In this document: positions 1 to 64,000 of the stretch, piece after piece
Position numbering within the stretch: position 1 is the first letter of the stretch
Layout: each line of letters begins with the position of its first letter
Origin: Lobosporangium transversale
Taxonomy: Eukaryota
NCBI RefSeq assembly: GCF_002105155.1
Contig: NW_019028982.1
Span: 744,001-808,000, forward strand
Length of the DNA stretch: 64,000 bases
Direction of reading: 5' to 3'
Program-made: the position numbers and the translations under genes
The notes under the pieces: generated by a model
What the model was told of the DNA's origin: nothing
What the model saw: only the letters and a program-made list of their open reading frames with translations
Databases searched by the model: none

Positions 1-474
1 TGGTAAGGGTGACCAACATGATATTCATACATCTGTTGTCTAAGCTTTCTGTCTTTGTTTTGTTTTTCTCTTTCTTTTTTTTTTTTTTTTTTGTTTTTTT
101 TTTAAAAATGTGTGTGCTGCTGCTTGTGTTGTCTTTAATGTGACATGTTTGCTGCTGAGGTTTCTTTCTCTCTCTCTTTCTCTCTCATTGTACTGTACAA
201 GCGATAATATTATATGATTGAGAGCAGGCTGTCGACACATTACTGCTGTGCGTCAATATCTTTATGAAATGTTCTCTATACTGTCTATCGGTGTATCTGT
301 CTGTCTTGTCCTTTCTTGTCTTGTCTGTCATGGATAATTCTCATGATGAAAAAAGAAAGAAAGAAAAAAAAAAAAAAAAACAAAAAAAACTAACTTTTTA
401 TTTGTTTTTTTTTTTTTATTTTTTTTTTTTTTTTGCTTCTCTCTGCATGTAATGCTCCATTAATATCTACAAAG

Positions 475-2737
475 TATGCTGCATCGGATCAGAATGCAGG
501 CATTCATGCGCCCAGTCATGACTGGCTATCTGCATCAACAGTTGCAGCATCATCCACATCTTGTACACGACCAACAGCAGCAGTTAGCTTTTGAGCAAAG
601 CATATCCATGGCTCATCAGCCTTCAGGTTATGAATGGAGTCAGGATCCATCTCTTAGTTCCAATCAATTGGCTTCTGCCCTGTCGTTCGATATGTTGCTT
701 AGTATGGGATCTTCCGCCTCCACAGTATCTACTTCCTCATCAGTTCCTGGTGTCTCAGCATCGTCGGAACTTACAGAGGCTGACCAGGACATGTTTGGCC
801 TTGGACAGCCTCAGCAACATCATTCACTGTCTTCCATTCCCCTCGTGTCCTTCTCTAACGATTATTCTGCATCATCAACGAATAACTCCTTTCCACAAGA
901 TCAGATCTTGTCGTCGCAAGAACTTTCGAACCCCACAGCTATTTCTCTTTCTTCCATACCATCATCACCATCAATAACACCACTTTCACATCATCAGCCA
1001 TCTTTGGTATCTGTTACAGCTCTTCCACAACAGACGTATTATGAGCTGTTGATGGCAGCTAACCCCAATGAGCCACTATCGCAGCTTCTATCGACGAATG
1101 CCACAGCTATGACATCTTCATCTTTTACTGTCACTTCATCATCGTCTTCTCTTGTCTCTTCAGAAGCGACTTCGTCTTATACAGTACTAGACGTCTCACT
1201 TTCTGATGCTATGGCGAGCAATGCATCATCATCGTCTGATTCTGTAACGGTAGACATTCCTCGCGCTGAACAGATCCTAAAGTCGGTCACCAGCACATTC
1301 TCCATGTCGAACTTTTCAGTAGAACCTAGTTCCGAAACCGAACCTGGACTTGGACCTGAACCTGAGCCGGAGCTTGAATCAAGAACAGAATCTTCACCGC
1401 ATGTGCCTCAGCAGACTGTTCCATTGACAACCAAAGAGATTATGGATGCACTTTCTGGTCAGTTCCCAATTCAACCAATAGCATCTTTACCTACATCTTC
1501 CGAGTTAAACACGGAAGCTGTAGTGTCTTTGTCTACTTCGGCTACAATTGCAACGGAGACCCTTCCTTTGAAACAGAATGAGTTGTCTGTTGAGAAGGCT
1601 GTAGTAGATATATTGCCTTGTACTCTGTCCTCCACAAATACCATAGCTACCTTGGAAAGCTCTGTGTCCGAACTGACATGTGCACGATCTATGGACTCTT
1701 TAGAGTATCTGAGCACTGCTGATACTACTGCAGTACCTACCGACTCTGCTGATACTACTGCAGTACCTACCGACTCTGCTGATACTACTGCAGTACCTAC
1801 CGACTCTGCTGAAGAGACATGTAAAAAGCACAGCGCTTCCGAATCACAGTCTCTAGCGGCGTCGTCGTCGTTTTCAGAGCCAAGGTCGGATGAATCATGG
1901 GACAGTGACTGCGATATGCTGAGCCCACCACCGCTTTGTCACCAGGACACAGACGCCGAGGATAGCATAGCCGCAACCGAAGTAGAAAAGGCTCTTGACA
2001 ATGAAGACATGCATCGAGAATCGAGCGTAGATATTGATATGGGGGAGATTTCCCTTTCCTCACCTCCATCCTCACCATCAAGGAGCACACGTTCGCCAAA
2101 GCGAACCAAGAGCTCGCCAACGGGCAAGCGATTGTCCAGACCTCAGACTCGTCGATCTAGAGCAAAATCAGAACAAGAATCCTTGTCAGCTCAACTTTTA
2201 GCTGTAGAAGAGCCAGTTTTTGCTCTAGAGAGTGTGCAAGAGAGTGCTGTTCGTACGTCAAAACGTAGACGAGCAAGCGATGATGATGCATCGTCTTCAT
2301 CCTGCTCCAGTCCTGAATCTTCACCTCCATCACCTAGGACCCCACCACCCCTTACGGAGCAAGCTATTCAGACTGGGGATGGTTCTGAAGACCACACATT
2401 CATGCAGCACCATCCTCATCATCAGCATAATGAGCATGGGCATGAAGAAGATCTATCGAAGCGTGCAAAGACTGAAGACGGCAAGGTTTGTGATGCAAGC
2501 ACTGACATTGTTGTCCAGGAGGATACCGTTTCGGAGGCGAGTCAAGGGGATGCTGGCGTTCTCTCGTCTTCGCTTCTGACACGATATCCGACCCGTCAGT
2601 CCATGCGTATCCTTCGACGAACCACCAGCCGTATGCAAGCAGCAGCAACATCCTGCGGCGTCAATACGCATCATCCTCACCCCAACGGGAGTGAGCCTAC
2701 CCTTTTGAGCAGTTCCAACAAGGTCACTGCAGCATAA
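475..2737 (+). CDS. 3' exon of a Ser/Thr/Gln-rich, largely disordered protein, possibly a nuclear regulator; the 5' part probably lies upstream of the window
   Basis: 753-aa ORF of low complexity with basic NLS-like patches (RSPKRTK, TSKRRR). A GTAAGG donor at 3 and an AAG acceptor at 472-474 would join TG+T (Cys) in frame with MLHRIR. Confidence 0.6.
1716..1812 (+). repeat. Perfect 30-bp coding tandem repeat, three copies (DTTAVPTDSA)
   Basis: gatactactgcagtacctaccgactctgct at 1721, 1751 and 1781. Confidence 0.95.
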
Positions 2738-3687
2738 TTGCTTTTTTTTTTGTTCTCTTTTTCTTTTTTACTTTTAATAATTGTATAACGCATACCTGAC
2801 TTATAATTTACGTCTGTAGTACCAGCCTGGTGCATTGGTGCGATCTTTTTGAATATCGCACCATGTCTCCTTTTTCGCGTTCATTTTACTCGTATATCCT
2901 ATTGATTTTCTGTATCATTTATTCTTAATATTTTTAACTTTTTTTTTTTTTTTTTTTTTTGTTGTTGTTACTCGGACTGTGATCAAATCAGTCAACGTAG
3001 CATTTTTGTTTTTTTTGAGGTTTGTTTTTGTACATATACATCCTGATGCTCATCATTATTCTCATACATGCGCTCTCTCCGCCTGGGTGTATATCCATAC
3101 CCAAACAATTTTTTTTTTTGCTTTTTTTTTTTTTTTTTGTTTTGTAGTAACGCTTTTTAGTTTTGTTCTTAGTGAATTCAAATAATTATTAATAAAAAAA
3201 AAAAAAAAAAAAAAAAAAAAGATACGGTGTTTAGTTGCACGTGCCATGTTTGACAACAAAGTTAAAAAGATCACTTTATATAGACATGCACTTACTTAAC
3301 AGGCATGTTTGAGTAGATCCATCCAGCTCCGACTTGTCCAAGTCTATTTATTGGTCTGTTCTCTGTAACCTTGAAATGATACCACACAAAAGGCATCAGA
3401 CTGTCTCTTTCACGTGTGCTTTGAGATGTGACACCAAAGCAGCCTATGGCTTTGTCTCATCCAATCTTATTTATAGGATTTTTTTTTAAACTTTTTCAGA
3501 TAGTGGCGGCAGCCGCAATCTCAGGACAGTAACATCCTGGGAGAACAAGGAGACGCATGAGAAACTCTTTTTTTTTTTTTTTTTTTTTTTTTTCTTTTCT
3601 TTCGAATGCAACTTATTACGCAAGTACCACGTCGTCTCTACACCTTCTATCACGTACATCAACTTGCATTAATTTACACGATACTCT

Positions 3688-3732
<45 letters not shown>

Positions 3733-4836
3733 GACAAGATCATTGGTAGTCAATCCGTTTCTTATTGATGAAGTTAAAACCATTTCAGAAAACCTTTCAA
3801 TCTTAAGCTACATGCATATCAAATGGGCACATAGGGGAAAGGAGGAGGGGGGGGGGAGTGGAGGGAGTGGAGGGAGAGAAAGACTGATAGGACTCATTAG
3901 GAGATGAAAGGATGCAATACATTTATCAAAGGGAGGAGGGAAGACAAAATATATGTTGGCTGATGATGTCGAGGGCCGAAGAATAAGAATGTTGTGAAGA
4001 AGAGAAAACACAAACGAGAAGGGGAAGGGGTATATATATATCAGGAGGACGGCATCGACGGCGGCGAACGATCATAACCATAACCATAACCATAACCATG
4101 ACTATGTCAACGATAAGGAGGATGGAGAAGATGAAGGCGATCACAAAGGGCAGCTAGTTCAGCCAATGTAGTATACGCATGTCTCTCCTCAAATAAAACA
4201 TTTTTCCCAATAGGATTAGGAGAACTCATAGTGACTTTAAATGTCAGTGGCAATCGGTCGTATGTCTCTTGACGCGTTCGTGTAACATCTTTTCTCCTCA
4301 CTGTTTCAGTTGATTTTGTGACCGCAGGTGTTCGCTTACCTTACTTAGTGCTGCGCCTGAAGCCATGAAGATTACGAGTATTGATATGCATTCGTTAATA
4401 TACCTCACATTCCTCTTTGGAAGGGTACGAGAAAGCTAAAAGTTTTGGGCCTCATGTCCCACAAAAAGTTGTCGTGCGAAAATGCGAAAATGAAAAAAGC
4501 ATTATATAAAAGACTATGATTGGTAGGCCAAAACAAGAATTGATGCTTGAGCAAAACTTTAAAGGGGAGAGGATCAGGGGGCACAAGCATTTGCTCTACA
4601 GCCTAAATATGTCATGTATTCGCGTAATGTCCTAATACGCTTGCATATGAGAGGTTTCCTAAATCTTATCTGGCATAAGCGATTGTTGTCATGAACAAGC
4701 CCATCGATGAACGCCCAGGAACCAAAAAATAAAATAAAAAAAAAAATAAAGATAAAAAAAATTCATAAAAAGTCGAGGGAATGGATGAAACGGGAATAGG
4801 ATTAATACAGCCTGTGCTGCCTGTCCATTTACAGCA

Positions 4837-4878
<42 letters not shown>

Positions 4879-5165
4879 CAAAACGAAGGAGTCTGCGATG
4901 ACATGAAGTGTTGTGGTCTTTTGTTATTTGCGTCCAATGGGGCAGTTGCCCCAACAACAGTTTTCTTATTATTTTTTTTTTTTTTTTTAAGGAGTGGTTT
5001 ACAAAAAAGCATATCGCACGGGACTCCTATTAGGTTTTGTGGTAAAGCTAACCACTGCAAGGAGACCGGAGTAGCTGACAAGGAGCCAGTAGTTACAAAA
5101 GCAAATAACTAGTTATATTAAGTAATGGTTAGTCCACAATGTCATTGGACTTTAGTCGCACCATC

Positions 5166-5197
<32 letters not shown>

Positions 5198-5467
5198 CTA
5201 TGAAGTAGGCAGTGCTCTGGAAAGAGCCAGGAAAACGAGGAGAGTCTATGTGAAGTATGGGCGTCTTAAACGTGATGTGCAACTACTATACATAAAAGCT
5301 AGAAATGGCGCATTGTGCAACTTTTTTTATTTTTTTTTTATTTTTTTTTTATTTTTTTATCTTTCTTTCCAACTCTCCTTGTTTATTTGCCTTCTTTTAA
5401 CTGTTCAAGTTTTTAAAACCACATTATCAATCTATTTTCTGTAGAGAACACTACTACCTCGTCCACT

Positions 5468-6198
5468 ATGACTCCAAAAGACATAAGCATAAGCAAAACA
5501 AAAGAAGCCCAGCTTAAAAGCAACGATGCCGTGAAGAAAGAAACGAAAGAGCAGCAGTACACATTTACAAACTGGGCAGGCAATCAACGAGCATGCCCAG
5601 CTCAGATTTTTCATCCTCAGACAGCAAATGAATTGGTCGATATCGTCCATTTGGCTAATGTAGAAGGCAAGAAGATCCGATGTACTGCCTTTGGATGTAC
5701 ATGGTCGTCCTCTTCTGTGGTAAATGAAGAAGGGTATCTAGTCAACATCACAAAAATGAATAGGATTTTTGACCCGGTGCACGTGGAAGGGAATGGCTGG
5801 ACGGTCGAGATTGAGGCAGGGGTTGCCGTCAAGGACCTTGATGACGCCCTTAGGAAGCATGAACCACCGCTGGCATTGACTTCTAGCGTCGTTCTGAATT
5901 CCATAAGCTTCGGCGGTATCATTTCCCTTGGATGCCATGGCGCTGCTAGTCACGAATCAACTATGTCAGACCTTGTCACCAAGGTTAAGATCATTGATGC
6001 CTCTGGGGTCATGAACACCTTTAGCAAGGCGGCAGACCCACACGAGTTTTCTGCCGCTGCAGTGAGCCTTGGTCTTCTAGGCATCACATATAGTTATACC
6101 ATTCGTGTGGAGCCTATGTTCAAGCTGAGGATGGTTAGCTCGAATGTCATTATATTGTTTTTACATTGTGAGTGTGAGAAAGAAGTGAGGTTCTGTCT

Positions 6199-6230
<32 letters not shown>

Positions 6231-7450
6231 CTACACTTCTGATCTTTTTATATTTCTATAACTGGGCCTGTACTGGCTATTTGCCTTAAACCACTCAAGC
6301 GAGATTCATCACCCCCTCTAGTATACTATTTTGGGAGCCCCAAGACCTGTGGGCCGAGGTTGAAGGCCATGGTGCTTGGAAATGATCAAACAGAGATTTT
6401 TTATTGGCCATTCCATGCCAATGGGAAAGGTATGGAGTACGAACGTATCTGGCTAAAGGAATGGCAGCGCACGAGTTTACCTTGTTCAGGATCACGTACT
6501 GAGGCCAAGATCAAGAAATGGGCAGAAAATATTGGAATGAAGCTTGGTAATACCATTTACCGAGTAATGCTCCAGCGCCCAAGCATAGCGCCTCTGGTGA
6601 TTCGAACCCTATACAAGGCCATTAACATGAATAAGGAGAGAGTACTGTATGCACCAGATGCTATTCATTATCAGTCGGGCATTGAGCATGTTCAAAGTGT
6701 GTGTACAGAGATGGGTATTAAAGCGGACGAAAATTTTGAAAACGTTATACATGCTTGGAACAAAGTCATTGAATTAGTAAGTGGGTATCTGGATGCTAGC
6801 TCTACTTTTTTTAAATCTCCCTAATTCTCGAAGACTAATTTTTATTTTATTTTATTTTATTTATTATTATTATTTTATTTTTATTTTTTATTTTTTAAAA
6901 AAAAAAAAAAAAAAATCATAATCCGTTAGATAGAGGTGTATCAACGCAAAGGCTCATTTCCTCTCAACATTGCAGTAGAGATGCGGTTTGTCAAGGCATC
7001 TCAAATGTTGATGTCAAATTTATACGATACAGATCCCAATGCAATTTATGCCGCAATTGAAATCATCACTGCTTCAGACACAAGTGACTTTGAGCATTTC
7101 GCCACCGAGATATCACAATACTGGATGGACAATTTTAAGGCTCAGTAAGTGCTTGAAAGAAGAAATAAACTGACTACTTTGATGTTTATGTTAAATGTAA
7201 CGGAAAACTGGAAACAGTAGTCCTATGGTTGCCTTTGGTTAACTTTTTTTTTTTTTTTTTTTTCTATTCCTTGAATTGACTTACTGGTAGGCCACATTGG
7301 GCTAAACTGTGGGAGTTTTTACCAGGAATTGTTCCATATCTCCGCAGGGAGGCTGGTGAGCGGTATGATCAGTTTGAGGCCATCCGCAAGAAATATGACC
7401 CGCAAGGCATATTCATGAACCGTACATTTGCTGGACTTGTAGGACACTAG
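5468..7450 (+). CDS. FAD-linked sugar-lactone oxidase (L-gulonolactone / D-arabinono-1,4-lactone oxidase family), 4 exons
   Basis: Exons 5468-6133, 6300-6776, 6930-7144, 7291-7450 splice in frame at GT..AG. N-terminal FTNWAG..CPAQIFHP, GGIISLGCHG, SLGLLGI; C-terminal EMRF, QPHWAK and DPQGIF motifs typical of FAD_binding_4 + ALO proteins. Confidence 0.85.
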
Positions 7451-8504
7451 CTAATGAAGACGATAAATAATACATATATATATATATATTTTATTAAATT
7501 ATAGCTAATAGTACACAAATCTTGAAGAACGCTCTCTCAGTTGCACCATGTTTTCAAGAGTGAAGAAAGTGGTGGATCTCGAATGATTAACTGATCACGA
7601 GGGACAATGTAGGATCAAGATGTTCTTAGTAGTAGGTGACAAGTGGGCGATGAGCCTCAATGCATTGCTTGGCTCTTCGCTCGTTGCAGCTTATAAGGGA
7701 GGCAGAGTAGGCTTTCCAGCGCTGTTATTTCTGTCCCACAGGAGGAATATATTAGCATTGTTGTCATTGTGACAGCCACCACAGTAACAGTCCTCTCTGG
7801 ATTTCAGCTTTAGTTTGGGACTAAGTGATGGTGTTGATGGTTCTCCTGTTCCAATAGCCTCTTTTCTGCTCCAGCAAAGATACATCGGTTACTCATCTTT
7901 AAACTCTTAAGCTAATCTTAAATACCATTAACTTTAACTTAACTTTATCCTACCATATGCTTACCTTTGCTCACGTGTTATTTCCCTCATACACCACTTA
8001 GAAAAAAATACTCAAGCGTACAAAACTTCAAATATGCAGCCTGTGGCCTCATTTTCCCACTAGGTAAGGGCCCCCAAGATATTAACCGCATCGCTATAGA
8101 ATTTAAGTAGCCGAAGAATCTCCCTTACGTTCGTATTCCGCATCAATCCAGTTTTACTATCATCGCTATCAGTAATATGATGATTGTCAAGAGAAAAGGT
8201 CATATATTCATCCAGTACAAAATAGATTTCCTGTAACTTGGATCTCAACGTTGAATTGTGTCTTCGGGGGTATTGTAACTTAATGACTATTCAGTACAGA
8301 TCCCATGTAACCATAGGGTTTACAAGAGTTATGATGATCAATTAAGGCTTACAAGAGTTTTCCTGATATCTCTCACAGGCGCGCTGAACGATCCTTCCGC
8401 TTGTCATTTCTTAATGCCTTGAAGGCTAGGTGATAAACTAATAAGCGATTAGCACACAGAGCTTGTCCTTATCTGAGCAGGAGCAGGTTTATGTTGGTTA
8501 ACAG

Positions 8505-9265
8505 TTGTCGTCCAATACGTTGAGGCACCATATGACAGACTGTGCTTTTATTTGTTCGTTAACCCAGGTGGATCTCAAGTATAGAAAAAATATACGCATC
8601 AATCAATCAATGATGTTATATCTATACAAGGCTATTGGGTTGTCACTTAATGAACTTGAAGTCCTCGGCCTTGATGTACATGGTAATCCTGTTATTAGTT
8701 TGCAGCTAACTTATAAGCCAGTCAGTCCCTTGACCTCTACTTTATTTCTTTATGTATTAGGCTTAGTTGGGACAATGTTTTCAGTTAAACTATTTCGAAG
8801 AGATTTCACCTCAGACCTTGCGTCCAAGCATGTTCTTCGCTTTCCAAACTCGCGACCTACATGGAAAGAATTCTTACTAGGAGATACAATTAACTTTCTT
8901 ATCACCTTTGTGGTAAGCTCGAGTTTGATGGGATCTGGTAATACAGGCTGAACATATTTTATTCCCTTGCTCCATTAGAACTATATTATAAACTGTCGTG
9001 AACGTGTACTAGAACAGATAATTGAGCACTAAGATAGATAACATTAAAATTTCAGGAAAACATTTAAGGCCTTCTCTCCAGATTTCGGAATTTACTTCTT
9101 TCAATCCTTCCAAAAAAAAGTTGACAGAACAGCAAATATCAGAGATTTCAGGTGGCGACAAGCACCCCTAGCCCCCTCATTGCCAGTTTCGGAAAGGAGG
9201 GAAATTGATGAACATGTGGAATCCGAGGATGAATTATTTGACTTCAGTGAACACGTTGGAGCCTG
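8505..9265 (+). pseudogene. Degraded gene or element relic of unknown family
   Basis: Protein-like fragments (KNIRINQSMMLYL..LEVLGLDVHG; LRFPNSRPTWKEFLLGDTINFLITF; acidic tail ending 9265) separated by intron-like segments, with no clear ATG-bearing 5' exon. Confidence 0.35.
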
Positions 9266-9543
9266 AGGACGAGCCATTTAGTTTTAATGCAAAAGTTCAA
9301 AAACAAATAAAAATTTGAAGTGTATGATGATCAATCCTCAATTTCGATCGGCCGATATAAGAATTGGCCCCTGTATCCTAGTTGGGTCCATGACTTCATC
9401 TGGAGCCAACTGTCGCGCTCAGATTGAAAGGAAGGTTTAAAAAAGCGCTAATATGGTTTTCGTACAATGTGAATCTGAAATGTTCTAAAATTCTGAAAAC
9501 TAGATGAAAGCAGAACAGTGTTTACATAAATTATGGACAGAAT

Positions 9544-9546
<3 letters not shown>

Positions 9547-9594
<48 letters not shown>

Positions 9595-9620
9595 AGAGAG
9601 AGAGAGAGACAGAGAGAGAG
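9547..9620. repeat. (GA)n microsatellite
   Basis: About 37 mostly perfect GA units. Confidence 0.95.
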
Positions 9621-10328
9621 TCAGAGGTAATGGCGTAACTAAGCTCTTTGCCACAGGATGTGTATGCAAATGTGGCACTAGATGTCAAAGATCAGCGATC
9701 CCACTGTTTTTGCCACTGGGTATGGTAACCTCGAAACAGTAATGTAAGTGGTAAGAACGCCACCAATCTTACTGGAAGAGAATAAAAGTAGAGACTCTCT
9801 AGATAAAAGCATCCGTGTTTGCACCTTTAATAAATTACAAGCATGAGACAAAGAGCTATAGCGCGTAAATATATAGTATATATAGTAAGTCTATGAAGGC
9901 TTTTTTTAATTTTTTTATTCACGATCTTTTACAAAAACCAAGTCGAAATGCTATGCAAAAAGCATATTGGTTTGTCAAGCGTGTTGCCTTTACCATAGCA
10001 ATCCTTCGCCCAGTAGTAAATGAAAAAAAAAGGAAGAAAACAATCTCGGTCCATGAGCTATAAAACTGGTGTTTGGTTTGCATTCTATTGCTTCTTTACC
10101 TCGCTGTCTTCTCTCTTTCCGCTGGTTCTTTCTCCTCTATACCATACCACTGCAATCCTTTTTTGCAAACATATATCAGAACACAGACGCTTCAGCTTCC
10201 ACATCGCGTTCAAGAGTAAGAGCAGCACTTTACAGTTCATGTCAAACGTTAGTCCACTGGACAATTTTGGCTCTTTTCACATCCTAATATACACATACGT
10301 ATACATACACGCAATCACCTTATATTAG

Positions 10329-11090
10329 ATGAACCCTAACCAGGCCTCCCGTAGAATTATTGGTTCGTTCTACAGCGCGCTTTTGCAGCTAGGCAAGTAT
10401 GATTTGAACCATTTGCCGATGCAAGACTATCCAACTTGGGCAAGACGAGTAGTTCATGCTGAACGCAAACGGCGTAAAGACAAAGGAGTAGAAATGCCAA
10501 CAAGGTCTGAAAGGAGAAATATCCTAGATTTCGGCGAGGGGATTATTTCACAACCAAATGGCGATCAGCAAGGGTCAGTTGGCGATGACCAACAGCAGCT
10601 CACTAAGCAGAAAAAGGGGAAAGCCCCAAAACCGACTCCGGAGGAGTTTGATGGTGAATACCTTCATACTTACGTTATTGATGAAGTAACGTACGACGTC
10701 GTCTATGATAAAACCCTCAGTAGGACTGATGGGACACTTACTAAGAGAAACAGCAATGTCTGGGGACACTTTGTCTGCAAAACAGAGGATTGCGGGGAAC
10801 GTAAATGGGACTCATCCGTTATCGCCACCAACCTGAGGTTTTGCAGGCCTCGCAAAGCTTACAAAGTCACGCTCCATGCTCAGAAGTGCAACCAATGCGA
10901 GCAGTATGCGGAGCCTATTGTGGAAGTGACGACCTTAGTTAAAAGAGTAGTTTATGTGTTGGACTTGTGGATGGGCTTCAGAGCCAAAGAGCCTCGTAAA
11001 GATAAGGAAATCAAATCCGATGGCCCTCATGATACTGAACGCTGCCATGGATGTGAAGTAAATGAGTGTCCATATGCAGAAAGGGAATGA
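10329..11090 (+). CDS. zf-3CxxC zinc-binding domain protein (RTP/RTP4-like), copy 1, 253 aa, intronless
   Basis: WGHFVCKTEDC..WDS, HAQKCNQC..EP and GPHDTERCHGC..C match the zf-3CxxC pattern G-x-F-x-C..C..W-x-S..Q-x-CxxC..P..GPH...CxxC. Confidence 0.85.
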   Translation: MNPNQASRRIIGSFYSALLQLGKYDLNHLPMQDYPTWARRVVHAERKRRKDKGVEMPTRSERRNILDFGEGIISQPNGDQQGSVGDDQQQLTKQKKGKAPKPTPEEFDGEYLHTYVIDEVTYDVVYDKTLSRTDGTLTKRNSNVWGHFVCKTEDCGERKWDSSVIATNLRFCRPRKAYKVTLHAQKCNQCEQYAEPIVEVTTLVKRVVYVLDLWMGFRAKEPRKDKEIKSDGPHDTERCHGCEVNECPYAERE

Positions 11091-11349
11091 GTTATGATAT
11101 ATCTAGGCCCTTTCATATTTGTGGACATTTACAAAATAAAAGAAGGAAAAAAGAAGAAAAAAAAAGCTTTCCTGGTGTCATTTCAATGCAGAGCTATGGC
11201 GCGTAGGCCAATCCGGGATGAGATAATTGTTGACTGAATGATCTTGCCAAGCAATTTGGAAATAATCCGTTGAGGTTAGGTAGAAGACAAATCTGCTTAA
11301 TAATTAAGTGACCTTACTATCAATCCCCTTGATTATGAAACTGAGCAGG

Positions 11350-11381
<32 letters not shown>

Positions 11382-12377
11382 AAGAAGGAAAAAACTAGTT
11401 TGAGCCTACGTTAGGGTCCTCGCCAAAAGTATTCTTTCATTGTTTTTAAATTGGCTTTTTTAGAGTTCGAGATACCGTCCTACGATGGGTGAATCATGCA
11501 TATTAGAAAATTTCGAGGAGTGCATGCCCCCTGATTGGCGAAGGCCCTTTTTTTCTTGTTTGTTGACAAGGCACAGAGCGCAAAATAAAATCGTTTGATG
11601 GCTTAAAATGGAAACAGGTGATTTTATTTTATCACAAAGTACAGCCCTCAAGGTATAAACTATGGCCACCATTTAAGTCTCTCTTTCGCAATATTGACCA
11701 AAAGAGTATATGAACCCGCTCCCCTATTAAAAGCCAATCCATCCAATGGCTTGAAGTGGATGTGGGGCGAACGTTAGAAAATAATATACAGCCTTTTTTA
11801 CGCACTGCAGCATAATTTCGCATAATGGGAGTTCTTTTGTCCTTGTGTGTGGTTATAGTATTTGTATTTTTAAGATAATCATATGCCTGACAAGTAGCGC
11901 AAGTGGTGCGGTTGCTACCTTGCCTCTGTTTGCTTATTTGTTTATTTGATCAGCTCTTGATGGTTTGTTGTCGCGCTTAGTTGTTTCACACATTGTGGTG
12001 TATTGTTTCGAAGAAGATGATGTTTGAGACGCTTAGGAGGAAAGGTTATTCAAAAGATCGGATTGTTTGTTGCAGCAAAAAGGTGCTTCTTTTTGGTCAC
12101 GACATAATTCATTTGTTATATTTTAGAATAACCTGTGCCTCTGAATGAGAATATAACATAGTGATATAGATTAACAAATGAATTGTGCTGTGACCAAACG
12201 AACCGGACAATATATCAGTCACATGTTATTAATACCGATTACCAAGGCAGATCCCCCGCGGGATGATCGATTCCCAATTTCACACGCACAGGTCCATGGT
12301 ATCTGGTGATTATGTGTGGCAGTAAGTGGAGGCACAACTTTTTTTTTTTTTTTTTTTTTTTTTTTGTTGAGATCTAG

Positions 12378-12385
12378 TATATAAA
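12378..12385 (+). promoter_or_regulatory. TATA-like box upstream of the dynamin gene
   Basis: TATATAAA 68 bp before the ATG, just downstream of a poly(T) tract. Confidence 0.4.
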
Positions 12386-12445
12386 GAGTGCTGTTTAACT
12401 TTATGAAAAACTAACCTTCAACTTCATTGATCCATTCCATACACC

Positions 12446-14538
12446 ATGTTCGAGAAAACAGAATATCAAAACTTCATTGACAAAGTCAATAAGATCCGAA
12501 GCTATGGATTGAACAAGATGCTGACTATACCACAGATCGCTATCCTAGGCGATCAGTCGAGTGGTAAGTCAAGTGTCCTGGAAGCCCTGACAAGGCTCTC
12601 ATTCCCTCGAAATATCGAAACATGGTAAGATTTACGCTCTTGGTTATCTTTTTGTACATGTTTAGTTTTGACATGTACATCTTTACATTTACCTAACGAA
12701 CGCTTTCCTTCGTCTTTAGTACACGCTTCGCCACACAAGTAAGCTTGCGCCAAAGTCCGCGAAAAGAAATGTCCGCTCATATCGATGGCGAAGCTGCATT
12801 CAACAAGCAATACCAGGCGCAAGAGGCGGATTGGAATATCCATACAATTATTAGCGATGCAAATAGAATTCTATGCTCCTATGTAGAGATTAGCGAAAAA
12901 GTGCTTGAGATCACCATCTCTGGTCCTACATTGTCACCTCTCACTGTCATTGATCTTCCCGGTTATATCAATACAACCGTCGATGGGCAGGACAAAAGCA
13001 TAGTGGAGACCATCCGCACAATCAACACCAAGTACATCAAAGACAGTCGCACTATCATCCTGGCAGTAGTTCCTGCTAATGTGGACCTGAACAATATTTT
13101 CGTGCTCGGTGAAGCAGAACGCTACGATCCAAAAAACGAGCGTACAATCCCCATTGTGACAAAGCCCGATACCGTAGAGCCAGACCTGCTTCCCAATTTG
13201 ATCCAAACAGTGCTTAACAAACGCAAGCAAATGCGCCTAGGATACCTCGTCATGAAGAATTCAAGCTACAAAGACATTGACATTCCTTGGGAAGAGGCCA
13301 AAAAACGAGAGGACGAATTTTTTAAGTCGTCGGAGCTGTGGAATCAGGTGCCGGTTACAAGAAGAGGCCGAGTCCATGTGAAGGAGTTCTTGGGTGATCT
13401 CTTATATACCCATATCAAGAAGGAATTGCCGTTCCTGAGAAAGGATATTCTTGATATGATCAAGGAATGCGAAGATGAAATCACCAGCATGGGCCCACCA
13501 GTGTCGAGCATCGCCACAGCTAAGATTAAATACATTGACAATGTCATGAAGCTCAAGTCCTCGCTCATCGCACTTCTCGACGGCAACTACACCTTCGAGT
13601 ACATCAACCAGAACAAACCAAGTCTGGAAAACCAAGATTCAGTGAGCACTGGCCACGGCGATAGTGAAGATGACATGGTGCCCCTTTCTCTCGAAGAGAG
13701 TAGCCATACCTTCCTTCGCTCGTCGTTACAAACCCTGTACCAGCGATACAATGCTGTGATGAACAAGGACAAGTATATACTTGAAAAGGACAAAATTAGT
13801 GAGCTGGTTCTTCGTTACAAGGGAAAAGAGCTACCCGGATTTATCTCGTTCACCACTTTCACACAGATTTACATGGAAACATTAGTTCGATGGAGCGACA
13901 TGACCAAAGTCCATATCGCCAATATGCACCAGTATTTGTACAAGGCCATCTCTAGGTTCATAGCATTCACCGCAGACCCTCTTATCAAAGACACACTTCT
14001 AATAGAATTCGACAGATTCTATAGCTTACAGATAACAAAAATTGAGAGCGAGATTGAGAGCATCTTCATAGACGAGGACACACCTTTCACGATGAACAAG
14101 TATTATTACGATAACATCCTCAAAAGCAGGAAAGCAAAGGCGGAGCAGAAGATAGCAGAACTGGCGAAATTAGGCACTACACCCGACGAATACACCGCCG
14201 AGTATATCAAAAAACTTTTAGAACAACAATTGGAGTCGTATGGCAATCCCTCACAAATATCTGATGTGAACTATAACGAGGAACTTGCAGTTGAGGACCT
14301 ACAAGAGCAATTGCGGTCTTACTGCAAGGTGGTCCGCAAGCGAATTGTTGATGTAGTTCTTCAACAAACTATTGAGCGGCATATGATAAAGCGAATTAAC
14401 CTCTATTTTGAAATGTTAATCGCTGTCGACGAAGATACAATTTCGAGCCGACTCGTGGAGCCACCAGCAAAGCAAGAACGTCGGCAAGAACTACAAGACA
14501 AAGTAGCGGTCTTACGCAAGAGTCTGCTTGCATTATAG
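12446..14538 (+). CDS. Dynamin-related GTPase of Mx-like architecture, 2 exons, about 665 aa
   Basis: Exons 12446-12624 and 12720-14538 join to give ETCTRFATQ (G2). G1 GDQSSGKS, G3 DLPG, G4 TKPD. Stalk has YKGKELPGF; GED has SYCKVVRKRIVDVV. No PH domain, proline-rich tail or TM segment. Confidence 0.9.
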
Positions 14539-15017
14539 TATTTTATGCAGCATCCATTGAGTCAGAGCCATTTGTGTATTGATTCTTCAAATAAAGTTGT
14601 GGAAAAAAAACACTTGCGTGGGCAATTGGCCTGACCAAATTGAACCGGGCAATGTTACATAAGCTTTTTTATTTTTTTTATTTTTTTATTTGGAGCCTTG
14701 GAAGATTTAGTCTTCGCCTCTTGAAGTCGAGAGGGCGCTGAACATGGGGGGCAGGTCCACGTGATATTGTGCTGTCCAATGATATGTTTGGCTAGCACAG
14801 CAGTAGACTAGAGTCACTAGACTATCTTTTTAGTCTTTTCGGTACCGAGGACCGTGCAAACAATTCTCTTTAAATAATGCACTTCCCGTGTCGCAACTGG
14901 ACTACTATCCCTTGTCCTTCTTTACTACCATCATTTTGATTTTAATCCAGGACACATTTTTTGTATCCTATCAATCAACTCTTCCCTTATCATTCTTTTT
15001 TTTTTATATATATTTAA

Positions 15018-15515
15018 ATGGAAGCAAATGAAGATCACAATCTCGAACATACCAAAGTCACACCTGATGATGTGGTGGTCATAGAAGCGCCCCAAGGAAA
15101 AGGAGGACGGAGTTCTTTGCCAATCATCGGAATCTTCAATAAGAACAGCATCATGGAAGACAACGCGGTACTTCGACAATTTAATGACGCTCAGGGTGGC
15201 TGCAGTGAGCAGACTAATTACTTATTATCGAGACAGACAGCAGAGGGTCCGTGGTTGTGGGAGGACGAATTGCTTTCGTCCCTTGGCCTTATCCCTAGCT
15301 TTACAGCGCAGTCGATGGAGGTCCAAGATACCAAATCGTTGTCAGGAACAATTGCGGCAACTGCATTGGTCCTAAAGTACTTTGATAAGCAGTTGAAAGA
15401 CGATTTAGAGCTATGGACAGATAAGTTCGCAAAGGGAGGAGCTTGGTTGCTCGGACAAGTGGGACCAAATAGGCTGGTGGAGCTTTTAGGACAAGCTGAG
15501 GAATTGATTTGTTGA
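15018..15515 (+). CDS. Stand-alone C-terminal domain of VIT-vWA (VWA5A/PARP4-type) proteins, 165 aa
   Basis: LLSRQTAEGPWLWEDELLSSLGL..IAATALVLKYFDKQLKDDLELW..KGGAWL..LLGQAEELI aligns by eye with the C-terminus of the 50378 protein (LLSLQTFEGSWEWKPELFSCLGL..FVATALSIKFFEKKLGKEKDVW..KARSWI..LLNNVDELI). Confidence 0.75.
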   Translation: MEANEDHNLEHTKVTPDDVVVIEAPQGKGGRSSLPIIGIFNKNSIMEDNAVLRQFNDAQGGCSEQTNYLLSRQTAEGPWLWEDELLSSLGLIPSFTAQSMEVQDTKSLSGTIAATALVLKYFDKQLKDDLELWTDKFAKGGAWLLGQVGPNRLVELLGQAEELIC

Positions 15516-16242
15516 ATTTTTTTTAAAATCTTTCTAAATGTTTCATTCTAAAGTCAATAAACAGTCAGATTTTTCGTGGATACCATCTCGCGTGCTTACG
15601 CGAAGTTTCATGCTGCTTCGACACAAAAGCTCCGCCGTTTCTGTTATTTTTTTATTTTTTTATTTTTTATTTCTCAGCGGGCGCTCTTCCTAAATAGCAT
15701 CAGTGTTTCCAGCTGTAGTAAAAATGACTTTTATTTAGAGGCACCGGACAACAGATCTTACACAATACTTCGATTCAAACTGCCATTAAGGCTTTCAGGT
15801 TTTGTAATGTCTCTGTTCTGAATTTACATTAATGCCTCTAATACTAACATAGATGGTGTTTTATACATATATGCAAAAATCGTTTTATCCTTCGTTTTAC
15901 GTCAGTTATGTTTTACATAAAAACCGCATTATCACGAACACGAAAAAGAATAAAATGGGTTGTTACTTGTCGACATTAGCAAGGAAGGCTTCTAGGAAGG
16001 AAAGAGGCGTTTGATCACTCCTAGCGTTATTGGGAGCTGGTTCGCCTTCTACATTCAGGCAAAAGGAGTGAGTCGTAGCGATAGCGATTTATTTACTTAT
16101 TTTTTTATAGCTGTTATTAATCTATGTGTGCAACCGAGAGAGGATGGTGGCCCTTTGTAAAGTAGCCGTTGTAATAGCCGCTTTGGGATCCAATGTGGCT
16201 CCAAGCCGCAAGGATGTTAACCTTTTGCTTGTGCGCCCTGCT

Positions 16243-17229
16243 TCATTGCGTAGGCTGATCTATCCCATCTCTGAAGCAAATGAGAGTCAAGTCTGTTAAG
16301 CTTATTCTCCGTGCCGTAACACCAAAGTTTATGAGAAGTAAGTTATTTCTTTTACCTTGTCTCTTTATAAATGGATACCTGCACTTGCCCACTTTGCATC
16401 CATAACAACGACTAGACTGATGAGGGCCGAGGGTTATAAATGGGCCGCGATCGCAGATAATCTTGTCCCTTACATCCTTCCACAAATCTAACGCAGAACA
16501 AACCCGTTTACAGTAGCTTTCTGCATCAACAGCGGGCACCATGTATCTTTCACATTTTCTGCAACTTTGGGCATAGAGCGTGACCTTGTAGGAGTTGCTG
16601 CTTTTAGAAAACCTTAGATAGGTGGCGATACAGGCTGATTGCCAACTGTGTCCGTTGCATGTTGATGTTTTACAATTGAATTTTCCGAAGATACCGAGGT
16701 TCCTTTTAAGCAGATGTTCATCGTCATCAATGGGATCTTTAGCGTAGAAAATCTGGTATGTTACTATTTTGATCAAATGAGTATGAAGGTGCTCACCGTC
16801 AACCTCTTTAATCTCTTCAAATTCTTCAACCTCTTTTGGAGTAAGTGCCTCAGGCTTTTTCTTTTCCTCTTTGGCGAGTATCTTCTTTGCTGATTCTGGC
16901 TCATCTTTGGTAGACCTCCGGTCCTTAGCTGCTCTTTGTTGGCTAACATCAGTTTTGTCGTCGCTATCACCCCTAGGCTTTAAGTGCTTCGAATGGACGG
17001 CGTTTGCAGAACCAAGGCTTGTTTTTGCAACATCAATATCTACTGTTTGTTTAGTCCCTTGATCATCAGATCTATCGTCTTTAGTATTAACCTTTCGTCC
17101 GACTATGACTGTATAGTAGTTTTGTAGCGGCCAACAGTTCAAATCATTCTTATTTCGGCTCCTCAGATTGTTGAGGGTTGGACCGAAAAGACTACGGTTA
17201 GGGCGGTGAAGCCAACGTAAGGAGTTCAT
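16243..17229 (-). CDS. zf-3CxxC protein (RTP-like), copy 2, 328 aa, intronless
   Basis: FGKFNCKTSTC..WQS, YAQSCRKC..VP, GPHQSSRCYGC..C. Shares the DG-x-x-LH motif with copies 1 and 3. Confidence 0.85.
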   Translation of the reverse strand: MNSLRWLHRPNRSLFGPTLNNLRSRNKNDLNCWPLQNYYTVIVGRKVNTKDDRSDDQGTKQTVDIDVAKTSLGSANAVHSKHLKPRGDSDDKTDVSQQRAAKDRRSTKDEPESAKKILAKEEKKKPEALTPKEVEEFEEIKEVDGEHLHTHLIKIVTYQIFYAKDPIDDDEHLLKRNLGIFGKFNCKTSTCNGHSWQSACIATYLRFSKSSNSYKVTLYAQSCRKCERYMVPAVDAESYCKRVCSALDLWKDVRDKIICDRGPFITLGPHQSSRCYGCKVGKCRYPFIKRQGKRNNLLLINFGVTARRISLTDLTLICFRDGIDQPTQ

Positions 17230-17670
17230 CTAAAGTAGTTTAGATTTAACGAGTTTATAAAACCTAGTTTAGCCAGCGAACTTTGCAGCGTGATCGGCAA
17301 ATATTCTTATAGAATGTTGGTTACAGAGGTTTCTTTCAATACAGCGGTTGTTTCTGGCAATAATGAGGGAGCTCTTTTTTTCTTTTTTTTTTTTTTGTCT
17401 TTCCTGATTAGCGAAGAAAAGCTGGTTTTTTTTAAAAAAAAAAAAATAAAAAAAAAAAATAAAAAACTACAGGCAGTGAGTGAGATGCACTGATGAAAAC
17501 GGTGCTTCAAGTGATTAATCATTCTCGCGCCGTGGGAAACTGATATTCACCATACTTCTGATGTAGCATTATGCATTTCAGGCGACAAGGCCTTGAAGTC
17601 CGATAGCGATATTAGCAGTGAATTCTCTCTCTCTTTTTTTTTTTTTTTTTTTTTTACTTGTGAAACCAAG

Positions 17671-18132
17671 ATGCCCAACCGATCCCATGCGCGCAAGACC
17701 ATCGATGGAGCATTTCTCCATGCCTATATTATGGGACAAGATTCTTACCCTATTTCCTACGACCAGCATATCCGCGCTACAAAGTATAGAGCACTAGCCA
17801 TCTATGGCTCATTCACTTGCCAGTCACTTAGTTGCGCTAGTCGCACTTGGACCTCAGGCATCATCGCCACTGAACTCAAATTTTCGAATGTTGACAACTC
17901 GTACCACACGACTATCCATTCACAGAGATGTAAGGACTGTGAGCAATATGTAGAGCCATCGGTCAATATAGACGATTATACAGAGAAGATACTGTGGGTC
18001 TTGGATTTGTGGAGAGGCCACAGGAAAGCGATAAAACAGACTGATAATAGAAGTTCGGATGGGCCTCATGGCGATGAACGCTGTCATGCATGTGTCGTTG
18101 GTTCGTGTCCTTGGAAGACCAGAAGACGCTGA
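17671..18132 (+). CDS. zf-3CxxC protein (RTP-like), copy 3, 153 aa from the first ATG
   Basis: YGSFTCQSLSC..WTS, HSQRCKDC..EP, GPHGDERCHAC..C. Divergent from copy 2. An upstream exon is possible because poly(T)+AAG precedes the ATG. Confidence 0.8.
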   Translation: MPNRSHARKTIDGAFLHAYIMGQDSYPISYDQHIRATKYRALAIYGSFTCQSLSCASRTWTSGIIATELKFSNVDNSYHTTIHSQRCKDCEQYVEPSVNIDDYTEKILWVLDLWRGHRKAIKQTDNRSSDGPHGDERCHACVVGSCPWKTRRR

Positions 18133-18367
18133 AAGCCGGCGGTTGAGGAACCAATAATAGATATCTTCGCATCAACTTCAAAACAATAGCACATCCAAGA
18201 AAGCCATCTTTGGAGGAAAGATCAATATTGCAACAACATGGTCAATAAATTGTAAATTTCACGTCAATGAAGGCATTGAATACCTATTTTCATGTTGCAC
18301 GAAGCGTTTATTCACAGCATACGATAATATTTTACAATAAAAAAAGCAAGGGGATCATTCTTCCTCA

Positions 18368-21300
18368 TTATTGTTGGACCCCCTGCTTCTCATTAAAGGC
18401 CGCTTCCGTAGCGGCAGTGGCGGGCCTTTGCGACGATACAGGTGCATTAATTCCGTTAGTATCACCTAGTTTCATCGCTGCTGCCTGCTCCTTGGCCTCT
18501 TGCGCTGCCTTCTCGTCTGCACCAGAGCCGCTGCCCATGGCATCAAGTTTTTTAAGACCGTCTTTTCCTTCCCCTTCTACCTCTTCATACTCTCTCTTTT
18601 CCTGCTCCTTGCGATGGAACTCTTCAGGATCCTCAATCGTCTGCCCTTCGCCCTTAGGTACTTCATTCAACGCCTCCAGGGCCTTCAACTTCAAGATAAT
18701 TTCTCGAATATGATCAATGCTATTCCAAACACGTTCCTGTTGGATTTTGCGAGCTTTTTTCTCTGCTAGCTTTTTCCTGCGTGCTGGTGTGCGGACCACT
18801 GCAGCTGTCAATTCAAACGACCAGATCTTGAACAGTTGGACCTTGACCACATCCAAAGCGATAAAGTAGGCAAAGGAGATGAGAAGAACTACGATTGCCT
18901 GAGAGAAAGGGATCTTGGGTGTCAGCCCTCCAAACACAACCATCAGTAGGGCAATGATCTGGGTGCCGATAATTACAGCCGCGAACAGAGGGGATGGAAG
19001 GTTTTCCCAAAAGTAGCCAGCGAGGCGGGTTGAAAAAATCACAAAGTGAGGCGCAGACGAGATGTGCAGATACATCACCGACTCGAGCTTCCTGTATTCC
19101 TCTGGCTCACTCTCGTGGACCGGTGCATAGCCAAAGTGCTTCCAGAAAGTAAAAAAGTGTGCAAACGATAGGGCCGTGAGGCAAATACCAAGGACTATGG
19201 ACATTGTGATCAGTTGGCCAATACGCCATTTGTCAGGATGCGGCGAGAGCTGAGCATTGTCAACTGCAATCACCAATGTCGCCAAATCGTTCAAGATACA
19301 AATCAAAATCAGCAGGCGTGCAGGCAACGACCAATCATAAGCCATGACGACAATAAAGAAGAACATCAAGAAATGGACCGTAGATGTGATACGATAAAGA
19401 GCATAAGATCGCATGCGCTGAAAAATGGCACGAGACGTTAGCAAACCATCAACAATTGTTGATAGACCTGGAGCCAGCAAAACAATGTCTGCAGCAGAAC
19501 GTGCTGCATCCGTGCATCCATGGACAGCGATACCAACGTTGGCTTTTTTGAGAGCAGGAGCATCATTAACACCGTCTCCGGTCATACCGACAATGATGCC
19601 GCGCTTCTGAAGTAGCTCCACTACACGATACTTGTGTTCTGGAATGACCTGTGCAAATCCATCGGCGCGGATACAGTGCTCTGTCACCTCTTCCTCAGAC
19701 TTGTCAGGATCGGCCAAATGGTTAGCATCAAGAATAACACGGGTAAGACCCAGGCGATGAGCGACTTCTTTGGCAATAATCAATTGGTCGCCAGTCACCA
19801 TCTTGACATCTACGCCCATATGGCGGCAGCGGGCAATGGTCTCTGCAGAATCAGGACGAGGAGGATCAATTAGCGAAATCATACCGATCAACTCGAATTC
19901 CTCAGCCGATCCCTTGCGAGTACGGGCAACGCCGAGTGCACGGAGGCCGCGCTTGGCTAGAGCATTAACAGCTCTAACGGCATCATCATCTCCTCCAACG
20001 AGGCGAATAATGACTTGAGGAGCCCCTTTGGCAACCTTGAATGTCTCGTTAGTCTCCTTGTTGATGACCGTAGCCTGCGTGAGTTTGGTATCAGGGTTGA
20101 AAGGCAGGAAAGAAGTGATCTTGTATCCAGGAATATCATGCTTATGAGTACGGTTCTGTAAGAGGGGCAGTTGTTCTTCAGCAGCAGTACGGACAGCGAG
20201 CTCGATCGGATCATTAGCACCAGCCTCAGCAGCAAGGTATGAGTACAAAAGGATATCCTCAGCAGTATAGTTGTTAGTCAGATATGGCTCGTCGAATGTG
20301 AGTTCGTTTAGGGTGAGAGTCCCAGTCTTGTCGGAGCAAAGAACAGAAACAGAAGCCATTTCCTCGACGGCAGTCAGGCGCTTTACAATAACCTGTTTGG
20401 CAGCGAGCTGCTTTGCCCCAACGGCCATGGTCACAGACATGACTGTGGGTAACCCAACAGGGATGGCAGCGACCGTCAGGACCAGGACACGGCCGAGTAC
20501 AGTAAGGAAAGCACCGTCAGGTGTGCCACGGAAATGTACTAGCTGGTAAACCAGGATAATGCCAACAAGGACAACAGTAATGAGGATCAAAAAGTTTCCA
20601 ATGCGATTAATAATTTTTTGAAAGTGGCCTTCTTCTGTGGTGATGGAGATCAGGTTGGCAGCACGGCCGATAAAGGTGTCAGCTCCAGTTTTAGTCACTA
20701 TGGCCATCTGTTGGCCTTGCTTCACGATTGATGATGAGTAGACGACATCACCTTTCTTCTTGGCTACAGGTAGCGATTCCCCTGTCAATGCAGACTGGTC
20801 GATCATCAACTCAGCGTTTGTCTCTTCACCTGAGGCACCCATGCCAAGAAGACGTCCGTCAGCGGGGACAATGTCGCCTAGGCGCAAGACAATGACATCG
20901 CCTGGTACCAACTCAGTAGTATCAAGTTCAACCAAGTGACCATTACGCCAACATCGAGTCTTGAGAGCTAGTGTCTGGCGTAGTGCATCCAGAGCAGACT
21001 CAGCTTTGGACTCTTCAATGAACCCAATGCAGGCATTAACGAGTAAAAGTGCCAAGATGATGCCAAAGTCAAGCCAATCCTACATAGTCATGTTCACAGA
21101 AGGGCACGATTGTCAGCTGTCAACCCACTGAAAAAAAGTGCATATCGTTGCTTCAACGCGCTCCAAAGCCTTCGAAAGCCCCCCCCCCCCCTCCAAACTC
21201 TCAATGAACCTTACCTTAACAACAGCCGAAATGATGCAGGCGACCTCGATCAAGTAAGCGATAGCACCAGTAAAGTATCCTAAAAACTTGAGGATAGGGT

Positions 21301-21727
21301 TCTTTTTGACTTCTTTAAGTTCGTTTGGGCCGAACTCAGCCTTGCGTTTACCGACTTCTTCATCTGATAGGCCCTGCGTAGGATCAGTATGAAGTAGTGC
21401 CTCGAGTTCTGGAGAAATCTGGTCCGTATGCTCATGATGCTCATGCTCTTCCACCTGGAGGTTGCCACCTTTGCCATTTTTTTCGACCATTGTGTTAGTG
21501 GGCCCTGAGGGTGCAGCAGGCACAGCTTCTGATTTAACTGGCGCATCGTTTTTCACTGGCTGGACATTCTCTAGGTTAGCAGGTCTATCCTCTGTTGAAG
21601 CAATTAAAAGTTAGTTGTGTGGCACAGACCAACTGTGGCGAAGCACTACGAAACCCGTGACTGCAATATTATTCATACCCTGTGTCTTTGATTCTTCAGA
21701 CACAATATGTCCGTGCTTGTCTGCCAT
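18368..21727 (-). CDS. PMA1: Plasma-membrane P3A H+-ATPase, 3 exons
   Basis: Exons 21727-21679, 21591-21215, 21079-18368 splice in frame. DQSALTGES, IPVGLP, CSDKTGTLT, KGAPQ, DPPRPDS and MTGDGVNDAPALKKA motifs. Confidence 0.95.
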
Positions 21728-22204
21728 GCTTGACTAGAATGTTCAGTAAGTTGACATACAGTCCTGTCTAGTTAGGAGAAGATAGAAATATAACTGTTAT
21801 TAGTGATTGCTTTCTTTAGTATAAAGATTATCGAATCAATCATGTCGGGGCACTTGATGAAGGCGTACAAGCACACGTATACACAATCCCTCCTCATTCC
21901 TAGATGTCAAATGTAGCTACAGAATTGATAATAGAAGGCATAGGAATCCATAGGCTGCAGCATCTTGCAATGAGCAGCAGAATTCATAAAGATGTAGTTG
22001 TTTTTTCATATTTATTATTGAAGAACGAATACTCCAAAACTCATGTGAACATTTTAATTTCCAACTGAGAAACCAGATGAATTGAAGTACTCTCAGGATA
22101 AAAAAATGGACAATCAATGTCTTGGTTTGCATAAATGTTGGATATGAGCTCAAAACCTCACGTACAATGCAATGCAAGTTGTGTTGCTGTAAGAGTGTAA
22201 GAGG

Positions 22205-22239
<35 letters not shown>

Positions 22240-22744
22240 AAGCAAGAAAAAGAAAAAGAAAAAGAATATGGGTGAATGAGTGTATGGTATAAATGTATTG
22301 GAGTATTCGATTTGGGGTATAGTGACAAGCAAGCAGGCAGGCGAACAAATGGTGGCACGAATTATGAATATGTGGATTGTCAAGAGAGAGAAGAGAATAA
22401 GCAAACAGTGTGCTTTAAATATGTTTTTTTTTATGATCAAACTGCACAGATGAGCATATTTTAAAAATGATGCATGTGGACAATGAAACCGATACACTAA
22501 CTAATTTACTTTGTCTATCAACCTGCAGTAGTCGTTAAATCTTTACATTTTTCCGTTTGATGACTTGAGGACTGCCAAATCTTACACTCGTTAGACTAAA
22601 GAATATTGAACGGATGAATTAACTAACTGTCCAGAAGACTTTTATCATCCATAAGTTTCCTTCAAGAGTATAAAAGGGATCATCAAACATTTGAGTGGTT
22701 TACTTCTGACACACATTGCCAGGAACGAAAAAAAGAAGGGCAAG

Positions 22745-22777
<33 letters not shown>

Positions 22778-23574
22778 CGCGATCTTTCATAAAAGATGAC
22801 TATTGTCCACCATCATCATGATCCATTTTTTTTTTTTTTTTTCCTTTTTTTAATCATAAATAGTGAAATATGGGCCTTGCACATCGTAAGGTGTGTCTTT
22901 ATAGCTTGTGCAATGGGCGTAGTATGTGTAATGGGCGTTGTCTGTGGATCGGGTAAACATAAATCTTCCCTTTCGTCATGATTACCTGGATAGACAATGC
23001 AATGCTGTTAATGTTATTTCGAACAAAGTTGTCTGGTGTCTGTGAAAGTAAATGATTGTGTGTGACATCAAACCATCCTCTTTTGGAACAATTGTGCAAT
23101 AAGCTCGGTGAGCACAATTGATGGACATAAAGCATTGATTATATAAAAAAAGAATGGCAATACAGCCTATCCATGCGAAAATAAGAGGCGTGGGCAAAGT
23201 GGCGAACAACAACTTTTCACTCAATGTAATGAAATATTACATATTAAACATCCCCACCCTAGTGTAACTTGTTGGTCATGTCATGTCATGTCTTGACAGA
23301 CATTGGTCACTTGTTCAGACATGTTGTGATACTGCTCTAACAATCACAATTGTCATGCTGCAGAGGTTGGATTGTCTGTCAACTATCCATGTCACATCAA
23401 AGATGTGGCAACATTTGATCCGGTACTGAAGTGATATTTCGCATAAATAAATATATCCCTGCTACAAACTACCATTGCCTTTGAGATAGGGGGAACCAAG
23501 AGAAAGAAAGAGACGGTGTAAAGGCGCGTAAAGACTTTATTAAATGATTTATGTAGTAAAAATAATTATAAAAC

Positions 23575-24992
23575 TTATAGTAGGCTACCACCTTCTAATT
23601 TCTGTTTCTCTTTCAAGAGCAAGCCAACCTGCCAATCTGGCATTCCACCACTATGAAGCCTATCAAATCCCTGGCATGCTTCGCGAAACAAAGTTGCATC
23701 GTGCTCTCGCTCTGCTTTTGCTAGGCTTTTGAGCACTCTCAAACCCTGGGACGCTCCAAAGTCAGGACAAGCCTCTTCAAAGTGCTCAATATCTGTCTCA
23801 AACACTATCCAGTCGCCCTGAGTAGCGCCCAGATGCGCAATAATAGCATTCAGGATATGATCTCGCGTTGTATATCGAAGGATCTCTTGCGACATGGTCT
23901 CTGGAATGATAGTTTCCTTGTAGAGCGAAAATGCTTGTGCATAGTTATGTAGAACACAAAGTTGCTCTGCTAGTCGTATCGTTGCATGCAGAGCTCGCCT
24001 ATAGCAAAGTTTTGTGTAAGCTAAATATTTTGTAATATGAAAACCAGCCCAAAAGTTTAAGCATCACTGCAAATGTCGCTTACCCATCGCCAGCGCTTTG
24101 AAATAGCTCTGCTGCTTCGCGATACATCTCTGCCGCCTTCTTGGGATCTTGTGACTTAAGGAGGTCACCTAACTGATTGTAAATCTTGGCAGCTCTGGAG
24201 GCACCTCGATCATTCGATCGGAACAGCCTGGCAGCGTTCTCTAGACATTGAAGGGCAGGCCCTTAAAAAAAAAAAAAAAAAAGATAAGAGATCACAGCTC
24301 CTTGTCCGAGAGTCATCGCAGTGTCATAAACTCCGACTTCGTGGTACCTGTTTGCTTAACCATTTGGTACGCTTTGAACGCATCTTCATAGGCTCCTGCT
24401 GCTTCCATAAAATTAAACTGTGATCCGCTCTTTTCGTATAGCTTTGCTGCATCAACATACGCTCTGGCTGTCTCATGGTCTTGATATATATTGATTGAAA
24501 GCATACATATATATATATGTTTGTCCAGCCATGCAAAACATTCAAAAAGTGCCAAGAATGAGACAAATCATAGCTTATGGATGTTCTACACAGAAACTTA
24601 CAGTCTTTATTGATTTTAGCTTGGACGGCCTTCTGTTTCCGGTCTTCCGCTTGAGAGGTCACTTGGGAAGTGCCTGCTTCTGAGAGCTCCTGTAACTCGG
24701 AGATGACAAACCATTGGTGAAATATGCCCAAGTACTGTCCTGAATCGTCATTGAGCGTCGCAAGGAGGAAGAAGTAGTAGTCAGTGATTGTATGATCAGG
24801 GACAGTAGGCCCTACCAAAGGCTCGAGGATATTCCTTGTAAACCATCCAGATCGCGTTGATGAAGACGCTGTGGAAGTGGAAGCAACCTTGGACTTGCGT
24901 CGGGTGGTGATGAATGGTGCAAATGTCTCTGACTTTGGTTTTGTCTGATTTGCGACTACGGCTGTTAAAATAACGAATATTATGGCCAACAT
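23575..24992 (-). CDS. SNAP (soluble NSF attachment protein)-like protein with an N-terminal hydrophobic segment and an extra small domain, 4 exons, about 374 aa
   Basis: Exons 24992-24602, 24479-24348, 24261-24084, 23998-23575 splice in frame. TPR-like repeats (AYVDAAKLY, EAAGAYEDAFKAY, AAEMYREAAELF) and an alpha-SNAP-like C-terminus (LRYTTRDHILNAIIAHL..CPDFGAS..FD..DWQVGLLLKEK..LL). Confidence 0.7.
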
Positions 24993-26114
24993 CTTGTTCA
25001 GGCACGGACAAATTGCGGTCGAGGTAACGAGTTATTGAATTCCTTTGTCTAAATTGATAATCGCAATGTCCGTTATTGGCTTCTCATTTCCCTTCGTGAG
25101 AAAATGTCTTGGTAGATCAAGTAATGGAAATAGAGAAAAGTGAATTTGGTCGTTCTTTCACAGCCACTGAATTATTTATTGCATTATTAATGTTGCATAA
25201 AATGAGAAACCATGCTTTCTTGGATGAACAAAGAAATCGGTCGACTTCTTTCCTCCTCTCGCTTTACTATCTACTTCCTGCGCATCTTGACTTCATTTTT
25301 TTATTTTATTTTTTATTTATTCATTGCGCTCCTTGAAATTCGTCTCTTTGCTGCCCGCTCCTTGCATTGCTTGGAGTGGGCCTGATATATCTACCATCAT
25401 TCTTATTCATGCCATGCTCCACCAATTGGAATTGTGCAATTTTACTTCAGGCATTACAGAGCAATGTAAAAAGGTCAGGGCCGAGCTATTAGGAGAGACT
25501 ATCATACATAGGATTAAGATCCTTTGAGTTTTTATAAGTTTATTTATCATTCCGATTCAGGCCAGTTATATGTAAGAAATTGTTTCACGGCAATCGCGTC
25601 GCAAAAGTCCAGACTAGCATGAGTACCTTCTAACAGACGCTTTTTTAAGTTTAGGTCCTGTCCGTGATAGATGGCATGAAGCCTAACAAAGGTAAATGAT
25701 AGTGTAAATGTAGAATAGCATTTGCTACCCTTGACTGGTATTGATGTCTTCAATTATTGAAAGATGAATTATTGTATTCTTTGACTCGGTTCACTGTTAG
25801 ATCACACTTCTCACGGATGAGTTCAAGGGCTGCAAACATCCAAGCAATATAATCACTCACACCGCAAAAAAAAAAAAAAAAAAAAAAATTAGATGTATCA
25901 ATATTTCAGTCAATCAAGAACATTTATATAATCGCAATCGAAGCTTCAAGAACGCCAGGAATTATATTTCATTCTTGAAAGCAATCAATACAGATACAAG
26001 GCACCAGGGTCGAGAGCTGATCCAATATATACCATTCAACAACTTTTTGCATTTTTTTTTTTTCCGATGAAGTTTCTGTTCTCAATCTCCCCTGTTCCTT
26101 TCGTCAGAACCATC

Positions 26115-26145
<31 letters not shown>

Positions 26146-26570
26146 AAAATCCCTAACACAACAGTCCATACATTTTTCTATTACAGGTTTTTGTTTTGTT
26201 TGTTTTTGGGTTCTAAATGCAAGCAATTGAAGACATGGAATTATATACTTGATTGGCTTTTATATATATAATTGTGCACCACTACGATGTAAGTCCTCTT
26301 CATGAGACTTCTCTGTTGCTAAAGCTCTTCACTTATAATATCCATTGTTCTTCATGCTCTTTATTGAAGAATGAATTCTTCAGATTTTGTCCCATTCTAT
26401 GTACATATCTATCGCGCTTGTATATACTACTGATAGAGGACATAATAAATATGTAATTTTTTTAAAAGGTTGTGGACCTATATCACATGTCTAATTTGCA
26501 TGATGGCTGTTGACGGAGCTGGAAGTATTGGACAATCAAGGTTATCTCGTCGCTATCCACTTCATGGGTT

Positions 26571-26605
<35 letters not shown>

Positions 26606-27632
26606 GAAAAAAAAAGCGTATAACAGGTACATGTACATACTTTTTAAGAAAACAAAGGAAGATTTCAAAAAAGCGGAAGGAGTGGCAGTTTTTTGGGGAA
26701 TAAGAAAAGCTGAGCTGTCATTGGCCGAATTGGAGCATATTTAGCACGTATTTTTGCGTGATGTGATTGATTACATGTTTATGGGTATGAAGGATTAAAT
26801 TTTCAATAATTGGGGAACATGCGGCGTTATAGTAGACCCATGGGGCGTTCCTTCAGAGCGGGAAGGTGAATTGATGAAACAATATTAGTTTTTTTCCCAT
26901 CGAGAGGCAAAACACGCAGCTTGTTTGTACACATTTATTCGACTGCAGTGTGTGGTGCGTGAGCATTTGGGTAAGATAGAAAAAAAGAATAGGACCTCTG
27001 GCTTTTCTCCACGGAGACGAAAAAAAATAAAAATGTACATGTACGCCTCAGACACGCGTCCCATTGTGAATAGGGATTAAAAACAACAAAATGGTAGAAA
27101 AACACATATTTTCTACATGGTGTCTGGTATAGTTACAAGACAGAGGGCTAGGTTTATATGATGGTATATGACTATGTTCGTAGCATAAGACCAGGATCAA
27201 TTCACATCTATGATGGATCTGATTGTTGTCAATGGTCTTGCTCATGAACAATGCATCCACCATAAAGTCTGTTTGATTATGCATCATCTGACACGCTTTC
27301 CAAATGATGAATTTCGATTTTCATTTTCATCATTTTTATGATTTTTAAAAAAATATTGACCCAAAATATTTTTTCGCGTAATGATCTTTTTGACGCGACT
27401 CTTTTTTTTTTTTTTTTTCTTTTTTTGTTGAATGAGTTCTTTATAAGCCGATGCATCTCGATTCCTTCTAATCTTTTTCCCTTCTTTTTTTTTCTTTTTC
27501 TTTCTTTTCTCTCTTTCCTCTTTTTTTCTTCACTCAACCGCCCGCTCACATTCACTCTTGTTTATACACCCGCTTCCAAAGCACACTTCCAACTAAACCT
27601 CTCTCCCTTATACATATACATATACTGTCAAC

Positions 27633-27824
27633 ATGGCCAAGGAAAAGAGTGCCAAGAAGTCCCCTGCCTCTGGCACCAAGAAGCTCTCCCCTTACAACAA
27701 GTTCATGAAGGCTGAGCTTGCCAAGCTCAAGGCTGAGAAGCCCGATCTCGGACACAAGGAGGCCTTCAAGGAGGTTGCTGCCCGCTGGAAGGATGCCGCC
27801 GAGAACCCCAAGAATGCCAAGTAA
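27633..27824 (+). CDS. Small HMG-box/YABBY-like DNA-binding protein, 63 aa
   Basis: LSPYNKFMKAELAKLKAEKPDLGHKEAFKEVAARWK; strongly GC3-biased codons suggest high expression. Confidence 0.85.
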   Translation: MAKEKSAKKSPASGTKKLSPYNKFMKAELAKLKAEKPDLGHKEAFKEVAARWKDAAENPKNAK

Positions 27825-29147
27825 AAAAAATGCAGGAAGGGACTCTTTGTGAGCAGATGGCAATAGTAGGGAAGGGAAGGAGGATGAAAAAGTGGTGACA
27901 ATGGTCCACACCTGTACCATAATCAACCCATCAGAAAAGTTTAAAAAAAAAAAAAAATTCAACGGCGGGAGGACCTTTGATAGAGGGCTCTATTATTCTC
28001 AGTCGTTTTGATGTTCCTCAAGTTTTCTTCTAGTGTAGACTTCAAGACTCCGAGATGATGGCTAGCAATCTATTCCTTTTTTTTCCTTCCTTACCAAACT
28101 TTTAAGTTGCCTTTTTTTTTCCTTTCTGTTATTTTTTTTTTTTCCTTTGAACAAATGTACCATTATTAAAGCCTTTTATATTTCCCCTTGTTCAAATACA
28201 AATCAGTTTGTCTTATTTATCGGTACTTGTGCCAATAGTACATAGTGTTATTAGGGGAACAAGCGTAAAAAAGAAAACTATGGATTAGAAGATGAACAAG
28301 AACTGTGCGACCAGTGCGTTGAGTTGGTCAGAGTCCTCCCTTTTTTTTCTTCTGATACTTGTGTATCCCTTTTTCCAAAGGAATGAAGGCGTGTATCGTA
28401 TATAGATTTATACATATCAGCCGACAGAATGGTATTATGCGGCCTTATGCGATTATCAACGATGCAAGCATCTTTTGTGTTAAGGGAGAGCCTTTGTGCA
28501 AGCAAAAAAAAAAAAAAAAAAAAAAAAGCAAAACAAAAAAAAAAGGCGTACTTTGGAAACTACTTTACTATACTCAAGTAATTACCAACAGATGGGCTTC
28601 CATGAATCAGCATGGTAATGGATGTTCAATAATGAACCAGTTGACCCATCCGACCCACACTCGCTCCGCCTCTTTGTTTTTTACCGTTTTGGCTTTAACC
28701 ACTGACAAGAAAAGTCAGGTGAATTATGTGGTAGGAAGATGCACGTGCGCTCAGCCACCGATCTATATCATAATATTGATGTTGGTTCGGACATTCAAAT
28801 CAGTGTTTGAATTCTAATATCCCTCAAAAAGTTGGTTACCATTCAAATTCATTCATGTATCTGTAAATTTCTGTATATTACATTTGAGCAAGCATACATC
28901 CCATATTCAGGAAAGCTCTTTGCTGTGTACTCTTTATTTATGAATGGAGTATTCATTAGTTTGTAATGTATAAATGTATATGAATATTTATATAAATGAA
29001 TATAAACATGAATATATAAAATTATGAACTGTCAGAATCAAAGTTGTCAATGTGGCGTGTGTCTATTTTTGTCCCTGGAGGTCACAGCAACCTTGCAGCT
29101 CAAGTTTCTTTCTCTTCATTCACTACTGCATTTTCACTCCATTCACC

Positions 29148-31127
29148 ATGAGCATCTTCAATAGACATAGGGCTATGCTGGGTGCACTGCTTATATTTTG
29201 CATAGGGTCTCTACTCACCATGTCTGTACATCATCCAGTTTCTACTCACATATCTGACAACAGCAGTAGTAGCGGCAGTAGCAGTAGCAGTAGTAGTAAC
29301 ATAAAGGAAAACATAGGATGGACAGTTGTCAAATCACCATCTGGTTCTTCATCGTCATCGTTGCACGATCCAATACAGGAAGACAAGCTCGGTACTGGTG
29401 CACCGGGAACAGATCTTGAGAACAATAGTGAGCTCGACAAGGCACCTATAGACTACTCTTCCATGTCCGTTGATGCTCTCAAGCGACTCCTCCGTGGCAC
29501 TATTATGGAAACAACTGAAAATTTACTCGATCCTGATCGACCCATTCGACCTAGGAGTCCAGATTATCCTTCAAGGCCACAATTGTCGCAGGAAGAAGAA
29601 GCGATTGAGGAAGAGCTACAACAGGAAAGCGAAATTGACTATGAGGAGGGAGAGTTGGAGCAAAGTGATTCTAGTACAGGTGATGAAGGGCAAGAAGAGT
29701 ACTTGGAGGAGACGGAAGAGGACCAAGGGGAGGTAGCAGACGGAATTGAGGAAGGGCTAGAGGATGGCATTACTGATGACACAGATTCTTTACAGGATGA
29801 AGAGGAAGCAGAATTAGAGTCAGCAATTCCAGATCCTCAATATGAAGGGAGCGACCCAAAGTCAACCAACGAAAAACATCTACTCTCTGATTTTGATGTC
29901 AACAATGTACTATCAAGTACAGACAGCTATCTTTTATTTATTCCTTCTGGAAAGACCATTGAGGCTCAATTCTTCTCATTAATCACTTCACTCTGGATTG
30001 CAAGGCATTCAAATCGTACATTGATCATCCCACCGCCGATGATGGCGCCTCCTTCTCTCAATCACATCTATCCCTTTTTCGCAGGACCCAAGGGTAGAAA
30101 GCGACAACGCTGGAGCACGCTTTTTGATTTAAGAGTCATCTCTAACTTGCAGCCGATAGTTTTGATCGACAATACACGGCCAGTATTGCAGACGCCCTTC
30201 ACTGCAGAGATGGCCCAGGAGGAAGAGACGCCAACAGTTAATCACCAGTCGGTTCCATATGAATCGCCTGAGGATGCAGTTGAGTTGGATGGAACTATAG
30301 ACGCAACAACAATAAAGTGCCATGGTCCTCCTACTTCGAGCTCATGGAAAGCGTTGGATTTCGCCGGTCGACACTTTTTGAATCGATATAACCTTGTCGC
30401 CAACTTTGAGGTCCTTGATGATTCTTATTGGAATTTGAAGCCAGAGGCCATCCAGAGGAACTGGCAGGCACGGTTACAATCTCAGCCTAATAGTTTTGAC
30501 ATGGATGGTCGCCATCAACAGCTGGCATGTATCTCAGGCGCTGATCTTATCGGAATGGAGGACCCTGCTATGGAGCAAATGATTTGGCAAGAGATTGGTC
30601 TACAAATTCCGTATGCCGCAGGGATTCGGCAGTTGGGATTCCAAAGCGTAGCGCAAGCGCTGAGGGGGATTGAGAAGGATGGCAAATCCAGAGGCTATAT
30701 CGGCGTCCATATCGACAAATTACCTTCTGAAGAATCCTGTCGCCTCAAAACAACTCCCAGCTGGGCCTCATCATGTCAATGGACGGTCAATCAGATCGCC
30801 AAGCGGATTGCTCTTCTCCAGCGGACTGAGGCAGGACCAAGACCTGTGGTCGTAACCACGACAGAGACAGATCCAGATGTGCTGACCAGGATCGATCAGC
30901 AACCAGGATGGTTTCGTATCAGCGAGGAAGATAATGTCGATGGCCTGTTTGATATGTCAAATGATGATTTGGGAGGATATGCGGCTGCAGTAGCACGATC
31001 CCATGTGATAGCCAACAGTGCTGTGTTTGTGGGTAGTCGTGAATCAGCGACCTCAGTCCACGTCGCGTTCCGGATCAAGAATGAAGGTCGTTTCAAGCAA
31101 ACAATCCCACGGTGGGAACTGTATTAA
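29148..31127 (+). CDS. Type II membrane protein with an acidic stem and a GDP-fucose O-fucosyltransferase-like domain
   Basis: N-terminal TM (LGALLIFCIGSLL), Ser/Glu-rich stem, then Q..SL..IARHSNRTLIIPP, YIGVHI and AVFVGSRESATS, resembling O-FucT family motifs. First ATG taken as 29148. Confidence 0.6.
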   Translation: MSIFNRHRAMLGALLIFCIGSLLTMSVHHPVSTHISDNSSSSGSSSSSSSNIKENIGWTVVKSPSGSSSSSLHDPIQEDKLGTGAPGTDLENNSELDKAPIDYSSMSVDALKRLLRGTIMETTENLLDPDRPIRPRSPDYPSRPQLSQEEEAIEEELQQESEIDYEEGELEQSDSSTGDEGQEEYLEETEEDQGEVADGIEEGLEDGITDDTDSLQDEEEAELESAIPDPQYEGSDPKSTNEKHLLSDFDVNNVLSSTDSYLLFIPSGKTIEAQFFSLITSLWIARHSNRTLIIPPPMMAPPSLNHIYPFFAGPKGRKRQRWSTLFDLRVISNLQPIVLIDNTRPVLQTPFTAEMAQEEETPTVNHQSVPYESPEDAVELDGTIDATTIKCHGPPTSSSWKALDFAGRHFLNRYNLVANFEVLDDSYWNLKPEAIQRNWQARLQSQPNSFDMDGRHQQLACISGADLIGMEDPAMEQMIWQEIGLQIPYAAGIRQLGFQSVAQALRGIEKDGKSRGYIGVHIDKLPSEESCRLKTTPSWASSCQWTVNQIAKRIALLQRTEAGPRPVVVTTTETDPDVLTRIDQQPGWFRISEEDNVDGLFDMSNDDLGGYAAAVARSHVIANSAVFVGSRESATSVHVAFRIKNEGRFKQTIPRWELY

Positions 31128-31431
31128 ACTCAGTTTTAATTGTAATAAAATTTATAGAAGACAAGCATCATGGAATTAAAAGAAAAAGCTGTGGACGTCA
31201 TCGAATGGTGACGTAAATACGGCTACAAATGTGTTATGTCTACATCCACCCCAACCAGCACAAACTCTCTGCGACTGGCACAGAATGCATGCAGCTTTTC
31301 CTAATCAATTCTATTTTCAAAATTCATTGCAAGACATCATCTATTTCTTTCACCTTCGCCATCATCAACTTCGTATTTTATCACTTCCATCTTTATCGCT
31401 CATCTTCATTTCCCAATAATATAGCATTTGA

Positions 31432-31665
31432 ATGCACTCCATGTACATGCAGCAAGCTGGGGCAAGGACTGGTCCAAATGACCGGTTCTATGCAGGAGGA
31501 ATCAATGGCATGAGCAACAGCCAAATTGCTATGCAGCTTCAGCAGCAACAGTTGCATCAACAACAGCAACAGCAGCAACAACAGTTACACCAACAACAAC
31601 AACATCAACAGCAGCAGGCTCAGGCCCAAGCTCAGGCTCAAGCTCAGGCTCAAGCTCAAGCTCAA

Positions 31666-31703
<38 letters not shown>

Positions 31704-33300
31704 CCAAGCTCAGGCCCAGCAACAAGTTCAGCAGCAACAAGCACAACAGCAACAAGTTCAGCAGCAGTATCGCTTGGCAAGCATTGAGGATGAGAAGATT
31801 TATCATCTTGTTCTGGAACTGATCCACCCTGTCAACCGTGAGCAAGCCCTTTTGGAGCTTAGCAAGAAACGCGAGCAATTCGAAGAGCTTGCATTGGTTC
31901 TGTGGCACTCCTATGGTACGTCGAAACACAAAATTATCAAGAATTATATTAATTGTTGCCACTGATCTGATGCTTGTCTAAATTCTGCTATGCTTCATAA
32001 TCAGATCGTGTGATCCAAGTAAATGTCCTTTTCACCAAAAAAAATTAAATGGGAAATCACTAACCTCTCACTGCCTTTTTTTATTTTATTTTATTTTATT
32101 TTATTTTTAATCATATTAGGTGTGATGGCTGCTCTTCTTCAGGAGATTGTTGCAGTGTATCCATTGTTGGCGCCCTCAGGATTGACGGCTCATGCCTCGA
32201 ACCGTGTTTGCAACGCGTTGGCGCTTCTGCAATGCGTCGCTAGCCACCCAGAGACTAGGGGACTGTTCCTAAATGGTGCGATATTTCAAATATAAAGCAG
32301 TATACTAATAGTAAAGCTTGAGATGAAGTATTCATTTCCGTGTATCTATTATGTTTCTAATCTTTACTGGTTTCCTTCTTTTAACATTTTTAGCCCATAT
32401 TCCGCTGTTTCTCTACCCTTTCTTGAACACCACCAGTAAGACTCGGCCTTTTGAATACCTTCGGTTGACTAGCTTGGGTGTGATTGGCGCTCTTGTCAAG
32501 GTTAGAATATATATTTCTAAGGTGCATTATTTATATGCCAAAGGAACTTTGTTCCCTCGCTAACCGATATTCTCTTCATAAATGTAATGATTTTTTTTTT
32601 TTTAGAACGATAACACGGAGGTTATTACTTTTTTGCTTTCGACTGAAATTATCCCGCTGTGTCTACGCATCATGGAAACAGGAAGCGAACTTTCGAAAAC
32701 TGTATGTTTTCAAAAATTGAAGGAAGCTTTTTATTATTATTATTATTACTATTATTATTATTTATTTATTTATCCAACAGGACTGATGGTATTGGTACTG
32801 AAAACTCATTGGGGTTCTCTTTTTTTTCCCCTGGCTTATTTTATTTTCCTAGGTTGCAATCTTTATTGTGCAGCGAATCCTTCTGGATGACATGGGACTT
32901 GCCTACATTTGTCAGACATACGAACGATTCTATGCAGTAGGCACTGTTTTAAGCAATATGGTTCATCAGCTTGTCGACACCCTTGCTGTGCGCCTACTTA
33001 AACATGTTGTTAAATGCTATCTTCGACTCTCGGACAACCCAAGGTACAATAACAAGAGTCAGCAATATTTTGATGTCCTTTAATCTGGAATGGGTTAAGT
33101 ATGGCTTTTCAAATAACGCATGTTGCTAATATCAATCTTCTATGGCTTACAATTACAGAGCCCGTGAAGCATTGCGTCAATGCCTACCTGAGCCTTTGCG
33201 TGATGGGACCTTCGCTCAGTCCCTGAAGGATGATCTTGCCACCAAACGATGCCTGACGCAACTGCTGATCAACTTGTCAGAAAATGCGCCCGCAAACTAA
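31432..33300 (+). CDS. CAF40: CCR4-NOT subunit CAF40/RCD1/CNOT9, 6 exons
   Basis: [98 protein letters not shown]. Stop at 33298-33300. Confidence 0.95.
31533..31766 (+). repeat. Coding poly-Q and (QA)n repeat at the CAF40 N-terminus
   Basis: CAG/CAA runs flanking about 17 CA(A/G)GC(T/C) units. Confidence 0.9.
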
Positions 33301-33423
33301 AGTGTTTTTGTGGTGTGCCTGACTATATATATTGCGTTAATTAATACCCAACTCCTTAATGCTGCCTCTAACAACTGGTGAACCCGTGGACTTGTTCTTC
33401 TTTTTACTTTTATTTGTATCCTC

Positions 33424-33457
<34 letters not shown>

Positions 33458-33689
33458 GCTGTACCGCATCTATTTTTTTTTATCCTTTTATTACATTTTT
33501 TTTTTCGTTTTTCTGTCCTCACTTTGCTTAACCTCTTAAAATGTACATATAAATGCATCAAGGGACCATTTGTTTAAAAAGATACTCATTTAATTAATAA
33601 ATAGACGTTATTTGTTTCTCACGTTAGTATAATTGTATCAAATGTGATAAATAGTAAAAAAAAATATAAAAATAAAAAAAGGGTCATCT

Positions 33690-34388
33690 TCAGTGGTCAG
33701 TATGGAGGATATCACTGTTGTCTCTATGAATTTTGTTGACGCCAATGGACTTCTTGAGAGCTTTTTTAATTTGTTCCTTAAAGTTATCGGAGCAGCCGTT
33801 CAAGACATTGTGGAGACCATTTTTAAAGACGTCGGCTGCAAGGTCTTGATAGCTCTTGTGATCACGGATCATGGGATAGAGGCACTCACAGATACTAGTG
33901 AGGGCACCGCCAGAGACAGCATTGATACCCGCTTTGACTGCCTTTACAATCCAGTTATCCTTCTCGCACCATGAGCCTGAATTCTTGAGCTGGTTAAAAA
34001 TGCCCTCACCAAACTTGCCTTGGAAAATCAGCTTTAAGTTTTCCCAATAGGAGACAAAGTAATTCTTGATGTCCGAGAAGAGACCATTCTGACGAAGGAG
34101 CAGGTTCTGGCGCTGCTGTTGACGACGTGTAGCTACAGTAGCAGTGGCCATCTTGTTGTCCTGCTTGGAGCCAGGGTTGGTCAAAGGAATGTCGGCAAAG
34201 ATGTCCTCTATTATCTGGTTCAACTTGGCTTGGGGCTCGTCACAGAAGATCTGAAGGTCAGGATCAGCCGCTACACAGGCTGCTTTTCCAGAGCCATGAT
34301 CTTTTCTGGCTGCTTCAACTTGATAGATACAGAGAATCGCGATCGCACAGGCGAATATAGTAAAGTGCTGGATGAATGAGGATTTCAT
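33690..34388 (-). CDS. Small predicted secreted, Cys-containing protein of unknown function, 232 aa
   Basis: Intronless ORF with signal-peptide-like N-terminus (MKSSFIQHFTIFACAIAILCIYQVEA) and six further Cys. Confidence 0.7.
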   Translation of the reverse strand: MKSSFIQHFTIFACAIAILCIYQVEAARKDHGSGKAACVAADPDLQIFCDEPQAKLNQIIEDIFADIPLTNPGSKQDNKMATATVATRRQQQRQNLLLRQNGLFSDIKNYFVSYWENLKLIFQGKFGEGIFNQLKNSGSWCEKDNWIVKAVKAGINAVSGGALTSICECLYPMIRDHKSYQDLAADVFKNGLHNVLNGCSDNFKEQIKKALKKSIGVNKIHRDNSDILHTDH

Positions 34389-35516
34389 TTTTTTTTTTAA
34401 AAAAAAAAAGGAAGTTGCAAGGGATTAAGAGGGTAGAGGGATAAGGAAAGTGAAAAAGTCCTTGAGAGGCCAGTCGTTATGCGATGGTGAAAAATCAATG
34501 ATAAGGGAGAGAGGATTAGGGTCATTTTATACATCAATTGGTTCTCGCACTGGTTCTTGTATCTAAGGTAAAAAAAAAAAAAAAAGAAAAAACACTCGTG
34601 TGGATGCTCTCCTCTCTCTTCATGACAGGAGTACTAGAGCTGTCTTGTAGTCCTATGAAATTTCAATGGCACTCGATTCTTTTTTGTAGAACGGTTGGTG
34701 AATGTGCTAGTGTATTATATTGTTCTTCGACATTGCAGCATGCAGTATGCAGCATGAGCCCCATGATAAGCGCGAAATAACGGGTCGGTAAGTGAAATCA
34801 ATGTATTACCATGTGTACCTGAATAAGGGTCAGGTACCAGATATAATGTATCCAGCCTTCCCTGTTTTACGTGTTTTGAGCAAATCATCACATTTTTTTC
34901 TCACATCTACTTTGCTTTACTTTCCTTTTTTTTTTGAGAGAGAGAGAGAGATGTACACTATCGAATACTTACTATAAGTCAAACTCCGGAAGGCGTCAGA
35001 GAGCGTAAAACCAAGGAATCACCAAGATTAAAGCCAACCTAAATATAGGGCATCTGAATGTAGTCGAAGAAAGGAAGCGTCAACTTTTCTCTCGTACAAC
35101 ACGTAGATACTTTCTGAACGACCCTATTTTCAGTCCCTTTCAGGCGCAAATCGTCATCTCTATTCTATCTTCCATCCCTCCCAAAGTGTTTTTCGTGTCT
35201 TTTAAAAAAAAAAAAAACTGCTGATCTAATGTTGTACATCGTAATACATAGTATATTCTTTTTAGTGAAGAGGGCAAATTGCCTCTTCCGAGTTTGTGCT
35301 CATTTCTTTTTTGACAAGGTAGGATGGAGGGCGTCTCGAATGTTTGGTTATACCGTAGGCAAGGCCAAGCACTAGAATATACAAAGTAAGAGCTTTTTTT
35401 TTTTTTTTTTTTTTTTTTGGAAAAATCCATGAGAAGGTTAACGCGTGGGAAGTACCTGAATGAACTTTATTTTTTGAAATAACCTTAGTTCGTGATTATC
35501 TCTATAAAACACATTG

Positions 35517-35551
<35 letters not shown>

Positions 35552-35727
35552 CAGGGAGTTATGTTGGTTACTCCGTTCGATACAAGAATAACCATTGATC
35601 CTTAAATGGTATATGACCAGCTCATTTTACTTGTTATACATTTTTATAGGCATAGCTGCGGTTAAATTATATTATGTATTTTATGTATATTACTATGCGT
35701 CAAGGCGACTTCAAGATAAAAAATACC

Positions 35728-38700
35728 TCAGAATCGACCCATGGGCACATTAATCACTCCATGATCAAAGAATGCGCCAACCACCACTGTGCCATCCTCT
35801 CGACTTTGAGGAACACTCTCACGTAGTCGCTCCACAAACGCAACGGCTGGTCGGATGACTACGCTGATGTGCGCTGGGTCTGATCGTACTAACGATTGAT
35901 GCCCGCTGGCAGAAGTTTGTAATGCATTATTAGTCGCACTCGGATTTGGAGGAGGGATCTTCCAGCCAGTGAGGCCCGCTCCTCCATTCTGAGCACCCTT
36001 GAGGTATCCAGGAATGAGTGGCACAGAGTTGGCCGTCGCTGCCGCTGCCTTCTTACTCCTGCTCCCACTTGAGCTACTACTTGAGCCTCCTGTAGCCCCA
36101 TTACTGCCCTGGGATGAAATAGGTGTCCCATCAGGATTCAAAGCAGGCAATGGGTTGTTGGCAGGTGTGCCTGCAAGCACTTGAGCATATTTGTCTTGGA
36201 TCAGACCAGAGAACGCGACTGAGGGGCTCTGTTCCGTCATTTGCGCATATACTTGAGGTAGCGCTTTACGAAGTGGATCAAACGTTTTCGTGCCGACTTC
36301 ATCGTTGTAAAGTCCACATAGCGTCGATGATCCAATAGAATCTGTAAACTTAAATAGCTGCCTGTTCTTATCACGGTTGTTCTTACGAGAACGCAATAAA
36401 TCTGAACCAGTATCCTGTCCAGGGCCGCCCAAGAAACTATCAGGACCATCCATAGATTGATTGGTGTCCATCAGATAATCTGAAAGTAAGCAGCGAATCT
36501 CTGTCAGCATTGGTGTCCAGACATCAGCAAATGTGTACATCTTGACACCAACGAGCCCCATCTGCTGTTGCTTTAGATGGTCCCCTTCAAGACGCTAAAA
36601 ATAAAATAAATCAAAAATAAATAAATAATGGGGAACATCGGCTATTTAGCGTTGTGTTAGTTTGAGATAGGAAGGTTGGCAAAGATATAGTTACAACATA
36701 CTCTCAACAAGCGTTGCCCTGCGACAAGTACTGTGCTGTGGCCTTGCGTGACACATTCCAGTTTTGAAAAGAGGGTCCAGAACAGATCTCTCAAAATTTC
36801 GTTCTCATTATTCTTCGTTGCTAAATATTTTTCATCATCTTCATCGTCATAATCGGAGTCTCTAGTATTGATTGTCTTAAGAGCTGATGCGTTCCGTCTA
36901 GAGATTTTTTTTTTTTAAGAAAAGAAAAGTGAGCCTCTGTGAGCAGGACTACATTTCTGAAATGTTTATGGTGACTGCATTCAAATGCGATGGTTAAAAA
37001 CCATTAAATATGATTCCCTACCTCTCGTTCACCTCACTGATGGTTTTATCAATCATTTGGTATGTCTCGAGTGGGACACGCTGGAGAATAGTCTAATAGA
37101 GCAGAGCACAAACGTGAAACAAGATTGGTTAGTATTGTCGAGCATTATAAATAAAAACCCGCAATCATGCAAATTCAAAGAGGTATGATTTTGTTATGTA
37201 CCACTATGGCATCCTTGAACTTTCCAAGTAGTCCCAGAGACTCAACCAAAATTTCCAGATAATATGTAGAATCAACTTCTGGGTTAATTTCAAGATCCTC
37301 TGTGATCTATATAAGCAATTAAGAAAGAAAGAAAGAAAAAAAAATGAATGTCGATCATCGGAAAATAATGGACGAAATAGCTGTATGTATCCGGTTCGTC
37401 CAAATGTGAGCTAGTGTACCATTTCGTCGTCCAACCGCACTTCATTGCCGGGTTTGGATTTAGGCTGGAATCCAGCATTGCGTTTGAGTCGATCGTTGCC
37501 CAATTTGGAGAGGTCTTTGCTGATTCTGAAAGGATAGTTATAAAAAAAAAAAAAAAAAAAAAAAAACCAAGTCAGTTTTACATGCCTCAAGGTTAATTCA
37601 CATTGATAATGACAGTTGAATACATCTTATGAAATGAAATGTCATACCCATCGAATATTCCCCTTTCCGTTGATGGTACTACATGAAGGAAAACGAATTG
37701 TGTTGGATCCCAATGTTAGTTGGTTGCTTCCGAAAAAGTAAAACGCAAAGTGATATCAAAACTCCTTATTCTCTCGGAGAAGCCAATGTACATGCTTCCT
37801 GCCCAGTGGTATATGCGGCCCATCGACTGTCGCAGTAAGGGCTCTTCAAGTAAAGGTGATTATGAAGTTCTTCCATGAGAATCTCTGCCAACGACTATCA
37901 TGAAAGAAGGGATAAAATAAATAGCCACTGATTAGTTAAAATACTTCCAGCAGAAATGGCCTTATTCATACGCTGCAATGCTTTTAGCCTCCTGTCCTTG
38001 GACACATCCTGTTACCTCATATTGCTCGTTAAAGAATCGTGTTAGATCTGATAAAGCCCCCACCGAAGTCATTTCTGGTTTAGATATTGTCTTTGAACAT
38101 GAAACTAGTAACTTGACCGCCGCTAAGAAATGCTTTTCGCGGATAAAAGTCTCCAGTTTAGCGGGTGCCTGCTTCAATTCTTCACTAATGGCTCGAAACA
38201 AAGTAAAGTAACGGAAACGGTTTATATGAACATACAAGGTTATGGAAATAGATAATGCGCAAGTCAAGTAAAGATAGCGGTGACCTTAACTGCCTTACAT
38301 TTCATCCAACATTTCAATCATGTCTTTATACTGCTGACTCTTGTTGTACAATTGCACCAAATCTGCATGTCGTAGCCGAAGGGATTCTTTAGAATTTTTG
38401 AGATCCATGCGCAATTCTTTAACACGGCTTTGGGAGTCTGAAATACTGTCAATTACTCCACCATATGTTCCAATGGATGCATTGAACCCCTGATATGATC
38501 CTAATGACGTTTCGTGATCAACGAATGGCAAATGAAGACATTGTGTCAACAACATACAGTCGTTCGTCTTTTAAACTGCGCTGAAGTGCCATTGCTAGAA
38601 TAGCATCCATATCTGAAATACCATTGACGACATCCTTCAGTGCTCGTTCGATATTTCGAAGGATTAACATGAACATATCATAGTCCTTTCCGAGTGAACT

Positions 38701-39037
38701 CCCGTCCATGAGCTCCAATGCCAATGGTACAGGATTAAACTATTAGGATGTCACGAAGCAGTTAAAAAGTTAGTTAGTAAAAGTTAAATTAACCAAATTG
38801 AAAATGGCTATTCCCTAAACAATCTTTTGCATACATCTGGCTTTGTCATGAACTCCCATTCATCGTTCAAGAGATCTAACAGAGTAAAATAAAAAATACA
38901 TCAGATGAAGTCCTTCCATGTGTCTGCAGCAAAAAAATTATGAGGAAATTCTTTTCACCTCGAATATCAATGGTGCTTGGGTCTATGATTGGTTCGACAT
39001 ATTGGTCATGGAATCGGTATTCATCTCGATGTGCCAT
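35728..39037 (-). CDS. SEC8: Exocyst subunit Sec8-like protein, about 11 exons, apparently C-terminally truncated (about 700 aa)
   Basis: EWEFMT..FNPVPLALELMDGSSLG, YQGFNASIGTY, LETFIREKHFLAAV and ILMEELHNHLYLKSPYC are Sec8 N-terminal domain motifs. ATG at 39037. Confidence 0.8.
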
Positions 39038-39278
39038 TGTTGAGTTTTAGTGTTTATTAATGATGTAAAGAGAATTAGGAGTTCTTTTCAACTCGAGCTC
39101 TTGTGCCGAAATTGTCACATGACTATTCATCATGGTCGCACGAGTGCAGAGGGACCCAGACCTTTGAGGCGAAGGTATTGGCACAACAACCTGGGCGAGG
39201 GGAGAACTTCCTTCTTCTTTCTCTCTCTTCCCTACACTATCCATACTCACGCTTCCTTGCCAAAAAGATATACAGTTC

Positions 39279-40276
39279 ATGAATAATCAACCTCACACTA
39301 AGAAACCCAATCAAACAGAGGATGTCTTTCATAGTCAAGGTTCAAGGCATGCACCCGCTCTGACGAGTCACGTACCTGGGCCACCAGTAAATATCTATCC
39401 TACCATAGTTCCTGGTCGGCACCAACCAACGTTACCACATACACAGTCAGAGTATCTAAAATCCATACCAATGATGCATGCTCATGGAATGCCTTCGTTC
39501 GTGCAGACTTCATATTATCAATCCATGGATGCTGGCTCTAATATCAATCCACCGTATAGAGACACTGATGCCGATACGATCAATGTCCAGCAACAACAGA
39601 TGTGGTATGCAGCTTCCCAGCACATACAGTCAGCCGAACACCATTCCGATACTGCACTGTCCCATCCGCAATACGAGGTGAGCTTACAGGACTAAGATCT
39701 TTCTCACTAAAGGAGATTACTGTAAACAACAGCCTAACTTGTTTGTGGTATTTGGGGTATTGTACCCCAATCTTAAAACTCTAATGACCAACATAATTTC
39801 GTTCCGCCGAATACATGATCCTTTAGCCACATGGAAGTCCCGAAGTTGATTTCTTAAACGATCTCCTCTTTAATAGCCCAAGAATAGCCTCGTCTCGATT
39901 CGCCCATCAATCATTGCAGCAACAGCAGCAGTTTCATGATGTTTCCTCCATGTCTTACATCCCGGTAGCGGTTTCGACTGCTACAAACCGGCAACAGCAG
40001 GTGCGCCAGGGCCATCAGACGACCCACATCGCTACATCTAACTCAGCTCCTCCTCTTGCTGTTTCACACTCGATTCCAGAATATATCACACAGCAAGTCG
40101 AGCAACAAGGAGGAGCACATCTTCTCATCGATTCATTGTTTACCCCAAGAACCCGGCCAGCGGTCTTGAGCCATATCAATGTACTTCATCAAAGGCCAGA
40201 TTCTATTGCTCAACAAGATGGTCCTCTAGGAGAGGTATGTATGTTATTGCTGAAAACCTGTCTGCTGTCATGTTTC

Positions 40277-40314
<38 letters not shown>

Positions 40315-42277
40315 TGCAAGGGGCAGACTCAGTAAGAACTATATCATTTTGTAACTTAGAGCCCTCATCGGCAGACGAGGACACAGTGGGAAATGGCATA
40401 TAGAGGGTCACCTGATCAAAGCTCTCCTGAGTGGGAGCGGGTCGAAATTGGGTTTTCGGACTGGGAAAAGGTATCTCATGGGTCGTCACCGGGCTTCTCT
40501 GAATGGGAGCAAGTGGATTTTGGCGCTTCTCCGAGGAGTCCGGACACGCTATCTGGATCCCCAGAAGATAGGCGGAGTACGCACTACATCCCAGCAGGCA
40601 ACCAGCAGCATCCTAGTCCGCCCTATATGATTCCCGATGCCGCGTACTTCCCCCCGACACCGTCCACTAGACCAACCGAAACAATTAAATCTGTTGCTAA
40701 AAGCAAGCAAACTGCAGGAACCAAGAAACGAAAAAAGTTTGATATTCAGGAAAAGCTAAAGATCATTGAGTTCGTTGAGAACAATCCAGAAATGACATTA
40801 AGTGAATATGCCACGCACTTTGGTATAGCCAGAGGCACTTTAGATGGCATCATTAAATCCAAAGATAACCTCAAAGCAAGCCTCAATCAACTACCACGAA
40901 CAGATGCAGTGCTAAATGCACGCAACCGCACTGAGCCGCGAAGCCGATTTGTAGAGGAGCTTCTACTGTCCTGGATCACGCATATTAGATCTCAGCATAT
41001 CCCTATTCAACGTAAGAATATTGTCGCACAGGCAATTGCTATCCATCGGATGCTCTCAGGCTTGTTCCAAGCACCACTCGCAAATATAAAGTTTTCTGAT
41101 GGATGGTACCAAGAGTTTTCGAAACGGCGATCCATCACTTCCTATGAAGCTGTCAATGCCAACAGGAATTATGCACTGGAGGAGGAGGAGACGGCTCGCT
41201 TCAGACAGATACTTGAACAGTACAGGATGGATGACATTTATGCATGTGATGCAACTAGTATGTTTTCTGTCCCGGTATGCACCTCGACGGTACATCCTAA
41301 TACAGCATGCAAGCTGCTGAGTGCTGAAGACAGAGACCAGGAGAGAACGAGCTGCGTTTTTGGGCAAGCAGTTTCAATTGTACTCTTTTGCAACGCAACC
41401 GGCACAGGAAGGCTTGACCCTGTCATGCTTGGTAAGCAAACAGCATTTTGATAGGAGAAGCTAAGGGTGCTTGCTTGACTTTAATTTTATACTTTATTTT
41501 TGTTTGTGTTTTTTGAAAAAGAAGAAAGACTTGAATAGCAGATTCTAACATCCTTCGTCTCTGTGCAATGTTGCAAATCAAATAGATCGACTATATCAGT
41601 ATGTCCCTGGTCACTATGGCGTTAGGGTCTTGCGAGATCAAGATGTAAACAGGATGCCATTTACTGAGTGGTTGCTCGCTTTTGATAGCGTGCTTGAGCG
41701 CAACGCGTTGCTTCTTCTGAGCCAGGAGGTGTATGATCAAGTCAAAAGTGCCTTGCCTGCCTTCCGTTACCTCAAAGTCATTCCTGCTCCTGCACACCTC
41801 AACGCGCTGCTACCTATGCGGGCAGGAATTTCAAAGCATTTCAAGGCTTACATCAACATCATACAATTTGAAAGAACTCTACGACGCCGTGACACTTATG
41901 GAGACACCTACAGCATTGCGTGGGGAATGGTGGGGAATGCAGCTATTAAACAATCTTTCTCAGTTCTTCTGAGAGAAGTTGGCTATTTGGAGCCACAGAG
42001 TCCCTTGGTAATTCATGAGTTGGATGAACTCCAGGCCACGAAAGATAAGTTGGACAACATACTGAGCCATGCTCATAAGAATATGCATAAGAGCATTCGT
42101 CAGTATTATTTCAATCAGGACAACGATATTGGTCCATCTGCATTCCTGTATGAAGAAATCATGAAGATGCACAAAAGCTCGGATGCTAGTCGATACCTGC
42201 TTGGAATTGAAAACAATACCCGGCCGTGGGAAGAATGGTGGAAACATGTTGTGATCTGTTCCGGATCGCCTCTGTAA
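39279..42277 (+). CDS. Domesticated pogo/Tc5 (CENP-B/PDC2-like) transposase-derived protein, 4 exons, 856 aa
   Basis: Exons 39279-39677, 39827-40234, 40360-41431, 41586-42277 splice in frame. CENP-B-type HTH (KRKKFDIQEKLKII..FGIARGTLDGIIK), Tc5 HTH (EELLLSWI..KFSDGWYQEF) and DDE_1 remnants (IYACDATSMF, CNATGT, FTEWL). Confidence 0.8.
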
Positions 42278-43515
42278 GATAAAAAGTTGATTAAAATATG
42301 AGTATTGCAAAGTCAGAAAAATTGCTGAGTGATGAGTGGGTACATGAAGGAAAGTACAACCAAGCTGCTGTGCACTTTTGAAATAAAAAAAAATGACAGT
42401 GCCACTAGGTTAAAACAGTGTTCATCACAATTTACTATCGAGGCGAAAACGAGGGACGCGCTCCGAGTGTAGTGGCCAAAATTGACACTTTATCTCGTTC
42501 CCTCTTCGTTACATTTAGTTTTGTACCCAAGTTTTACTGAGACCATTATGCATGTGAGGAAGGCCATCATGACGATATTTAGAGGAATGAAGGCTGAATT
42601 CAATTGCAGAGTCCCCAAGTTTTCCATTCAAAGTAACCGAGCAACCCCTGAACACATTCTTAGTTAACTATCACCGAAATCTTTTAGCCTCAAAGTACTA
42701 GCGTCTATGCCCGCAATCGGAAATGAAGTGCACCTTTTTATGTATGTGCAAGTAGAAGGAATACAGACCCATGGTTCTGGCCAGAGCAAAAGAATTGACT
42801 GTTCTTGACGTATTCATTTATCGTTGCTTCTTTCTCCACATCGGACAAGGCTCAACTACTGCACTGGACTGGGCCAAACCAGACACAAAATACACTCCTA
42901 AGAGAAAATGCGCCTGAGAGAAAGAAGGTATTTGACAGCATCTTTATTGCTGAGGAGCAATGACCTACAAACTCATTAATGCAGATTGATTGAGTGATCA
43001 TTATTCATTCACATCTGCTTAACACTGTACAAAATAAATTGTAAAAAAAAATGACGTTCAGTTGAGCAAATAAAAAAAATAAAAAAAAAAATGAATTGCT
43101 GTCAATAAAACAATCAACAACGCGAGTAAACAAATACAATGGATGACGAGGGTAGGGTCATTTTAAACAAAGACAGGGTTGGGATGCCTTCCTTCTCGTT
43201 CAATGGATCAAAGGCGATGCAGGATAAAATAGTTTAGATTATTCCATCGCCACACACTCCAACTTTCCAACGACATCATCCAAAAAATCTAGCAACTATG
43301 CTAAAGCATGTTATGCTTTGCTTAGTATGCGTTGTACGCTTCCAAAAAAGAGTTAATGTTCCTGTTAAACCATATAAAGGCAGGGCGTGAATCCTTATTT
43401 CTATCACTCTCACGCCCTTATTCTGTCTCTATTCTCTTTGCTTCTCATTGTTCATTTCTCTCCTTACTGCAACATAGCACAAATAACAAAATTCCCCTTC
43501 CCCAAATCTATTGCC

Positions 43516-45278
43516 ATGTCAGCAAAGTACAGGCTGTTGAATAATGTGTACTTCCTTGGTGGATTCGCAACCATCGGCGGGTAAGCTACTATACTGTTTC
43601 AAGAAAAAAAAAAAAAAAAAAAAGAGAGAAAAATTGCTTCGTTCGTCGAACTCGTTCTTACACATTATTAATAATGTATTTTTTCTGCTATGGCTTATTT
43701 AGCATGCTGTTTGGTTTCGACATCTCATCCATGTCTGGTGTCGTAGGAACGCAGCGGTACCAGGAGTACTTCAATCACCCATCGTCATCACTGCAGGGCG
43801 GAATTGTCGCTTCCATGGCCGCAGGCTCCTTCTTGGGTGCTCTCCTGGCTGGTCCATTGGGCGACAAGATTTCACGCAAGCGCACCATCATGCTTGCTGC
43901 CTCTATCTGGATTGTTGGCTCCATTATCCAATGTGCAACTGTCAATGTTGGTATGCTCATTGTCGGTCGTATCATCAACGGTATTGCTGTTGGCCTGGCT
44001 TCCATGATCGTCCCTGTGTACCAATCTGAGATTGCACCCAAAAATATCCGTGGGCGTATTGTATCGTTGCAACAATGGGCTATCACTTGGGGTATTCTCA
44101 TCCAATACTTCATCCAGTACGGCTGTTCCTTTATCAATTCCGAAGCTGCGTTCCGAATCCCCTGGGGTGTACAAATCATCCCAGGTATCATTCTCCTTGC
44201 TGGAATCAGCTTCTTCCCTTACTCTCCTCGCTGGTTAGCAGACCATGGACGTGGCGAAGAAGCTCTTGAAGTGCTCGCCATGTTACGAGCAAAGGGTAAT
44301 AAGAATGATCCTCTGGTCATGGCGGAATACAAAGAGATTGAGGATGCTATTAAATTCGACAGGACTCAGGCTGCGCGTTCGTATGCAGAGCTTTTCCGCA
44401 AGCCAAATGCTCGTCGCGTCTTCCTTGGTATGAGTCTCCAGTCCTGGTCTCAACTTACGGGCATGAATGTGGCCATGTATTATATTGTTTTCATCTTCCA
44501 GGGCGCAGGCATCACTGGCCAGAACGCCAATCTACAGGCATCTTCTATCCAATATATTCTTAATGTCATTATGACCATTCCTGCGATCCTGTTTATTGAT
44601 AAATGGGGTCGTCGTCCTGTTCTTTTAGTTGGATCCACCTTTATGGCTCTCTGGATGTTCCTCATCGGAGGTTTGATGGGTCGTTTTGGTGGCCCCTCTA
44701 ACTTTGAAGGTAACGAGACCACAACATGGGCTATTCAAGACAATGATGCTGCATCCAAGGCAGTAATTGCTTGCTCTTATCTCTTTGTCTGCTCATTTGC
44801 CATCTCTTGGGGCCCTGTTTCATGGACATATCCAGCCGAGATCTACCCACTCCGGATCCGTTCCAAAGCAGTCTCGCTCTCAACAGCATCAAACTGGGCA
44901 TTCAACTTTATTTTAGCTTATGCAGTTCCCCCACTGCTGGAAAATATCCAATACAAGACCTATTTTATCTTTGGAGCCTTCTGTGTGGCCATGACGATCC
45001 ATGTCTTCTTCATGTTTCCAGAGACCAAGGGTCATACATTGGAGGAGATGGATGAGCTCTTCAATTCAGATGTTCCTGCATGGAAGACTCGAGCGCAACC
45101 CCAGTCGCGCTTGGATAGTGATATTGAAGAACTCCGAGCACAACAAGCGAATGAGAAATCAGAGGTCGAGGAAACAGATATTCGCCGCTCAAATGATCAT
45201 CAATTGCCAGCATCGCACCATGATGAGCCTGTACAGCCTTTGCATCAGCTTCAGCCTGGCAACCCTGTCACAGAGACG

Positions 45279-45284
<6 letters not shown>
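43516..45284 (+). CDS. MFS sugar porter (HGT1-like high-affinity glucose transporter), 2 exons
   Basis: Exons 43516-43580 and 43703-45284. GGMLFGFDISSMSG, PVYQSEIAP..RG, QLTGMN..MYY, DKWGRRP, SWGP..W.YPAEI, PETKG.TLEE. Confidence 0.93.
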
Positions 45285-45313
<29 letters not shown>

Positions 45314-45958
45314 GTGGCACATTGAAGTCAATTCTCTCCAATGCTACATTAAATGACTTTTCCAATAGCAGACAGCCCTTATCCTACATTTATTATTTTA
45401 TATTTTAGTATTTTACAATATTAATTAAAGTATTATTAAACTTTCTCTTTGCTTGATACAATGATACAAAGCATCAGTGGCAATGACAAAAAAAAAAAAT
45501 TGGAAGTCCTATTTGTGAGAGCAGTCATTAAGATTAAATCAGGCCTTAAATTTTTGGCCCGGTTTGAAAATAAAAAATAGTGTCCCATATGCGCAGATGA
45601 GCTTTATGAGACTGTGAAATATGGGTATATATTCAGAGCACTCCCTGCAGCCATAGGAGGTTCTTTAGTTAGTCGGACGTGAATCAATATTAAGTATTGA
45701 TTTACCTTCAACATATTCCAAGCTGGTAATCATCCGTTGTGGATTGTCAAATATGTGAAACCATCGGTTCATTCCAGGCGAGAGTAATAATATTGAAGGC
45801 ACTCTGAGCAGCCCTTGGTTTAATTCAATCCAGTGTGCTGCATTAGTTGCGTCAACATTTTTCTTTCCTTCATTTAGGAAAATAAGTAATTTGAGATTAT
45901 ATTCTCTATTTGTCTTTATTATTGTTGGTATTGTTTGAGTGCTGTGTCAAATCAGCTT

Positions 45959-48900
45959 TTAGTCTTTCTCAGAAAGAACGATTGCAAATGAAAATGGTTC
46001 AAATGCATATCCCGTACCCTAAGAACCAAAAATATCCAAAACATCCTAGTTAATATCTTAATAATGGAGACAGAGAATTGATATGCAATATAAAGAGACT
46101 GATCTGTGAAGACTAACCAGGTAAAACTTGTTATTAAACTCGACCCAGTGCAATCGCAGAGCATGAAGGAATGCAGAAAGTCCCTCCATGCCTATCAGAA
46201 TAAAGACCGTCAATGTGAACCATACTGCGAACATTATAACAGTCATGATTGCTCCTAGGGTTCCCGTAAAACCCCATGCCATACCCAAAGTCATCGTCCA
46301 TAGAACTTCAGACAGCTGTGCATGGGCCAAAGATAGTGCCCACAATCGTAAGTACGATGCCGTGTTGGATATACAGCCCAGACAAAAGTCAATTGTGTGA
46401 ATCACTTGGTGAATCAATTCTTCTGAAAACTCAAACTCTTCCTCGTCATGTTCTTGACTACCATTGGTCGTGTCTTCCTCTGTCACAATAGTACTATTAC
46501 CATTGTCCCCTTCATCCGAACGGTCGCTATCAGCACTGACACGGGCATTGTTCTCAGAAGGTTGATGGTAACCCATTGCACGGGCTCGATTGTGCTCATG
46601 CTTTAGGTAATAAGGCTTCAAAAAGAGCATCCACGGAATGCATACAAATGCGGTAAATACAAGCAACGCTTGTATGAAGCCCTAGAAAGCGAAAATGCAA
46701 GTATACGCGGTCTTTGTTGGTGAGAACATTCAATGTTTTTATAAGCCCTAACTTGTTCTTTCGTTAGACGTTACCTGCCCGGAATATAGCTTGTCACCTT
46801 CGTTGACGGATCCTGGACTTAGAAACATATAGATCATTGTGTTGAGCAAACTGGGTGGCGAGTTATGCAGCGGTTGGCCAGCAGCATCTGTTTCAAACCA
46901 ATTGACAGTCCACTTGTATAAGATCATGATTACCAAGTATCCAAAGAGGCATTGCATAAATAACATTTGAGGAATGAAGCCTCCAATGATATCGATTGGC
47001 TTGCGGTAAAATTTAGCATTGTAATACACCATACAGATGCCAAAGGACATATGAATAACGCCCAAGATGACTGACATCTTCATTTTGTAGGAATTTGTGA
47101 ACAAGAGGTAGTTTTCAGCTCCATGCCACACATAGTCAATACCAAATGGATAGGTATACTCAGTAGGCTCTGCCACCAAAAGAGTTTTACCGTCATAGTC
47201 TTCAGGTACATCGAGACGCCAGCCGGACTGGAACAGTGGAAGAGCACGGGAAAAGATGTCATTATACATCATCCCCGTAAAAATAGAAAATACACCCATC
47301 AACAAGACAATGTAACGTCCCCCATAGACCATTTGAAACATCTGGAATGCGATAAGAAAGCTCATGGTAGTCAGTTGAGATTATTCTCGCTGTGACATTT
47401 ATTATTGAGATAATAAAAAAAGTGTCACCTACCTCGCCTTCAACGTTGGCAAGCTTGCGTTCATTCAGAACTAGGAACAATCCCGCCAAAACCACCAAGA
47501 TGGCGTGGCCTACATCTCCAAACATCACTGCAAATAAAAAGGGGAAGGAGATGATGGTAAATAGGCCTGGATTCACCTCGCGATATTTGGCCATACCGTA
47601 TGCATCCACAATCGCTTGAAATCCAGCAGTAAACTTGTTGGTTTTGTGATAGGTTGGAGGTTCTTTGTGAGTACGCAGTTCAGTTAGAATGGGTCGAACT
47701 GTCGATCCAGAACGTTGACTCACTGTTCGCAGAGCTGCCTGGATAGTGCCAATCTCATTTGTTGGGCACCATCCCTCCGCAACCAGACATTTGCGATTGA
47801 TATCGTGGTTGAATTTATTCATAGTATGGTACGTCGCCTTTTCCTTCTTCACAATTGTTATCCACGCCGCCAAGTCAGCTGAAATACGGATAAGTTCCTG
47901 ACGACGAGCTTGTGTTGTATTGGTGATGACAGAGTTGAACTCTTCAATATGTCTTAAAGTGCCCGACAACGCTTCCCTTCTCTGCTCTGTAGATGAATCA
48001 ATAGCATATAAAGTTGCTCCCATTGACTCTGCAATCTTTTTAATCTTAGCCAGGATCTCGCGCCCATGAGCAAAGATGATGAATACGCTTTTCAGCGCTG
48101 CCACATCCGTTGCAGGATCTATAATTGATTCCTTGATGTCTACCGTATTCATGTACAAGTTACCGCGAAGAGAACGCCACAGGATACGTTCAAAAGTCTG
48201 CAATCTGTTTCGAGGAATAACACCAGTGACATTGCCAAGGGTGAGACCCAAGCCTTGCGCCTCCTGTGAAGGGCCCGTTTCCAAATCATCTAGGAGTCGC
48301 GCACTTGGCTCCTCCAGTGAACGACGAATCTCATCCTGATTTGAGACAGCCTAGAAAGTGACATTTACAAACGTACAAATGCTTAAATTCTTTAGTTAAA
48401 GGGACTTGACAGCTCCTCCATCCCTATATGAATGCACAGCTTTGGAGAGGCATCCTTTTACCTCCTCAAAAAAGACTGCAGCTTCTTGCAAGACATGCCT
48501 AAGTTCAATCAACTCCCAGTGTCGTCGCTGCATATTCTCATATGAGGCATTCATTTGCAACAAACGACTCTCGTGTGCTGACAATCGTCTCACAATGTCA
48601 TCCAGCTCTTGACGCGAAGGTGCGTGTGCCACATACGACGAAGTCGTTGTCGATTGAATCGGGATCTCTGCCTTCTCGATCTGTGATGCGAAAAAGCCTA
48701 TTATAGTAGATCATGACGACGATCAGAGTAAAAGTCAGTCTTTGCTGCTATTTATGGGTATTTAAAGTCAGTCTCGAAGGAGCGCAAGTAGAATAACCAG
48801 GCATTTAAACTTACGCAACTGTCTCTCCATCTCATCGAATTGCCGAATTTCATTCACGAAAGCTCGTTGAAAGACATTTACACCATCATTTAACTGTTTC

Positions 48901-49516
48901 AAATCAAATGTTAATTAAAACACCTTGTCGATCAATAGAGTAGAAAGATATATTGTTACTGTAATTGCGGAGTGAATTAATTAGACGAGTCGCTTACATC
49001 CCGGAATTGGATCATTCCTATCTCTCCCAGCTCTGCGACCGTAGGCTGTGCTATTTCTGATGGAATATACAGCTGGATCAGTGACATCTCCTCGGACCGA
49101 AAGAGAGCAGATTCTGTCATTCTGCCTTGAGAATTGACCCCACTACCACCTCGATAAAGGTTGCGTCGATCTTCCTGATCCTCAAAATGGTTGCGCCCTC
49201 GCCTTTCTCGGCGTGGGAAACCAGTTGATGAAGGAGAAGGTCGCGCTCGAGGATCCGGCTCCTGTTCGTCCATAGCAGAATCAGGCTCTCTATAGCTACT
49301 ACTACTGCTGTTGTTGACAGGCGATCGCAAACGATTTATGAGGGCCCCAGGTGCACCAAAGCCGCCAGTCGTCAGCGCTGTGGCGATAGAGGTCGAAGCC
49401 GAGGTATCGAGGGCATCGTCATCGTCATCTGGTGGCCGACTGTAGCCGTTGTTGATGATGCCACTGTTGCCGCTAGACCCTTGAGGAGGAGGAGGGTTCC
49501 GTTGGAGCGAGTCCAA
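45959..49516 (-). CDS. VPH1: V-ATPase V0 subunit a (Vph1/Stv1 family), 7 exons; start codon uncertain
   Basis: [88 protein letters not shown]. Last exon 46018-45959 reads [11 protein letters not shown]. Confidence 0.93.
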
Positions 49517-50377
49517 GGGCAGGTATTCGCCGCCGATGGGCTTGAGGAAGTTGGAGATGCGCTGAATGATGGAAAGTAGATGAAATGAAAGAAGGGGAGA
49601 TGAAAGAGTGATGAAGTAGAATGCAATAACGTTAATGAAAAAAAAGGCGGGAGATGGTGTTGTATGCTATGCTTGTGCTTCGAGTGAAAGCATTTTAAGA
49701 CAAAGTGTAACAAAACAGAGGGAAATGAAATTCTTGGACAAGCCGTGTGGAATCACAGAAATAGCTCAAATTACATCAACAATTTCCCAGTGACAAGCAA
49801 GGAGAACAAGGTTCGTTGGCGCCATATTCGCTTTAGATACTGACAGGATGGCCCTTATTTTTAATTGAGTTTATTATGATGGGCCTAGTTTTGGCTGGTC
49901 ATCGATTTGCTGCTGACAAAACCAGTTTCAAGGCTACGTTCAACAAACAGCATTTTTTATTCTAGGAGTGACATCGGCAGCGTGCACATAAATGTGCGCT
50001 TTGTCCAATGCATTGGAACAAATCAGCATTTTTAGTGTTTGGAGGGTATGTTTGCAATAGTGCTATAAGTAGGTACACAATCCAACATACTTGGGTAGAA
50101 CCATTGTTTCAATGGCTCCTCTACTTGGCTCAATCTAATTGATCCAAACCAAAGTGTCCTGTTAGATTTTCTGTGTGTTACACAAAAAAGGTGTCGACTT
50201 ATGCAAGAACATCGCAAAATATAATGCTGCGCCACAAGCAAGCAGCCTGTTAAATATCGCTCACGCCTCCAACCATTTTCTTTACCCCTTTTTTTCACCA
50301 TCATTCCCTTTTCTCTTTCCTCTTTCCTCTTTCCTCTTTCAACTCTCTCTCTTTTAATTTAAGCAACAAAAAAGAAA

Positions 50378-53359
50378 ATGCAAATATTCATTTGTGGACT
50401 TTCTTCTGTGGGCAATCATAACAAATATCTGCCCTTAGTTGACATCAAAGCCCACACAGAGATCCTGGCCCTCAACTCTCGCACGAAACTCACTCAAACT
50501 TTCATCAATCCGTCTAATGACACCATTCCTGAATTACAATACACTTTCCCTCTTTACGATGGTGTCAGTGTCGTCAGTTTCAATTGCCAAATTGGTGATA
50601 GGTTCATTAAAGGTCAAGTTAAGGAACGATTCCAGGCCAGAACTGAATTTAATGACGCTGTCGGCCAGGGCAAGGCTGCCGCGCTTTTGGAGCAGCTTCC
50701 CGATGCGTCGGATGTCTTCACTAGCTCGGTTGGTAATGCGCCTCCAGGGTCGACCATTCTTGTCGAGATCACGTTCATTGGTGAGCTCAAACACGATGCG
50801 GAAATCGATGGTACTCGTTTCACTATCCCCACGAAAATCATGCCGCGGTATGGCCATTATCCAGTTGAGCTCTACACGGGTGCCCATGCCCAAAAGGCTA
50901 CAGGGGGTGGCCTTCAGGTCACAGTTGATATTATCATGCCCGACCAAAAACCTATTCAACAAATCCAATCACCTAGTCACCCTATTGCTGTTTCTATCGG
51001 CACCACTTCTATCGCTCCCAACGCCACGCCCACCATGTCTAAAGCATCAGCAACACTCAGTCTTGGTACAGCAGAACTGGATAAAGATTTCGTCATTCAT
51101 GTCTTGGCCAAGGACACAGGCGATCCTAGTGCTATCCTTGAAACCCATCCTTCTATTCCTAACCAGCGGGCTCTGATGACCACGCTTGTCCCTCGGTTTC
51201 AACTTCCTCCAGAGAAACCAGAAATTATCTTTGTCTGCGACCGCAGCGGTAGTATGCACGGAACAGCAATGTCATTAGCAAGATCAGCATTAAATGTCTT
51301 CTTGAAGAGCTTGCCTGTCGGTGTAAAGTTCAACATTTGCTCTTTCGGCAGCAACTACTCCTTCCTCTGGGATAAAAGCCAGATATATTCTCAAAACACA
51401 TTAGATCAAGCTATCAATTATGTAAAGGAGATGGAGGCCAACATGGGGGGCACGGAGATGTTTCCGTGTATCAAAGCGACAGTGGAAAAACGAAGCCAGG
51501 ATATGCCTCTGGAGATCATGTTGCTTACCGATGGTGAGATATGGAACCAAGATCAGCTCTTTTCGTACTTGAATAAAGAGGTTATGGAGAGCAAGATGCC
51601 AATCCGCGTCTTTACTTTGGGTGTTGGTAATGGTGTCTCTCATGCACTGATCGAAGGTGTTGCCAAGGCTGGAAATGGGTTCTCGCAGACTGTGGGCGAA
51701 GGCGAAATGATGGACAAGAAGGTGGTTCGCATGCTCAAGGGTGCACTCTCACCTCACTTTACCAATTACACACTGGAGGTGAAGTACGGCGATGCTACCG
51801 AAGAGAACAGCGGCAAGGTAGATGAGGATGACGAAGGGTTTGAGATGGTTGAAAGAGTGACAGACAGCCTTGAAGTCAAACTAAATATTACGAAGGAAAA
51901 GAAGCCGATTTCTCTCTTTGACAAGTCTATTGACCTTGATAAGACCCCCTCCGATGGCGATGAGGATCTGCCACAATTGGCTCCTCCAAAGCTGCTGCAG
52001 GCGCCACATGTCATTCCTCCACTCTACGCTTTCAACCGAACAACTGTATACCTCCTCATGGGCCCTGGATCCAACCCAAGGACTCCAAAATCTGTAATCC
52101 TTCGCGGAGAGTCATGGAGAGGCCCACTTGAGCTTGAAATCCCCATCCAAGTCCTTGATACTCCTGGAGAAACCATTCACCAGATGGCTGCCAAGAAGGC
52201 TATTGCAGAACTTGAACAGGGCCGTGGCTGGGTTACTCAGGCCAAGGACGACAAGGGCACTTTAATCAAGGCCAAATTTGGTGGAGCGGTTTTTGAACGC
52301 TTGGTTGAAAAAGAGGCAGTTCGCTTAGGTATTCAATTCCAAATTCAAAGTGAATGGTGTTCATTCGTTGGAGTCGAAAATACGCCCCAGAGTGAAGCAG
52401 CAAACAATAATAGCAACAGAAACTGGGATATTTTCTCTCCGCCGGCCTGCAGGGACATTGATCAGAATTTAATCCAAGCCAGAGGAGTAGGATCAGGCTT
52501 GGGTCATTTTCAGAGCTTTGGCTACTCTGCAAATGGTTCAGTGGGGTTAGCTTATCCTAGACTTAGAGGCGGTGCCCTGCCTATGGCATATACGGCACCC
52601 ATGGCTCAGGCTCAACAACAGGCTCAACAGCCTCAAATATCATACAGAGGTAGCGATTTCGTGACAGGCTTTGGCGCCGCAGCTTGTCAACCTCCACCCC
52701 CACCGCCAGCTCCAGGGTCTGGAATGACATTTGGTTCGGCACCAACCACTTTTGGAAGTTTTGGTTCGGCTCCAGCCACTTTTGGATCAGGCTTCGGTTC
52801 AGCCTCAATCGCTTTTGGAGCAACAACATCAGCCGCTTCTGGAGTACCACCAACCACGTTTGACGCAGCCCCAGCTGCTTTTGGATCGGCCTCAACCGCT
52901 TTTGGAGCATCACCAATCACGTTTGGCGCAGCCCCAACTGCTTTTGGATCGGCCTCAACTACTTTTGGAAAAGGTTTTGGTGCGGCTAAAACAATAGTTA
53001 CAACAACTTCATTTTCTCCAGTTGCTGCTACTGCAGAGAACCATTTGGAAACGTTACTCTCCTTACAAACATTTGAGGGGTCCTGGGAATGGAAACCTGA
53101 GCTGTTTTCGTGCCTTGGCCTTAAACCTGATGATGTTTCACAAAACTTGATAGCCAAGGGCATTAGAGATAATAGCTCTTCTTTATTGGCGACATTTGTG
53201 GCTACTGCTCTATCAATCAAGTTCTTTGAGAAAAAGTTGGGTAAGGAGAAGGATGTCTGGGATTTGGTTGTTCAAAAGGCAAGATCATGGATAGAGTCTC
53301 ATATAGGAGAGACTCACACAGAAGAACTCTTGAACAATGTCGATGAACTGATTGAGTAA
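50378..53359 (+). CDS. VIT + vWA domain protein (VWA5A/PARP4-like), 993 aa, intronless
   Basis: VIT: LTQTFINPS..YTFPLYDGVSVVSF..AAALLEQ..DVFTSSVGN. vWA MIDAS DRSGSM..GGTEM..LLTDGE..FTLGVG. C-terminal LQTFEGSW domain. Confidence 0.9.
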   Translation: MQIFICGLSSVGNHNKYLPLVDIKAHTEILALNSRTKLTQTFINPSNDTIPELQYTFPLYDGVSVVSFNCQIGDRFIKGQVKERFQARTEFNDAVGQGKAAALLEQLPDASDVFTSSVGNAPPGSTILVEITFIGELKHDAEIDGTRFTIPTKIMPRYGHYPVELYTGAHAQKATGGGLQVTVDIIMPDQKPIQQIQSPSHPIAVSIGTTSIAPNATPTMSKASATLSLGTAELDKDFVIHVLAKDTGDPSAILETHPSIPNQRALMTTLVPRFQLPPEKPEIIFVCDRSGSMHGTAMSLARSALNVFLKSLPVGVKFNICSFGSNYSFLWDKSQIYSQNTLDQAINYVKEMEANMGGTEMFPCIKATVEKRSQDMPLEIMLLTDGEIWNQDQLFSYLNKEVMESKMPIRVFTLGVGNGVSHALIEGVAKAGNGFSQTVGEGEMMDKKVVRMLKGALSPHFTNYTLEVKYGDATEENSGKVDEDDEGFEMVERVTDSLEVKLNITKEKKPISLFDKSIDLDKTPSDGDEDLPQLAPPKLLQAPHVIPPLYAFNRTTVYLLMGPGSNPRTPKSVILRGESWRGPLELEIPIQVLDTPGETIHQMAAKKAIAELEQGRGWVTQAKDDKGTLIKAKFGGAVFERLVEKEAVRLGIQFQIQSEWCSFVGVENTPQSEAANNNSNRNWDIFSPPACRDIDQNLIQARGVGSGLGHFQSFGYSANGSVGLAYPRLRGGALPMAYTAPMAQAQQQAQQPQISYRGSDFVTGFGAAACQPPPPPPAPGSGMTFGSAPTTFGSFGSAPATFGSGFGSASIAFGATTSAASGVPPTTFDAAPAAFGSASTAFGASPITFGAAPTAFGSASTTFGKGFGAAKTIVTTTSFSPVAATAENHLETLLSLQTFEGSWEWKPELFSCLGLKPDDVSQNLIAKGIRDNSSSLLATFVATALSIKFFEKKLGKEKDVWDLVVQKARSWIESHIGETHTEELLNNVDELIE
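52725..52985 (+). repeat. Degenerate 7-aa (21-bp) FG-containing coding repeats
   Basis: TFGSAPT/TFGS/AFGSAST/AFGASPI/TFGAAPT units; recurring ttttggatcggcctcaac in the DNA. Confidence 0.85.
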
Positions 53360-53869
53360 GAATGGCAATAGCAATAATAGTAATAACGAGACTAATAATA
53401 TGATAGTACGTTAAATAATATTCATCTGAACAATAAATCCCAATGGGCTAGTTATGGTCACAGAAATCATTTGATGATAATTCTCCATGACGACAAAAGC
53501 AAGTTTAGAAAAATTCTCGACCATCCTAGGTTGTTAAAATCTGGCGTGGACACTATTCCTGAAGTTTGCCTGTACAATGTCCTCGGCGATCCTAGTCACT
53601 TCTCCCGGTATGATCTTCCTCCAGAGGAACCATCCAAGCATCGGATAAATAGACAAAGTGAGACACTTAAAACTGAGCAGTCCTTGTATGACACAAACAG
53701 TAATTTTGAGTTTTGTAGCCAATACAAGTGTTCCTTCCATTCACAGAATCATTTTCCTCACTTGTTCATGATGTTGGTGTATAATGATCACTACTTTATG
53801 CATCATGGATTCAAAATCATTAAACACTTTGCAAATGAGTCTTAGTCTAGAATCAACAAAAACTTTTTT

Positions 53870-54781
53870 TTATTCGATCTTTTGATCATGGTATTTCAAT
53901 TCTTCCTCTGTCAAAACAATACCAAAGTATTTCTCTAGTGCATCCAATCGATCCTGCTCCTTGGTGAAGACGATTGTTTCTACGTTGCCTGTAGCTGTCC
54001 GGATCTTGAATTGCTTGTCCAGCAGCATATATATCTTGCCATCCAATGTGGCCTGAACACACCAGAATGAAGAGTAGAATACGGATTTGGGTGAATGACA
54101 GGTATAAAAGTTGCCCATCTCGCAATCAATCTCATAAAATTGATCCTCCGTAAACGCATAGCATGGAACCCACTTGTCCTCACCCAAGTATTCTTCCATC
54201 AACCAAAGCTGCTGAGGAGGATTTCCTAACAATTCCGGTTGTGCCTCATTATGGACGGTCTTGCTCATACGACGCTTATGTCCAAAATATTCGACTACAG
54301 CACCTTCTTTCAACGGGATTGGGTAGAATGAAGTATTGCCGAAGCCAATGTCGAACAGGTATTTGGATCCATCCTTCAATCGCACGATGGACACTCGATG
54401 AGAGAGCATCTGGAAACGAATGGGATCACCGTAATTCAAAGGCTTACAGACACGAGCTATCGTGAACTGAACTGTAAATCCAAGGCCCCGAAGGAGTTCA
54501 TACGCAAGTTTGTTGAGAGAAAAACACCATCCACCACGGTGCTGATTGATGATGCGATCGTAAATCCCTTGAAGAGTGATATCTACTTCACGAGCCTTTG
54601 TTAACCGTAAACTCAAAGTTTCAAATGGGATTGATGTGACGCATCGGTATTCCAGTTCACGAAGGGTCTCATATGTTGGCTTGGGTAATTCATCCGGATT
54701 TTCTAGTGGGTAATTAATGTGTCGAAGAATATTGAAGAGTTGCTCACGGGTGAACTGTTCCTGACTCACTGCAACTGTCAT
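53870..54781 (-). CDS. Arylamine N-acetyltransferase family protein, 303 aa, intronless
   Basis: IPFETL, RGGWCFSLN (catalytic Cys), SHR (His) and FDIGFG (Asp) triad; C-terminal LEKYFGI. Confidence 0.9.
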   Translation of the reverse strand: MTVAVSQEQFTREQLFNILRHINYPLENPDELPKPTYETLRELEYRCVTSIPFETLSLRLTKAREVDITLQGIYDRIINQHRGGWCFSLNKLAYELLRGLGFTVQFTIARVCKPLNYGDPIRFQMLSHRVSIVRLKDGSKYLFDIGFGNTSFYPIPLKEGAVVEYFGHKRRMSKTVHNEAQPELLGNPPQQLWLMEEYLGEDKWVPCYAFTEDQFYEIDCEMGNFYTCHSPKSVFYSSFWCVQATLDGKIYMLLDKQFKIRTATGNVETIVFTKEQDRLDALEKYFGIVLTEEELKYHDQKIE

Positions 54782-54998
54782 GGAGGCTGTAATTATGAAA
54801 GATATAGAGGATAAAGATGAAAATGAGTGAAGAGAAAAAAAAAGAAAATGAAAAAAGAAAGATAATTTTTGACGAAATGAAATGAGCTTGAACTGAACTT
54901 GGGAGATTCTGCGATCTTTTTAACGTGTTCTAGTCTTATCGATCAGCGCCGTGAAATCTTACAAATGTCAAATGTTTAATTAGAGTTGCACTGAGGCT

Positions 54999-55081
54999 TA
55001 GCACGATTCCGCAGTTTTTTTTTTTTTTTTTTTTTTTTTTTGATAACAAGGACCCTCAGGGTAGCACGATTCCGCAGTTTT
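54999..55081. promoter_or_regulatory. Duplicated 20-bp element in the divergent NAT / PEPM-like intergenic region
   Basis: tagcacgattccgcagtttt at 54999 and at 55062. Confidence 0.5.
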
Positions 55082-55376
55082 ATGTCAGCAAGAGGAACAT
55101 TTTTTTTTTCTCTCTCTCTGGGGAAACGACTACGCAGCTCCCTTTTGACAAAAAACTTCAACGGACTGTGACTCAATCCACAAATATTGGCAGGAACATC
55201 GTCAATTGACAATCTATCTCTTTCCAGGAACACAGAAAAACCCTATTTAAGGCATCAAGTGGATCAGTCTCTTTTTTTCCTTTTCATTATTATTTGTTTC
55301 CCACGCTCTTCCCTGATACCAAAGCACTTTCAAATACACATACCAAAGAAAAATAAACCCCTCCCACCTAGAAACC

Positions 55377-56153
55377 ATGTCTCCTTCTGATCAAAACGCC
55401 GTTGCTACTCACTTCCGCGCTCTTCACAAGCCTGGAAACCCCTTGATCCTCGGCAATGTCTATGATGCTGCCACTGCATCCATCATAGTTTCTGTCCCTT
55501 CAGCTAAGGCTGTTGCCACTGCCAGTTTTGCTATTGCTGCAGCAGAGGGCGTTAATGACGAAGATCTGACGCGTGAGCAGAACTTTGCTGCTATCAAAAA
55601 GATTGCTGCTGTAGTTGTTCCCAAGAACTTGCCCTTGACCGCAGACCTATAAGATGGATATGACGATGTCAAAGCCACGATCAAGGAGGCCATCGCACTA
55701 GGCGTTGTAGGATGCAATTTGGAGGATGTTGACAATAAGACCCATACGTTGAGGACTTCGGAGGATGCAGTCCATCGAATCAAGTTGGCGCTTGAGGCCG
55801 CTAAAGAGGCTGGTGTACCTGAATTTGCTGTCAATGCCAGGACAGATGTCTTGGGCTATGGTGGTTCAGTTGAAGATGCGATTGAGAGAGGGAAAGCTTT
55901 TTTGGCTGCTGGGGCCAACACAGTCTTCGTATGGGGTGGGCCTCGTGGTCGTGGCGTCTCACGAGAGGAAGTCAAGGAGCTTGCCACCGCATTGGATGGG
56001 CGATTGAATGTCCTTCTACGTTTCGGTGAGGGCTACTTGACGGTCCAAGAGCTGAGGGAGATTGGCGTTGCTCGTATTAGTGTGGGACCAGGTCTTTTCA
56101 GAATTGCCACGAATGCGTACAGGGAAGCAGCCGAGTCACTCCTTGGAGCCTAA
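55377..56153 (+). pseudogene. ICL/PEP-mutase superfamily enzyme interrupted by one in-frame TAA at 55650-55652
   Basis: NVYDAATA, ATASFAIA, TADL*DGY, GCNLED, NARTD, AGANTVFV and GVARIS all lie in a single frame. Confidence 0.8.
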
Positions 56154-56523
56154 GTAGTCATAATCGACACATATAAGGGTGTGACAAGTAGTCCTCTGCT
56201 AACAAAAGAATAAAATTTATAATTTAGTCAATCGCACTTTGTCGTTGGCGGGTATAGAAATTTGGTTAGCACCGTGGCTCTATAATATTCATGGATGCTG
56301 GCATGCATCTTTTGACGAGCCTCGAACAGAATATTGCCTAGTCAGGCTTATGTAGCTTTGATTCCATAAAACTCATGAACCCTCAGCTGTACCGTGGCCC
56401 TAAGTGAACTTACTTCCTTTAGGGAGCCGAGAAACACTATTTAATAGCAATGCTTCTCATTATCTGCTATGCGATATTGTAGCCATTCCCACTGGCTTCA
56501 GGAAAATTCAGGGTTCTTTCAAA

Positions 56524-56615
56524 ATGGATGGTAGTGTAGCCCTTGAACTACTTCGAGATTCCTATCCTCAAAGGCAGTATCTGTGCTAAGGTGTGCAGGC
56601 AATGGCGCCTTTGAG
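56524..56615 (+). pseudogene. F-box gene relic
   Basis: MDGSVALELL followed, after a frameshift, by SICAKVCRQWR and a stop; resembles the F-box C..VC+.W motif. Confidence 0.35.
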
Positions 56616-57489
56616 TCATCAAAAGTCGCTCGATTTGGTCATAAACTGCATTACTCAAAATAAAACTGTACATTGCGTTCAAACCTCTATTCAAAAGCAA
56701 ATTACTCCTCGGCAAGCGTCTTGTACATGCCTTGATTTGTAAGGTCATTGTGATATAATGGCTAGGAAACAACGTATTGGCATGACATACCTACTCATAT
56801 CATCACAATAGCATAAGATTCAGGATAAAATGAAGTTGAAATGTGTTGTCTCATCTCCCGTACAGTGAATAATAATAAAAACTGCACTTAAAAACCTGCA
56901 GTTTCTTTTGTCACAACATCACTTGCATGGTGGAAGAGTATGATCGAAACTGTGGAGCCAAAAACCACGCTTTGGTCTTTTCTTCAGTACTAAACAATAT
57001 GCATGCCAAGGACATGATACTGTATGTAATGTCGGTAATGCCGGGGGAAAAACAGAGAGTGTGAGTGTCAAGCCATTTCAACCAATCAAAGAAACAGTAG
57101 TATAATTTTATCATGGTTTAACTGAGGCATGTTCTGATCGCAAAATAACTATTGCACTTACTCCTCTGAACAATGATCGAAGTTATATACTTACTTTATT
57201 TGCCTTCGTAACCTTAGCTGTCAAGCTAGTAGATACGCTGTGTTTTTTCATCCCCTTGTCTTTCTCAAAAATGAAGGGAAAAAAATCAGGGGAAATGATA
57301 TGGATCGATTATTTTTTATTATCTTTATTATTATCTTATTTTTCATATCCTTTTAACCACTCACAATGGACTTAATGTTACTTCGCCAAATAGCAAAACA
57401 ACCAATGTAATCTACCGCATGCCCCGTAGCTTCCTTTTTTTCTTTTTTCTAGTGATTCATGCAAGACCTACGCGTAGAAAGTTTGTTTG

Positions 57490-57531
<42 letters not shown>

Positions 57532-58116
57532 AATGATTATTGCCATGCGTTATCCATGCTGGTATGCTCATGAGGTGGTGCTTTTTTTTTTTTTTTTTTC
57601 CTTTCCACTATCCTTTGTGTAACAAATCTTATCACATTCTTTGTGCAGAGAAGCATGGACCATTACACGCACAATAACAGGATTTTGGCAAAGCTTTTCT
57701 TTTTTTCCTTCAAGTAAGGGGTGGAAATGTAGGAAGCTAGAGTTGGCCAATGGAAAATAACCGTGCTTCGCCTTGCTGTGCCGAATTCGCCTTTCGTAGA
57801 ACTATTGCAACATAGGCAATAGAGCTCTAGGCGCTACATCTTTAACTTTCCTGAAAAGTAACAAACTGACCTGTCTTGGCATTTTCATACCCCCTCCCCT
57901 GGATAAATGTGCTACAACATACCAATAAGGAAGGTAAAGAGTCAATGTAGCTATATGCATTTATATACTACAAACAACATCATTTTTACTGAGAATATAA
58001 GAACTGCTTCTTTGTGTTTTTGAATCTTGTCTCTCACAAATAAGCAATCCATTAAAAAAAGAAAAAGAAAAAAAATGGCCCTTTCTTCTCCCATTCCTCT
58101 CTCCCCTCTTCACGAA

Positions 58117-59067
58117 ATGATGGAAAAAGAATCCACCACTAAATTCATTCCAGATGTCGAAAAAGAGCTGGAGGAAATCAAGGTCTTCCTAGTCGAATCA
58201 CTTAAAGAGGTTGAGGACTATCTTAACAAGCTCACCGTTTCTCTTTATAGAAGCACCACTTGTGAGTTACAGGTCTTGACAAAAGACCTCTTGGATATTG
58301 TGGAACGATATTACAACCGTACACTCCCAGATCTTTGCAAAATCGTTGATCAGATCCGAGCTTTGATGACCCGGTACGAGCACGCTTTCGAAGTCTTCGT
58401 CGATGAAGCCAAAGACACCATTTCGTCCTTACAAGACCTGATCAATATGGTCCCACCTTTACAGAGAGCCCACGAAGAAGCCGCGAACGGCTTTCAAATC
58501 ATTTCTTTCAGGGCGCAAGATCTGATTGACAAATACAACGAGGCCTCTCGCGGTCATACTGAGACTCCACCCGACATAAAATTGTTTCATTTGGGTTAGG
58601 TACTCTTGCTTTTGTGGCCGTACCCTGTTTACCCTTGGCCCCCGTCGCAGGGACGATCAAATTGGCTGGTACCATTGCAGTGATGGCCGCAAGTAGCGGA
58701 AGTGGTGTCTCTGGGTTGGTAGCCAAGTATGACCAAGACTGAGATCTATAGCCAGGGCGTTGCCTACTTGCTGAAGCTGGAAGACTGTAATAGAGGGATC
58801 AAAGAACCCATTGCTGAAATTGGGAACAAGCTCTATGCTTGCAAGAATTTATTAGAAGAGGTGAAGAGCCACAGCAACCTAATCATGGTCGACAAGTATG
58901 CAGTGGATGTTCGGAAAAAAGAATACGAATGCGCGAAATGGAAGGCAGTGGCGATGAAGGAACTCTGTAATAGCATAATGTGCCATACGTATCAGATTTC
59001 CAAGCTTGGAATGACAGCTGAGTTTAAGAGGAAGCAAATCACCGAAGCAGCCTCTGCTGCTATCTGA
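58117..59067 (+). pseudogene. Helical hairpin family copy 1, two frameshifts
   Basis: Homologous to copies 3 and 4. The frame shifts near 58575 (true frame IVSFGLGTLAFVAVP..) and shifts back near 58728. Confidence 0.8.
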
Positions 59068-59197
59068 TATGGTGAATTAGCTATTCTTCTTTGTATATAG
59101 TTGTGTACAGGGACAAGCGTTTATAGGTTTGTTGCCCATATAGTGTCCAATGTGTCGAGGGAATAAAAAGCAAATGATGGCCCTATTGCTCTCCAGA

Positions 59198-59233
<36 letters not shown>

Positions 59234-59632
59234 CAATGCACCTTTGTATAACAAACCCTTTCACGAATTCCTGTGCGAACAATAAACTGGGGCTTCATTT
59301 TTATTTTTTTCCCTCATATCATGGGTAAAATGTAGGAAGTTGCAATACATGTATGGACTGCATTTTGCAGCATCTCCCAAATAGAGTTGAGCAATGAAAA
59401 AAATCATTTGCATATACCATTGGCTTTCACTATCTGCTTCCTTGAATGGTAGTGTTACATGGAAGGCAATGTGTCAATGTAGCTTTATTTATACTACAAA
59501 CAACATCATTTTTACCTATTCCTTCTTTGTCATTTTGATTCTTGTCCCTCACAAATAAGCAATCCATTTTTTTTTTTAAAAAAAAAAAAAGTTCTTCTCC
59601 CTGCTTCCATTCCTCTCCCCCTTCTTCACGAG

Positions 59633-60547
59633 ATGAAGGAAAGAGACTTTAGCTCTACATCTATTCTGGCTATCAAAGAAGAGTTAGAGGTAATCAAGGT
59701 TTCCCTTGGCGAAATCCGTAGATCGGTTGGTGACCATCTTAACGAGCCCGTTGTTTCTCTCCATGGTGCCTCCATTAGTGAAGCAAAGGCCTTGACGATT
59801 GGGTTCTTGGATTGTCTAGTACAATATTCCACGGAAACGCTTCCAGATCTCTACAGGGCCGTTTATCAAATCCAGGCTTTGACGACGCGTTATGAGCACC
59901 CCTTCGAAGTCTTCATTGGTAACGTCAATGACACCATTTCGCCCTTACAAGATCTAATCGATTTGGTTTATTTTTACGGCAAGGTCATAATAAAGCCGTG
60001 GGGCACTTTTTTAACATTTCTCTCAGGGCACAAAGGCTTATTTACAAATACAAGACGGCCTCTCACGGTCACACTTGGAGCGCTAAGGAATACGGAATTA
60101 CTGCCGCTGCGCTGGGCGCCCTTACCATTGGAGTTACAACGCGTCCGCTTGCCATCGCTACACGGACGGTCAAAGTTGCTGCTTACAGCGACGGTCGCTG
60201 GTGTCAGAGGTATTGGTGGTATTTAATGTTTATTGGCATCCGATAATGACGAAGCCATGGATAGGATCTATAACCTGGAAGCCACCAACGTGCAGGAGCT
60301 GGTAAGATGTAGCATTGAGGTCGAAAGGCCTACTGTTGAAATTGGGATCAAACTCGATGCTTGTAGGGAATTACTAGAAGAGATGAAGAGATACAACAAG
60401 TCGATCACTGCCGGCAAGCATTTGGAAGATAGGCAGAAAGTAGAATACAGGCTCGCGAAAGGTGAGGCACTGAATGTGAGGGAACTCTGTGATAGCATAA
60501 TGTATTGTGCGCATCAGATTACCGAGCTCAGAAGTTGTTTGATGTGA
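59633..60547 (+). pseudogene. Helical hairpin family copy 2, multiple frameshifts
   Basis: Homologous pieces spread over ORFs 59633-60226, 59998-60246 and 60233-60547; shifts near 59972, 60185 and 60230. Confidence 0.8.
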
Positions 60548-60713
60548 CAAAATAACTATCTTTATTTGTGTAAGCTGTGTAAAGGAACAAGCGTTTATCG
60601 GTTTTGTTGGCCCTATTGCTCTCCAGAAGTCTTTTTTTTTTTATACAAACTGGGGTTTTATTGTTTATTTTTCCTTCATATCAGGGGTGAATGTTGAAAA
60701 CCACATGTTTATA

Positions 60714-60988
60714 CACTCCAGTCTCACTGTTTTGCAAAATGTGCAAAAAAGTGGATTTTATATACGTTCTGCGATGCTCATTGGCTAAATTCACATTTAA
60801 TTCAAAATATTTATTCTAAAACCACAATTCAATTGGCTGATTTTTTGCTTGTCTTTCTCCTCTTACCCTTTGCCAGCCAATTTAAAATAAAAATTTTTGA
60901 ATTAAATGTGAATCTAGCCAATGAGCATCGCAGAACGTATATAAAATCCACTTTTTTGCACATTTTGCAAAACAGTGAGACTGGAGTG
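60714..60988. mobile_element. 275-bp MITE (Tc1/mariner-pogo type) with about 94-bp TIRs and TA target-site duplication
   Basis: 60714-60807 (CACTCCAGTCTCACTGTTTTGC..) is the reverse complement of 60895-60988 with one mismatch. TA at 60712-60713 and 60989-60990. Paralogous units (about 62463, about 63944) show the empty site. Confidence 0.93.

Positions 60989-64000: not shown

What the first reader, a model, noticed from the sequence alone, without database searches (positions are those of the whole stretch)
10329..18132. Candidate fungal innate-immunity island: Mx-like dynamin + three RTP4-like zf-3CxxC genes + stand-alone PARP4/VWA5A C-terminal domain
Seen: five consecutive, nearly intronless genes in 7.8 kb between a degraded relic and PMA1, arranged zf-3CxxC(+), dynamin(+), VIT-vWA C-domain(+), zf-3CxxC(-), zf-3CxxC(+). 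No housekeeping gene is interspersed. Known: animal Mx GTPases (dynamin superfamily without PH/PRD) and RTP4 (zf-3CxxC) are interferon-induced antiviral effectors, and PARP4 is a vault-associated VIT-vWA protein. Inference: these families may form a linked sensor/effector module against mycoviruses or endobacteria, with zf-3CxxC proteins as RNA sensors or adaptors and the dynamin as effector. I know of no described fungal system of this composition.
Basis: partly seen in the sequence, partly recalled or inferred. Interest (0 to 1): 0.9.

Follow-up and report, generated by a model that had tools for sequence, protein, structure and literature searches.

The report
Fungal Mx-like GTPase among zinc fingers
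In a soil fungus, a spliced gene for a relative of the antiviral Mx GTPases sits between three genes for likely RNA-binding zinc fingers related to animal ZAR1 and RTP4; all look like candidate defence genes, but they are likely neighbours through local duplication, not a shared immune machine.

Summary
All five genes are real. The GTPase (665 aa, one spliced intron) is not Vps1 or Dnm1. It belongs to the published fungal Mx-like (MxF) family, is multi-copy across Mortierellaceae, and has a hypervariable stalk loop where Mx has its target loop. The three zinc-finger genes are true zf-3CxxC (PF13695). They lack RTP4's membrane anchor, and the one modelled matches the ZAR1 RNA-binding fold best (weakly). 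One carries an undescribed helical N-terminal module. The 165-aa ORF is a free-standing VWA5A-type C-terminal domain; the PARP4/vault link is unsupported. The 'island' reading is weak. In 17 other Mortierellaceae assemblies none of 43 sampled zinc-finger/MxF pairs are neighbours, although this test has limited power. In the same species a second MxF and three more zinc-finger genes lie on separate scaffolds. Two of the three zinc-finger genes here group with this species' own paralogues and flank the GTPase as an old inverted pair. Best reading: a lineage-specific cluster of fast-turnover, probably defence-type families that act separately. A co-functioning MxF plus zf-3CxxC module is not excluded (about 15%) and would be striking.

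The parts
10329..11090 (+). zfA: 253-aa protein; four-helix N-terminal module (about residues 7-70), disordered linker, zf-3CxxC domain (144-243)
   Evidence: PF13695 E 2.4e-14; AlphaFold2 mean pLDDT 87.8; best fold match ZAR1 RNA-binding domain 9jko, Z 4.7, rmsd 3.6, 79 aligned; N-module in 24 of 173 relatives
12446..14538 (+). MxF (fungal Mx-like) dynamin-superfamily GTPase, 665 aa; exons 12446-12624 and 12720-14538; G1-G4 intact; no PH domain; hypervariable stalk loops at 361-380 and 541-580
   Evidence: Pfam; P0002 is 100% identical and named Lobosporangium transversale; a 2020-nt contig of run X5 skips the intron; family profile scores MxA 243.8 bits, Vps1 172.6, Drp1 152.4; motifs; conservation profile
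15018..15515 (+). ORF165: stand-alone VWA5A-type C-terminal helical domain
   Evidence: 38% over 100 aa to the C-terminus of the VIT-vWA gene at 50378-53356; Atlas nearest cluster 154 aa, 86 members, commonest Mucoromycota, score 0.96; structure rows VWA5A-like TM 0.55-0.59; 333-nt X5 contig over 14919-15251 with no differences
15963..17229 (-). zfB: zf-3CxxC protein, 319 aa (two-exon database model, intron 16355-16049) or 328 aa (unspliced, ends 16243); diverged N-terminal module; inverted relative to zfA
   Evidence: PF13695 E 7.1e-11; exon model reproduces P0123; inverted similarity to zfA at 73-80% in three patches; dN/dS 0.28 against zfA in the domain
17671..18132 (+). zfC: 153-aa zf-3CxxC protein without the N-module, head to head with zfB (441 nt between the start codons)
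   Evidence: PF13695 E 9.3e-14; groups with copies from other genera in the domain tree, support 0.83

Best explanation
This is a lineage-specific cluster of three multi-copy gene families that likely act separately and likely came together by local duplication: a spliced Mx-like (MxF) GTPase, likely an Mx-type restriction factor; three zf-3CxxC proteins predicted to bind RNA; and a free VWA5A-type C-terminal domain of untested role. Shown: intact GTPase motifs, stalk-GED architecture without a PH domain, splicing, purifying selection, multi-copy families and scattered paralogues. Inferred mechanism: the GTPase oligomerises through its stalk and uses GTP turnover to trap or disrupt a foreign assembly (viral ribonucleoprotein or replication membrane), recognised through the hypervariable loop at 541-580, the position of Mx loop L4 (recalled). 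The zinc-finger proteins are soluble and likely bind RNA through the Cys/His domain, as ZAR1 and RTP4 do, with the basic helical N-module as an extra binding surface. zfA and zfB arose by an old inverted duplication around the GTPase and ORF165.
For: MxF membership: the family profile ranks MxA/MxB above Vps1, Drp1, dynamin and Mgm1, also for like-sized GTPase-BSE constructs (218.7 vs 172.6 bits). Family member P0078, 48% identical to the window GTPase over 670 columns, reads about 90% identical by eye to the published MxF KAF9951223.1. Turnover: 28 of 49 tagged assemblies have 2-5 copies among only the 120 hits listed, with tandem MxF pairs in 3. zf genes are tandem in 4 of the 6 assemblies with two or more tags, and also in L. 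transversale and L. elongata. Independence: 0 of 43 zf-MxF pairs within 5 tags or on a same-length contig in 17 other assemblies. In the same species the second MxF (P0053) is on a 942-kb scaffold and three more zf genes are on a 395-kb scaffold, apart from the 1.35-Mb one here. zfA and zfB group with those three paralogues (support 0.96) and are an inverted pair. No zf-dynamin fusion in 40 zf and 8 long MxF proteins scanned. RNA role: ZAR1 RNA-binding domain is the top fold match; 8 of the 40 zf relatives scanned carry C2H2 fingers scored as PF12171, and one carries a 3'-5' exonuclease. Purifying selection: dN/dS 0.13-0.28.
Against: The linkage test saw only part of each repertoire: 120 of 362 GTPase hits and 24 zf tags. 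Under universal linkage, seeing none has probability 0.03-0.12 if genomes hold 6 zf genes, but 0.26-0.44 if they hold 15; partial linkage is not excluded. Many assemblies are fragmented. The duplications are old (dS about 1.8-3), so the cluster has been kept for a long time, which selection for linkage would also explain. No antiviral function is shown for any MxF; Langley et al. call it unclear. The ZAR1 fold match is weak (Z 4.7, tied with unrelated helical rows). Foldseek separates MxB (E 9e-25) from dynamin (9e-23) only slightly.
Confidence: 0.55

Rival explanations
1. A selected, co-regulated defence module: zf-3CxxC proteins would sense viral RNA and recruit or activate the MxF GTPase, with ORF165 as an adaptor or decoy; a fungal parallel of the interferon-induced RTP4 plus Mx set.
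For: Both animal relatives are antiviral; the 3CxxC domain is the antiviral core of RTP4 (PMC8172065 and PMC12431671 passages). The GTPase is flanked on both sides by zf genes; the paralogues are old yet still clustered. GTPase and ORF165 both appear in one RNA-like run. zfB and zfC share a 441-nt divergent region. In three Podila/Mortierella assemblies two zf genes flank one unidentified gene (tags two apart).
Against: 0 of 43 pairs adjacent in 17 assemblies; unlinked copies in the same species; no fusion; no paper found reporting an RTP4-Mx complex (listing only). Earlier scan notes report MxF beside other, unrelated immune-type genes (unchecked).
Confidence: 0.17
2. Non-immune roles: the zf proteins would be ZAR1-like regulators that store or repress mRNA in spores or sexual development, the GTPase a lineage-specific membrane-remodelling enzyme, and the neighbourhood incidental.
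For: Top fold match is ZAR1, and the architecture (N-terminal region, C-terminal zf, no membrane anchor) is ZAR1-like rather than RTP4-like. PF13695 is enriched among genes differentially expressed during Podospora sexual development (bioRxiv 10.1101/2024.12.09.627484, one passage). The GTPase is expressed in a run with no recorded infection (conditions unknown).
Against: Copy-number flux, a hypervariable loop (column identity 0.13-0.27 against 0.7-0.86 in the best-conserved GTPase blocks) and possible transfer between distant fungi fit conflict genes better than housekeeping ones, as argued for MxF in PMC11789081.
Confidence: 0.23
3. The cluster is decaying debris of mobile or duplicated DNA.
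For: ORF165 is a fragment-like domain; zfB has a diverged N-module; a Tc5/pogo relic lies at 40-42 kb.
Against: All frames are open, the Cys/His ligands and G1-G4 are intact, dN/dS is 0.13-0.28, the GTPase is spliced, and ORF165 has same-sized free-standing look-alikes.
Confidence: 0.05

Closest known systems
Fungal MxF proteins (Langley et al., PNAS 2025, PMC11789081; passages and supplements 1, 5 and parts of 6, 9, 12, 13 seen)
   Same: GTPase-stalk-GED without PH; variable copy number; present in Mucoromycota and chytrids; a near-identical relative of the paper's Mortierella alpina MxF is in this protein's hit list at 48% identity
   Different: No gene-neighbourhood link to zf-3CxxC was seen in the passages read; the window protein belongs to a different Mortierellaceae subclade than P0078; no function is tested for any MxF
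Human MxA/MxB
   Same: Best sequence and top Foldseek matches; variable loop at the L4 position (position recalled)
   Different: About 20-30% identity; no interferon system in fungi; no long N-terminal extension; activity untested
RTP4 / RTP family (PF13695; PMC8172065, PMC12431671 passages)
   Same: Same 3CxxC zinc domain with conserved Cys/His; lineage-specific expansion
   Different: RTP4 is zinc finger, disordered region, transmembrane anchor; these have the finger at the C-terminus, no anchor, and zfA has a helical N-module with no clear PDB match
ZAR1/ZAR2 RNA-binding domain (PDB 9jko)
   Same: Top fold match to zfA residues 137-252 (Z 4.7, rmsd 3.6, 79 aligned, 18% identity); soluble, C-terminal finger
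   Different: ZAR1 regulates maternal mRNA in oocytes (listing and abstract starts); no sequence hit in the PDB; RNA binding untested here
VWA5A-type VIT-vWA proteins
   Same: ORF165 matches their C-terminal helical domain
   Different: No VIT, vWA or PARP domain; stand-alone 165 aa; no link to PARP4 or vaults shown

Membership tests
MxF / Mx clade | Dynamin-type GTPase with intact G1-G4, middle domain and GED | tested here: met
   Pfam; motifs at residues 35, 59, 138, 207
MxF / Mx clade | No PH/PRD and no long B-insert | tested here: met
   665 aa; model is all-helical after the G domain, with a 40-residue variable loop before GED
MxF / Mx clade | Closer to Mx than to Vps1/Dnm1/Mgm1 | tested here: met
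   Profile scores 243.8 / 172.6 / 152.4 / 124.1 bits; family includes a near copy of a published MxF
MxF / Mx clade | Monophyly with Mx in a GTPase tree with reference dynamins | not testable with these tools
   No reference Mx/Vps1/Dnm1 sequences were stored; my tree holds only family members. The published tree places KAF9951223.1 among MxF
MxF / Mx clade | Antiviral activity or inducibility | not testable with these tools
   Needs infection data or assays
Vps1/Dnm1 orthologue | Single copy, best match to Vps1 or Drp1 | tested here: not met
   28 of 49 tagged assemblies with 2-5 copies; Mx scores higher
zf-3CxxC (PF13695) | Pfam gathering score and three Cys pairs plus His | tested here: met
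   54.1, 43 and 52.2 bits against cut-off 23; ligands conserved
RTP4 proper | N-terminal finger, disordered region and C-terminal transmembrane anchor | tested here: not met
   Finger is C-terminal; best 19-residue hydropathy 1.26, 0.39, 0.58
RTP4 / ZAR1 | RNA binding by the finger | not testable with these tools
   Only indirect: fold match, fusions in relatives; domain pI 8.2, 9.3, 6.6
PARP4 (vault PARP) | PARP catalytic, BRCT, VIT and vWA domains (recalled) | tested here: not met
   No Pfam domain in ORF165; named structure rows are VWA5A-like
Conserved defence gene cluster | Linkage repeated in independent lineages | tested here: inconclusive
   0 of 43 pairs in 17 assemblies; power limited

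The most novel reading that the evidence does not exclude
Mortierellaceae own an interferon-free antiviral cassette in which expanded ZAR1/RTP4-type RNA-binding fingers, armed with an undescribed helical module, sense viral RNA and hand it to an Mx-like GTPase whose hypervariable loop sets the target, with a free VWA5A C-domain as adaptor: the RTP4-plus-Mx pairing existing in fungi as a physical gene cluster.
Probability: 0.15. Interest if true: 0.85.

Novelty: new member of a known kind. Interest (0 to 1): 0.4.

Why it matters
Whether fungal Mx-like GTPases are antiviral is an open question raised in 2025. My searches found no paper on the function of fungal zf-3CxxC proteins. This locus gives a compact, partly expressed test set for both. 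If the genes act together it would be a first fungal counterpart of the Mx/RTP4 arm of animal innate immunity. If they do not, it is an ordinary cluster of fast-turnover genes, and still points to an unstudied expanded zinc-finger family with a new N-terminal module.

Tried and rejected
No whole genome was held, so genome-wide copy numbers are lower bounds. Complex prediction of GTPase with zfA gave no verdict (score 0.00 in two runs, alignments not used); this is no evidence either way. No holder was on record as RNA. Run X5 (RNA guessed; its contigs skip three introns) has no contig of zfA, zfB or zfC themselves, only pieces of zfA paralogues; contigs show presence, not absence. Word-based search with zfC found only itself; with the 30-sequence alignment, 9 proteins. 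The metagenome scan gave one 1.9-kb MxF contig with no zf or ORF165 match. Viral contigs: no zf relative and no close MxF; 8 distant dynamins at 24-31%, mostly giant-virus records. Bacterial genomes: one 26% hit. No PDB sequence hit for the zf profile, no viral fold match at E 0.001 or better, no clear fold for the N-module (Z 4.6 or less). The Atlas look-up for zfA did not complete. Matching the published MxF by mass and composition failed; short motifs found its near relative. NCBIfam added nothing. No terminal repeats of a mobile element were seen around the cluster, and GC3 of 0.42-0.53 is like that of the neighbours. Literature searches found no description of MxF-zf linkage; subscription papers are not covered, bioRxiv supplements are closed, and files 13-19 of PMC11789081 were not searched for genus names.
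Full report
Observation. The five genes are present as described: zfA 10329-11090(+), a dynamin-superfamily gene 12446-14538(+) with one 95-nt intron, ORF165 15018-15515(+), zfB starting at 17229(-), and zfC 17671-18132(+). A P-type ATPase follows; an FAD-binding oxidase gene lies upstream at about 5.5-7.4 kb. All three zf proteins pass the Pfam cut-off for PF13695. The GTPase equals database protein P0002 (100% over the 605 residues searched, 665 aa), which its source names Lobosporangium transversale, Mortierellaceae. The 'relic' at 7.5-9.5 kb gave no family or protein match.

Expression. Run X5 is only guessed to be RNA, but its contigs skip the GTPase intron (95 nt, GT..AG) and two introns of the ATPase. 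A 2020-nt contig covers 12432-14546 without a difference, and a 333-nt contig covers 14919-15251 of ORF165. So these two genes are transcribed in at least one sample; levels cannot be read from contigs.

The GTPase is an MxF. G1-G4 are intact. The model (pLDDT 80.6, pTM 0.54) shows a G domain, a helical stalk and GED, and no PH domain. A profile of 36 family members scores MxA 243.8 bits, Vps1 172.6, Drp1 152.4, dynamin-1 149 and Mgm1 124.1; for like-sized constructs, stalkless MxA scores 218.7 against Vps1 172.6. Foldseek ranks MxB first, with dynamin close behind. Langley et al. (PMC11789081; passages) named fungal Mx-like proteins MxF, found them in Mucoromycota and chytrids with strong copy-number flux, and left their function open. 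Their Mortierella alpina member KAF9951223.1 sits among MxF in their tree (supplement passages). Its aligned N-terminal 130 residues read about 90% identical, by eye, to my hit P0078, which is 48% identical to the window protein over 670 columns. The search found 362 proteins and listed 120. Among those listed, 28 of 49 tagged assemblies have 2-5 copies and 3 have tandem pairs. In 92 labelled sequences of 570 aa or more, identity to the window protein is 0.7-0.86 in the best-conserved G-domain blocks but 0.17 at 361-380 and 0.13-0.27 at 541-580. The second stretch is where Mx carries its target-selecting loop L4 (recalled). A chytrid and a Mucorales copy nest among the Mortierellaceae sequences, which suggests transfer or contamination.

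The zinc fingers. A full HMMER search found 358 clusters at E 0.001 or better and listed 150. I looked up 30: 22 carry an organism name, all Mortierellaceae. zf genes often lie in tandem (also L. transversale and L. elongata tags). The zfA model (pLDDT 87.8) has a four-helix N-module, a disordered linker and the finger. The top fold match is the RNA-binding domain of human ZAR1 (Z 4.7, rmsd 3.6, 79 aligned), weak and tied with unrelated helical rows that cover only the N-module. The N-module occurs in 24 of 173 stored relatives (8 were seeds), up to three times per protein; zfB keeps a diverged copy and zfC has none. RTP4 is finger, disordered region and membrane anchor, with the finger as antiviral core (PMC12431671 and PMC8172065, passages). 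The fungal proteins lack the anchor. Of 40 mostly long relatives scanned, 8 carry C2H2 fingers scored as PF12171, a family that generic C2H2 fingers can also hit, and one has a 3'-5' exonuclease. This points to nucleic-acid work but not to immunity as such. One passage in a Podospora preprint lists PF13695 among families enriched in genes differentially expressed during sexual development.

ORF165. It matches the last 100 residues of the intact VIT-vWA gene at 50378-53356 (38%, E 2e-17). The nearest Atlas cluster is 154 aa, 86 members, commonest Mucoromycota, and the named structure rows are VWA5A-like. So it is likely a member of a free-standing family, not a broken gene. Nothing ties it to PARP4.

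Is it an island? Seventeen other assemblies had both a tagged zf gene (24) and a tagged MxF (33). None of the 43 pairs was within 5 tags or on a contig of the same length; the closest was 21 tags apart on different contigs. Power is limited: under universal linkage the chance of seeing none is 0.03-0.12 with 6 zf genes per genome and 0.26-0.44 with 15; linkage in a fifth of genomes is not excluded. In the same species a second MxF lies on a 942-kb scaffold and three further zf genes on a 395-kb scaffold, while this cluster is on a 1.35-Mb one (longest-contig column). In a tree of 169 domains, zfA and zfB group with those three paralogues (0.96) and zfC with copies from other genera (0.83). zfA and zfB are an inverted pair around the GTPase and ORF165. 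Synonymous divergence is high (1.8-3) and dN/dS is 0.20-0.28 for the fingers and 0.13 for the GTPase against L001: old, constrained copies. No fusion of finger and GTPase was found. Earlier scan notes describe MxF genes beside an NLR, a coiled-coil gene or each other in other fungi, read as independent neighbours (unchecked leads). Clustering of immune-type genes is known for fungal NLRs (PMC12258605, passages).

Mechanism and verdict. Most likely (0.55) the GTPase is a stand-alone Mx-type restriction factor, the fingers are soluble RNA binders, and they are neighbours because both families duplicate and move in the same changeable region. A true sensor-effector module (0.17) or non-immune, ZAR1-like and membrane roles (0.23) remain open. 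Each part belongs to a known family. The composition was not found in print by my ten searches, but it is not shown to be conserved or cooperative. Interest 0.4.

Noticed in passing
window 57900-64000 (+): Tandem array of at least four paralogous genes of about 300 aa, 65-71% alike in DNA, with no convincing Pfam family, a central hydrophobic stretch and dN/dS near 0.87 between two copies. The layout recalls helical pore-forming proteins (recalled, untested).
   Followed up: partly
window 50378-53356 (+): Intact single-ORF VIT-vWA (VWA5A-like) gene of 993 aa with a low-complexity repeat region; homologous to ORF165 at its C-terminus.
   Followed up: partly
window 10329-10540 (zfA residues 1-70): Undescribed basic four-helix module, present in 24 of 173 zf relatives and repeated up to three times; no clear fold match.
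   Followed up: partly
P0038 and P0027 (relatives of window 12446-14538): MxF copies named Powellomyces (chytrid, 64%) and Apophysomyces (Mucorales, 65%) nest among Mortierellaceae copies: horizontal transfer or contamination.
   Followed up: partly
named records BG006_010761/010763, BG005_004465/004467, BGZ74_007127/007129: Two zf-3CxxC genes flank one unidentified gene in three assemblies.
   Followed up: no
window 40360-42274 (+): Tc5/pogo-type transposase in pieces (HTH_Tnp_Tc5, CENP-B_N).
   Followed up: no
window 53873-54919 (-) and 55317-56150 (+): N-acetyltransferase gene (PF00797) and an ORF pair resembling the PEP mutase/isocitrate lyase family (recalled), next to the VIT-vWA gene.
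   Followed up: no
run X7 on window 11122-11324, 14907-15065, 18197-18407: Contigs differ only by C>T or G>A, as in a bisulfite library; not strain variation.
   Followed up: no
   Followed up: partly
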